From positions 1 to 64,000 of the forward strand of contig CAXLNC010001113.1 in the NCBI GenBank assembly GCA_964187785.1: a DNA stretch of 64,000 bases. Reading direction: 5' to 3'. The notes under the pieces were generated by a model. The model ran no database searches, had not been told where the DNA came from, and saw only the letters and a list, made by a program, of their open reading frames with translations. The translations under genes were made by a program, and so were the position numbers. Source of the DNA: Amphiscolops sp. MND2022. Its lineage: Eukaryota. Positions 1-64,000 of this stretch are shown in pieces; within the stretch, counting starts at the first letter, position 1, and the number at the start of each line of letters is the position of its first letter.

Positions 1-310
1 GAACCAATCCCCCTTAATTAAGGGGGTGGAGGTTCACTCCCTTAATTACCCTGAAGACCCAAAACCCCCTTAATTAAGGGGTCCAGGTCTGAAGCTTTAA
101 TTAGGGGGTCTGTGTGGCCTGGACCCCTTTAATTAAGGTGTCTGACCTTTCGAGAAAATCCAAAACAGACCCCTTAATTAAGGAGTCTGGCTAAACACCT
201 AAAATTAGCAGATTTAATTAAGGTGTTTTAGGTCTTCAGGGTAGGGGGGGGGGCTGTCGAAACCCCTTTTTTATAGTGGCTTTAAACTGCGACCCCCTTA
301 ATTAGGGGGT
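1..310. repeat. Cluster of palindromic CCCC-TTAATTAA-GGGG motifs (fragmented non-autonomous repeat)
   Basis: Several variants of cccc(t)ttaattaagg(gg), e.g. 10-26; a similar motif recurs near 2035-2050. Confidence 0.5.
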
Positions 311-328
311 GAAATGTCACCCGACAAA

Positions 329-563
329 CCCTGAGCGCCGAAAACTCACTAGTCTTAATTTAGTGAGGCGCCGCCTCCTTAATTAGTGAGGCAGCTTTTG
401 CGGCCAAGCGCCTCACTAATTTCTGATGTTCGTCCTTGAAAACATAGCATATCCTGGCAAAATCGCCTCACTAATTAGGGAGCCAAGAGGCACCCAAACG
501 ACTCACTAATTAACGAGGCGGCGCCGAAAACTAAATTAATTAGTGAGTTTTCGGCGCTCAGGG
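329..563. mobile_element. MITE with 23-bp perfect terminal inverted repeats
   Basis: CCCTGAGCGCCGAAAACTCACTA (329-351) is the exact reverse complement of 541-563. TA follows on the right, but the left flank is AA. Confidence 0.7.
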
Positions 564-2468
564 TAATTAAGATGGTATGGGTTGTTAGGGCTATTAATTC
601 TGAAAAAAAAAACATGACGCAATGAATAATTATCGGCCCCATGGCAGAAATAACATGCTGCTCAGTTGTCTTGCTCACACTGCTGGCAAGCAACAGCAAG
701 AATGCTAGCACCGCTTATGTCTCGGAGCGCTTGCGGATCTCAAGGACAGGTGGCAACAAGTGCTGACCTGGACAGACACAATCAACTTCTAACTCTGAGA
801 GCACAAGGCAATGCACTCTGACAGCACATGGCTACGAACATGCAGCTTCATTATAGATGGGTTTTGCGTGCTCAGAAAAATTGTATGACAAGAAAGATTT
901 CTTCAAGGGATTACAAGTGAAATCCTCCTCTTTCAAGGGAGAGAAATTCGTGTACCAGTGCCAGGTCCCCCCTGAAATCTGTATGGGTCAGAAAATAACG
1001 GGTATGAACGATTTTGGTTATTAATCCAGCAAATCATATGGACCAAGGGGGGCGAAAAAAAATTGAAAAAACACCCTCCAGCCGGTACCAGTACGAAGAT
1101 TCAATTTCCCAATCTTTTGCAAGAATTCCTTAGTTGGAGTTCTCTTTCGCAAATAAATCTTGATTTCTTGTGTCAAAGGGTGGGCAAGAGTGCTTCTTGT
1201 GATTCACAAGTCAAGAACAGATCCCTACACACATAGATTGGAGCAAGCTCAGAAGAAAATGGAAGAATGGAGTCAATTGTGAGTGCAATCCCCTCACCCC
1301 CCGACACCAATCAGACTGAGAGAGCAACAAGATACAGTAGCAAGAAGCATCTCTTTGTGCAAGCTTGTTGCCTTATGATCAGATTTTGCCTCCAGGGCAG
1401 CGATTGATCTTCACTACCCTCAAGCCCTGCATCTCCTGTGCTGCAGCTTGGTGGAGCTGTCATCATCAGAGCTCAGAGATGCCAGAGTTGTAGTTACGAG
1501 CCAAAGAATCAGACCAACTTTATACATGGCTGTGGAGTTTGAGATTATTACCTGATTGTTTCGAAAAGGGCCTTCTCCTGTAGTTCTTTACTGTGCATAC
1601 TTCGAACCGAAGTCAATCCTGTAGTTCTGGGCATCTGTTGGTCCTGACTGTCAATGTTTGCTCCCCACTGAATTCCCCCAAAGATATCTCCCATCCGACC
1701 CCTTCCTGCAACGCAATCTCGGCAAAGAACAAAAAAACCCCAACGCGATGATTTTGAACATTACGGTATACATGTACGAAGTTTTTCGAGAGCCTTTCGC
1801 GGCATGGACATCCGCGCTAAAGAAAAAAGACGCCCGCACCAAAAGTGAGTCTTTGCCTGCGGCCCTGTGGTGGAGAGAAACTTTCTAAGCCCCAGCGCAT
1901 CCGGGCATCAGGGCCAGGAATGTCCCCGAAAAAAATCCGAGTTGAAAACTTTGTCCATGTCGCTTTTGCTTTTCCCAGACTCCCGGACAACCCACTCCCC
2001 CCCCTTTTTTAATAAGGGGGTGGAGGTTCATTCACCCCCTAATTAAGGCGGGTGGAGTGTCTGAAACCACTTCTTTTACAGTGCTTTGGGGGCCCTGCGC
2101 CCCCTTAAAACAAAGGGGTGAAAGCGCACCCCCCTTTTCTAAAGGGCTGTGGGTTGCAGGGCTAGCACTTTTTTCCTGAAGGTGCACACTTATCACTCAT
2201 TTGAGAGGTCTTGAGAGGTCAAGGAAAGGTCTGGATGTGCCGTCACCAGCGAAGAAGAAGCAAAGATGCCTTGCCGATGGTCCTGAAAGAAGGCTCCCTT
2301 TGAAGAGACCTACATCCTCAACAATCCATGGTGTTTGTTTGTTGAGCTGTCTGCTGCTTCTTCCGAGGAATCACCTTCTGGAAACACACAGGAACTATAT
2401 GTAACCATCAAGACTTATCCCTCCCTTGTTTCTTTTGTCAAGTGTTTCTCTTTTTTTGTTGTCCCTCC

Positions 2469-2749
2469 CTTAGTGACCTTCCAAACACAAACGCAGAACC
2501 GCAGCGTTTTAGCTACGCAATTTCCCAGAACGCAACTCTGCCCCTGGTGGTAGTTCTAAATCGCAGTTCTAATCGCAAATCGCAGTTAGATACGCTGCGT
2601 CTTGGCACGCAATTCCCCAAATCGCATTGGCCTCTTTCCTTTAGTGCCCTAAGTCGCGCCGTTTTAAAACGCAGCGTCTTCAAGACGCAAAAGCCACTAA
2701 ATCGCAAACGCTAGCGTTTTGTGAATCGCAGTGTTTTAGTGCCACTAAG
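2469..2749. mobile_element. Non-autonomous DNA transposon, CTTAG...CTAAG family, 8-bp TSD (hAT-like)
   Basis: Termini CTTAGTG/CACTAAG; identical flanks GTCCCTCC at 2461-2468 and 2750-2757. Confidence 0.8.
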
Positions 2750-3218
2750 GTCCCTCCTAAAGGCCTACGTAAAACCCAGACAAGCGAGACGGAAGGTCAT
2801 TATCTCTAAAGGGGTCTTTTCACTGGAGGAATTTCTGTAATCTCTAAAATCTCCAAATTCTCTAGAATCTCTGGAAAATGGTCAGATTCTCCTTTCTTTT
2901 CTACAGTCCGGGGGCTCTCTAGAATCTCTAAACTCTTTAAATAATCTCTAGAGTCTCTGGAAGATGGACGTTTTTGAAAAGACCCCCTTCTCCCAAAGAC
3001 CCCTTTTCTCAAAGACCAGAGACAAACTAGAGGTCTCGGAAACGGCATCTGCAGAAACGGCGTCTGCAATCGCGTCCGTATCGACGATGTGGGGTTGACA
3101 CTGAATTTCCGTAGCGGCTTTTCCTGTGAAAAGAAATCTGCATTTGCTGGTCTGTCAAGGCTGAGTTTCTGTGTTGGGTCTGGAGATCCGTGTAGCTTCC
3201 AGGATCGAAATTGAATCT

Positions 3219-3349
3219 TGCTAGAGACCATGTTCCCCCAGCTTCACTTCCCAGCTTGACCGACGACAAGCTTGAGCTTGGTGGCCACACCTTGGCTCAA
3301 GCTTCGCTGAGCTTAATGCAAAAGGCAAGCTTGCTTTCTCAGCTTAGCA
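3219..3349 (+). repeat. 5' LTR of AGCT element copy 1
   Basis: TG...CA termini; 126/131 identical to 10532-10662. Confidence 0.9.
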
Positions 3350-3361
3350 TGGTAGCAGAGC
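3350..3361 (+). promoter_or_regulatory. Primer-binding site TGGTAGCAGAGC (3' acceptor end of initiator tRNA-Met)
   Basis: Abuts the LTR; complementary to the ...CUCUGCUACCA end typical of eukaryotic tRNA(iMet); the identical 12-mer follows the 5' LTR of copy 2. Confidence 0.85.
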
Positions 3362-3440
3362 TTGCGTCTAGGCAGCTTCTAGGGTGCACCTTTGCTTTTC
3401 TTTGGTAGCAACCTAGGAGCAGCAGCGGTGAAACTGCCCC

Positions 3441-6400
3441 ATGCAAGCCTTGTGGGCCCCCCACCTCCCCTCTTATGGGAGTGTGGACGCCACCACAAGC
3501 TTGCATCCCTTCCAAAGACAACAACAACCTAGGGAAGAAGAAGAAAGCTTGAGAGTAGCAAGCTTTCAAGCTCAGCAAGAACAACAGGACCCAGGAAAAG
3601 CTGTGAGATCCTCTAGTCTAAGTGACCTTGGGGGAACTCCAGCTTTGTTCCAAGATGCTGTGAGCTCTTCAAGTTTCGGCCTTGGGAGAGCTCCAGCTTT
3701 AGAACACATGCATTCTGAAAGGAGCAGTGTCTCTAACTCAGCTTCTTCTTCGGAAGAGCACATGACTTGCAGGCACATGCTTTCCAGGAAACTTGCCCCA
3801 GTAATCACCCAGCTTAGCATGGCAGTGGTTAGCTTGCAGGAATGCATCAAGACACTGGTGGAGCTTCAAAGTGATAGCTTCAACCAGCAAGATGCACCGG
3901 CAAGGTTTAGGGAGTCTAGCTTAGGTAGCTTGAACTCAACTAGGGCCAACACCAACAGCAACAAAACACAAGAAGAGAGGAGTAGCTTAGAGCTTACTCC
4001 CAGAACTTGCAAAAGCAAGTCTGACGAAACAGGGTCGCACCCTGAGCTTGAGCCAGAGGAGCTTGCGCAGACAGAGGCAGAACAAGAAGCAGAAGAACAA
4101 GAAGAAGGAGAAGAAGCAGCACAGCTTGCTGCTTCACAAACGGGTCCAGCAGAACAACAACAACAACAACAACAACAGCCTCTAGCTTACAAAAGCACAT
4201 GGGAGCACTACTCACAAAGACAGCTTCCAAAACATAAGAGGTGGTGCTTGATATGCTGGAAAAGAGGACACACAACAGAAGCTTGCTAGTACAATGACCA
4301 GCGGCAAAACCAGCAGCACCAAACAGCTTGGGCTGCACCAAGCACAATGCAGCAACAGCCTGCAGGAGCTTTCGCGAAGGAGTTAGGACATAGGTCTTAC
4401 AACTACAGCTTAACCTTAGGAGACCAACCCATGGGTAGCTTGCAGCAATCAGCGCAAGCATCAACACAGCAGCTAGCTTACAAGAGCCCAGAACAAAGCA
4501 CTAAGAACAGCCTAGGCCAACAATCTCAGCACAGCTTAGGAACATCATACAAGAACAGCTTAGGAGAGCATAAGAACAGCCAAAGCAACTGGGCAATCTT
4601 GATAGACGCTGGAGCTGAGATCAGTGTAGCTCCTAGAAGCTTTGCTCCAAACATTCCTCTTAGGGCTTTGGAGCGACCAATGGAGCTTAGGACTGCAACA
4701 GGCGAAGCTATTCCTATCTTTGGTCAGAAGAACATGCATCTTGTGACTGAGAACTTGTGCTTTGAAATCAGCTTTGTGATTGCGAATGTGACCACTCCAA
4801 TTCTTGGAGTAGACACCTCGCTCAGAGAGAACCTTAGCTTAAGGCTAGAAGGTCGCCAGCAACAGCTTGTTCACCAATCAGGACAGTTCACCCAGCTTAA
4901 TCAAGAGGGGCAGCTTCTTTATCTTAGAGCTTTCCTTGTGCAGCTTGGGTCTACTATCCACATGATAGGCAGCTTGCTTGAAGACAGCATCTTGCCAGAG
5001 AACAAGTTGGAGCAGGCAGCTTTAGGAGCAAGAGCAGAACTTAGCAAAAAAGAGGTTCTAGATCAAGGGGGAGCTTATGGCCATAGCTTCTCCCAAGAGA
5101 ACCTTGACAATGAGCACAACTTAGGTAAGAACAAGACAGCTTTAGGAACAACAACTTTGCAGCAATTAGGACAACAAACAGCTTACAAAGACAAGAAGAA
5201 CAAACCTTCTGCAAAGGAATCTTCTCCCCAACAGCTTGGGACGAGAAGAAAGAAGCAGAAAGGTCAGCAACCTGCAGCCAGCGAGCTTAGGACCAACTTG
5301 CGGAAGACTAGGTGCATCAACAAGATAGAGCTTGCTTTGAAGGCTGCAGAAGAGAAAACAAGCTTGGACATAGAAACAAGGTTGGATCTTAGCTTCAGGT
5401 TCTTGCTAACCTTTAGCTTGATCAACCGGTGGCAGATAGCCACAGCAAAAGTAAGCACAGCTTACCCAGAAGGCCCAGCATACCCCATCAACTTGGAGGA
5501 GCTTGGTCTTCGAACATGTGCAGCTGACTCCAACATCTTCTTTGGAGACCAGCTTTTGATCATGCAATTTCAGGGGGAGTTGTTGATAGGAGGAGCCCAG
5601 CTTCAGCAGGAAGGTCTGATCAACCAGCTTTCCGCATTGGACCTCCTACAAGAGACAACCCAGCTTGATCACAACACTCCAGTCATCTTTCAGAACAAGA
5701 TCTTGGAGCACAACAAGCTGGAACACAACATCAGCTTGCACATGCCACTAGCTTTCTACATGCAGCTTTTGTAAAGACACAACTTAGAGCATGAGACAGC
5801 AACAAACTTGCCCCAAGAAAAGCTTGCACCAAAAGCATCCAGACAGAACAAGCAAGTCTTGGATGCAAAGCAGCAAGAGCTTTACAAGAAGACGGTTGGG
5901 CAACTACTCTGGTCAAGAGCTTGCCGACCAGATACAAGCTATGCTGTTGCACAACTCAGCTTGAGCTTGGAAAGCCCAACCGCACATGATCAGGAACAGC
6001 TTTTCTGTTTGCTTAGGTATTTGAAGGGCACCATGCATTATAGCTTGATCTTGCAACCTTGGAGAAAGAAGTCTTTGGAGAAAGCTAGGCACACTGAGCT
6101 TCTAGCTTACTCATCTACTTCTTGGACAAAAGAAGCCAGTCCAACCAGCACAGCTTGCTTGTCTTGCTGGGGTGTTACCTTAGCAACTTGTTGTAGACAA
6201 GCAAGAGGAGCTTGGACACAAGAAGCAGCAGAACTTGACTCAGTAGTGTTGGCTCAACAACTTGCCTTTCACTACCAGAGCTTGGTTCAGGGGATGCAGC
6301 TTGACCTTGCATTGCCTGTTCATCTTCAAGTGTTTTGCTGCAGCTTGTCTTGTGAATTGGTGACTGGGAGACCTTTAGCTTTACAGCTTGGTCTTTCCAG

Positions 6401-7391
6401 AAGAAAGCAGCATGCTCAACTTAGGACTAAGCATGGTCAGCTTAGGCTTAGCAAGGTGCTTCCAGCAAAGAACCTTGCAGAGAGTCTGACCAAGAACCTT
6501 TCCGCCGCTAGCTTTCACAGGTTGCTACCCAAGCTTATGGTGCACACTAGGGCTGTCGATTCGCAAGCTTTGCTTACTAGGCTTAGCCAAGATCAGTTAG
6601 CTTTCTTTTGTAGCAGCTCCTCTAGCTTCTTCATTGGGATGGTAGCTTTGCATCCCAAGATGGCACAGACAAGAACTTTCTCAACAGATGTTTCATTGCA
6701 GCTTCCTAGCTTGACTGAGAGAGGAAAAGAGACAGAGAAGGACCCAGCTTTCCCACAGCTTGCTACAGAACAGCTTCAGAAAAGGATCGTCCCACGAAAG
6801 AGCTTCTTACAGTGCCAACAGCTTTCCAGGAGCAGCTTAGACAGCTTGATCAGACAGAGCTTGAGCGAACAGCTTTGCAGGAACAGCTTAGAGAGCTTGA
6901 GCGAACAGCTTTGCAGGAATATCAGCCAGAGCTTGAGTGAACAGCTTTGCAGATATCACTTACAGAGCTTCAGCGAACAGCTTTGCACGAATAGCTTTCA
7001 GAGCTTGAGCGATCAGCCTTACAAATGTAGCTTTCAGAGTTTCAGCTTCCAGCTTTGCAAGAGCAGCTTAGATGGATTGATCAGACAGCTTGACCTTGTA
7101 CCCAGCTTGAGCTTGGCATCAGAGCTTGGCTCAAGGAGTTACAGAACACAGCTTCAGTCAACCAATTCGGACAACAGCAGCTTCGAGAATAGAGCTTGCA
7201 CCAGCGCAGCTTTGCTTGGCTCAACTCAGGTTGGGCACAAGCAACTTCAGCAGACACAACAGAGCTTACAGCTTACAAAGGTGCAGCTTTGCCAATGCTT
7301 GGCTCAAAGGGGAGTTCAGCACAAAGCTTCCCACAACATAGCTTTGAGCAAGAGATCTTTGAAAAGATCAGCGACAGGAAGATCTTGGTGA
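3441..7391 (+). pseudogene. Gag-protease-pseudoRT-pseudoRNaseH polyprotein interrupted by two in-frame stops
   Basis: ORFs 3441-4289, 4347-5774 and 5808-7391 share one frame, split by TAG (4287-4289) and TAA (5772-5774). CCHC knuckle CLICWKRGHTTEAC, protease LIDAGAEIS, copia RT C-terminal motifs (RPDTSYAV, LRYLKGT), RNase H end NLAESLTK. No integrase and no YVDD. Confidence 0.8.
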
Positions 7392-7594
7392 TCAAGATCT
7401 TCACACACAGCTTCCACAACAACCACCAAAAGCACAACAAGGAGCTTGCAGAGAACCTTGCTTTCAATCCTTTGGTTCATCTTCTTGCTTAGCAACATCC
7501 TGGTTGACAAGCAGCTTGCAGATAAACCTTTTCAGGAAGAACAGCTTCAGCAACAGCTTCAGGATACCATACAGGAGAAGGCGAGAAGCTTGAG

Positions 7595-10102
7595 TTGCAG
7601 GAGCACCATGCAGAGCTTGCTTTCAACTTAGCTTGTAGCCACCAGCTTCAACATAACAACCGGAACAACCCAGCTTTGACAACAGAGCCTTGGGAGAATG
7701 CGCTTGGAATGAACCTTGCAGAGCTAGCAGCTTGGAACATTCAGCTTTTCAACCACAACCCCGACAACATCACCATAGAGCTTGCAAAGACCGAGCTTCA
7801 GCACAAGAAGAAGAAGCAGACCAACATAGCTTCTCAGCAGCTTGGTCAGCAACAACTTAGCTTACAACAACCAGACGCAGCAATACAGCTTCAACAGCTT
7901 TGTCTACAAGATCCAGCTTCAGCAACCAACAGACAGCTTCCAAAGGAATCTTTGTCTTCAACGTGTCTTTCAGACAGCAGCTTGGATCCAGCAGCCAGTC
8001 TCTCAGACAAACTTAGCTTCTCAAAGCAGAGGCTTTCAGATCAGGATCTTCCAGACAACAGCTTTGACAAGAACAAGCAGAAGCAACCCTTAGAGAAGGA
8101 GAATCAAGAGAAGAAGCTTCAGGTTCAACTTCTCTACTACAAGTTCTTTCCAGAGAACCTTGGGCAACAACTTTCAGAACAGCAGCTTCAGGACGGCAAT
8201 CTTGACCAGACAAACTTTCAGCAGCTCAGCTTCGAACAGCCCAGCTTCAGAAAGAAGATCTTGAACAATGAGCTTGCAACAAACCTTGCGAACAACAAGA
8301 CCTTTGAGGAGAACCTTTTCTTTCAGAGCTTCTTCTTTGACAACTTGACCTTCCAGAAGAAAGCTTCAGGCAAGGTAGTCGAGAAGAACTTCTGCAAGAA
8401 GCAGCTTGCAGAGAGCAGCTTTACCCAGCCAGGAAAAGAAGCTTGCACAGAACAACTTCTAACAACTTGCTTTCCAACAGCAAGTGCCAACAAGCAACTT
8501 TACAGCAGCTTGGTTCAGCAGAGTGTCGCCAAAGCAACTTCACATAGAGACCTTTCCCCAGCTTCCTCTCAAAGAGCCACTGGGCAGAAAGAACTTCTTC
8601 ACAGAGAGCTTCCAGAAGCACAGCCTGAAGACAGACCTTCTGCAAGAACACCTTTGCAGAGAACAGCTTGCAGAGAAGAACTTCTACCACACCAGCTTCT
8701 ACAACAACAACTTTCCAGAAGAGACCTTCACCAAGACAGCTTCTCAGACAGCAGCTTGACAGAAGAGAGCTTCAGAACAGCAACTTCTCAGACAGCAGCC
8801 TTGAGAACACGACCTTCAGACAGGCAGCTTCAGAGACAGCAGCTTGGAAACAGAAACTTTCAGAACAGCAGCTTCGAAAAGAACACCTTTGACACAAGCA
8901 GCTTCTCAGAGCACAGCTTTGAGGCCACCACCTTTGACAAGAACACTTTGGCAGCCACCAGCTTCCAAAAGAGCACCTTCAAAGACCAGGCCTTTGCCAA
9001 GGGCAGCTTTGAGAAGAACAGCTCGGAAGACACCAACTTAGCAGAGAACAGCTTCAAAGAGACCAACTTCCAGGAAGAGACCTTCCCAGCAGCGAGCTTT
9101 GAAGCAAGCAGCTTGAGAGCAGAGACCTTCACAGACACCAGCTTTGAAGAAGAGAACTTCTCAGAAAACAACTTTGAGAACAGCCGCTTCACAGACAGCA
9201 ACTTAGACAAGAACAGCTTTGACAAGCACAGCTTCACCAAGAGCAGCTTCAAGAAGAGCAGCCTTGAAAAGAGCAGCTTGGACAGGAGCAACTTACACAG
9301 GAGCAGTTTGGACAAGAGCAGCTTCCCAGAGAGCAGCTTGGACAGGAGCAGCTTCGAAGAGAGCAGCTTTGCCAAGAGCCGCTTTCCGGAGAAGAGCTTC
9401 ACCGAGCACAGCTTTCTACAGCACAACTTCTACAAGAGCCCCTTCGAAGAAAGCAGCTTCGACCACAGCAGTTTCAACCAGAGCAGCTTCGAAGAGAGCA
9501 GCTTCGACCAGAGCAGCTTGGAAGAGAGCAGCTTGAACAGCAGCTTTGAACAGAGCAGCTTGGAGCCGAACAGCTTCGAAGACAGCAGCTCTGAAGCAAG
9601 CAGCTTCAGAAGCACCAGCTTTCCAGAAGACAGCTTGACAGCAGCAGCCAGCTTGGCAGACAGGCGCTTTAAGAGACCAGCTTTGCCAACTGAGCTTGCA
9701 CAGCTTGAGCTTGACAGCCACGCTTTGCACACCTTTCAGCAAAGCAGCGTGGCAGTCGGCAGCTTCAAAGAGAGCAGCTTGAGAACGAGCAGCTTGAGGA
9801 AGAGCAGCTCGACAACGAGCAGCTTTGAAAAGAGCAGCTTCAAAGAGCACAGCTTAGAAGACAACAGCTTGACAAAAGAGCACTTCGACAAACACAGCCT
9901 CGAGAGCAACAGCTTTCAGCAGGACAGCTTTCAGCAAAACAGCTTTAAGCAGGACAGTTTTAAGCAGGACAGCGTTCAGCAAAACAGCTCTAAGCAGGAC
10001 AGCTTTCAGCAAAACAGCTTTAAGCAGGACACCTTTAAGCAGGACAGCTTTCAGCAAAACAGCTTTCAGCAGGACGGACAGCTTTCAGCAGAACAGCTTT
10101 AA
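7595..10102 (+). CDS. Extra 3' ORF with a long x-S/N-F/L-x-x pentapeptide repeat array (function unknown)
   Basis: 835-aa ORF; about 50 consecutive pentads from about 8850. The non-repetitive part shares motifs with 47032-49530 (QLCLQDP, YYKFFPEN, NNELAT). The array continues after a frameshift into ORF 10188-10760. Confidence 0.6.
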   Translation: MQEHHAELAFNLACSHQLQHNNRNNPALTTEPWENALGMNLAELAAWNIQLFNHNPDNITIELAKTELQHKKKKQTNIASQQLGQQQLSLQQPDAAIQLQQLCLQDPASATNRQLPKESLSSTCLSDSSLDPAASLSDKLSFSKQRLSDQDLPDNSFDKNKQKQPLEKENQEKKLQVQLLYYKFFPENLGQQLSEQQLQDGNLDQTNFQQLSFEQPSFRKKILNNELATNLANNKTFEENLFFQSFFFDNLTFQKKASGKVVEKNFCKKQLAESSFTQPGKEACTEQLLTTCFPTASANKQLYSSLVQQSVAKATSHRDLSPASSQRATGQKELLHRELPEAQPEDRPSARTPLQRTACREELLPHQLLQQQLSRRDLHQDSFSDSSLTEESFRTATSQTAALRTRPSDRQLQRQQLGNRNFQNSSFEKNTFDTSSFSEHSFEATTFDKNTLAATSFQKSTFKDQAFAKGSFEKNSSEDTNLAENSFKETNFQEETFPAASFEASSLRAETFTDTSFEEENFSENNFENSRFTDSNLDKNSFDKHSFTKSSFKKSSLEKSSLDRSNLHRSSLDKSSFPESSLDRSSFEESSFAKSRFPEKSFTEHSFLQHNFYKSPFEESSFDHSSFNQSSFEESSFDQSSLEESSLNSSFEQSSLEPNSFEDSSSEASSFRSTSFPEDSLTAAASLADRRFKRPALPTELAQLELDSHALHTFQQSSVAVGSFKESSLRTSSLRKSSSTTSSFEKSSFKEHSLEDNSLTKEHFDKHSLESNSFQQDSFQQNSFKQDSFKQDSVQQNSSKQDSFQQNSFKQDTFKQDSFQQNSFQQDGQLSAEQL

Positions 10103-10521
10103 GCAGGACAGCTTTCAGCAAGACGGCTTTCAGCAGAACAACTTCCAGCCGGACAGCTTTCAGCAGACCAGCTTTCAGCAGAACAGCTTGCAGCAGAACA
10201 GCTTTCAACCAGACAGCTTCAGGCACAGCAGCTTACAAGCAACCAGTTTTCAGCAGAACAGCTTTCAGACCAACAACTTTCCGAGAAGAACTTTGACGCC
10301 TGAGCTTCCAGAGCTTCAGCGCACTGAGCCTACAAAGCTTGAGAAAACAGCTTTGACTACTGAGCTTGCACAGCTTCAGCACAAACCTTTGACGACTGAG
10401 CTTGCACAGCTTGGAGAGCCAACTTTCAGCACTGAGCTTGCAGAGCTTGACAGCGCAACTTTGCAACAAGCGGGGAGCTTTAGCATTCCTTCCTGGACGA
10501 AAGCTTTGGACTGCTTAGTCC

Positions 10522-10531
10522 AGAAGGGGAG
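10522..10531 (+). promoter_or_regulatory. Polypurine tract AGAAGGGGAG
   Basis: Directly precedes the TG of the 3' LTR. Confidence 0.8.
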
Positions 10532-10662
10532 TGCTAGAGACCATGCTCCCCCAGCTTCACTTCCCAGCTTGACCGACGATAAGCTTGAGCTTGGTGGCCA
10601 CACCTTGGCTCAAGCTTCGCTGAGCTTGATGCAAAAGGCAAGCTTGCTTTCTCTCCTTAGCA
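10532..10662 (+). repeat. 3' LTR of AGCT element copy 1
   Basis: Direct repeat of 3219-3349. Confidence 0.9.
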
Positions 10663-11674
10663 AATTTCCATATCGGTTTCGTATCGTCGATATGGGGTTG
10701 ATTGCCGCGACCCTGTTTGCCGACACTGTTTCCAAACAGTTTAAATGGCGATATGTTTAAACCATTTCGTTCTCATAGACGTTTGCTCGGTTGATATTCT
10801 GGTTGCGTGCTTGAGGATTATCACACAAGTTTTAAAGGGAATTCCCTCAGAGAGACGCATCTATGAGAGCGATCTGGTCGGACAAACAAAATTCCTCTCA
10901 TGGGGTGTCTCAAAAATTTAAACGCACCAGACGCCTTAAAATGACCTCAAAAAAACAAAATAACCTCGCGAGGGTATTTTTGTGCTTGTTCTAAAGGGTA
11001 CCTTTGGAGGGTCTTGCAAAAAATAACCTCAGAGATGAAAATAGAAACAAGTTTTGAGGCACAAATATTAGATATTTTCGAAGCCCCTGCGACCATGACC
11101 CCCCGACAAGAAATTTCAAAAACTTTAAATTCTTCAAAAATTCCCTAAAAATACTTAACGTTTACTTTTAGGGAACGAGCGTTTACTTTTGGGGATAATC
11201 GGGGTTTTCGGTTTTTTTTTTAGATTTTTTTCTTTTTTTGTTGCTGGGGGGTTTTCGGACTCCGTGGGTCGGGGGGCCCCGTAGGAATTTTCGAAATAAG
11301 TTTTGAGGCAAAAATAGCCTCAAAGATTCTCAGACAAACCATACGGACCCCTGATCCAAGCCTGCAGGCTAACCAGCCCCAGTTGTTTGTTTATAACTGG
11401 GCTCTCGCCAGCTGTGCTGCTCAAAAGAACATGCACAACACATAAGCAGCAACATCAGACCGGAGCAAACAGATGCTCCGCCTCTTCCCTGTCCTTTACT
11501 TAGTCAAGAAAACGCTTCTGCAGAAATGCGAGGGGACTTTGTCTAGGAGTCTCGGAAACGGGGTCCGCCAAAAAACGGTGTCCGCAATCGATATCCATAT
11601 CGACGATGCGTTACACGAGAGCAGTCCCAGAAATTCAAGGTGATGAAATTTTTCAGAAACCTTGGGAGTGAATT

Positions 11675-11884
11675 AACAGTGTGCAAACTAGGTGCATTGT
11701 AAAAGGCGAGGGTCAGAAAAGTCTGCTTTTCTGGCGATTTTCTGGGGGTTTTTGATTTTCTCAGGATCGCCTGTTCTCCAGGAATTCCACAAGAAAACCT
11801 TTAAATTTAATAAAATCCCCGATTTTTACAAACGCCCCTTGTAAAACCGCTTGTCTTTACAATGCACCCAGTATGCACACTGTT
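11675..11884. mobile_element. MITE-like element with about 29-bp inverted termini
   Basis: AACAGTGTGCAAACTAGGTGCATTGTAAA versus the reverse complement of the right end AACAGTGTGCATACTGGGTGCATTGTAAA (2 mismatches); no clear TSD. Confidence 0.6.
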
Positions 11885-12359
11885 GAGTGAAAACTGTCGT
11901 GGATTTTGGGGTGGCAAATTTTGTGCGAATTTTCCCCAGTAAAAATAGGTTTTAAATTTGTCACCGAAAAAACGTCACCACATTCTTCACTGCAAGAATC
12001 AGAAAACTCGAGAAGGCTGTGGCTGTTTCTGGGGTCTTTGCGGGAGTTCTGGAGGAAAGTTCCGGGAAAATTCCGGGAAAATTGCTGGAAAAATTTTCCC
12101 GAATCGCCAAATGCTACAAATTCTAGGATTTCGGGCACCGGGAAAGGCAAACCTGCCGGGAACCTTGGGTCCACACTGCCGGGACCTTGTCCCCACCTTC
12201 CGTGCAGGGTGTTTTTTGAAATCGACAGTTCCAGCCTTCTCGAGTTTTTCTGAAAGAAAAGAAATTTGTCACCTGGAACTCATGCTGGGAGCATCCTCGC
12301 CTAACGATGCGCGGGGTCGATACTGAAATTCCGTATCGGCTTTTCTCTTTGATTCTCTG

Positions 12360-12661
12360 CGTAGTGGCCTTCCACCCGCGGCCGCAAATCGCTAGCGATT
12401 TGGGTCGCAACGTCACCCGCAGCTTCAACCCGCACCGAAATCGCAACCAATTCCCGAGTGGGAACGAAATTTTGGCTTATGGCCGCAGATTCAAATCGCA
12501 GCCGGCCTCAACCCGCTGCGATTTGAGAATCGCAAGCCCAACCCGCCCCTTTTTACAGGTGATCTGAACTCCTCAAATCGCAAACCCGCAGGCCGCACTC
12601 GCAGAATTAGGGCCGCCAGGCGGCCGCAAATCGCAGAATCGCCGGCCACAAGGCCACTAAG
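12360..12661. mobile_element. Non-autonomous DNA transposon, CTTAG...CTAAG family, 8-bp TSD
   Basis: Termini CGTAGTGGCC/GGCCACTAAG; identical flanks ATTCTCTG at 12352-12359 and 12662-12669. Confidence 0.8.
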
Positions 12662-12859
12662 ATTCTCTGCAGTGGCGAGTCAGTTGAGGCGAAGTTTGGT
12701 CGTTAGCTTTGTAGGCATCCAGGCAGTCGATGCTGAATTTTCGTATCGGGTTCCTTTCGTCGATAGGGGAACCATTGCCGCGCCCCTGTTTGCCACCCCC
12801 GTTTCCGATTCTTGGATTGTCCGAACACATCTCCTGGTGCATTTTGCGGGGGATTGTTG

Positions 12860-13200
12860 GGCGGATTTTTTGGGGAGATTTTCCTAGGAGGGAACATCCA
12901 CCAAGAATCCACAACAAATAAAAAAAAAATTGGGAGCTTCACGGCCAAATTCCACATTGCAAGTACCTGCCCTTGATCATTTCCTTAACACGAATACAAT
13001 TTTGTGGATGCAGCTTCTGTGCTTACAGTTGGTTGTTGGGCAGATTTTTGGGGGGAGATTATCCTAGGAGGAAAACATGCACCCCAAAAATCCAGAGCAA
13101 ATTTCATTGACATCATAATTTGGGAGCTTCACGGCCAAATTCCACATTGCAAGTACCTGCCCTTGATCTTGTCCTTAACATGAATATGATTTTGTGTGGA
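12860..13200. repeat. Local tandem duplication with about 190-bp period
   Basis: An identical 49-bp core lies at 12930-12978 and 13120-13168, with similar flanks. Confidence 0.7.
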
Positions 13201-14700
13201 CATCTGGACTCGTGAAACTTCTGATGATCGCAAACAGAGTGTTGCATGATCTGCTTGTAGTCTGCTTGTGTGTATGTGTGTGTGTGTGTGTGTGCGCGCT
13301 TCTGATGATTGGAAACAGAGTGTTGCATGATCTGCTTGTGGTGTGTGTGTATGTATATGTATATATATATATATGTGTGTGTGGGCGCGAGCGTGCTTGC
13401 ATGCCTGAACATTGCAAGTAGCAGACAAAGATCAGCCCCAGGCTTTGTGACCCAAGCTAATATTAGAGGCAGGAAAAAAGCACATAAACTGAACATTTTG
13501 TGGCCAAAGATGGCCCGTTTGGGACCCCTTTAATTTGACCCCAAAACCCCCCCAAAAAAGTTTATGTGGGTCCCTTGTTGGCGTTCTTTCCCAGGAAATG
13601 AGGCACATAAACTCTTTTCCCAGGATTGGGGTTTTAGGGTGGGGGCCAAAAAGTTTATGTTGAAAAAGTTTCTTGTTCTTTTCAGTCCCCAAGTTATTTT
13701 GAACCTTTCAATTGAGTGATGGACATCAATGCCTGCCAGGCTGGATGTCCGTGGCCCTCACCAAAGCTCTTGATCCTGGATGTCCGCCGCATAACCTCTG
13801 GATGTCCACAGGTCGATCCGGCGCTGCATCTTCGATTTGGCCTCTTTTCCCCCGCGCACACACACACATTAAATGTCTCCTGTTGGGCCCTTCTCTTCAT
13901 CGCCCACGAAGCCCGAATCGAAGCCTAGTAAGCTCCTTTTTTAACGCACTGCTCAGCTCGGTGCATGAAAAATCCTTATAATTAGAGTCTTGTTAGGGCC
14001 CCTGCCGCCAAGCAGCACCCCTCCACCAGATTCTTGCCATGAAGGCCCATGCAATGACAGTCATAATCAAGTCTCCACCGCAACCCAATTCTGTCATAAG
14101 ACATGACGACCGCGGTTGTGACATGTTTGAACGGCGCTTTACGACGCTTTGTGTACCGTTGCAGCCGAGACGACTACAGAATTGATTCGTTTTGAGCCCA
14201 AAATCTGTATCTGTAGTGGAAATTCATTGGAATTCAAGAGAGAATCTGTATCTGTAATGAGAGATTGTCTGCAGACATTCTCCCACAGATCTGTATCTGT
14301 AATAGACATTAATTCTTCTTGCAGCACGATTCTGTCTCAGTTATTGGGAAAATTCCCCCCAGCGAAAGTGTCTATCTGTAATCAAGTTGGATTCTACGGT
14401 ATGTCGGGTTTATAATGCATGAAGAGAGCGTCGGAGATTGTCATTGCTGTTGCTGTTATGTCAAAGAGTTTTGGCCAACAATGACGTGTCCTCTTTGAGG
14501 TGGCCACCTTGGTCTTTCCTGCGGCAACCTACCCAAGGCAAATCCCAGTGAATCCACTCACAAGCTCTCAGGCTTCCATGGAGAAGCGGAAGAAAACAGC
14601 ACCTCTCAAGAAGACACTCACCGTCAGCTCCACGCCCATCCACCCCTCTCGGCTCCTCGGCCCACAGAGTTAGTACTAAGAGGCCCCAACAAGAGCACAT

Positions 14701-14810
14701 CTATCATCATCTACCATCTATCATCTATCATCTATCATCTATCATCATCATCATCATCTACATCATCTACATCATCTATCATCTACATCATCTATCATCT
14801 ACATCATCTA
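14701..14810. repeat. (ATC/ATCT)n microsatellite running into an assembly gap
   Basis: Direct reading of the sequence. Confidence 0.9.
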
Positions 14811-14994
14811 NNNNNNNNNNNNNNNNNNNNNNNNNNNNNNNNNNNNNNNNNNNNNNNNNNNNNNNNNNNNNNNNNNNNNNNNNNNNNNNNNNNNNNNNNN
14901 NNNNNNNNNNNNNNNNNNNNNNNNNNNNNNNNNNNNNNNNNNNNNNNNNNNNNNNNNNNNNNNNNNNNNNNNNNNNNNNNNNNNNNNNNNNNNN
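14811..14994. other. Assembly gap
   Basis: N run. Confidence 1.
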
Positions 14995-16369
14995 ATCCTG
15001 ATCCATTCCTGCTCCTCCTTCCTCTCATTTCTCATGAAGAATCCACCCCAACTGCCCTTCTCCTCGGGCCCGCATGAGCAACAGGGTTTTCCCCTCTATG
15101 TCGGTTAGAAGAGGTCGTAGAGAAACGGGGGCTCCGCAACAAACACAAGGTTGAAGAGAATATCTGTGGAGCAAGCCTATGACCATCATGATGCGCTCTC
15201 ATCAGCTCCAAGCTGTGTTGTTGGGGGCAGCTGGCGACCGAGGCTTTTTCTAAATGATGGTTTCCAAACAATATTTCGAGCTGCGTGGGGGATACCCTCA
15301 AATTCCTCTACCCCCCTTCAAACCCGATTAAAACCCTGCATTCCTCTACCCCCCTTCAAACTCGATTAACAACCCCTTTCTACCACTGAAGTTTACCTCT
15401 TTAAACCTCTTGTTTCTCCCGACAACAAATCAAATACCTCCCTGGGAGATATTTTGCGCAATTCTGAAGGGATTGTCCGACCTATAAATGTTCAGGAACG
15501 GAGGACTTTTTCTCCAAGAAATACGCCCAAAAGCGCAAACAAAATGCAGAATATGTATTTTTGAAACGTGTTTATAAGTAACATGTCTTGATCGGTGCGG
15601 TGGGTACCTCAATCTAGCTTCTGCTTCGTCAGGCATCTCGTACCACGTTCTTTGAAACCACGGTTTACAGAACACCATGGGGCGCAGCATGGCAAGAGAA
15701 AATGCTAGCACTGCAGATGCATGCACAAGGATAGCCGCATCCCCACTTGTCTCTGCAAGTCACACCAATATCAATGGGTGGGAGGCCACAGCTGAGATGA
15801 GGCTACTCAGCCACATCACAATCCACAGAGGCTACGAACCCCTCACTGTACACTCTGCATGCACTGTACATGAGAGATAGCAAATTCACAAACTTAGTCT
15901 AACAAAACACGACCTGCAGACGTGAGCAAACTGTTCCACTTGCGCTGCCAAGCCAATCTCTCGCCCACTCCCCCCCCCACAGAATCTTGGGAGGAGTTTC
16001 AGGAGAATGTAAAGTTCTAATCTTTTTGATGGTCTGATCTTTTTACTCGCATGCTCTGTGCATGTTGTCCGCGGACGATTCTGGGCGATTTCTACAGCAT
16101 CCCAGAAAGTCGCCCAAATCGTCGGCGGACAACATGCACAGAGCATGCGAGTAAAAAGATCAGACCTTCGAAAATATGAGAACTTTACATTCTTCTGAAA
16201 GGTGTTTTTCTAGACCGAGCAAATGCCCGGCGACGCCCGGAGAACCCCTGAAAAGCAGACTGTGGGTACTGTGACAGCACATCACAAAATACTAACCCTG
16301 CAAGCACTTTCGAGCTCTCTCAATGCCAATACTGCAAAGAGACTCTGCTTGAGCCGAGGAAAGGGTACC

Positions 16370-16607
16370 CCCTGTCGCGCTACACGTGTCGCGCTACACG
16401 TGTCGCAGCTGATTTCCTGGATTTTATAGCGTTTTGCAGGTGTAGCACCGGTGTCGCGCTACACCCCCTAAAAATTCTGGTGTCGCACCTCCCCCCCCCT
16501 CTGCCGGGAGGTGTCGCACCGAATTTGGTTGTCTGAAAAGGTGTCGCGCTACAGGGGGGTGTGTCGCAGCTACAGTTGCGGGTGTCGCGCTACACTGTGC
16601 AACTAAG
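16370..16607. repeat. One end of a CTTAG-family element with clustered TGTCGCGCTACA motifs
   Basis: Ends in TGTGCAACTAAG (one mismatch to the terminus at 62355-62366); partner terminus not found. Confidence 0.5.
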
Positions 16608-19600
16608 GCCCCCAGAACGGCTGCGTCCATTTGCACATTATAGATTTTTCTGATTGTTGCTATCGACACTTCAGCGGCCTCAATTCAAAGCCGCCCTGAC
16701 CCTGCGAAAAACGCTCCCTGTAAGACCAACTCATACGTTCTAATACGGGGCCAAATTTTATACACCCCCCCCCCACCCCTGAAAAGACCCTTCCAGGGGT
16801 GGGGGGTGTATAAAAGAGGGGGGGGCGTATAAAATTCCTGCCGCGGGGGCTTCAAAATATACACCCCCCCCCCCCTTCCCCTGAAATTCCTTTCTGGCCA
16901 AAATGGGGGGAGGGGGGGGGGGGCGTGTATAATTTTTCCCTGGATCTAAAATTGCACCTTCGGCCCTCAAAATCACTATATCATTCGGATCAGGCCAAAC
17001 CTCGGTCGTGCAGACTTCGGTCTTGGAGAATTTGCAGTGCCCTCCAAGAAGTGACTTTTGCGCAGATTTTGCTGCCTTAGGGTGCACACCAAGGGAGTCA
17101 TGCAATAAAACGCGACTCTTAGAAGGGTTCTTAGAAGGTTCTCTAACAGAAAATGCTTCTTAGAAGGGTTCTTAGAAGGCGCCTGTTAGGGTTTGCATTA
17201 AAGACAAGGTTCTTCGAAGGGTTCTTAGAAGGGTTCTTAGAAGGGAGAGTTTGACAGAAGGCGCTTTGAAGGTGCTTAGAAGGCAGAAGCACGTCCTTTC
17301 GCAGAGTACGACACCTTTTTCGCAGAGTCATGGAAAGAGACGCAATAGTTCACACAAGGTGACGATATAGGTCGCAAAAGACAACGCAATAGTTCCCATA
17401 AAGAGCCGGTTGCGAAGCACTTCCCCTCGTTTTTCAGGGTTTCGAGGTCTAACTATTGCGCAAAGGTTGCACAACAATTGAACGTATAGCTGAACTATTG
17501 TGTGTAATTTTATTGCGCGCAACTATTGCGCCTCTTTCCACGACCTCCGGGATGATGGCATCTTCCCTAGCTCCTCTCATGCTATCGGAGAAAGCAAAGC
17601 TGAAACGAAGGGCTTCCTTTCAAGAACAATGGAAATTTTTATAAAGAATGTCATGTATCGCAGCAACAAAAGCCTAGTAAATCAACACAATCATGGAACA
17701 TTGCAAGTCTCCTAGTGCTGCGAATTGCCGTTGTGCAATCTAGATCCGACCCAGAGATATATTTTTCGACGACTCAAGCATCAGAAAACCCAGACAAATG
17801 TCCACACAGAGAGTTTGTCCCCAAAAATTGGTTGTATCACCCTCCCTCTGAGTCTCAATCGGACCACAACGTCGAAAACTGTGCAAAAAAGAGCCCTCAA
17901 ATTGCGGCATCTTTCAAAAGTGACTTGAGAAGGACTACAGAACAAGCACATCTCTTAAGTGCATGTTTAGCTGGTAATTGTTTGGAAAGATGGTCAGAAG
18001 AAAGATCTGGACCCACTGATGAGCGAGGTTAATGTTTTCTTATAGGGCCTGCGTAGCTTTGCTTTGGGACATCAACTAGTTTCTTGAAACCTTGTTTGAG
18101 TAACATGACATTGTTGAATCACTACCATTGTTGTTGATATTCCTGGGCCTGCAACCCCATCTACAGCTCACAACAGATTCCAAATCAATCATCAGAGCAT
18201 TACGACCCTGCCCACCTGCTAGAGTTCCGCCGCCCCAACCAGGAAAAAAATGGGAATCCAGAAAATTGGGAAAATTAGCCGAAAAACATTTAAATATCTC
18301 CACTGGCACCGGGGCCCGAAACCCCCTCTCTAGCAGGCGGGCAGGTTCGAAACAGGGAAAATTAGCCGAAAAAAGGTTCGCAACACTGGAGATTTGTATG
18401 GACAATATTGGCTTCGTCCTTCTCCAGAACAAGAAAAGGGAATTCCGTGAAAGTGGAAATCGTGCTTTAGAAAGCGTGCTTTAGTCAAGGCAATTTCTAA
18501 GGCTCTTCAATGCCTTTTCCTATATCGGGCGCCGGAGCCCGGAATGGGGTCAACTAAAGCCAGTGACGTTAAACCCAGTCAGCCGTATTTTCCGCATTTT
18601 CCGCGTTTTCGTGTCCACATTTTCCGCATTTCCGCGTTTTCTGCGTTTTTGCTCCGTGGAGCCTCCTCAGACCCTTGTTTTTGTAGGAGGGGCTTCCGCA
18701 TTTTCCGCATTTTCCTGTATCGGGTTCGAATCGCTGATTTCAAAAATCTGACTGACCGGCTTTGTTACGACCGGCCTTTGTTTGGTGACACATGATGGGA
18801 ACCCCTCTCTAGCAGGCGGGCAGATTCGCAACACTAGAGATTTGTGAGTGTCAGGTCAAGGGAGCTGAAACGGGCTGGCTCTGTTTGCTTGTATAAAAGA
18901 GAGGGTTTCAGCATACTACCATTGGGCCTTCTAGGGTTACTCGATGACTTCCCCAAGTTTCAAGGGTTTGTAAACTGTGGTTTCCAAACCGTGGTTCGAG
19001 ATTGCCGGCTGAGCAGAGGTTAAATTGAGGTGAAGAAGAGGTTAAAAAGAGGTAAAATCGAGGTAAAACAGAGGTAAAATTGAGGCCAAATTGAGGTTTA
19101 AACGGGGTGCCAGAATTTGCTGTCCGGACTAAACTCGAACCACCGTTTGGAAACCACCGTTTACACACCCTTGGAAGTTTTCAGGTGTAGCCGAGGTGAA
19201 ACTTCTTACGCTAGTTACAGTCAGCTCTGGCAGAGTTATCTAAATACAGGTTTCAGGCCAAAGTCGGTAAATAATTACCTAAACAATTCCCAGAACCACT
19301 TCCGGTCAGTAAATTGGATGTCGGCAAGTTTGCATTCTGAAATACTGCAAACACTCTGCAAGCCAGAAATTACCTCAAATATTTTCAGGGAGGGTCAAAG
19401 TTGGTAATTTATTACCTGATGAATGTGCTGAAATAATAGAAGTCCGGTCGGTAATTTTGGCGGTGCGGACTGTGACTCCCTGAGAATTTTATTCGTGCAA
19501 AGATGGTGTTATCTTTCCTACGAGAGACAAGACAAGAAGGTGTAATTTTTCGTGGGGCTAATGCTTGTTAAATCCCCAGAAAATAGTTGGTGTAATCGGC

Positions 19601-22454
19601 GGTGTAATGATTACACTCATTAAATACAGAAAAATGAAATGGGGAAGTGTAACCAAAGAATTCAAGGTGTACCTACAAAAATCTCCATATACCAAACCAA
19701 AACTGTTGCCGTTCTCAGACAACAAGGGGCACAACAAGGGGCACGATAAGGGGCACCACAATGTCTGCAATAAGGGGTCTGATGCAACGACAGGCAACTT
19801 CAAAAAGATGAGCCAGCTGCTCAACAAGTTCCTAAAATGTCACGGAGTGCAGAGGTTGCACCAAATTTATACACCCCTCCACGGCTGAAAATACCCTCTA
19901 GGGTGCCGGGGTTTATAAAAATGCCTGATGGCCAAAATCAAGGCGGTGGGGGGAGGGGGGGGGGGGGTTATAGTTTCCCCCTGGAGCGGAGGGCAAAGAC
20001 CCTCAAATTTGTGGTTTGCCAGTGTTTCAGGGAAAGAGACAAAGGTCACTTCAAATTTAGAGCCCCTACGATCTCTAAGCTCTTCATCCTCTCCCTCTTT
20101 TTCTGCACGCTGGGGGTCACTGGAATCTCTAGATCTTTCGAGTCTCTCAAGGATTATATGGATGGATGGACCCTCTGGAAAGGATCCCTGTATCCGAATC
20201 CGATCACTTTGCTGAAGTTGGGCCTCGAAGAACACATGGGACCTGTCAAGCTCAGATCTTTCAGGGCAATGGAGTTGGGGGAACATAACTTGCCCCTTCT
20301 GCAAAAACACGCATTCGGTTGTTTCATCACGCTACGTTCCCTCAAGAGGGATCGAGGCATCGCGTTTTAATCATAGGGTTTTAGTGGTGGTAGTTTTGAG
20401 GCTTCAACCGCCTACTAAACCAGAGATTTCGATGCTTCAAGGACAAGGTCCGAGCTTCGAGTCTGAAGACCTTTTCGGAACGATCCTTGCTCTTGGGTCT
20501 TGGAATCCAGGACAAGGGCAGAACACTGTTTCGGGAGTGCTGTTTCGACAGAGAGATCACTGAGTTCTGCGCTCAACTCGCTGCGTGAGTTCTGCGAGAA
20601 ACTCGGTGAGTTCGCTCTGGCACACGACTAGTAGGCTGAGAGGAACTCACTGAGTTCTCCCCCCAATTAGCCAAAAAAAATCACTGAGTACTGTTCGGCC
20701 CGTCTCTGAGGATTGGTTGGTCTCTCCATAGACACTGAAGCCTCCCTTCACTTGGAGATCCCCTCTGCCCGTTAATAGGACCCTTGTTGTCTCTCCTTCA
20801 CTTGTTTCCTGTCTTCATTCTCAGTGTTGTCAACAGCCTTGCAAATCTTTAGCGTGGCTACCCCTGCAGAGCCTCGCGGTGAAAAAATGTTTTTTTTGTG
20901 CAAATTTTGGGCCGCGAAAAAACTTTTAAAATTTGTTGAAAAATGCCGGTGAAATATTTTTAAGCGACCTGAGAGGGGCTAAAATGTTTTCAAACACGTT
21001 TCGGATCGTTTTTCGGATCTTTTTTCGCGTTTTTCAAACTGATTTAAAAGTTTTTCAGGGGCAGTTTCGTTCTGCAGACATGCCGCCCTAACAAATCTAC
21101 ATGGTCATGATTTGCAACTGAGCGCGTCTGTGAGAGCTCGTTGGCACCTACGGCGCCGCTCTAAGACATCGGGGTCCCGCGGCTCCTTCTTCAAGGAATC
21201 ATCCAGGTCCTTGTTTGTGGACAGTAGCGGCGAGTAGCCCTCCCCCACCAAGAGACTTTGCTCCAAAACTGGCCCCAACGCACAGGTTGCAAAGTTGCGT
21301 TTGGTCATTGCACCATACTGTCACTCACCACTGTGACCAAGAGCATTTTTGGAAGTCATTTAAGAACCCCTGCCCTTAAAAAACTAGAAGTTTAGTTTTA
21401 AAAATCTGTCGTTCTTTTAGTAAAACGCGAAAATGGATTTACTAAAATGCTCTTCTCCTTATTTCTCCAGGGTTTTCTGTCCAGGGGCGGGTTTTAGTAA
21501 ATCCATTTTCGAGCTTTACTAAAATGACCGATTTTTAGACATTGTTCTCGGGATTGTCCCGGGATTTTCTGGGGGATTTGTTTGTGTGCTTTTTCTTCCG
21601 CAAAAGGAGTGACCCCCCCAAAAAACACATAAGCTGATTTTTGCCACCCACCCAATCTCGGGACAATCCCCCAAATTTGTCTATCTTTACCATTAGGGAC
21701 GAAAACACTATCTAATTCATTCGCAACAGATTTAGGTAAGGTAATTTTGGCTAGGTAATGTATTGTTAATTCTCCTAGATTCTCCCAAACAAGTCCGTGG
21801 AAGCAAACTTTGGTCAGAAAGTATCGAAATATTTCTCTGAACAAGAAAATCCTCAGGTAGAGGTCTGCTAGTGAAGGAGACCCGCGCCCATTGACAATTA
21901 CACCCTGTAAGCCCATGCGCCCTAAATTTCGGGGGTGACCTTCCACCCCCTAAATTTAAGGGGCGGCCCTCCAAAAAACAGTGTAAAACAAGGGATTTCG
22001 GACACTCCACCCCTAAATTTGGGAGGTGAATCTAATTTAGGAGGTATGGGCTTACAGGACATACCTTCACCTCTGAGTGACAACTCAGCACTCACAAGCA
22101 CCATGCTTTCCGGTTGGCAGAATTCTCTTTCACCGATTTGAATCACAAATACACAAAATTGAGAAAGCAACTTCTGGCAAGCCAGCAGAGTAACTGATTA
22201 TTTTGGTGCGTAAGTTTTGCAACGCCCAAGTCGGTAGAACAAGTTGGTTAATAGGTCCACAACTTTTGACATCTTTTTCATTTGCTGATTTTCAAAATCC
22301 TTGTCTTGATGTTATTGGCACCGACCTGATTTGTGGGGGTTATTTCCCTTTTTCTTGAGGTGGTTTCTGGAGGTTATTTTTTAGAACCTCCGAATTTAGT
22401 TTTTTAGTTCAAAAATTCGAACGAGTAAATGCATGAATTTCTTGCTAGAAAATA

Positions 22455-22654
22455 NNNNNNNNNNNNNNNNNNNNNNNNNNNNNNNNNNNNNNNNNNNNNN
22501 NNNNNNNNNNNNNNNNNNNNNNNNNNNNNNNNNNNNNNNNNNNNNNNNNNNNNNNNNNNNNNNNNNNNNNNNNNNNNNNNNNNNNNNNNNNNNNNNNNNN
22601 NNNNNNNNNNNNNNNNNNNNNNNNNNNNNNNNNNNNNNNNNNNNNNNNNNNNNN
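22455..22654. other. Assembly gap
   Basis: N run. Confidence 1.
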
Positions 22655-23218
22655 ATTGAATAATAAGAGCAAGCAGAAGAAATTAAGAATAACAATATGG
22701 ACAATCATAATAATACTAATAATAATATTAATAGGAGAGGGATATGTTTAAGAAGATTAAGGCCAAAAAGCAGAGTAGACTGGGTACCCCCATTATACGC
22801 GGTATTGGCGGTTTAGGGGTTATTCGAATATTTGGGAATACTATGCACACAAAAAAATATCGACTTAAGGAAGGGTGTTCACTGAGACGATGAGGTATGT
22901 TATGTTGTATAAGCCCTAGATATATACCATGTTCGGTGCGCTATGGATATTGTAAGGGACCTGTTCATAAGATGATGGTGCATTTGAACAAAACTTAAAA
23001 TCAGAAAAAAAAACAACAAGATAAGGACAAGGGATCTGAAAGAAAGAAGAAAACAGAAACCCCAAAACAGAAAGGATTGATGAAAAATAAACATAAAATC
23101 TGATATTTTGATGTTGTTTTTCATGAAGCAAAAGCGAAGAAACAAGGTACAAAAAAATACAAAACCAAAGAAGCAAAACAAAACAAAAAAAGAAAGAAAA
23201 GAAGGACAGAAGAAAAAA

Positions 23219-23255
<37 letters not shown>

Positions 23256-23724
23256 AAAAGAGAAAGTGAAAAAGGGCCTGTTTTACAAACCTAGTTTAGA
23301 ATCTGCTGTTAGTTTGTTTTCAATGTTTTTTCGTTCCATTTTTTCGCCCTTGCTGGCCTTTCTTGTCGTATGTTTATTGTGTTTTCAATCCGCTTTCAGC
23401 CTTCTGATGCCATCTTATTGATTGTTTTAGCATGTTCATGGAAAGACACAAGAACATCTGCATTTTCCGTGATGTTAGTTTTGTTTGGAGTGTTTTTGGC
23501 ATCGGTTCACGCCATAAGCACCAGAAAAAATAGAAAATTGATAGTTCGGGAAACGGCCAAAAAGCAAATATTAAATAAATTGTTCGTGAGACAATTTTTG
23601 CGAAATTTGAGCCATTTTTCGGACCATTTTCGGACGATTCTCTGGGAAACTATTTTAAACCAACCCCAAAAAAGCAAATAATTAGATAGTTTTTTCGTGA
23701 GACAATTTGCGGCAATTTTTGGAG

Positions 23725-24321
23725 GAAACTGTGCTGTCAAACAGAGAATGGGGAGGTCAATTTTACGCTTGTATAGTAGTGTAAAACGCGTTTGGTGCAG
23801 CCAACAACCATCATCGATCAAAAAAAAGTAAATAGTTTTTGTTTTTTTTCCTCCGGTCTCGCCGGAAATTATTTACTTTTCTGGTCTTTTGGGGCAAGTT
23901 CCGGGGGGGGGGGGGGAGTGGGTTTGGTGACACCCACCGTCTCTGCTGATGTAACCCTCTCCACAACGTTAGATTCGGTTAGAAACCATCCAACCTGCGG
24001 CGGCGCGGTGCCGCCGCAGGTTCGAAGGTTTAAAACGCGGGGTTTGTCAAACTAAACCTTCCAATCTGCGGCGGCACGGTGCCGCCGCAGATTGGATGGT
24101 TTAAATTTGTGGGTGTCACCAAACCCGCCCCGCCCCCCCCCCCCCCCAAAACGTGTCCAAAAAGACTAAAAAAGTAATAATTTCCGGCGAAGCCGACGAA
24201 ACAAAAAAAAAACTATTTTGTTCGATGTTGGTTGTTGGATGCACCAAAACGCGTTTTATAATACTCTTCAACAAGCGTAAAATTGACCTCCCCAGTCTCT
24301 GTTGTTTGACGGCACAATTTC
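23725..24321. mobile_element. Foldback element: about 200-bp imperfect inverted arms around two GC-rich hairpins
   Basis: About 23725-23936 matches the reverse complement of about 24110-24321; perfect 17-bp-arm hairpin at 24061-24095 and a related one at 23994-24020. Confidence 0.7.
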
Positions 24322-24944
24322 GTTTGAGGGACCCTGTGTTCAGACCTAGAAAAGCGCATAGAAACCCACTGTCCATCCCAAGAAAAAAACTGCCAAATCG
24401 TCCCTCTTTTTCCCTCTTGTTGGCCTTTTTTTACTATAAAACAAGCGAAAAATGAAAAACTGCCAAATCGTCCCGTTTTTGCCCTCCCACACGGGGGGGG
24501 GTGTACATGCGTGAAAAAGGAATCATTTGTTCTTTTGGCTTTTTTCCCCTGTTTATAGTACTTTTGGGGTCAATTTGGCCAATTTGACGACAGAAAATGG
24601 AACCATTTGTCCTTTCGGCGTTTTTTTCCCGTGTGTTATAGTGTTTTTCGCATCAAAATTGGACATTTCCCCTTCAAAACGTAGTGCTTTTGGAGTGCAG
24701 AAAGGGCCATTTTGGAGGTCGACAAGGACAAATGGTGAACTTGGCTTCCAAGCCCCCAAAACAACCGAAATGCCTATAAAACAAGGGAAATCCAACAAGA
24801 TCACACTTGGCCTCGTAACAGGTATTCGGCGCAAATAGGTCAAAAATGACTACAACACAGGGGAAAAAACGCCAAAAGGACAAATGGTTCCATTTTCGCG
24901 TGCCTAGGTGTACAGGGGGTCCACAACCCCCCCCTTAGTTCCCA

Positions 24945-25505
24945 AAAAGATTAGCATGATTAACACGATTAACATTTCCCCTGTTTTAGCCACTTTTTGA
25001 AAAAGAAGGGTTAACATGATTAACATGATTAACATTTCCCCAATTTTAAGCCCATTTTCTCACAAAGTGCTTAGAACAAGGGAAATGTTAATCATGTTAT
25101 TCTTTCTTCTTTCTACCCCCCCCCTCAGCCCCCCTAAGTTCCCCAAAAGATTAACATGATTAACATTTCTCCTGTTTTAGCCATTTTTGAAAGAAACAAG
25201 GATTAACATGATTCACATGATTAGCATGATTAACATTTCCCCAATTTTAAGCAAATTTTTCTCAAAAAGTGCTTAAAATAGGGGAAATGTTAATCATGTT
25301 AGTATGTTTCCTTTCTCTGCCCCCCCTCCCCAGCCCCCGTAAGTTCCCAAAAAGATGAACATGATTAACATGATTAACATTTCCCCTGTTTTAGCCACTT
25401 TTTTGAAAAAGACAAGGATTAACATGATTAACATTTCCCCTGTTTTAAGCTTTTTTCTCAAAGCATGCTTAAAGCAAGGGAAATGTTAATCATGTTAATC
25501 ATTTC
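24945..25505. repeat. Compound tandem repeat built on a 9-bp TTAACATGA unit
   Basis: Three blocks, each with (TTAACATGA)n-TTAACATTTCCCC followed by the inverted GGGAAATGTTAATCATGTTA. Confidence 0.75.
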
Positions 25506-28500
25506 CCTTGTTGGTGTATTCCGAAAGGGTTTATTGTGATGTGTCTAGGTAAAAGGAAACAATAAACCTTAGACTTACCTGTTTCATGTGTTGTGTTAGT
25601 ACTTTTTTGGAATTTTGATCAGAAATAAATTTGGTCGTGCTATTTTTGGCCAAAATTTCATATTTAGCCCCGTTTTATAGAGAAACTCCGAAAACTGTGG
25701 GCGCATTCGTGGGCCTCTGCCATAAAATATGTGTATATATATATATATGAAGGTATTATCTGGTCCAACTTTGGCCTTTTTAAGGGTTATTAGCTGGTCC
25801 AAGTAAGGGTTGCAATCTATTTTTATAGTGGTTTCAAGCGATTGTTTGCGAACTCGGTTATCATTTTGTGTTTTTTGGGGCACCAATTATGAGGCAATTT
25901 TCAAAAAATCGCGTTTTTCAAAGAAAGGGTGCAAACATTGTTTTTTTTTCAAATGTCTCTGTTTTAAGTTTAATTTTTGAAAATTCTCTTTTTATGCTTG
26001 CAGAAACACCATAAAAATAGTGGTTTCAGATTTTTTGTTTTTGTTGTTCAAAGAGAAGAAAACAGGCTGATGATAACTGGAATTTCTGGGTTTGAGTTTT
26101 TTTTGGACCAAAAATTGCCGTTCTGTGACGGTTATCTGTTTTTTAAAAATTGAGTTGCTGAAACCCTCTTTTTATAGTGTTTTGGAGGTGCGCGCTTTTT
26201 GGGCCAAGCTGTCAAAAAGGGGAATTTTCGAACCCACCCCCAAAACAAAGACAATTTTGACTGATAACTGAAAAGCTCATTTTTTGGTATTTTTTGGGTT
26301 TTTGTGTGTTTTTCTGGGAGGAGGAGGTTTGGTTTGTTTTGTTTTCATTGTGTTTGCTTTCCGTTTTTGTTTCTTAAAGAACAAAACCTGTTTTTCCCCT
26401 AAAAGGTCTGCCTACTTTTCAGTGTCTCCCTTTGCTTCTCCCTAGCTTTTTGTTTCACTTCCATTTTTGACTCTCTCTTTCTGTCTCTCTTTTGTTCTCT
26501 TCTTTCTTTCTTCCTCCCTTGTTTTCTTTCTGTTTTGCTTTCTTTTACTTTCTTGTTTTTGTCTGTTTGTTTCTTCGCCTTATTTATTTGCTTCTGTTTC
26601 ATCAATAGAAGAACATTAGAACATTAATTAGTAAAGTTGTGATCATCAATCCTTTTCTGCTTTTCTTGGTTGTCTGTCTTAGTTTGTCTTTCAAATGCCT
26701 TTTCCTTATCTTTTTTTTTCCGATTTTAAGTTGTGCTTCTTTGTTCAGCATCAATGTCTTTATGCTTCGAAGAAGACAATTTAAAACGCCAAGTTTTGGT
26801 CAAGAGGGGGGTTGCAACAAAAATATTTTTAAATAACCTGTGCTTTGCAAAACGTGAAAGGTTATCGTTCTTTTTTGGGCCCTTTTGGGGGCAAATTTTG
26901 GTTGAAGTTCAGAAACACTGTAAACATGGGTAGTTCATCACATGTTTAAAGCAAAAAAGAGCAAAAACAGGACCATTTTTAAAGGTTATTTTCTGGTCCG
27001 AGTAAGGGTTATTATCTGGTCCAAGTTTGGGCCTTTTAAAAAATGGCCAACCTGGACCAGACAATAACCCTTAAACATTTTGCACGCAATTTTCAAAAAT
27101 GCTGAAACCCCAACTTTATAGTGTTTTTGACAAACAACTTTAGAGACTTATTAGTTTGGCAACCTGAAAAGTTGTTAGTTTGTCCACCTTTTGGGGTGGC
27201 ATTCTCACACTATGAAACTAGATTTTTTGAGGATTTTTGTGTCAAAGTTTGGTCCCAATTAGTGTTTTTGTGTTTCATGTTTCTCAATCAGAAACCTTTT
27301 TCTTCTTTATCTTCTTCTTTTCTGGTATCCCAACACCCCTCTTTTTTAGGCCTTTTTGAGAAACATGCAAAGAGTGTGTTCAAAAAAGCACTATTAAAAT
27401 AGGGTTTTTGATGGGTGTCCATTGTTCAGAGACATCAAAACCCTGGTTCACTAATTGCAAATAAGTGTGGGACAAAAAATGTATTCTTTAAACAATTAGT
27501 GTTTTTTTGCTCTCAAACCACGATGTTTCTGCTAGAATCTGGGTTTTTGAAAAATGCCCGTTTTTGTGCCCGTTTTTGGGAGGGGGGTTCACTAATTGGG
27601 CAAAAATTGCACACTGTTGTTTCACAACTTAAACAGAACAAAAAACAACAAAACCTCTGAAACCATTATTTTTCTGCAAGGAGCTCTTCTGGGTGGTGAA
27701 AGCAAAAAAATAGTTGGGCACATTCGTGTTTTTGGGTCCAAAACATGTTTTCTTACATGCAAAAAGAGTTTTTCTTTCTTGACTGTAGTTGTTTTTATTG
27801 TTGTTGTTGATTGGTTGTTGTTCATTTTTTGTCTTAGTTGTTGTTGTTATTGTCGTTTGTTGTTTTTGTTTCTGTTCAACCGAGTGTTCTTGTTTTTGTT
27901 TTGTTCAACCTATTATTATTGTTTTTGTTGTTGCTGTTGCTGACCTATCACTAGTCGCTTTTTTTTGGGGGGTGTTTTGGTTTTGTGTTTGCTTGCTTTT
28001 GTTTTTGCCTTGCTTCAGATACCCCCCCCCCAAATAAAAAAGTCATTTTCCCTGAAATGTCAGAGATGTCTTTCCTTCTCTCTCCCAAAACCCCTTTCTC
28101 CAAAATCATTACTTTGTTATTTTTGTCCCTCTGGTCCTTTTTCTTTTTGTTATGTTTTCCTTCATCTTCTTCTGATTTCTCTTAATTTTCTTATTTCTTC
28201 TTCTTCTTCTTCTTCTTCTTCTTCTTCTTCTTCTTCTGTTGTTCCTCTGTTCTCCTCTTTTCTTCTTTCATCTTCTCTCTTTCCTTTGTTCATTGCCTAT
28301 TGCTTTGCCAATGATTCTTCTTTTGGGTCTTGGCCAATCTTTCTTTCTTTCTTTGCCTTTTGATTTGTGATATTTCTTCTGTTGTGTTTTGGCTTTGCTT
28401 GTTCTTGTTTGTTGTTTTGACAAGCCTCCTCGATTTTGTTTGTTTTTTATTTTGGGAGGGCTTAAGGGTAAGGTGAGGCGGCCCGAAGGGCCACCTCACT

Positions 28501-30449
28501 TGGCCCTAAACCCTCGTTATTTGTTAGTTATTTTTGTTTGTGTTTGGTTATTTTGTTTTGCTTGCTAAAGATACAGAGAAAAGCTGTTTCCCCCTAAAAA
28601 CAGGACATTTTTGCTGGTTTGCTCAGTGTCTACCTTGCTTTTGTTTTTGTGTTTTTCTTTTATGTCTTTGTTACTTTCTCTCCTTGCTTCATTCCTTTCT
28701 TTGTTCTTGTTTTCTTACTTGTTTTTCGTGTTTGTTGGAACAACAACAACATCACATAAAACAAGATAACTTGACACAAAGAAGAGAAAAATAACAAAAA
28801 ATAACAAAAATAACACAAACAAAAGACATGCTATGTTATAAAATACAGGGAAAATAAAACGTATACCGGCACCAGTCCCCCCCCCCTTTTTCTAAAAAAG
28901 CCATGCCATGGGGAAAAAATGGCCGGTACAAATGAATTTGCCTTTTTTCGCTGTAAAAGCACATGTACCGAGGGGGGGTCCAGAATCAGGCCGAAAAAAA
29001 AATTCGATAAATGCCTTCCGGCCAGTACCGGTACAAAAATTTATTTTTCCAGAAAATATGACACCCACATTTAGGGGACGAGAATTGAACTCAAACCTTT
29101 TTTTCTCAAACTTTTCGGGCACACCCAGGATATCCCGGCAAAATCCCGGGATATCCCGCCAAAAAGTTTGGTTTCCCTGGGTTTCGAAGGACATACCGAA
29201 CTTTTTGGCCCGCACCCCTTCATGTGGAAGACCCCCACCCCACCCGAAAATATCCGGACCAAAAAGTTTGGGTTTGGGTGCCTTTTTCTTCCCTGAACAT
29301 TTGAGAAAGTGATTCGTTTGGCCGCAGGTGTGCCCACCTGGCTTTCAATTAATGTTCTGTTTTTTTTTTCAAAAAATTAGTCTGAAATATCGGAAACATA
29401 GAGCCAAATGAAAGTTATTAGTTTGGCCACCTGGAAGTTATGAGTTTGTCCACTTTGGGTGGTCAAAAATTGACCCCCAAAGTGGACAAACTAATAACTC
29501 TCTGTTGGCCAAACTAATAACTTTCATTTTGCTTCTGGCTGCTGTCAAAATGAGATTTTCAAACAACGTGGCCAAACTAACAATTTTCAAAAAAGGCAAA
29601 AGGATGGACAAACGAATAACTCTCCGACATATATATATATGCGCTGTGAAGTTAGGTTTTGAACCAATTTTAGGGTTTTTGAAAGTTAGGTTCTAGACCA
29701 ATTTGAAAGTTAGGTTCTGGACCAAGATGATTTTGCCCCATTTTTACAGTGGTTTCAGGCTTGTTTTCTGCAAAATTTAGTGTTTTGTGTTTTGGGGTTT
29801 GCAGCCTGTTATTGCCCACTTTTTTAAAAATGGCCTTTCTTGAGTAATGGTGAAGAAGTGGGTGAAGAAACCATTTTGAAGACAAAAAGCAAAACATATG
29901 CTTTTTGAAGCGACAAACACCATAAAAATAGGGATTTTAAGAGATTGGTGGGTATTTTGTGTCCGTCAAGACACAAAATAGCAAAAACAAATTGCTGACA
30001 AGAAATTGGTCAAACTAGGCTCAATTTTCCCAAGAATATACGGACATCATTTTGGCCCGAGATTGGGGTTTTTAAGGTTTGCTCAAATGCCTATTTTATA
30101 GTGTTTTCTTGAGTTTTTTGGGTTTCGCAAAACTCTTCGGCAAGCTCAAAAAAGGCATTTTTGATAACAGGCTTGTTTTTCGTTGCAGTTTTTTGTTGTT
30201 TTTTTGGGGGGGGTTGGGTTCTGGAAGGCTTCGGGCCACCTCACATCACCTGACCCTTCCTTGTTTTGTTTTTTTCATTTTGTTTTTTCTTTGGGGGTTT
30301 TGGTTTCGGTTTGGTTTTTGGAAGGTAAAGGGTAAGGTGGGGCGCGAAGGGCCGCACCTCACCTAACCCTTCCTTAGCATGGTCTTGTTTGTTTTTTTGG
30401 AGGGGCGGTGAGAGACAAAGAAAGGCCATTTTCCTGCACTTTTTTTTTG

Positions 30450-32120
30450 TTCCAGCTTATTGACTGCATAGCTACTTGTAAGCTGCTTCAAGTTTTCATG
30501 GTTCCAGAGTACTTCGTATTTTGAGTGACCAGGGCACTGAATTTGTCAATCAAGAGTCTGAGAGGCATGCTAGACAGCATGGAACACACTTGGCCACATC
30601 ACCAGCACATCAACCACAGAGTAACGGTGTTGCAGAGGGGCTAGTGGGTCTCGCTAAGCAACGCACACGTCGTTTACCTCTAGCTGCAGGGCTTCCAGAT
30701 TTCTATTGGAGCTATGCCGTGAGATTTGCTGCAGAGATGCTTCGTCATAAAGCTTTAGGATTCCAGTGGCGTGTACCAGCTTTTGGAGAAGCAGTCGGTA
30801 TGTGGCGCTCACATGACAAGAAGCAGGCTAAGTCAGCACATCACAGAGGTGCAGTTGGCAGGTTGATTGCTATTGACCCATGGGGAAATGGTACTTGTGT
30901 TCTGATTGCCAAAGGAAGTGATCTCCATGATCCAGAGCTTCTACATGGTCTTCAACCCAAGACAATTGCAGTGGAATGTCTTCGACTAAGCCAGCCTAAA
31001 GTTGTACCTGAAGGTTGGACGTTGGAACCAGGATGCATTGAAGCAATTTGCGTCCAGATGGCAAACCATTTGCACACCAGAAGGTAAAGACCTATGGCTT
31101 AAGATGGATACTGGCCAGACACAATACACTTCACCCTTTGTCGCAGAGGTTAAACCGGACTCATCAGATCCAGTTGAGGAACCAATAGCGTATTTGAGAG
31201 AGGCAACAGATCCAGCTAATTCCGTGCAGCGACCAGAAGTTCTTGTGTTTCGGTCGACCAGCCTACGCGTGTGCGGGATTCGCTCACCAAGACAGTTCCT
31301 AAGGCTAGAATCATGCCTAATCGGGTAGTGATGAGTACATCTGGTGCTCAGTATGATAGATGGAAACAGGCTACTCAGAAGGAATTACAAGCTTTTCTCA
31401 AGACAGCTTGGACAGAACCAACTCCAGAGTTGCGCGCACGACACTTCGCAAACAAGAAGAAGGTCGTCATGCAGCTATTGGTATTCAGTTTGAAACCTAT
31501 GACAGCTGAGAAGAAACCTCAAGGATTCGTTGGTGATGAGTGTGAGAAGGCCAGAGTTTGTCTTCAAGGCCAGAACCATGAGGGCTTTCAGGTCCAGCTC
31601 CACGACCAACGCAGACGCACATCTTCTCAGACTGTTCTTGGCAGTTCAAGCCAATCCCAAGCATGTTCTTGCCAGCTTTGACGTGATCAACGCGTTCCTG
31701 AATGCAGAGTTGTCTGAAGATGTCATCATTCTGACACAACCCGCACCAGGGTTAATACAACTTGGTCTCGTGAAACCTGGTACTCTCTACCAATGCACCA
31801 AGGCATGCTATGGTTTGAGAGAAGCTCCCAAATTGTGGGAAGAAGCCAGAGACAAGACCTTGACGTCCTTTGTCTTCCAGATTGACAATGTTGAGTACAG
31901 TCTGAGACAGAGCACCTATCATCCCAATCTATGCTTTGTTGTTCGTGCACCTTGTCAACATTCGTCTAAGAAAGTTCGCTTGCCAGATGATAGCGACCTA
32001 CCTGACATTTCAGTCTTTGGCGAACATGAGCACGTTGCAGCATTCCAAGTATATGTTGATGATTTTCTAGCAGCAGGACCTAGAGATATATTGCAACCGC
32101 TTCTTACCAGACTTCTTGAT
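30450..32120 (+). pseudogene. Decayed Ty1/copia integrase-RT fragment
   Basis: IN motifs SDQGTEF and PQSNGVAE; RT motifs SFDVINAFL, CYGLREAPKLW and VYVDDFL; several frameshifts; truncated at both ends; no LTR seen. Confidence 0.85.
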
Positions 32121-32630
32121 CAAGATGGGTGCAGTGAAGTCTTTCCAGGGTGGGAACCATATCAATAAGAAGGTACCAGCCCAGTTTGCGCAATCACCGT
32201 TGCCAATTGAAAGCTTCCTCCACATCCAGACTTGGCACACTAGGCATCCTACTTCCGGCCAGGCTTATGCATTGGAGTTCAATGTCAGCTTTGCAGGGGT
32301 GTCAGGCATTGCTTTCAATGTCCCTACCTTGTGCCAGCATCGGTGGAATACCAGTGTGAATTGGTCCCAGCCGACCGCAGATGTTGACTTGCTCGGAATG
32401 TGTGGTCGTCGCCAGGATCTAGAAGCCACACTCCAGGCTATGGGACTTGATCACCGCAAATTGCCTCAGAAGCGCGATCCAGGTTATCGGCATACATTGC
32501 CATCTGATGAGGAAATCCAACAGCAGGCGCATGCCGAGCATATGCGAGCATTGATGTCAGGACAGGCACCGCCAAACTTTGGCTCTCAGGCTTCAAGTTC
32601 ACAGGCACCGCCTCAGTCTTCGAGTGTTTC

Positions 32631-32836
32631 TGTGTTGTCTATATGCAAGAATAGACTGTGCGCAGTGTAGGTCAAGTATGCAGAGCAAGCAAAGCAGATA
32701 TAAGGGCGCTAGATAGATCGCTATGCAGTCTTCCTTTTGCACTCATGCCCTTGGAGTCTTGAGCCAAGTAGGGCGTCGAATGACATCATCATGCTGTCGA
32801 TCAGTAGATCAAGGTTGCAAGCTGCATCCCTTGACA
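32631..32836 (-). repeat. 3' LTR of the copia element
   Basis: 205/206 identical to 45160-45365. Confidence 0.95.
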
Positions 32837-32846
32837 CTCCTCCTTC
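32837..32846 (-). promoter_or_regulatory. Polypurine tract GAAGGAGGAG
   Basis: Directly precedes the 3' LTR on the minus strand. Confidence 0.85.
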
Positions 32847-32979
32847 GATAGCATGCTGTGTCTCTATTCACATCGAAAAGTCAAAACTTGGGCTTCCCTA
32901 CTCACATATCCCAATCTCAGCTGAATTCCACTCGCTTTTTGGCATCGAGAGATCACAACGTAGCCATTGATCTCGTGCT

Positions 32980-35109
32980 CTAGCGCTGTTGCTTCTTCTT
33001 GGCTTCTGCCCATGGATCACTCATGGAACCTGAGGCCATCGAAGGATTCCTGACATATGGGGCTGGTTTGACCTGCACCATTGAAGCTGAGCTTGAGGAC
33101 GCATGTGGAGGTGGAGGAACTGGAGGGGCTGGCTGCAATGGATGTGTCATAGATGGCATCCAATGTGGTTGTGCAAACGTGGAACGCTTTGCCCTCACCA
33201 TTTCTTCAGTCATGCCATCGATCCATTTGTATACCTTCTCCTGCTCGTCCTTGATATGCGTCAGAATGCCATCTGCCCATAGACGACAACACGTGGACTC
33301 ATAAGCAAGCTTCTCGCTATACTTCTGCAACTCCCTGAGGTTCTCAATGGATGCTGTGCTGCGGTTGAGATCCGTAATGGACTCTACTGGTTGAGGAGCT
33401 CCATGTCGTCCATATGAAGGATAGTGTGGACTCTGCATGGTTTTGCAATGACGAATGAACGTCGACAAGGGGCTCGGCATGTGAGCACAGTATGGAATGT
33501 TGAGATCCCATAGATTCGCTGGAATTGGAAAGTCCGGGTTGGGAAGGATGACGTCAGGCTGCATTGGAGCCATGCCTGGAACTGGACCTGAAAAGTCACA
33601 GGGCTGATGCTCCTGAATGGGCTGGCATCCTCCATGAAGTGAGCTAGCTGGAGCCATTCCATGCATCATTGCTGCTGCTGCACATTGAGTTGGTGGTGGC
33701 ACCTCTTGTGGCGGCTGTTCCTTGGAGGCCGGACCATCGACATCATCATGACTAAGATGAATTCCCCATCGATAGTCTGCTGCTCTGCCTTCGGACTTAG
33801 CCTTCTTGTACTCTTGCTTGTACCAATTTGGTTGACCTGGGCCTCCATTGACCTGTGCTAATGGACACTGGAATGGAGCATGTCGGCCTTTGCATAGAGT
33901 ACAGCGATGTTCTTTGAGAGGATTCCTATGCTTCTCAACATGCTTGCATGCAAATCTCGGATGATTGCTCATGTCGCAATATGCACAGTAGATGCGTGGA
34001 TCTTTGCAATTCTTCTCAAGCTTGAGTGAATCCCGGATCCACTTGATGTAGTCATCCTGCTTGTCTGGTGGCAACTGATGGCTCTTCTCTACTGGGCATG
34101 GAATTTCAGACATTGGGAACAAGAAGTCGAGGTTGGTATCGATGACATCGAGAGTACGCCATTCGAGACCTTTCTCTTCTGGATCGGTACGCTGCGAAAT
34201 GTCAACTGGAACAGACTGGCCTCGCTTGGAAGATCCCTTGGACCACTTCTCTGAGCTGGATCCTTCCCATGTCCATGACTTGCTGACGGACTTGGAACCT
34301 TTCTGCTTCTGCCAATCCTTGAAATCCTCAAGTCGACCCATCCATGGCTGTTGCTCATGGAGTCCCAATGCTTCAACCATCGAGGTTTCCACATCACGCA
34401 TGTAGGTAACCCACTCACAATCTTGTTCTGGACAGATCACCATCTGCTTGTGCCTCTCGTTGGGCTTGGCATAGAAGGTATGGCAATCATTCCTTGGAGC
34501 TGGGATCTGCGGAAAGCCATACGTGGATGCAAGTATGGAGTTGAGCTGCTGGATCATGTCTGTGTCATCGCGAAAGGACATAGATGCTTCGAGAGTACAA
34601 TCTCTGGCAACCTTTGAAGCGATGCATGGAGTCAAACTGATCATAGCTCCGCACATGACTGTGCTGGCACAATCCGCAAACGCGCATGCTGGATGAGACT
34701 GGCTCTTGTTGCTCAATTGAATACGAACTAGAAGTGTCGTCTCTTTGCACAACAATGGATTCGCTTTTTCCTGTCTCAATTGATCCGCATATCCTGCTGC
34801 ATATTCCCATTGGTAGCAATATGACCATGTCGTTGGACAATATGTTCTCTGCTTCTCCTCTGCCTTAGTGTCACCACTTGGAAGGATAGTCTTGCTGTAG
34901 GCAATGCCCAACGCATGCATCATGTTCGTAGATTTGAATGCTGCTATCGGTGACTGACTCTGTAGCGCGTCCTTGGCAAACTTGGCAGTGTGCTCATTGT
35001 CGGGGGCAATGTGCCATGGAGGCATACCAAATGTCAATGCATCCCAACATTTGTAGACTGCGGTCATGGGATATGTCCACATGGGTTGAAGTCCTTGAAG
35101 CTTAGACAA
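32980..35109 (-). CDS. Accessory ORF, C-terminal part: two zinc knuckles, Pro-rich region and a predicted coiled coil
   Basis: 709-aa open frame containing CAYCDMSNHPRFAC and CTLCKGRHAPFQC (about 33866-33987); overlaps the upstream ORF in another frame. Confidence 0.7.
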   Translation of the reverse strand: MSKLQGLQPMWTYPMTAVYKCWDALTFGMPPWHIAPDNEHTAKFAKDALQSQSPIAAFKSTNMMHALGIAYSKTILPSGDTKAEEKQRTYCPTTWSYCYQWEYAAGYADQLRQEKANPLLCKETTLLVRIQLSNKSQSHPACAFADCASTVMCGAMISLTPCIASKVARDCTLEASMSFRDDTDMIQQLNSILASTYGFPQIPAPRNDCHTFYAKPNERHKQMVICPEQDCEWVTYMRDVETSMVEALGLHEQQPWMGRLEDFKDWQKQKGSKSVSKSWTWEGSSSEKWSKGSSKRGQSVPVDISQRTDPEEKGLEWRTLDVIDTNLDFLFPMSEIPCPVEKSHQLPPDKQDDYIKWIRDSLKLEKNCKDPRIYCAYCDMSNHPRFACKHVEKHRNPLKEHRCTLCKGRHAPFQCPLAQVNGGPGQPNWYKQEYKKAKSEGRAADYRWGIHLSHDDVDGPASKEQPPQEVPPPTQCAAAAMMHGMAPASSLHGGCQPIQEHQPCDFSGPVPGMAPMQPDVILPNPDFPIPANLWDLNIPYCAHMPSPLSTFIRHCKTMQSPHYPSYGRHGAPQPVESITDLNRSTASIENLRELQKYSEKLAYESTCCRLWADGILTHIKDEQEKVYKWIDGMTEEMVRAKRSTFAQPHWMPSMTHPLQPAPPVPPPPHASSSSASMVQVKPAPYVRNPSMASGSMSDPWAEAKKKQQR

Positions 35110-36551
35110 GATAGGTCATCAACATACGTCTCTGCCATGAATCCCATCACCGGTGTGCCTTCCCAGATCGTAGATGGCTCCTGCCATTGACGACACGCAC
35201 CATAGATCTTGGAATCATCAAACATGAGGATTTGATATCGAGGCACATAGTCTTTGAGTTGAGCTTCCAATATCTGCATCAAGTACTGAAACTTGCTCGC
35301 ATCTTCCCAATCACGACACCATATGACAATCATCATCGGCTGATCCAATAGACTGAACCAATGTGGTGCATTGAGGACCCATGCTGCTGGCTCGGTCATA
35401 TAGATCTTGTGCACGGCATGATTCTTGGTCACAGTGATGACATTGTCAGCTGGGAATAGACCATTGAGCGTGAAGGTAGTCAACTCTGGCACTTGTGCAC
35501 GGTTTGCACGAAGCTCGTCAGGTGATTTGCTCGGACTTGGACCTCCCTGGAGAACATATGCAAGTTGTTCATATAGAGGCTTGGACCAATCAATATCACG
35601 AGGAGACTTGACCCTAAGGTACTTTCCTTCATCGTTCAATCGAGCTTGCCTGTCCTTCTCATAAGAGTTTGACGGCATACACGCAATCTCTGGAGGTGTA
35701 GGCATGTAGGTAGCTGGAGGACCTTTTGCACATGGTCTGCATGGTTGAGGTATCTCAACAGATGCTGAAGCTGCTACATAGACCTCTCCTTCTGCTTGAG
35801 GAGGCTTTGGGAATGCCTTGTGTCGAACCTGCTTGCTCGGTGGGGCTGGCTCTGTTGGTGGCTCCAATGCATGCTTATTGGCACTTGAACTCGTCTCCAT
35901 AGAAGGATGCTTCGGAAGCGCTGACAGTGGAGGACGAGGTGGATGACTTGGAGTCATCGGAGTTTCTGCCAATGGAAGCGCAATGCTTGGAACACCTTTA
36001 GGCCTTGGAGCTGCTGGCGGTGGAGGTTGAACTCCTGAACCAATCCTTGGAGGCTCTGTCTCCTTGATGAACACTGAAGGCATCGGACGTCCACATGTTG
36101 GTGGAGCCTTCTTCACAGTTGGCTGTGAGTAAGAAGTGTTCCTTGGATCATTTTGACGAAGGGCCTCATGGACTCGTGGAAGCTCACGCTGTGATGCAAT
36201 ACCTAGAGGTGGTGGGCCAACTGGAAGTGATGGAGCATTGAGTCCTTTAGCTCGGATCTCGGCTTCCCATTCTCTGATACTGCGTTCGTGTGCTTCATGT
36301 TCAGCTGCTTGTGCCCGCTGCCTGTGCAAGATATCTTGTTGGATAGCCTGATCCATGGTATGGAGAGCACGGGCATCCTTGATTATCTTTGCATACTCTT
36401 CTGTAGTCCATCGACCATCGTTGACTGGAACCTCGAGAACTGCTTCCCTTGGAGATATGGCTGGTTCTGTAGCCACTTCTTCTTGTGCACGAGCTTGAGC
36501 TGCTTCGGCTTCTTCAACTGCATTCGCCATATCATTCATCCAATCAGCCAT
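35064..36551 (-). CDS. Accessory ORF, N-terminal part: helical, Pro-rich and a folded-looking domain
   Basis: 495-aa ATG-initiated ORF between pol and the 3' LTR; probably joined to 32980-35109 across a 1-nt frameshift near 35110. Confidence 0.7.
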   Translation of the reverse strand: MADWMNDMANAVEEAEAAQARAQEEVATEPAISPREAVLEVPVNDGRWTTEEYAKIIKDARALHTMDQAIQQDILHRQRAQAAEHEAHERSIREWEAEIRAKGLNAPSLPVGPPPLGIASQRELPRVHEALRQNDPRNTSYSQPTVKKAPPTCGRPMPSVFIKETEPPRIGSGVQPPPPAAPRPKGVPSIALPLAETPMTPSHPPRPPLSALPKHPSMETSSSANKHALEPPTEPAPPSKQVRHKAFPKPPQAEGEVYVAASASVEIPQPCRPCAKGPPATYMPTPPEIACMPSNSYEKDRQARLNDEGKYLRVKSPRDIDWSKPLYEQLAYVLQGGPSPSKSPDELRANRAQVPELTTFTLNGLFPADNVITVTKNHAVHKIYMTEPAAWVLNAPHWFSLLDQPMMIVIWCRDWEDASKFQYLMQILEAQLKDYVPRYQILMFDDSKIYGACRQWQEPSTIWEGTPVMGFMAETYVDDLSCLSFKDFNPCGHIP

Positions 36552-37388
36552 GATGGAGATAGATGGAAGGTAGGCTTAGATACGCAAGCTTGGAGGTGCT
36601 TATGTGCTGCTAGCAATTCGTGCGTGAAAGCACACACTTGCTGGATCCATAAACGGCTATTCGATCCATAATGAAGCATGGACTGTACAAATGAAAACTG
36701 AAATGGAAAACTGTACCACATCTGTTGGGACAAAGAGATCGTCGAAACAGTTCATCCTCAGCTGCTTGGCAACTCTGATAGAGGGAACATGACATTGGCC
36801 AGCATTGTGACCGCAGAAGCACATGTTCTTCGTGACGATCGATTGCATCAGTGCCATTGTCACCAAACAGACATCAAGACCTATGAACAACCATTCCTGA
36901 CTGCCAGATCTACAATTTGGCACAGACGAAATGGAAGCAACATGGTCTGGACCATACTTGGTCGGTCATGCAACAAATTTCATAGACCATCGATAGAGCA
37001 CAACTTGAACAATTCCCTTGGAAGTGTTCTCTCCGACTCATGCACTCCACAATGACAGGCGGAGGCTGGTCATGAATTGGAACCTTCTCACGATGGAAAC
37101 ATGAATGGGCCATGAGAATGCAGGTCCACACTGTCGGGCGGAACATGCTCTCATGATTCGACCTCAATCTGAACTTCACTCCACAATGTCAGGCGGAGGA
37201 TGTCAGACATTGAGCATAGATTCGAATCACCCAAACATCGTGACAGCAATGTGCTCCTGATGAATTCATATGTACATAGAAGACAATATTCACATGCTCA
37301 AATGAAAACTTGTTCCAAATGAGACAAACGCATATATACATTGAAATAGTTTGAAACCTGGCACACGAGACAATGATGTGTTGGAGGA

Positions 37389-40300
37389 TTAGTCGTCGAT
37401 GAGACATAGGTCTTCCATGATCCTTGGGAGGCGACTTGCACCCAATCCCTTGGTCAGACTGTCAGCGGCCATGTCAGAGGTGGACTGATATGAGAATCGA
37501 ATTCCTCTCCTAGACATTTGATGTAGCCAGAGGGCTTTGACGCTGATGTGACGAGTTCTCCATGCTGTCTCTGATCCATTTCGAACCATATGGAGTGCGG
37601 CTGCATTGTCACTAGAGACTTCGATCTCGCAACATGCATTGGTCATCTCTGCAATTATGATAGAGATGTTCTCTCCTTGCTGAAGAGCTTCACTCGCTGC
37701 AATCAATTCTGCTTCACAAGTGGACTTGGCTACCAGATCCTGTCGACTGGATCGCCATTGAACAAGGTTACCACCCTTTCGAGAACTAGAGGTGATACCA
37801 TGATAGACAACAATTCCTTGCTGGCTCTTCTCCCCTGTCGGTGCAAAGGAGGCATCTCCTAGAACCCATAGCTTTTGCTTGGATGTTGGAGGTACTGGAA
37901 CGTAGCGCAATGCATAGCTCAGTGTATACTGCAAGTACTGACAAATATGTTTGACTCGGACAAAGCATAGATCTGCGTCATGAGTGATCAGGCTTGCTGC
38001 TCGACTCGTTGCCCATGCAATGTCTGGTCTGCTTCGAAGAGCTATCCAATTGAGACAACCTACGATGGCAGGTAAGTTGATAACCACCTGATCAGAATTG
38101 TAGTGTAGTCTTGGATTTGGCTTAGCTGCTGCATCTGCATCAATGATGTCTGCTGCGATGAGCATTTGAAGTGAATCTGAGTACTCTGCTATGGTCTGGT
38201 CGTGTGAGGTGGTGGATGACGGGCTGAATGACTCCTGATTCCCTGGAGTCGTCCGAGTCTTCAATTGGAGACTTGGTTCGAACTTCAGGAGCACCTCAAG
38301 AATGTATTCCATCTGGTTCAATAGAATAGAACCTTCCGGCATGTCGAGTTCTTTGCTTCGAGCGGCATCGACTCTCTCAAGATTCATGCCTAGAAATCGA
38401 AGAATTGGAACACAATCCGAATCAGGACCGAGGTGTTCTGGAGTGCTCGTCTTCCATATACCCTGAACTGCTTTGATCAGCGTCTCATTCAATGTTCGTG
38501 GACCTGCAATCAAGAGGTCATCTACATAGACACCCACATAGCCTAGAATCTTGTGCTGATGAAGTTGAGCTGTCCATTCGTCGCTTCGTAGCTTGTTGTC
38601 GAATGGAGGAATCCCCATCGTGGATGCTTTGGGGCCTTCTGCAATGAACCATAGGCTGGGATGAATGTAGCTTTGAACAAGGTGGACACTTCTGTCATTG
38701 TACACAAACTGAATGTCTTGGAGCTTCTGGTCTCTCTCCTGTTGCCAGAGACGAGGGGCTTCTCTAAGTCCATAAATTGCCTTCTTGACACGCCATACAG
38801 TGTTGGGCTTGACAATATCCATCTTCACTAGAATCGGCGGTGGAGTGATGAGGACAGTATCATCCTCATGGATATCTGCATTGAGGAAAGCACTCGTGAT
38901 ATCCACACTTGACCATGTAGTATCTTTGGAGCATGCTAGACTAAGCATCAATCGCAAGAGTGGAGCATCCAAATTGGTTGTTGTCGTAGAGTGTTCTCCC
39001 CATGTAGCAAAGTTGCCACAAATCACCAATCGACTCTTGTGCTTGTATTCTTCATGGACATCGTTCTCTTCCTGCTGTGACTGTGTCAGGGGCTTGAGGA
39101 CAAAGACCATTTGGCACGGTAGCGGCCATTTCCCTTTCTCCTTCCATGCAACAACAAGAGCTGGGTCGGCATCATCTATAGCCATGTTCTGCAGAAAATT
39201 CTCAATTTCCTTGTAGATCGACATGAGCCATTTCTCACGCATAGCACCTGTAGAAGATGCCACTGTTTTCGGTGAGACTGGTATGCTCTTGGCCTTGATC
39301 ACAGTGTTGGACTTGCCATCATTGGGCTGTGTCCGCTTAGGCTTTCGATCATTTGCTACTGTTGGATGATCAAACTGGACGACTTCACGTCGCTTCTGAG
39401 CTGCAGGTAAATCAGATGGACATGTAACATCTGGGACATCCTTCAGGACTGGAGATTGACTAGAGGCATGCATCATGCGGGCGATAAACATCTGCTTGGA
39501 AGTAACATCAGGCTCGACAGAGTACGGGACTCCGGAATAGATCTTCCCTTGATGATCGAGCCACTTGAACTTTCCCAGTTCATCCTGAATACTTCGCCAT
39601 GGCATGTTCGTCTCTGGTGTATCACGTGATGGACTCGCAGTAAGATGGTATCTGCTTGGATCTAGACGTCTTGGTGCTAGACCTTTGATCACCACACCAT
39701 CCTGCAGAATGCGGGTGGATCCGCTCTGCCATATATCAATGTCTAGTAGGTATCCAACACTTCCTCGATCGTCCAAAGACTTTGCTTGTGCTTTGTCATG
39801 GGATCTCCAAATTCCCACTAGCTGTCCAAATAGAGGATATGTCCAATCTCTTCCTAGAACTCGCTCTCTCATCATGTGTCCAGCAAATCTGCACGCATAT
39901 GACCACCATTCTCTGCCTAGATCTGCTTGTTTGAGCATTCGTCGTACCGTGGTCTTCAACATTCCGACCATTCTCTCAGCAATACCATTAGAAGATGGCT
40001 GATGGGCTGGAGAGTACGATAGAACGATATTCTTCTCCCAGCATAGATCTCGAACTTGTTTGTTTGTGAATTCTCCACCTCCATCTGCCTGGATGCGGGT
40101 AACTCTGGAACCCTTGATTTGGTGCAAGTTGCGATTGTCGCACATGAGAAGTGCTTCCTTCAACGCATTTGACGCACACAAAGCATCTTTCTTGGGCATT
40201 GGGATGAAGAAAGGTAACAACTTCGACACATTGTCAACCTCAATGGTGACTGCTGCAACTAGACAATATTTGTGACCATCTGCTGATGCTTCAAATGCTG

Positions 40301-43300
40301 CTAGATCACAATGCATAATGCCTGGATGTCTGTCTGCATTCTTGCGTCGATGATTGATCTTGCTTCCTGCCTCTTCCATACATACTGGACATGTCGGATC
40401 CTTAGTAAGGTGACCAGACTGATGATGCTCAAGCCATTTTGGGTTGATGGTCTGGGTGTCAGACTCCCATTCTGGAATGCTGTGGATCATCTCCTGCATA
40501 TTGTCACGAAGACTTGTGCTCATGGAGGTTTCATCAGTCTCCATCGATTGCAAGGTGATAACTTGATCTGATTCTGCGAGATACGATGCATTCAAGTTGT
40601 AGTCAGACATGTCATCGAACTGCTCTGGTGTGTACTGGTAGTACTTGGCATCAAGATAGCGCTCGACTATGATGTCGGGCTGGAGCTCTTCAATCTCATC
40701 ATGCACTTGACACTGCATAGACTTCCAATAGTGACATCCGGGACGATGAGGTTGACAAGAAAAGAGAACTTCATGACAAGGTTTGGTCTGTTGCAGTAGA
40801 TTTGGTGGAAATGGTTTGGTGTACATCATGAGTGTAGACCATATAGCATCGGGCGGGATCACCAGCGCTTCGACAATGGCGCGGGTGTCAGGCTCTGCCA
40901 ATGTCGTGGGAGGACATAGATCGCCTTTGGTCAGACCAACTGCAAACTGCTTGGATCCGCCTTGCCGGCGTAGAGAGTCACAGGCCTGTTCAATTTGTGC
41001 CCTGGACGCAATGTATTGTGTTCCGACTGAATTGACATATGGAGTCGTCTCACACATCTTCGCTTTCACACCATTGGATAGATATGAAGTCATCTTCGGA
41101 TCCTGTGCTGCTCTTTCCCAGAACTGCCAATTGAACACTGTGTCGGGATGGGCTTGGTGAACCCATAGAGCTCTCCGAAGTACTTCAAACTGCATTTGAC
41201 TTGCATATGCCATGTTGTTCCTGATCTCGAATTGAGTCATCGTTCGCCACTTGCCTTTATCTTTGCATTGCATGACTGCTGTCCCATTCTCCCATACAAA
41301 CTTCGTATCCAATAGATTGGTTAGTCTGCCCAATGGAAGTAACGGGTGAGCTCTCTCTTGTGCATAGACCTCATTTCTCCAACATTTGGCCTTTTCCTTT
41401 CCCACAGCCAGATTGACCGTAACTTCGAATGACCTTGCTCCCTTTGGTAGCATATGTCCTGGCAATAGAACATGTGTAGCACCGCTATCTAGAAGGGCGT
41501 AGGCCGGGTCTCTGACTTGTGATCTGGAGAAACATAGATCTGGTTCATCGCATCCTGAGTCCATATCCAAATCTGCTTGGTCAGGGATAGTAGCCTGACT
41601 CAGCGCGGTGTGTGCTTGACACATGGACTTCTGCACCGGGAACCACATCTCGCCAAACCATGACTTGTCTAGACTGTCACATGAATCGCTGCTGTCGAAG
41701 TACAATGTGAAGGTCTTCATAGTCTTTGCATCATGACCATAGAGAAAGATTGGTCTCGTGATAGACAGTGACCATTTACCTGGCCTGAACACTGGTAGCT
41801 TCTTCTGAGGTTCTGCTACAGTGCATATCATATAGTCAGCATCATTCCATGTAGAATGTCTCCATGTCAGCTTCGACTTGGTGCTCATCATAGCAAATAG
41901 AAAATCATTTGTCATGCAGGAACGTGCCTCTGGTTTGGTCTTGGGTTGGGATCGGTCATTCTTCGTCGGTGAAGACTGTGCTGGCCGTGGAGCAATAGAC
42001 TTCGGCGTGGTCTTCCCCTTTGACTTCCCTTTTGACCTAGATCCTTTCCCTTTGCCTTTCTTTCCTTTCTGGGCCTCATACTCTTCAATCTCGCTTGGAT
42101 CATCCTGCCATTCTATCTCTGCCCAATCACCCACAGCCTCTTCCCATTCTGCCTGCTTTGCTTTAGGCTTCACTGGGCGAGTACACTGCGAGGTTGGATG
42201 ACGAGTGGATCCGCAGATCGCGCATCTCCCTGGCTGTCGCCTTGGATGATACTTCGGACAGTGATGACCTTGAGAGCAACCATTTGATTTCCAGTAGTCA
42301 TCGCATGGGGGTCTCCATTGAGACGGTGAGCCTTTGCCATTCTTCTGCTTGCCTTTTCCTTTGGCAGGCACTTTCCCCTTGCTCGCACTAACATACTCAT
42401 CATACATCGAGTGCTTGACTGAAGTACTGGAACCATTCACAATCTGGGTAATCTTGTCTTGTTCCTCATGGAGTCGAAGTTCTATGAGGAATTCTGCAAG
42501 CATCGCATAGACTCTGTCGAGAGTAAGACTAGATTCTCGCAACTGATGCTTCAAATAGAGACTATCCCAAATGTTGCCCACTGTGCGATAATATTGAGTA
42601 ATGCCGCTGAGGACTTCTTGCACGAATGTTATGATAGTCCTTGGATGTACATGCTGTCCTGTCTTCATGCACAGATTGAGTCTGTGCTGCATTTCTTCAA
42701 GCCAGACACACCCTTGATCCAAAGTAGAGGGAGTGACCTTAGGTGGCGTCAAGAGCTCGCGTTGCATAGTGACCTCGTTGATATCTTGGGGCAAGATGAG
42801 CTGCTTCATCACATACCATGCTATGAGTTCTGCTGTGCAATATCCATGTCTCATGCAAGCATCTGCAATGGATCTCGGAATTGCATCGAGTAGCTCTGTG
42901 CGGAGAACGCTCTCAACCGCATTACTTGCTTGTGGAATATGCTTCCTGTCACCTAAGATATATGCAGGCTCTAGACTTGCTCTTTGAGAAGGAGTGCTTT
43001 GAAGCCATCGATCATGTCTTGCTCGCGCATGATCTAAAATCTCTTCGAGCCAGTACTTCTGTGCGTCACCTCTCCATGTGGCTATAGCAAATGTACATCG
43101 ATCATACCATGATTCTAACAACTGTCTCATCTCCAATATGCTGCACGCCTTGTAGTTGGACGGTAGCATGAGCTTCGGCAATGCCTTTCTTGACCTGTCC
43201 AATGGAGCCCATGGATCAGAAGATCTCGGTGGTTGCACAATGCCTGGAGGTGTAGGTGGAGTGGACCCTGGAGCTCCTGATCCTCCTCCTGTCTGTTGGG

Positions 43301-44675
43301 GTGGTGTTCCCTTCGGCATTGAATCTGATCCTGAGCCTCCGCCTGGACTTCCTCCTGGTGGTGGAGGTGGCGGTGGCGGAGTTGCTCCTCCTGACCCAGT
43401 GCCTCCTCCTGATCCACTGCCTCCTCCTGATCCACTGCCTCCTCCTGATGGATTGCTGCCTGGACAGCTCCATTGAGTACTGCTGCCATTCCCCGGATTG
43501 GGGGGGTCTCCCGAAGGACCTCCTCCTCCTGCTGCCTTTGGCCTGGTGTGCAGAGGCGTCCATTGAACTGGATATGAATCTGCACCTAGAGCTGCAGTGG
43601 CATGTGGAACTGGTGGGGGCGGTGGTGGCGGTGGCAATGGAGTACTTATGTCTCTTCCTCTTCTACCTCCGGGACCTGACGATTGTCCGGGAACGCCTCG
43701 ACCTAGTTGAACGCCTCCTGGAGCCCGTACTTCACTTTGCTGGAGTGCCGTGGATGGCTGCTCATCTTCTGCATTATTCGGACGAATCAACGTTCCATTG
43801 ACACATCGAGCTGCTATTACTGGTACATGTGGAAGTGGTGCAATAGGAGAATGTGCTTGCTGAAGTTCTTCTTGATCAGGTACTGCTATCTGCTGACACA
43901 GTTCATCTGATTCTTCTGCATCGAGTGCTGTACCGAAGAGTTCACATCCTTCATCACTCCCTCGACCATAGAAATCTCCCCATTGAGCTGGTGGTACATG
44001 AGCTGGGGGTGTCGCGCTATACTCTTGTGTCATAGGGCTCGGTGCGTACTGCACTGGAAAACCAACCGGTGACTGTAGGCCTGATGAGGTAGGTCGACAT
44101 GGAGTCTCGAGTTCATGTGGTAGAATCCATCTTGAGGACTTCCCTGGAGACAATGTGTTCAGAGTATTCTCGGGTTCTGCATCGACTGTTCTGCTTGGGA
44201 CTGTCTGCTCAATCCTGCACATGTTGGCTGCTAAGTGCGCCTTCATCTCGGACTTCTCTCGCATGTTAAGCAACTCTGTGTGGAGCTCATGGATTTCTGC
44301 TCTATAATCTGCCTGTTGGCTTAGATGCCTCTTCCAGAGGATCTTCTCCTTGTCCGGCTGCTCGTCAGCGTACTGCCGCAGTTCCTGGACCATTCGCTGA
44401 TACTCTTGAGCTGTATGCGCTGCTTCTTGTTCCTGTAGATGTGCTGCTCGTAGGGCTTGTGCCTCGAGTTGTATTCGTCTCTCTTGAGTGTCATGAAGCT
44501 TTTGATGTTCAACATTCGTCTCATGCATCTTCGACGCAAACGACTGCACCTGGGCGCTGTTGGATTGACATAGAGCTTGTAGGTCAGCTTCTGCTTTTTG
44601 CCATTTAGCTTTGAAATGTTGATCCATGGCCTCTTGTGCTTCGGTAGCATTTTGTGCCATCTGGGCACTTTCCAC
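37389..44675 (-). CDS. gag-pol: Copia Gag-Pol polyprotein
   Basis: 2428 aa: CCCH plus CCHC fingers, protease LLDSGAT, integrase HHQSGH...CPVC / HCD / QADGGGEF / SNGIAE, RT SVDITSAFL / IYGLREAP / YVDD, RNase H GDAS / CEAEL / SSDN / ADSLTKGL. Confidence 0.95.
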   Translation of the reverse strand: MESAQMAQNATEAQEAMDQHFKAKWQKAEADLQALCQSNSAQVQSFASKMHETNVEHQKLHDTQERRIQLEAQALRAAHLQEQEAAHTAQEYQRMVQELRQYADEQPDKEKILWKRHLSQQADYRAEIHELHTELLNMREKSEMKAHLAANMCRIEQTVPSRTVDAEPENTLNTLSPGKSSRWILPHELETPCRPTSSGLQSPVGFPVQYAPSPMTQEYSATPPAHVPPAQWGDFYGRGSDEGCELFGTALDAEESDELCQQIAVPDQEELQQAHSPIAPLPHVPVIAARCVNGTLIRPNNAEDEQPSTALQQSEVRAPGGVQLGRGVPGQSSGPGGRRGRDISTPLPPPPPPPPVPHATAALGADSYPVQWTPLHTRPKAAGGGGPSGDPPNPGNGSSTQWSCPGSNPSGGGSGSGGGSGSGGGTGSGGATPPPPPPPPGGSPGGGSGSDSMPKGTPPQQTGGGSGAPGSTPPTPPGIVQPPRSSDPWAPLDRSRKALPKLMLPSNYKACSILEMRQLLESWYDRCTFAIATWRGDAQKYWLEEILDHARARHDRWLQSTPSQRASLEPAYILGDRKHIPQASNAVESVLRTELLDAIPRSIADACMRHGYCTAELIAWYVMKQLILPQDINEVTMQRELLTPPKVTPSTLDQGCVWLEEMQHRLNLCMKTGQHVHPRTIITFVQEVLSGITQYYRTVGNIWDSLYLKHQLRESSLTLDRVYAMLAEFLIELRLHEEQDKITQIVNGSSTSVKHSMYDEYVSASKGKVPAKGKGKQKNGKGSPSQWRPPCDDYWKSNGCSQGHHCPKYHPRRQPGRCAICGSTRHPTSQCTRPVKPKAKQAEWEEAVGDWAEIEWQDDPSEIEEYEAQKGKKGKGKGSRSKGKSKGKTTPKSIAPRPAQSSPTKNDRSQPKTKPEARSCMTNDFLFAMMSTKSKLTWRHSTWNDADYMICTVAEPQKKLPVFRPGKWSLSITRPIFLYGHDAKTMKTFTLYFDSSDSCDSLDKSWFGEMWFPVQKSMCQAHTALSQATIPDQADLDMDSGCDEPDLCFSRSQVRDPAYALLDSGATHVLLPGHMLPKGARSFEVTVNLAVGKEKAKCWRNEVYAQERAHPLLPLGRLTNLLDTKFVWENGTAVMQCKDKGKWRTMTQFEIRNNMAYASQMQFEVLRRALWVHQAHPDTVFNWQFWERAAQDPKMTSYLSNGVKAKMCETTPYVNSVGTQYIASRAQIEQACDSLRRQGGSKQFAVGLTKGDLCPPTTLAEPDTRAIVEALVIPPDAIWSTLMMYTKPFPPNLLQQTKPCHEVLFSCQPHRPGCHYWKSMQCQVHDEIEELQPDIIVERYLDAKYYQYTPEQFDDMSDYNLNASYLAESDQVITLQSMETDETSMSTSLRDNMQEMIHSIPEWESDTQTINPKWLEHHQSGHLTKDPTCPVCMEEAGSKINHRRKNADRHPGIMHCDLAAFEASADGHKYCLVAAVTIEVDNVSKLLPFFIPMPKKDALCASNALKEALLMCDNRNLHQIKGSRVTRIQADGGGEFTNKQVRDLCWEKNIVLSYSPAHQPSSNGIAERMVGMLKTTVRRMLKQADLGREWWSYACRFAGHMMRERVLGRDWTYPLFGQLVGIWRSHDKAQAKSLDDRGSVGYLLDIDIWQSGSTRILQDGVVIKGLAPRRLDPSRYHLTASPSRDTPETNMPWRSIQDELGKFKWLDHQGKIYSGVPYSVEPDVTSKQMFIARMMHASSQSPVLKDVPDVTCPSDLPAAQKRREVVQFDHPTVANDRKPKRTQPNDGKSNTVIKAKSIPVSPKTVASSTGAMREKWLMSIYKEIENFLQNMAIDDADPALVVAWKEKGKWPLPCQMVFVLKPLTQSQQEENDVHEEYKHKSRLVICGNFATWGEHSTTTTNLDAPLLRLMLSLACSKDTTWSSVDITSAFLNADIHEDDTVLITPPPILVKMDIVKPNTVWRVKKAIYGLREAPRLWQQERDQKLQDIQFVYNDRSVHLVQSYIHPSLWFIAEGPKASTMGIPPFDNKLRSDEWTAQLHQHKILGYVGVYVDDLLIAGPRTLNETLIKAVQGIWKTSTPEHLGPDSDCVPILRFLGMNLERVDAARSKELDMPEGSILLNQMEYILEVLLKFEPSLQLKTRTTPGNQESFSPSSTTSHDQTIAEYSDSLQMLIAADIIDADAAAKPNPRLHYNSDQVVINLPAIVGCLNWIALRSRPDIAWATSRAASLITHDADLCFVRVKHICQYLQYTLSYALRYVPVPPTSKQKLWVLGDASFAPTGEKSQQGIVVYHGITSSSRKGGNLVQWRSSRQDLVAKSTCEAELIAASEALQQGENISIIIAEMTNACCEIEVSSDNAAALHMVRNGSETAWRTRHISVKALWLHQMSRRGIRFSYQSTSDMAADSLTKGLGASRLPRIMEDLCLIDD

Positions 44676-45066
44676 GACATAGCACTTCTTCGGCTTCAGT
44701 CACTACCCTAGATTTCCAATCTTTAGCTTCACTGCTGAGTAGACGCATATGGGCTAGTAGTTCTTCTTCTTGCATGAAGTGACCGTCTCTCTGGGCTTTG
44801 ACTTGCTCAATTTGCGCATCCCTTAGAGATAGCTGAGCTCGTAGCCAAGCAACTTCATCAGTGCGAGACGGCATAGTAGTTCTCAATGCTACTTGATGTG
44901 CAAGATGCTCTTGGTGAGACCTGCCCATAGAGGCTCGTTGAGCAACTGCTTGTAGGCATCCATCTTGTGCATCGATTAGACTGCTCATCCAGGTAGACAT
45001 GTGCTCATGGACCCCGCGGATGGCCGGCATCAAGTCTATACCTTGGACATGTGGAACCATTGACAT
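44605..45066 (-). CDS. Probable true N-terminus of Gag, separated by a 1-nt frameshift
   Basis: The frame is open from the LTR through the PBS; first ATG at 45064-45066; the coiled-coil sequence EEVLCR continues as ESAQMAQ in the main ORF if one G near 44675 is removed. Confidence 0.55.
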   Translation of the reverse strand: MSMVPHVQGIDLMPAIRGVHEHMSTWMSSLIDAQDGCLQAVAQRASMGRSHQEHLAHQVALRTTMPSRTDEVAWLRAQLSLRDAQIEQVKAQRDGHFMQEEELLAHMRLLSSEAKDWKSRVVTEAEEVLCRGKCPDGTKCYRSTRGHGSTFQS

Positions 45067-45149
45067 AGTAGGTTGAAGTCGCGGAACCAACTGATCTTCT
45101 CTTCTGGGGCGTTTAGGCACCAACTGCCTCTCCTGCTCTTCCACTTGAC

Positions 45150-45159
45150 GCTCATAACC
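45150..45159 (-). promoter_or_regulatory. Primer-binding site GGTTATGAGC (anticodon arm of tRNA(iMet); half-tRNA priming)
   Basis: Abuts the CA end of the 5' LTR; complementary to GCUCAUAACC, as in the Ty5/Drosophila copia type of PBS. Confidence 0.85.
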
Positions 45160-45365
45160 TGTGTTGTCTATATGCAAGAATAGACTGTGCGCAGTGTAGG
45201 TCAAGTATGCAGAGCAAGCAAAGCAGATATAAGGGCGCTAGATAGATCGCTATGCAGTCTTCCTTTTGCACTCATGCCCTTGGAGTCTTGAGCCAAATAG
45301 GGCGTCGAATGACATCATCATGCTGTCGATCAGTAGATCAAGGTTGCAAGCTGCATCCCTTGACA
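45160..45365 (-). repeat. 5' LTR of the copia element
   Basis: Direct repeat of 32631-32836. Confidence 0.95.
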
Positions 45366-56348: not shown

Positions 56349-56710
56349 GCTGCCAGTCTCGCGGTAGTTGCATGTTTACCTTTGCTTTGCTGAATGAGTA
56401 GATGTCATCTTCTCATGTTGTTGTTTCTCTCATACGTCTGTCAGATCTGGCCCTCAGGTGATCGAACTTGTGTCAACCATGCTCTTAGGTACAAATTCTC
56501 CAGCCTTAATTCGACAAAGAAGTCCGGCGTTTCCTTGGCCAAAGTCAGCTAAAAATCGACCAAGATCGGCGAAATTCGGCTAAAAAACGGCGAAAAATGG
56601 TTAAAATTGGCCAAACAATTGGGTGCCAAACAGGGAGGTTTTCGTTTCACAGTGAAGGTCCTGAGAATTAGCACAGAAATGCTCGTTGTTCACATGCATG
56701 ATTGTCTCAG
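56349..56710 (+). other. Predicted GC-AG intron
   Basis: CAG|GC donor and CAG|G acceptor join kinase subdomain I to subdomain II in frame. Confidence 0.7.
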
Positions 56711-59246
56711 GACTCTGGCGCTTCCGGTGAGCCCAGGTTCCATGCAATCAAGATTGCGAGCGACTCACAGAAAGCATTAAATAGTTTTGCGGTCGAGGCA
56801 GTTGCAGCCTCTCAAGTGCGAGACATGGCTCAGCAGGTCAGCCATTGGCACGGTAGGGCTTTCTTACCATTGGTGCACGGAGTGGGCATTGGTGGTGTCA
56901 CTAAGACATCTTCCTCCCCTGCAGTGGTGCAGAATCTTGCCATGCTGGTCATGCAACTTGCTGATGGAACCCTGAAGGACAGAAACTTTGAAGGAGGGGC
57001 ACTGGAGATGGTATCATGGGCCTTGGCAAGCACACTTGCCTTGTTGAATGCTTCCGGCTTTATACATGGAGACTTGAAACCTTCAAACGTATTGTGGCAA
57101 CCGTGCTGTGATACCCAGTCGGAGCATATGTTTCCTGGCCTGGATGGCTGGCCTCTGCTAACTGACTTTGGCAGCGCTCAAGCGTTCAGCACCATGCATC
57201 CAAACAAAAAGGCTTTAGTTGTCAGTGACAAGATCCGAGCTGGCGGCTGGACAGAAGCATATGCAGCCCCAGAAGTTATCATTGAGGGTGGGAAATGGCA
57301 GACCATCAAAAGTGACATGTTCAGCTGGGCGCGGACCATTCAGGCTGTCAGCAAGTACCCCGGAAATTTGCATCCAACATTGCACAACTTGTGCGAGGCA
57401 TGTATGAATGCTGATCCTGAGTTGCGACCAGCAAGCTTTGCAGAGATTGCTGATACCATTGAGAGGGCCAATCCAGCATGCCTTCGGTGGGGCAGGATGT
57501 TGTGGCAGCAACAGCAGGCATACTTCGAATCTGCAACACATGCCCAGAAGCTCTCTGGCAGCTTATGCAGGCAGGGGTTGCAGATCCTTGTTTCCCAGCG
57601 TCAACAGATCTCTGAAGATCACTTAGCAGAGGCTGATGCTGTGGAGCTGCTTGCAAACCAGTATAGTCGAATTGGCGACGACATCGGTGCTACAACTCTT
57701 CTCCAGGAAGCCGTGAAGGTGGATCCACGGAGAGCGACCTCTGTACGCATCTTGACGAACCTTGGGAACGCCTGTGGAAAGCTTGGGGATGCAGCCAAAC
57801 AAAGGTATCTTCTCGAGAGGGCCTTGAAGATCCAAGAGACCTACTTTGGCAAGGACCACTTTGAAGTGGCGACCACTCTGATAAGCCTCGGGAACGCCTG
57901 TGGAAAGCTTGGGGATGCAGCCAAGCAAAGGGATCTTCTCGAGAGGGCCTTGAAGATCCAAGAGGCCTACTTTGGCGAGGACCACTTTGAAGTGGCGACC
58001 ACTCTGACAATTCTCGGCATCGCCTATGGAGATCTTGGGGATGCAGCCCAAAAAAAGGATCTTCTCGAGAGGGCCTTGAAGATCAAAGAAGCTTACTTTG
58101 GCGAGGACCACTTTAAAGTGGCGATCACGCTGGGGAGCCTCGGGAACGCCTATGGAGCTCTTGGGGATGCAGCCAAACAGAGGGATCTTCTCGAGAGGGC
58201 CTTGAAGATCAAAAAAGCTTACTTTGGCGAGGACCACTTTGAAGTGGCGATCACTCTGACAAACCTCGGGAACGCTTGTGGAAAGCTTGGGGATGCAGCC
58301 AAACAAAGGGATCTTCTCGAGAGGGCCTTGAAGGTCCAAGAGGCCTACTTTGGCGAGGACCACTCTGATGTGGCGATCACTCTGGCAAACCTCGGGAACG
58401 CCTATGGAGCTCTTGGTGATGCAGCCAAACAGAGGGATCTTCTCGAGAGGGCCTTGAAGATCCAACAGGCCTACTTTGGAGAGGACCACAAGGAAGTGGC
58501 GATCACTCTGGGGAGCCTCGGGAACGCCTATGGAGCTCTTGGGGATGCAGCCAAACGAAGGGATCTTCTCGAGAGGGCCTTGAAGATCCAAGAGGCCTAC
58601 TTTGGAGAGAACCACTTTGAAGTGGCACTCACTCTAACAAACCTCGGGATCGCCTATGGAGCTCTTGGGGATGCAGCCAAAAAAAAGGATCTTCTCGAGA
58701 GGGCCTTGAAGATCGATGAGGCCTACTTTGGAGAGGACCACAAAGAAGTGGCGATCACTCTGGGGAGCCTCGGGAACGGCCTATGGAGATCTTGGGGACG
58801 CAGCCAAAAAAAAGGATCTTCTCGAGAGGGCCCTGAAGATCAAAGAAGCTTACTTTGGCGAGGACCACTTTAAAGTGGCAATCACTCTGACAAACCTCGG
58901 GAACGCTTGTGGAAAGCTTGGGAATGCAGCCAAACAAAGGCATCTTCTCGAGAGGGCCTTGAAGATCCAAGAGGGCTACTTCGGCGAGGACCACTTTGAA
59001 GTTGCGATCACATTGCATAATCTTGGGGTTGGAGCAAGGCACATCATGGAAGGCCATGAAGCCGCACAAGAGACTTGTGAGAGGGCATTGCAGATCTTTG
59101 TTGAGACTTGCGGTCCCGAGCATCCATATGCTGTGAAGATGCACAGTCATCTCCGAGATGTTCTCCAGAAGTATGAGGCATCTTTGTGTTTGCTTGCACG
59201 GTGTGAGCACGCTCTTTCTTCTGTCCTTTGCTCTTGCCCTTCCTGA
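56711..59246 (+). CDS. Ser/Thr protein kinase fused to a 42-aa TPR repeat array (one frameshift; 3' end uncertain)
   Basis: HAIK, HGDLKPSN, DFG, APE and SDMFSW motifs; ten 126-bp repeats plus one divergent repeat; an extra G at 58778-58779 shifts the frame into ORF 58716-59246. Confidence 0.85.
57752..59012 (+). repeat. Ten tandem 126-bp coding repeats (kinesin-light-chain-type TPR)
   Basis: Consensus LGNAYGALGDAAKQRDLLERALKIQEAYFGEDHFEVAITL. Confidence 0.9.
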
Positions 59247-60175
59247 CCTGTTTGGGTTTTGCTCTACCGTTTGGAGCCTTTTCTGGGAAGACCTCATCTC
59301 AGGACGAAGTGGGAGAATCACAGTGTGTTTGATTCTGGGTGAACATTGGGAGGGAACACGTCCTGTATGTTTCCCCAGAAGTGCAGAGATGGCATTTTGG
59401 GGTCCTTCCGTGTGTTGCCAATTCACTATAGAAACAGGGTTCGAGAGAGATGTCCCCAGATGCTGGCGGTAATGCGGGAGAAATTGCCAGAACAGAGCCA
59501 TTTCACTCATTCACAGTGTCAACGTCTGTCACTATCCCCAAAGCAATGCAGCAATAATGGTGAGATTCAATGAGGCATCGGAAAACCCCAGACATTGGAA
59601 CGATCCCAAAGGGCGCTCTAGAGCTGACAAGGCATAGTGATCAGATGTGTTTTAAGCGCATCCGGTCCCAAAGTGCGGGGTGAATGGCCAGCCGTGGTGA
59701 CCCAAAGAGAGTTTACGTAGTCTAAACTGAGGGAGCTGCAAATGGGGGTTTTTAAGCACGCCAGAGGATGGGTGCACAACCAGGAGTTACACCTCCCCCC
59801 CTCCAGGCCAGCTTAGTGAACGTGGGGCGGCAAAATTCACTAAACCCGCTTTTGGGGGATTTGGATGTTTGCAGAGTAGTTCCAAAATGAAATTTGCTGC
59901 AATTGCCACGAGATCGTGGGCATTGACTATCATTAGTGGTTTTCAGTGTGTGTGTGTCTGTGTAACTATCCGAAATTCTACAATTAAGCTGAATGGTAGT
60001 TGCTCAGTCGTCCCTCACAGCCAAGCTCTACAATGGAGTGGAGTTCAGCTTTCTGGGGCTTAATCATTGTGAATTGAGGCGACAGAGATGGAGATTGCAG
60101 CGCGGTCAAATGCTTTGCAGCTCAAACAGCTGGCACGATTGAGGAGAGGATTCACGTCAGAGGACCTTTGCCAGA

Positions 60176-62366
60176 CTTAGTGGCACAGGGTAGCGCGATC
60201 GGTGTGAGTGTAGCAGCGACACCCCCGTGTAGCGCGATCCGTTTTTGAAAAAAAAAGGGCCTGCGACATCTCGGCGGAGACCCTGCGACACCCCACACTT
60301 TCTGTTTCCTTTTTTATTTACCTTGATGTTTCACACCACCCTAGGTCTAAGTTCTATTTTTAATGTTTTGTGTGGTCTGTGTGATAGAGTTTTGTTGGTG
60401 TGCAAGCATCCATGTTAGGAACTTCAGACAGGGCACACCCACAGGGGTTACACCCCTCAACCACTCTCTCGCTGGGTCCTCTTCAAGCTCTAATGCGGTT
60501 CTTCAGTTCGTTTCCCGGATGCCAGTGCGTTTTTTATTTGCTTGGGGAGGGCAGAACTTCTCCAGCAGTTCATCCCTCCAAATGCCACACTTTGCCAAAC
60601 AGAGGCAAATTGGCCGCGACATTTGATCATATCCTTAACCCCCTCAAAATTTTGGTAGTCATTCGTTCCAGCCTGTCTGTCTGGCTGTGTTTCATGCAGC
60701 GTCTCTGACTTCGGGTGTTGCTTTAGCCCACCTTCCTTTCTTGCCAATTTCCCCCCCCCCCCCAAAAAAAAAAGAACTTCTCCAGCAGTTCAGCCCTCCA
60801 ATGCCACACTTTGCCAAACATTGGAGTTGAAAGGAGCAAGGCCTCTGTCGCATGCGTTGCCCAGAGTTCAATGCAGCAAGTTCCGTCTCACAAACCTAGC
60901 GCTGTAAGGTGGCACTGTTTCCTTTTCCATGTTGTCCCCAGAGTTAGAGAGAGCAAGTTCTGTTTCCAAAACCTTCTAACGCTACAGTGTAGCATTATAA
61001 CTTGATAATTTATAAGGGGCTGGCGCTTGTCCCAAAATGCTCTACCCAGACTTCAAAGGAACAAGTTCCGTCTCCAAAACCTTCTAACGCTACAGTGTAG
61101 CGTTACAAGGGGGTGGCGCTTCTTGTCCCAAAATGCTCTACCCAGACTTCAAAGGAACAAGTTCCGTCTCCAAAACCTTCTAACGCTACAGTGTAGCGGT
61201 ACAAGGGGATGGCGCTTCTTGTCCCAAAATGCTCTACCCAGACTTCAAAGGAGCAATTTCCGTCTCCAAAACCTGCTCACGCTACAGTGTAGCGTTATAA
61301 GGGGGCGGCGCTTCTTGTCCCAAAGTGCTCTACCCAGACTTCAAAGGAACAAGTTCCGTGTCTGAAACTTGCTCACGCTACAGTGTAGCGTTACAAGGGG
61401 CTGGCGCTTCTTGTCCCAAAATGCTCTACCCAGACTTCAAAGGAACAAGTTCTGTCTCCAAAACCTTCTAACGCTACAGTGTAGCGGTATAAGGTGGTGG
61501 CGCTTCTTGTCCCAAAATGCGCTACCCAGACTTAAAAGTAACAAGTTCCGTGTCGCCAAAACCTGCTCACGCTACAGTGTAGAGTTATAAGGGGGCGGCG
61601 CTTCTTGTCCCAAAATGCTCTACCCAGACTTGAAAGGAAGAAGTTCCGTCTCAGAAACCTTCTAACGCTACAGTGTAGCGGTATAAGGTGGTGGCGCTTC
61701 TTGTCTCAAAATGGTCTACCCAGACTTCAAAGGAACAAGTTCCATCTCAGAAACCTTCTAACGCTACAGTGTAGCGGTATAAGGTGGTGGCGCTTCTTGT
61801 CCCAAAATGCGCTACCCAGACTTCAAAGTAACAAGTTCCGTCGCCAAAACCTGCTCACGCTACAGTGTAGCGTTATAAGGCGGTGGCGCTTCTTATCCCA
61901 AAATGCTCTACCCAGACTTCAAAGGAAGAAGTTCCGTCTCAGAAACCTTCTAACGCTACAGTGTAGCGGTACAAGGGGGTGGTGCTTCTTGCGCACCAGC
62001 AGCGCTGTGGAGCGCCACGGTCACGGATTGACACCCTGAGTGTAGCAGTCAGAACATCAAATCATCACAAAAACCCATAACACAAAAAAACCTCTGGAAG
62101 TGCCGGAAGGAGGATGCTGCCATGACAGAGGGACTGGGTCCTGGACCTGGCTTTAGGGTGGGCATGTGATGCCCGGAGTCTGCAAAAGGAAGATGCGCGC
62201 ACATGAGAGCGCGACAGGGAGGGGGCCGAAGGGTGCGACACCATGTTTCAGGGGGGTGTAGCGCGACACACCCGCGACACCTCTGAAACTGCGGAATTTC
62301 AGTGCGACACGTGTAGCGCGACACCGTGTAGCGCGATTGTGTTCTCAGCACGCGTGTGCCACTAAG
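60176..62366. mobile_element. 2.2-kb non-autonomous DNA transposon, CTTAG family, 8-bp TSD (hAT-like)
   Basis: 12-bp perfect TIR CTTAGTGGCACA/TGTGCCACTAAG; identical flanks TTGCCAGA at 60168-60175 and 62367-62374; subterminal TGTAGCG repeats at both ends. Confidence 0.8.
61020..61985. repeat. Tandem array of about ten 96-bp units, each with a palindrome
   Basis: The unit contains CGCTACA-G-TGTAGCG (up to 21 bp, e.g. 61085-61105). Confidence 0.9.
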
Positions 62367-64000
62367 TTGCCAGATGCATGCAGCATATTGTGGCACTTCA
62401 TATACCATTAATTTTTTGTTTTGCTTGAAATGACTTTCGCCAAAGTAATTTCCATAATGGTTGAAGTGATTCATTACGTAAAAATAGATTTCTGGAGTTA
62501 GTTTAAGTCATTCAAGGTCTGATTATTTCCCCCAATGGCGTTGCTTGTGTTGCGTGTTGGGACAGGCAAGTAATTGAGTTGTTTGGGGGCATTGATTTGA
62601 GTAAAGACGGTCAAGATTACTCCAAGAATTGCGTGAAACTATTTTGGGCAAATTAATTACGTAGTAGTATAGGATCCAAAGCACGACCTCGACAAGCACG
62701 ATCTCAACAAGCACGATCTCAACAAAATCATCTTTGTTTGTTCGGAGAACTTCGGTTTCAAAAGATGTCAACTTAAAATTCCAGGTGAATCATTTCCGAT
62801 ATTTGTTATCGCAATTTCAAGATCAAATGTTTGTGAATTAAAGATAATTTCCGTGAGCTACATGCAACACATTCTGGCACTTCATATGTGTAGCCAAGCT
62901 CTGCTCAGCAAGTTCTCTCTGCTCTTGACTCAGTACATCAATTGACCATCCTGCATGCAAATCCACGTGAAGCAGCAAGTGAGCCCGGCCTGTCACAGGA
63001 ACTGCAGCTGCATGGGATTCCCGAACAGCTGCCTGAGCAAGTCATTGGCAAGGAACATGTCGCTTCTCAGACAATGAAAAGAAAGAATAGAGACAGACAA
63101 GTACCAGACCATTTTTAGGCAATTAACAGAGACCATTAACAGAAACTTCCCTGCAATGGCAGATTTTGGTGGTAGCATGGTTCAAGTGAAGTCCCGAGGA
63201 CGGTCCGCACCCAGAACAACCTTGAAAACCCTTTAAGGAGGTTAGGCCGTTTTTCCTAGGCGATAATAGGATTTGGAGTTTTCCCTCTCTTTCTTCCCTT
63301 AGCGATTGCAGCATTTGGAGGTCCTGAATGCTATTCTAGCCTTGCGATCATAGCATTTGGAGCATCTGGGTTCATTGTCCCCAAATACTACTGAAAAATA
63401 GAATCTAATTGAGCACAACTAACACTGCAAATGGTAACACCGCAAGTGAAAATTTAGTTGTTTTTTTTTGTGCTGGGAAATTCTGGCGCAGGGGGTGACC
63501 AAGAACATGGTCGGGAACTGTGTGCTGGTTTTTCATGGATTTTTGCCCGCGCTCAATTTTCACTTGCAGACTTGCAGTGTTACCATTTGCGGTGTTTTAG
63601 TTTTGCCCGATTTAAGGAGTCTAGCCTCCTTACTCTTGCCGTAGCCTATTATCGGGTATTTCTAAACCCGTTGTTTGGGGAACCCGTGCTTTGCACCACG
63701 GATTCCTGTGGTTTTCGTTATTTCAGTGGTTCCCGCGATTTCCGCCTTTCCAGCACTTAACCCTCTTGTTTGTCGCTGTGTTAGAAATGTCCGATTTTCA
63801 TGGGCCGGAAATGACTCACAAAGCCAAAAGTTCACAAGAACACTTCCAAAGAGAACGTTCTTGGGCAAGAAAGATTGGGGAAGTGAAAGTATCTACCTCC
63901 ACCGTAGCGGCTCTCTTCTCGAAAATGGCCTTGACAGGCCAGAGACTAGATATGATCTTGCTTGATGTTCCAGCATTGCCATATCTACCGTAGGGATGGA

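Follow-up and report, generated by a model that had tools for sequence, protein, structure and literature searches.

Non-autonomous LTR elements are usually viewed as deletion debris that keeps cis signals only and, at most, Gag. LARD, TRIM and TR-GAG elements have LTRs, a primer binding site (PBS) and a polypurine tract (PPT) without a working RT or integrase, and are mobilised in trans. LARD and TRIM elements contain no long frame, and TR-GAG elements encode Gag alone. The mouse IAP I-delta-1 and ETn/MusD elements are deleted derivatives, the more active partners, that depend on full-length relatives; they are young deletion variants, near-identical to their helpers. Non-catalytic RT and RNase H folds serve as structural or nucleic-acid-holding scaffolds in spliceosomal Prp8, in HIV-1 RT p51 and in the retroviral connection domain, itself a degenerate RNase H; each of these works as part of an active enzyme complex or of host machinery. 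[quoted passage not shown] SmTCL1-4, heat-activated Ty1-copia elements that expanded recently in the coral-symbiont dinoflagellate Symbiodinium microadriaticum, are all four described with RT, integrase and RNase H, and the word 'non-autonomous' is absent from that paper (PMC5776459). The literature searched yielded no non-autonomous LTR family in which a dead RT is under selection.

The family described here, referred to as N-type, was recognised in a 64,000-nucleotide stretch of contig CAXLNC010001113.1 (the window), from the Amphiscolops sp. MND2022 assembly GCA_964187785.1. The probable source of the DNA is a dinoflagellate, a cobiont of the animal that was assembled. The family has about 40 copies in the assembly, including two full copies and one fragment in the window. 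Unlike LARD, TRIM and TR-GAG elements, N-type has a frame of up to ~2400 codons featuring a protease and pseudo-enzyme domains; its internal region, in which frames are open and omega is below 1, differs from the internal region without coding capacity that defines LARD and TRIM elements. In contrast to IAP I-delta-1 and ETn/MusD, it radiated long ago, and its dead domains are under selection at the protein level. Unlike p51, the connection domain and Prp8, the dead module is the sole RT/RNase H that N-type encodes, and any partner would come from a different element. As in the wheat pairs, PBS, LTR termini and PPT are identical in both partners, and the derivative, which arose once and has persisted for long, still has an open frame and is at least as numerous as its helper; unlike them, N-type is a Ty1/copia element with a degenerate gag, a constrained protease and dead RT and RNase H domains (PMC11302176). 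N-type resembles SmTCL1-4 in being a copia element with recent movement in what is probably the same kind of organism, a coral-symbiont dinoflagellate, and differs from them in its dead RT/RNase H and missing integrase. Copy 1 of the window (3219-10662, plus strand) is organised as follows.

3214..3218 (+): AATCT, left half of the target-site duplication; the right half is AATTT at 10663-10667 (4/5 bases match)
3219..3349 (+): 5' LTR, 131 nt, TGCTAGAG...GCTTAGCA
3292-3301 (+): TTGGCTCAAG, inside the 5' LTR
3350..3361 (+): PBS, TGGTAGCAGAGC
3441..4289 (+): N-terminal gag-derived frame, 282 aa, low complexity, with a CCHC knuckle at its end
after 4289 (+): second in-frame stop, 3' of the CCHC knuckle
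4347..5363 (+): aspartic protease and Lys-rich linker that replaces the integrase
4605-4616 (+): protease active-site motif DAGA (DTGA in the other 14 aligned copies)
5364..5774 (+): RT remnant, from the palm helix through motif C (FQGE, 5568-5579) to motifs D/E
5775..5777 (+): in-frame TAA that splits the pol-like frame
5808..6680 (+): RT thumb/connection (VGQLLW..CRPD) and RNase H-like fold (AYSSTSW; AELDS retained)
7595..10102 (+): C-terminal tail frame, 835 aa, pentapeptide repeats (Pfam PF13599, E 6e-21)
10522..10531 (+): PPT, AGAAGGGGAG
10532..10662 (+): 3' LTR, 131 nt, 96% identity to the 5' LTR (5 mismatches)

Copy 2, on the opposite strand, has an uninterrupted 908-aa reading frame; the same frame is broken by two in-frame stops in copy 1. 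Copy 3 is a fragment.

54221..54347 (-): copy 2 5' LTR, 127 nt, TGCTAAGAG...GCTTAGCA
54209-54220 (-): copy 2 PBS
50635..53361 (-): copy 2 open frame, 908 aa, with protease, linker, RT remnant, connection and RNase H-like fold (AFSSSS)
52801-52812 and 51886-51897 (-): copy 2 protease motif DTGA, and HKSS in the RT remnant
47032..49530 (-): copy 2 tail frame, 832 aa, pentapeptide repeats (Pfam PF13599, E 2e-20)
47157-47165 (-): copy 2 PPT ahead of the 3' LTR, AAGGGGGAG
47030..47156 (-): copy 2 3' LTR, 126/127 identical to its 5' LTR; a PBS-like string follows, and the flanks of the copy show no matching target duplication
45567..46590 (+): copy 3, linker and RT remnant with HKNN at 46411-46422; ends in an assembly gap

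The original prediction, made from the window alone, described a non-autonomous family with catalytically dead RT and RNase H domains. Both parts held when tested, the positions given for FQGE, HKSS and HKNN proved exact, and the 908-aa frame was confirmed. In the alignment with live relatives, the column of the YVDD motif reads HKSS, FQGE, HKRD, DQTC, CADC and so on in N-type copies and is never Asp-Asp. The Asp of motif A is gone, and ~40-47 residues are deleted, including YGLxxAP; the RT of the family, copy 1 included, has neither motif B nor any catalytic Asp. In the RNase H, DSDW is replaced by SSSS or SSTSW, TDS is either TSS or deleted, and the last Asp varies, so that of the DEDD set only Glu is retained. 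The catalytic residues are lost in all 16 aligned copies, and the corresponding D83, D166, D167, D348, E389 and D477 are invariant in 23 live relatives. The former catalytic positions drift freely. Integrase is also missing, as predicted: there is no rve match and no integrase between protease and RT. N-type has neither the integrase nor the RT A/B/C catalytic Asp residues nor the full DEDD set of an autonomous element. In Pfam searches, the window copies and 10 long frames of other copies matched only aspartic protease and pentapeptide repeats, with no RVT, rve or RNase H, and none of these three was matched by the 120 database relatives among the matches listed.

The fold of the dead domains is nevertheless retained, in line with the structural motifs that the original prediction had described as still recognisable. 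An AlphaFold2 model of the RT-RNase H-like region of copy 2 (pLDDT 75.9, pTM 0.78) retrieved the RT-RNase H of RE2, TNT1, Ty1 and copia in Foldseek searches, with E values of 1e-18 to 1e-15 and TM scores of 0.62-0.67. Comparison of the N-type profile with that of the live relatives by hhalign gave a probability of 100% (E 1.1e-51), and the family profile matches RVT_2 proteins at 1e-22 to 1e-31; the Pfam RVT_2 entry itself does not match the family, and a PDB profile search by sequence gave no match. N-type LTRs follow the Ty1/copia pattern, with TG...CA termini, an adjoining PBS and PPT, and a target duplication of 5 bp. From the fold and sequence of the RT-RNase H and these LTR features, N-type is a Ty1/copia (Pseudoviridae) element by descent. 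The remaining parts of the polyprotein are conserved to different extents. The protease site is DTGA in 14/15 copies, and the protease is 50% identical to that of the A-type lineage described below. The N-terminal region is not recognisable as a normal Gag: it is of low complexity, has no Pfam match and no recognisable capsid domain, and only its CCHC knuckle matches A-type gag, in a single sublineage.

N-type copies form one clade, in which at least three deep sublineages have 37-75% protein identity. The assembly has 44 sites of the 20-mer GCTTAGCATGGTAGCAGAGC, which spans the LTR end and the PBS, against none in the reversed control; even copies of only 37-40% protein identity carry it. A search for the primer tRNA revealed no tRNA in the window and, in the assembly, no match to a tRNA 3'-end pattern. 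Recent movement, which the single base difference between the LTRs of copy 2 had suggested, is borne out by a young copy outside the window (L031), in which the LTRs are identical (128/128), the 5-bp target duplication AAGCC/AAGCC is perfect, and a single frame runs for 2405 codons. The PPT is GAGGGGGAG in this copy. Open frames in N-type copies range from 908 to 2416 aa. Contigs of four sequencing runs, which cannot show transcription, reveal that the family is abundant and diverse; among the runs that contain the element, none is on record as RNA.

The sister group of the N-type clade is an autonomous lineage, referred to as A-type, in which integrase, YVDD and DEDD are all retained; the N-type clade and this sister relationship each have bootstrap 100. 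Members with YVDD or integrase, which by the original prediction would have refuted it, were not found within the N-type family itself; the intact relative is a separate lineage. The two lineages have in common the LTR termini TGCTAAG...(A)GCTTAGCA, the PBS TGGTAGCAGAGC and the PPT AAGGGGGAG, and differ in the interior and length of the LTR (127-131 nt in N-type, ~80-85 nt in A-type). For A-type, LTR sequences were read in a public metagenome assembly that also contains an N-type protein: contigs L050 and L051 feature TGCTAAG...GCTTAGCA followed by TGGTAGCAGAGC, and L050 also has the PPT AAGGGGGAG. The A-type copies of the present assembly were assessed by coordinates, together with two loci without their LTRs. 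A-type RT sequences (79-100% identity) are found in C405, C869, C1228, C1279, C311, C1052, C1716 and C440. Five of the 44 sites of the 20-mer (in C311, C440, C869, C1228 and C1279) lie upstream of an A-type RT, at 3.7-3.9 kb in four cases and at 2.4 kb in C311, and N-type sites outnumber A-type sites by about 5 to 1. An intact A-type INT-RT-RH frame is present in L044. When the N-type polyprotein was compared with A-type DNA by tblastn, only the protease and the RT-RNase H aligned. Three features that mark non-autonomous partners in wheat, namely an identical PBS, common LTR termini and PPT, and a partner in the same genome, are thus found here (PMC11302176). On mobilisation by the enzymes of the partner, young N-type insertions give indirect evidence only.

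Because LTR termini, PBS and PPT are common to both, the A-type lineage is the likely helper of N-type, which fits the helper with matching LTR ends and PBS that the original prediction had anticipated. Two other candidates were discarded. The nearest database relative (P0232 / L043) has a PBS that is one base off and different LTR ends, and falls outside the N-type and A-type clade. An autonomous copia element of the window was rejected for its different LTR ends and PBS and for its position on the most distant branch of the tree.

32630..45365 (-): unrelated autonomous copia element, identical 207-nt LTRs TGTCAAGG...CAACACA, PBS GGTTATGAGC, 2428-aa frame with integrase, YVDD and DEDD

Selection was estimated as codon omega with IQ-TREE (GY+F3X4), using 4 A-type copies and, for N-type, 16 copies in the pol-like regions and 5 to 8 in the N-terminal region and the tail. 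The protease is the most constrained part of N-type (omega 0.34), followed by the RNase H-like fold (0.46), the connection (0.51), the RT remnant (0.58) and the linker (0.72); each value is significantly below 1 (p at most 3e-5). For RT and RNase H tested jointly against omega = 1, 2dlnL was 194 (p 4e-44). In contrast, the C-terminal tail, which served as an internal control, has an omega of 0.92 that cannot be distinguished from 1 (5 copies other than copy 1). The live A-type RT-RNase H has an omega of 0.088. The dead domains (0.46-0.58) are therefore constrained, far less than the live enzyme (0.09), the constraint being about six times weaker. The values of ~0.5 are tree-wide averages over constrained sites, free sites and neutral decay after insertion, and identify no particular surface. 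Since omega was estimated inside the N-type crown group only, the selection post-dates the loss of the catalytic residues. As the original prediction proposed, the dead RT-connection-RNase H module is thus under selection; this selection is purifying, weaker than in the live enzyme and clearly stronger than in the linker and tail. With catalytic residues lost, fold retained and omega below 1 after the loss, the module qualifies as a selected pseudoenzyme.

We consider it probable that N-type is a non-autonomous offshoot of one Ty1/copia lineage, mobilised by A-type elements, which keeps the dead module as a pseudoenzyme for its own spread. A single ancestor lost its integrase, the fingers and motif B of its RT together with all the catalytic Asp residues, and, in the RNase H, three of four carboxylates. 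The lineage then radiated, preserving the tRNA primer site, LTR termini and PPT of A-type letter for letter. Having lost both integrase and a working polymerase, N-type must borrow the two from its sister element; shared signals and co-occurrence suggest that A-type enzymes, recognising the common cis signals, carry out the reverse transcription and integration of N-type RNA in trans. The dead shell is retained under selection and therefore probably does another job, which may be to aid the spread of the element itself. Most likely, the protease-pseudoRT-pseudoRNase H protein would grip nucleic acid or dock onto the helper Gag-Pol, perhaps by dimer contacts of the protease or the RT, in the way that inactive p51 supports HIV RT. 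Either activity could bring N-type RNA into helper particles. A more specific version, which we put forward only tentatively, is that the protein is an adaptor that binds its own RNA during translation and docks on the helper Gag-Pol, so that parasite RNA is loaded in place of that of the helper. Prediction of a heterodimer between the N-type module and the A-type RT-RNase H gave a score of 0.07 (mark 0.34), which speaks neither for nor against an association. If the adaptor reading is true, the element has turned a dead polymerase into a tool for hijacking, kept up over a long coexistence of parasite and helper.

The constraint on a folded but dead RT/RNase H would also fit if the module were a dominant-negative decoy that poisons the RT, protease or particles of the helper, either as a side effect of the parasite or as a brake on copy number comparable to the truncated Gag p22 of yeast Ty1. 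The 50% identity of the two proteases and the ~5 to 1 excess of N-type over A-type sites are in line with this. However, selection within a lineage favours copies that spread rather than copies that restrain the helper, and recent N-type insertions indicate that the helper has not been shut down, which makes a decoy unlikely.

It is less likely still that the frame is open merely for translational read-through, for instance so that the tail is translated or the RNA escapes decay, with the residues themselves irrelevant. A single frame of ~2400 codons spans the entire internal region in the best-preserved copies, and the tail remains open for ~1250 codons despite its omega of 0.92, as this explanation would have it. 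Selection against stops alone nonetheless predicts an omega near 1, as in the tail, and not the values observed in the module. Moreover, the module has 35 invariant and 82 nearly invariant columns among 52 sequences, and a confident copia-like fold.

Very little speaks for ordinary decaying copies of an autonomous element, conserved through shared ancestry without selection. In its favour are the two in-frame stops, DAGA site and 5 LTR mismatches of copy 1, and frameshifts in about a third of the loci. This reading is already contradicted by the identical deletions in all copies, by their grouping into one clade with deep internal branches and by omega values significantly below 1. Furthermore, if 4% of single-base changes create stops, by our estimate ~10-20 stops are expected per 800 neutral codons at synonymous distances of 0.2-0.5, yet 11 of the 16 copies alignable in a single frame are stop-free over 630-910 aligned codons. 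That the RT, the fold of which is retained, is highly divergent and still active through unconventional residues is scarcely conceivable, as it has lost motif B and some of the fingers, and the motif A and C positions, invariant in live relatives, have no conserved acidic residue and vary among copies.

Taken as a pseudoenzyme-bearing offshoot, N-type is a parasite lineage with a helper that can be named, in which measurable selection has preserved two dead enzymes as folded shells while the lineage radiated deeply. The N-type/A-type pair offers a concrete, testable case of a pseudoenzyme in parasitism of one transposon on another, and a natural experiment that may show which surfaces of copia RT and RNase H matter apart from catalysis. 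For annotation, Pfam-based pipelines see only the protease and the pentapeptide repeats in N-type frames of 1000-2400 aa, which will be mis-called as host genes in dinoflagellate and holobiont assemblies. The tails that carry these repeats are 44% identical between copies 1 and 2, and in copy 1 the tail frame is displaced from the pol frame.

Repeat finding across the window located three LTR pairs, two of which bound elements of the N-type family, a non-autonomous Ty1/copia family with dead RT and RNase H domains. These elements and a partial third copy are listed below.

3219-10662, + strand: N-type copy 1, with LTRs of 131 nt (96% identical), flanking 5-mers AATCT and AATTT, PBS TGGTAGCAGAGC and polypurine tract AGAAGGGGAG
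47030-54347, - strand: N-type copy 2, with LTRs of 127 nt (126/127 identical) and the same PBS, TGGTAGCAGAGC, as copy 1
45567-46590: N-type copy 3, partial, ending in an assembly gap
32630-45365: third LTR pair, bounding a different, fully autonomous copia element

A 908-aa frame of copy 2 comprises, in order, an aspartic protease, a Lys-rich linker, an RT-like stretch and an RNase H-like stretch, and is followed by an 832-aa pentapeptide-repeat frame. The same order is found in copy 1, in which a single reading frame is interrupted by two stops; the proteins of the two copies are only 41-48% identical. In the window copies and in ten long frames from other copies, Pfam matches were limited to the protease and the pentapeptide repeats. 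Copy 2 lacks a matching target duplication (GCCGC versus TGGTA), and its 3' LTR is followed by the PBS-like string TGGTAGCCGATTTTC (47015-47029, - strand), beyond which lies an assembly gap; this end may represent a tandem or recombinant arrangement.

The original prediction held that the RT and RNase H are catalytically dead and the integrase is missing. Alignments against live relatives bear this out, and each of its motif coordinates was exact on re-check. Columns invariant in live proteins are D83 (motif A), D166 and D167 (YVDD), and D348, E389 and D477 (RNase H). In N-type proteins, the acidic residue of motif A is gone, a deletion of about 40-47 residues takes out YGLxxAP, the N-terminal fingers are absent from the RT, and the YVDD column reads HKSS, HKRD, DQTC, CKHE, FQGE, HENH, CADC or QEGS, among others. 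In the RNase H, the first Asp is replaced by Ser, the third carboxylate is replaced by Ser or deleted and the fourth is variable, the Glu alone being kept. Structural motifs near the lost sites (LSLRILL, GDELV, LLIGG, CRPD, PT, LGLSR and NLA) are conserved; therefore, formerly catalytic positions drift while the scaffold is held.

The fold points to the same ancestry. The AlphaFold2 model of the module, obtained from an alignment of 52 family sequences, has a pLDDT of 75.9 and a pTM of 0.78. Among Swiss-Prot structures, its closest matches lie in the RT-RNase H ends of RE2, RE1, TNT1, Ty4, copia and Ty1 (E 1e-18 to 1e-15, TM by query 0.62-0.67, about 380-410 of 461 residues aligned), and its PDB matches are the MMLV, foamy virus, CaMV and HIV RTs. 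A family profile retrieved 20,832 proteins at E <= 1e-3, and those checked among the distant matches (E 1e-22 to 1e-31) are genuine RVT_2 copia proteins. Profile-to-profile comparison with 23 live relatives gave a probability of 100% (E 1.1e-51). The N-type family thus descended from copia, and lost integrase and both active sites.

Selection was estimated using one-ratio codon models (IQ-TREE, GY+F3X4) on dead copies only; the values therefore post-date the loss of catalysis.

Omega estimates for parts of N-type elements and for the autonomous A-type sister lineage
Protease (16 copies): 0.34, significant versus omega = 1
RNase H-like (16 copies): 0.46, significant versus omega = 1
Connection (16 copies): 0.51, significant versus omega = 1
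RT remnant (16 copies): 0.58, significant versus omega = 1
Linker (16 copies): 0.72, significant versus omega = 1
RT and RNase H together: 0.52, 2dlnL = 194, p 4e-44
Whole N-terminal region (6 copies): 0.61, p 1.5e-9
Stretch just upstream of the protease (8 copies): 0.79, p 0.2
Tail, about 1250 aa (5 copies): 0.92, p 0.18
Live A-type RT-RNase H (4 copies): 0.088

Pairwise Nei-Gojobori comparisons gave dN/dS values of 0.32-0.63, with dS of 0.2-0.5 in most nearer pairs. Both the protease and the dead RT-RNase H module are under purifying selection, as had been proposed for the dead domains. The module is clearly constrained at the residue level, more than every other N-type part except the protease, and is about six times more relaxed than the working enzyme. 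Selection for an open frame alone would not look like this, as it would yield a module resembling the tail, open with omega near 1.

The C-terminal tail (7595-10102 and 47032-49530 in the window; 1480-5211 in the fetched locus L031; also in L032, L033, L035 and L036) consists of pentapeptide repeats and hydrophobic stretches. It is collinear among copies, and five of them keep it open over about 1250 codons, so that its frame is maintained without residue-level constraint. Tblastn detected no tail-like sequence in the A-type element. The gag-derived leader (window 3441-4289; L031 7255-8694; omega 0.61) is of low complexity, with poly-Asn runs and no recognisable capsid domain; a CCHC knuckle survives in the copy 1 sublineage only.

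The autonomous copia element in the window was rejected as a helper, as its LTR ends (TGTCAAGG...CAACACA) and PBS (GGTTATGAGC) do not fit. This PBS (45149-45158, - strand, just inside the 5' LTR) is the complement of the tRNA-Met anticodon loop, which suggests half-tRNA priming, known in Drosophila copia, unlike the 3'-end priming of N-type and A-type elements.

The A-type lineage, the likely helper, came to light in an assembly search that used the nearest database RT as query. Its locus L044 encodes integrase, RT and RNase H in one unbroken frame, featuring DISSAFL, YGLKTSP, YVDD, DSDWAG, AEAELYA, TDSSSG and NPADVLTK. Likeness to the dead copies is family-specific at HLSLRILLILSL and, after RNase H, at LHKLLPKLGVMTRAVDS; SSFFIGM in the tail, read from the related copy L046, also resembles them. 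A second search found A-type sequences on eight contigs (79-100% identity). A 20-mer that joins the final 8 bases of the LTR to the PBS occurs at 44 assembly sites (0 in the reversed control), and is exact even where the proteins of the copies are only 37-40% identical. Five of the eight A-type contigs (C311, C440, C869, C1228 and C1279) lie downstream of such sites, at 3.7-3.9 kb from site to RT in four and 2.4 kb in C311. The distance is about 2 kb in dead copies, the gap being the size of integrase plus RT fingers. In two A-type contigs from a public metagenome assembly that also holds an N-type protein, the LTR starts with TGCTAAG and ends with GCTTAGCA, followed by TGGTAGCAGAGC; in one A-type locus (L050), AAGGGGGAG precedes the 3' LTR. 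A likely helper with matching LTR ends and PBS, as sought in the original prediction, was thus found.

In a maximum-likelihood tree of the region common to N-type and autonomous lineages, all 16 dead copies form one clade with A-type as sister (bootstrap 100 for both), and other autonomous lineages branch further out. The dead family thus has a single origin, in the ancestor that it shares with A-type; it has since divided into no fewer than three deep, long-branched sublineages, in contrast to the short A-type branch. The same contig set holds this sister lineage, which has every enzyme and identical cis signals.

N-type elements inserted recently, as had been claimed from the near-identical LTRs of copy 2: in L031 the LTRs are identical (128/128), the AAGCC duplication is perfect and one frame spans the interval between PBS and polypurine tract. 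In a protein search of the assembly, 54 N-type matches of 37-100% identity were obtained; small contigs hold all of them, many are stop-free, and open frames reach 2405-2416 aa.

A-type enzymes would copy and integrate N-type RNA, and the dead module would serve the element's own spread in a non-catalytic way. We favour an adaptor or scaffold, which may hold RNA or primer, or dock helper Gag-Pol via protease or RT contacts, because the N-type protease looks active and is 50% identical to that of the helper, because the leader is of low complexity without a recognisable capsid domain, and because dead RT/RNase H folds serve as structural partners elsewhere, as in HIV p51, the retroviral connection domain and Prp8. 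A dominant-negative module is possible, but fits recent N-type activity less well than an adaptor or scaffold does.

Autonomous/non-autonomous pairs, such as Cereba/Quinta and Sabrina/WHAM of wheat, are already known, and the N-type/A-type pair resembles them in its identical PBS, LTR termini and polypurine tract (PMC11302176). Unlike these, N-type elements retain and constrain a protease plus RT and RNase H shells, and the lineage radiated deeply with cis signals held fixed; the dead-enzyme shells and deep radiation set it apart. It is not a LARD or TRIM, since it has long constrained frames, nor a TR-GAG, since Gag is its least recognisable part. In the literature searched, no description of a non-autonomous LTR family with a selected dead RT was found; the one paper there on Symbiodinium copia elements describes autonomous ones only (PMC5776459).

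The window and the N-type and A-type DNA probably derive, as a likelihood rather than proof, not from the animal but from a dinoflagellate cobiont assembled along with it. This is suggested by four lines of evidence. Every N-type and A-type copy lies on contigs of 10-76 kb (C109-C1887) and none on the chromosome-scale contigs C1-C13, which have copia families of their own, only 31-35% identical to the queries. The motif (T)TGGCTCAAG, which we take to be the 3' end of the dinoflagellate spliced leader, occurs in the LTRs of N-type, A-type and the unrelated copia element of the window, and in all in those of three or four unrelated copia families; exact 10-mers of it number 5 in the window versus 0.5 expected.

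3292-3301, 10605-10614, 32758-32767 and 45287-45296: spliced-leader 10-mers in window LTRs
7126-7135: fifth 10-mer, inside copy 1
L050, about 7953-7962, and L043 (contig of the nearest database relative), about 5996-6005: motif outside the window

Coral and marine metagenomes are among the public runs that contain family sequence. The database relatives all come from ENA assemblies, and the five contigs checked are long-read-style contigs from three of these. A cobiont origin leaves the analysis unchanged, and makes the copy numbers lower bounds. Contigs of four public runs (four studies) include thousands of distinct short N-type-like contigs (85-100% likeness), with depth peaking over protease and LTR; this assembly therefore captures much less of the family than its native genome contains. 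N-type copies occur in clusters: contigs of 17-76 kb (C782, C1608 and C150) carry two to four each and the 64-kb window carries three, which points to nested insertion or to a favoured target region.

Follow-up and report, generated by a model that had tools for sequence, protein, structure and literature searches.

Sense-strand extra ORFs past pol are already known in the SIRE copia elements of plants and in LTR elements of rotifers. Among Sireviruses, 3' extra ORFs are reported in 74% of elements and are described there as 19 heterogeneous groups without an assigned function (PMC6317226, PMC8515867, PMC7264820). Across lineages of bdelloid rotifer LTR elements, the env slot is reported to hold varied non-envelope cargo, with ORF3 products recognisable as a GDSL esterase, a DEDDy exonuclease, or a fusion protein (PMC5408684). 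Copia elements are reported as the most abundant retrotransposons of Symbiodinium (PMC5890265), and some of them are heat-activated (PMC5776459). Accessory cargo in Symbiodiniaceae retroelements has been described in the form of DNMT; the DNMT-bearing elements are LINE and DIRS, and the Symbiodinium copia elements treated in that report are without a DNMT domain (PMC5890265). SmTCL1-4 of Symbiodinium microadriaticum are dinoflagellate copia elements of ~10 kb, for which the main text and 12 of the 18 supplements describe no third ORF (PMC5776459); nor was an extra 3' ORF in dinoflagellate copia found in the rest of the literature searched. The Symbiodinium copia elements have been drawn as gag-pol only; a third gene that is large, under selection, present across a family, and without a match for its core gives them greater complexity. 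In this study, we describe such a gene.

The window is a stretch of 64,000 nucleotides (contig CAXLNC010001113.1, positions 1 to 64,000) from the Amphiscolops sp. MND2022 assembly GCA_964187785.1. The extra gene is carried by a Ty1/copia LTR retrotransposon of 12.7 kb on the minus strand (45,365 to 32,631), with the following parts in the direction of reading.

45160..45365 (-): 5' LTR, 206 bp, TG...CA, spliced-leader-like tail at 45,295-45,287
45149..45159 (-): primer binding site directly 3' of the 5' LTR, apparently complementary to the tRNA-Met anticodon arm (probable half-tRNA type)
37389..45155 (-): gag-pol, with a Gag bearing CCCH and CCHC fingers ahead of protease, integrase, RT, and RNase H (copia order)
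36552..37388 (-): conserved non-coding spacer, 837 nt
32980..36551 (-): extra sense-strand gene, ~1,190 codons long, its frame interrupted once in the window copy, near 35,082
32837..32846 (-): polypurine tract, adjoining the 3' LTR
32631..32836 (-): 3' LTR, spliced-leader-like tail at 32,766-32,758

The Ty1/copia assignment is based on the two TG...CA LTRs, the primer site after the 5' LTR, the polypurine tract before the 3' LTR, and the order protease-integrase-RT-RNase H with a copia-type RT. Pfam placed RVT_2 at 1878-2002 (E 1.8e-18, copia-type RT) and, preceding it in the gag-pol frame, the integrase family rve at 1459-1568 (E 0.005, under its cut-off); the Gag finger, protease, and RNase H motifs were identified by eye. 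In the window copy, gag-pol is broken near its 5' end and thereafter is open for 2,436 codons up to the stop at 37,389. The two LTRs differ at one of 207 compared bases, and this sole mismatch sits just before the spliced-leader motif. Target-site duplication was absent in the window copy, exact over 5 bp at C1213, matched at four of five bases at C1862, and not plain in the remaining copies with two LTRs. At its 3' end, the element adjoins remnants of another copia element. In sister copies, the gag start codon falls within the primer binding site, and 11 nt of the site match the anticodon arm of tRNA-Met genes in the assembly. Those genes lie on a host-scale chromosome; no such tRNA of the symbiont itself was found. 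A tandem array of tRNA-Met genes with ~213-bp spacing, some with changed anticodons, was observed on C8 at ~62.06-62.16 Mb (L105-L115).

The element is probably derived from a dinoflagellate symbiont co-assembled with the animal host, because its pol relatives, the spliced-leader tail in its LTRs, and its placement on small unplaced contigs agree. Of 12 pol matches bearing an organism name, 10 are dinoflagellate (~27-30% identical) and two are grass; the named Symbiodinium pol proteins are only 27-30% identical to the element pol. The last nine bases of the dinoflagellate spliced leader were present in all 13 aligned 3' LTRs. In 344 kb of sequence lying 3' of RNase H genes from other copia elements, 31 occurrences of the same 9-mer were counted, versus 1.3 expected. 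In the window, the leader 3' end is found in all three LTR families, ~70-75 nt from the LTR start, and the tails besides those of the present element are located as follows.

47,085-47,077 (-): leader tail
54,276-54,268 (-): leader tail
near 3,292 (+): leader tail
near 10,605 (+): leader tail

Most other copia LTRs examined carry the tail too, and the LTR of SmTCL3, as given in the supplement, has the same spliced-leader-like tail and a similar primer site (PMC5776459). At three loci (L082, L083, and L097), a second leader-like 9-mer lies near the pol end, ~660-720 nt from the RNase H start, in addition to the LTR one; it may be coding sequence or an internal relic. The family is almost confined to unplaced contigs of 10-100 kb. 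Among the RNase H matches listed for chromosome-scale contigs, identity is at most 38%, with one exception. This exception (C11, ~51,943,500-51,957,000) is a probable host-symbiont chimeric join in a chromosome-scale scaffold.

The gap between pol and the polypurine tract measures 4.5 kb, as previously noted (pol stop at 37,389; tract at 32,846-32,837). In the window copy, the extra gene is read as two overlapping ORFs (36,575-35,064 and 35,115-32,980; 503 and 711 codons) with an ATG at 36,551. The original prediction took these for probably one protein, and the sister copies on C336, C125, C730, and C94 bear this out, reading 1,190, 1,190, 1,207, and 1,167 aa with no stop. Comparison with the sisters also upheld the predicted frameshift but not its position at 35,110; it is a one-base break in a short homopolymer run near 35,082 (codon 491), present in the window copy only. 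A DNA search of the same genome gave 29 matches on 26 contigs, and 21 sister places were taken from the top of the list. The ORF is intact (1,167-1,207 aa) in four of the 21, and the remainder have scattered breaks, 43 in total with the window's included. Across 12 copies covering both genes, breaks per kb were 0.78 for the extra gene versus 1.36 for gag-pol; a single copy contributes 42 of the 100 breaks in gag-pol, and leaving it out makes the two rates about equal. Indel breaks adjoined a run of at least three equal bases in 97 of 158 cases, as expected of long-read errors or slippage. The extra gene has no introns. Eight of its 25 matches in the protein database are 1,190-1,209 aa long; all are unnamed, and some are clusters of more than 140 members. 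In deletion derivatives on C369 and C831 (L047, L050, and L051), the 5' part of gag is joined directly to the extra gene and pol is lost.

The original prediction would have fallen with a gene absent or disrupted in most family copies. The gene is kept: at 32 places whose RNase H is at least 65% identical, taken as close relatives, it comes next after pol in 26, beginning 0.5-1.8 kb past it. The other six places comprise one displaced remnant, one contig edge, and four without the gene, of which three retain part of the spacer and one has an LTR straight after pol; the gene is therefore not needed in cis in every relative. Whole-gene dN/dS was 0.20-0.30 in 20 of 20 comparisons, all made with one reference copy and thus not independent, versus 0.02-0.09 for gag, integrase, and RT-RNase H. 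These values exclude a chance ORF, and the extra gene is under purifying selection. When every pair of 16 copies was compared, pN/pS in 24 windows, each 50 codons wide, ranged from 0.11 to 0.49 with the minimum in the C-terminal segment, and at this resolution positive selection left no sign. Synonymous distances of the extra gene and pol are similar, which fits co-inheritance. Homologs at ~30% identity likewise sit amid gag-pol sequence; gag-pol was nearby in nine of 10 contigs with distant homologs (~30-60% identity), the tenth being covered for 7 kb only.

The encoded protein runs from an acidic N-terminus (net -9 over 50 residues) through a Pro-rich linker to about residue 295, a core (residues 300-700), a Ser/Lys/Trp-rich stretch, and a zinc module to a C-terminal segment.

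35667..36239 (-): Pro-rich, probably disordered linker, residues ~105-295
34453..35654 (-): alpha/beta core by structure prediction, without a fold match, residues 300-700 as numbered in an intact sister
33838..34110 (-): zinc module, two CCHC knuckles and three further conserved Cys/His
33178..33405 (-): C-terminal segment, probably helical as read by eye, most constrained 50-codon window (pN/pS 0.11)

This layout agrees with the Pro-rich linkers, folded-looking middle, and tandem knuckles proposed earlier. Pro makes up 20-28% of residues 101-300. The structure model of the core reached pTM 0.75, and its first 190 residues are confident as an alpha/beta domain; 120 of its 401 residues are under pLDDT 50. 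The ~400-residue core is not notably basic. Pfam gave no family at a meaningful E-value in either half of the window gene, and the core had no significant match to Pfam, PDB, or fold libraries, nor to any family or solved sequence. Among its weak rows in the fold search are tRNA-synthetase chains and RecA-like domains of helicases. The knuckles lie at 33,987-33,946 (CX2CX4HX4C) and 33,903-33,865 (CX2CX3HX4C), and each of their eight ligand positions keeps Cys/His in 80-100% of 19-20 rows, in proteins as little as ~33% identical. Because Cys819, His875, and His882 are conserved as well, the zinc module may bind a third zinc. The knuckles depart from the nucleocapsid pattern and carry additional conserved ligands. 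A methyltransferase was correctly judged absent: Pfam matched no C5 cytosine methyltransferase family, either in the two halves of the window gene or among 96 aligned members; a single member gave an N6/N4 methylase match at E 0.008. The protein family appears to be undescribed, and its modelled core is a target for a possibly new fold.

Like the Sireviruses, as those elements are described (PMC6317226, PMC8515867, PMC7264820), the element is a copia whose pol is followed, ahead of the 3' LTR, by an ORF in sense orientation. It differs in that the extra gene is much longer, with zinc knuckles and without a membrane helix, and in its apparent half-tRNA-type primer site. Like rotifer ORF3, as reported, it occupies the env slot with non-envelope cargo, but it matches nothing, whereas the rotifer cargo is recognisable (PMC5408684). 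For comparison with other lineages, 31 more distant copia places were drawn from 150 listed RNase H matches, mostly the best-scoring on small contigs. After one of 25 flagged ORFs was removed (beyond an LTR motif), a large sense ORF followed pol in 24 of the 31, one of the 24 being a pol read-through. The cargos sort into groups that bear no relation to one another: DEAD/DEAH helicases, an orphan of ~1,020 aa, and a family of wide distribution whose members share a C2H2-like finger; compared with these other-lineage cargos, the profile of the extra gene had no match outside its lineage. Among the places sampled, cargo in this slot is general and differs from lineage to lineage. The orphan occurs at L072-L078, and a piece of it (39% identity) lies in a decayed copia beside the 3' LTR, at 32,071-32,670 (+) of the window. 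The C2H2-like family is old (L079, L080, L083, L087, L089, L090, and L091; 20-40% identity), with a second conserved block at its C-terminus and no Pfam match. The helicase lies past RNase H in one copia lineage (L099:3-9998, L100, L101, and L102), and in L099 the frame continues past pol for more than 3,300 codons.

The spacer between pol and the extra gene diverges by 0.04-0.23 among six copies, about one third of the synonymous divergence in the same copies (0.10-0.73); for the C94 copy the two values are 0.23 and 0.73. It holds two features.

37000..37240 (-): tandem array of three predicted stem-loops that share an apical motif (strict at 37,199-37,180 and 37,065-37,046, variant near 37,143-37,124)
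36641..36700 (-): candidate trans-splice acceptor, a pyrimidine-rich tract with a conserved AG 89 nt before the ATG and no ATG between

The hairpin region folds with z = -2.4 (one of 200 shuffles as good), and its apical motif was found in 24 of 103 loci, every one in this lineage. Covariation is almost nil (two of 81 pairs), so that hairpin conservation could reflect a DNA-level signal or a packaging signal unrelated to the protein. Of the 20 copies scanned, 15 have the candidate acceptor, and in all 15 the leader (69-90 nt) contains no ATG; the strict motif is missing from the other five. Many ATGs lie further upstream of the gene's start. The tract, AG, and ATG-free leader fit a trans-spliced subgenomic message, and the conserved spacer may offer a precise handle on the expression of downstream genes where the host trans-splices its messages.

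Taken together, we tentatively propose (probability about 0.4) that the product is an intracellular zinc-knuckle helper that binds the element's own RNA and is made from a separate, probably trans-spliced message. Lying behind the pol stop and many upstream ATGs, the extra gene would be unreadable from full-length RNA by scanning; a separate message would therefore probably arise by trans-splicing of the leader to the conserved AG that precedes the ATG by 89 nt. The spliced-leader 3' end carried in the LTRs was counted for this reading. The knuckles of retroviruses and LINEs bind single-stranded nucleic acid, and those of the present protein suggest that it does likewise. Its target would probably be element RNA, with the three spacer hairpins as the obvious candidate site, and it would protect, export, or package the full-length RNA in the manner of retroviral accessory factors. 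The presence of unrelated proteins in the same slot of other lineages argues against a single essential RNA-handling step. Also weighing against the proposal are the near lack of hairpin covariation, the departure of the knuckles from the nucleocapsid pattern, the unexplained and not notably basic core, the relatives without the gene, and the five copies without the strict acceptor motif.

The main rival, which we consider possible but less likely, would place the protein in the nucleus, bound to DNA or chromatin, where it would protect the element against silencing by the host or direct its integration; anti-silencing and targeting were also entertained in the original prediction. The extra gene evolves about four times faster than gag-pol and is still kept, and the layout of disordered linker, zinc module, and helical end recurs in the unrelated C2H2-like cargo of the same slot. 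Some plant extra-ORF products are reported to be nuclear (PMC7264820), and cytosine methyltransferases are reported in other Symbiodinium retroelements (PMC5890265). However, no pN/pS window exceeds 0.49, and no chromatin or methyltransferase family was found by Pfam. CCHC knuckles, moreover, more often bind single-stranded nucleic acid.

Improbable, too, is an enzymatic core that has diverged strongly, such as a nuclease or a nucleotide-handling domain, which the knuckles would bring to its substrate, for instance to make the half-tRNA primer. The confident 190 residues and pTM of the core, its weak helicase and tRNA-synthetase rows, the helicases in the slot of other lineages, and the apparent half-tRNA type of the primer site would suit such an enzyme, and enzymes are reported among rotifer ORF3s (PMC5408684).

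Similarly improbable is an elaboration of the proposed RNA-binding helper into a regulatory circuit. Rev is an RNA-binding protein made from a spliced message and acts on a structured element in its own genome. Retroviral accessory factors of this type (PMC7264820) offer a possible analogy only; no sequence or fold relation of these factors to the extra-gene protein was found. Where the host adds a spliced leader to all of its messages, genomic RNA that contains an internal acceptor would be cut there. Made from the trans-spliced 3' message, the protein would use a new fold and the zinc module to bind the three hairpins that precede its acceptor, thereby saving full-length RNA for packaging and serving as the switch of the element. 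If true, this Rev-like circuit built around trans-splicing would be one instance of a general cargo slot filled with unrelated proteins in most dinoflagellate copia lineages.

A second structural, Gag-like protein of the virus-like particle, as entertained in the original prediction, is a still weaker candidate. Tandem CCHC knuckles behind a folded region, with Pro-rich linkers, would resemble a Gag layout. Profile comparison with the element's own Gag, however, was limited to a single knuckle (21 columns, probability 0.2), the core, where its model is confident, is alpha/beta and not a helical capsid, and the element's own Gag is complete and much more strongly constrained.

An envelope or cell-to-cell movement protein is very improbable despite the env position and orientation, as in Sirevirus (PMC8515867), since the N-terminus is acidic and, in agreement with the earlier reading of the protein as lacking a membrane helix and not env-like, the best 19-residue hydropathy window is 1.2-1.55 in three of three intact copies. 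A passenger, either a captured host gene or a neutral open frame, is largely refuted by purifying selection across all copies, by gag-pol near the distant homologs, and by the lack of introns; in wider searches, one of which gave 653 cluster representatives at E <= 0.001, no named homolog was found among the best 150 of 653 matches and the best 120 of 360, beyond which a host paralog could lie.

Other unusual ORFs were observed. Two other LTR elements of the window have pentapeptide-repeat ORFs of 858 and 871 codons in the gap between pol and the 3' LTR, at 7,526-10,102 (+) and 49,647-47,032 (-). At L071:1-1995 (-), an ORF fuses a thymidylate kinase domain (E 3e-21) to an integrase core. The window ORF at 56,702-58,873 (+) has, by eye, a kinase-like segment followed by 42-residue repeats.
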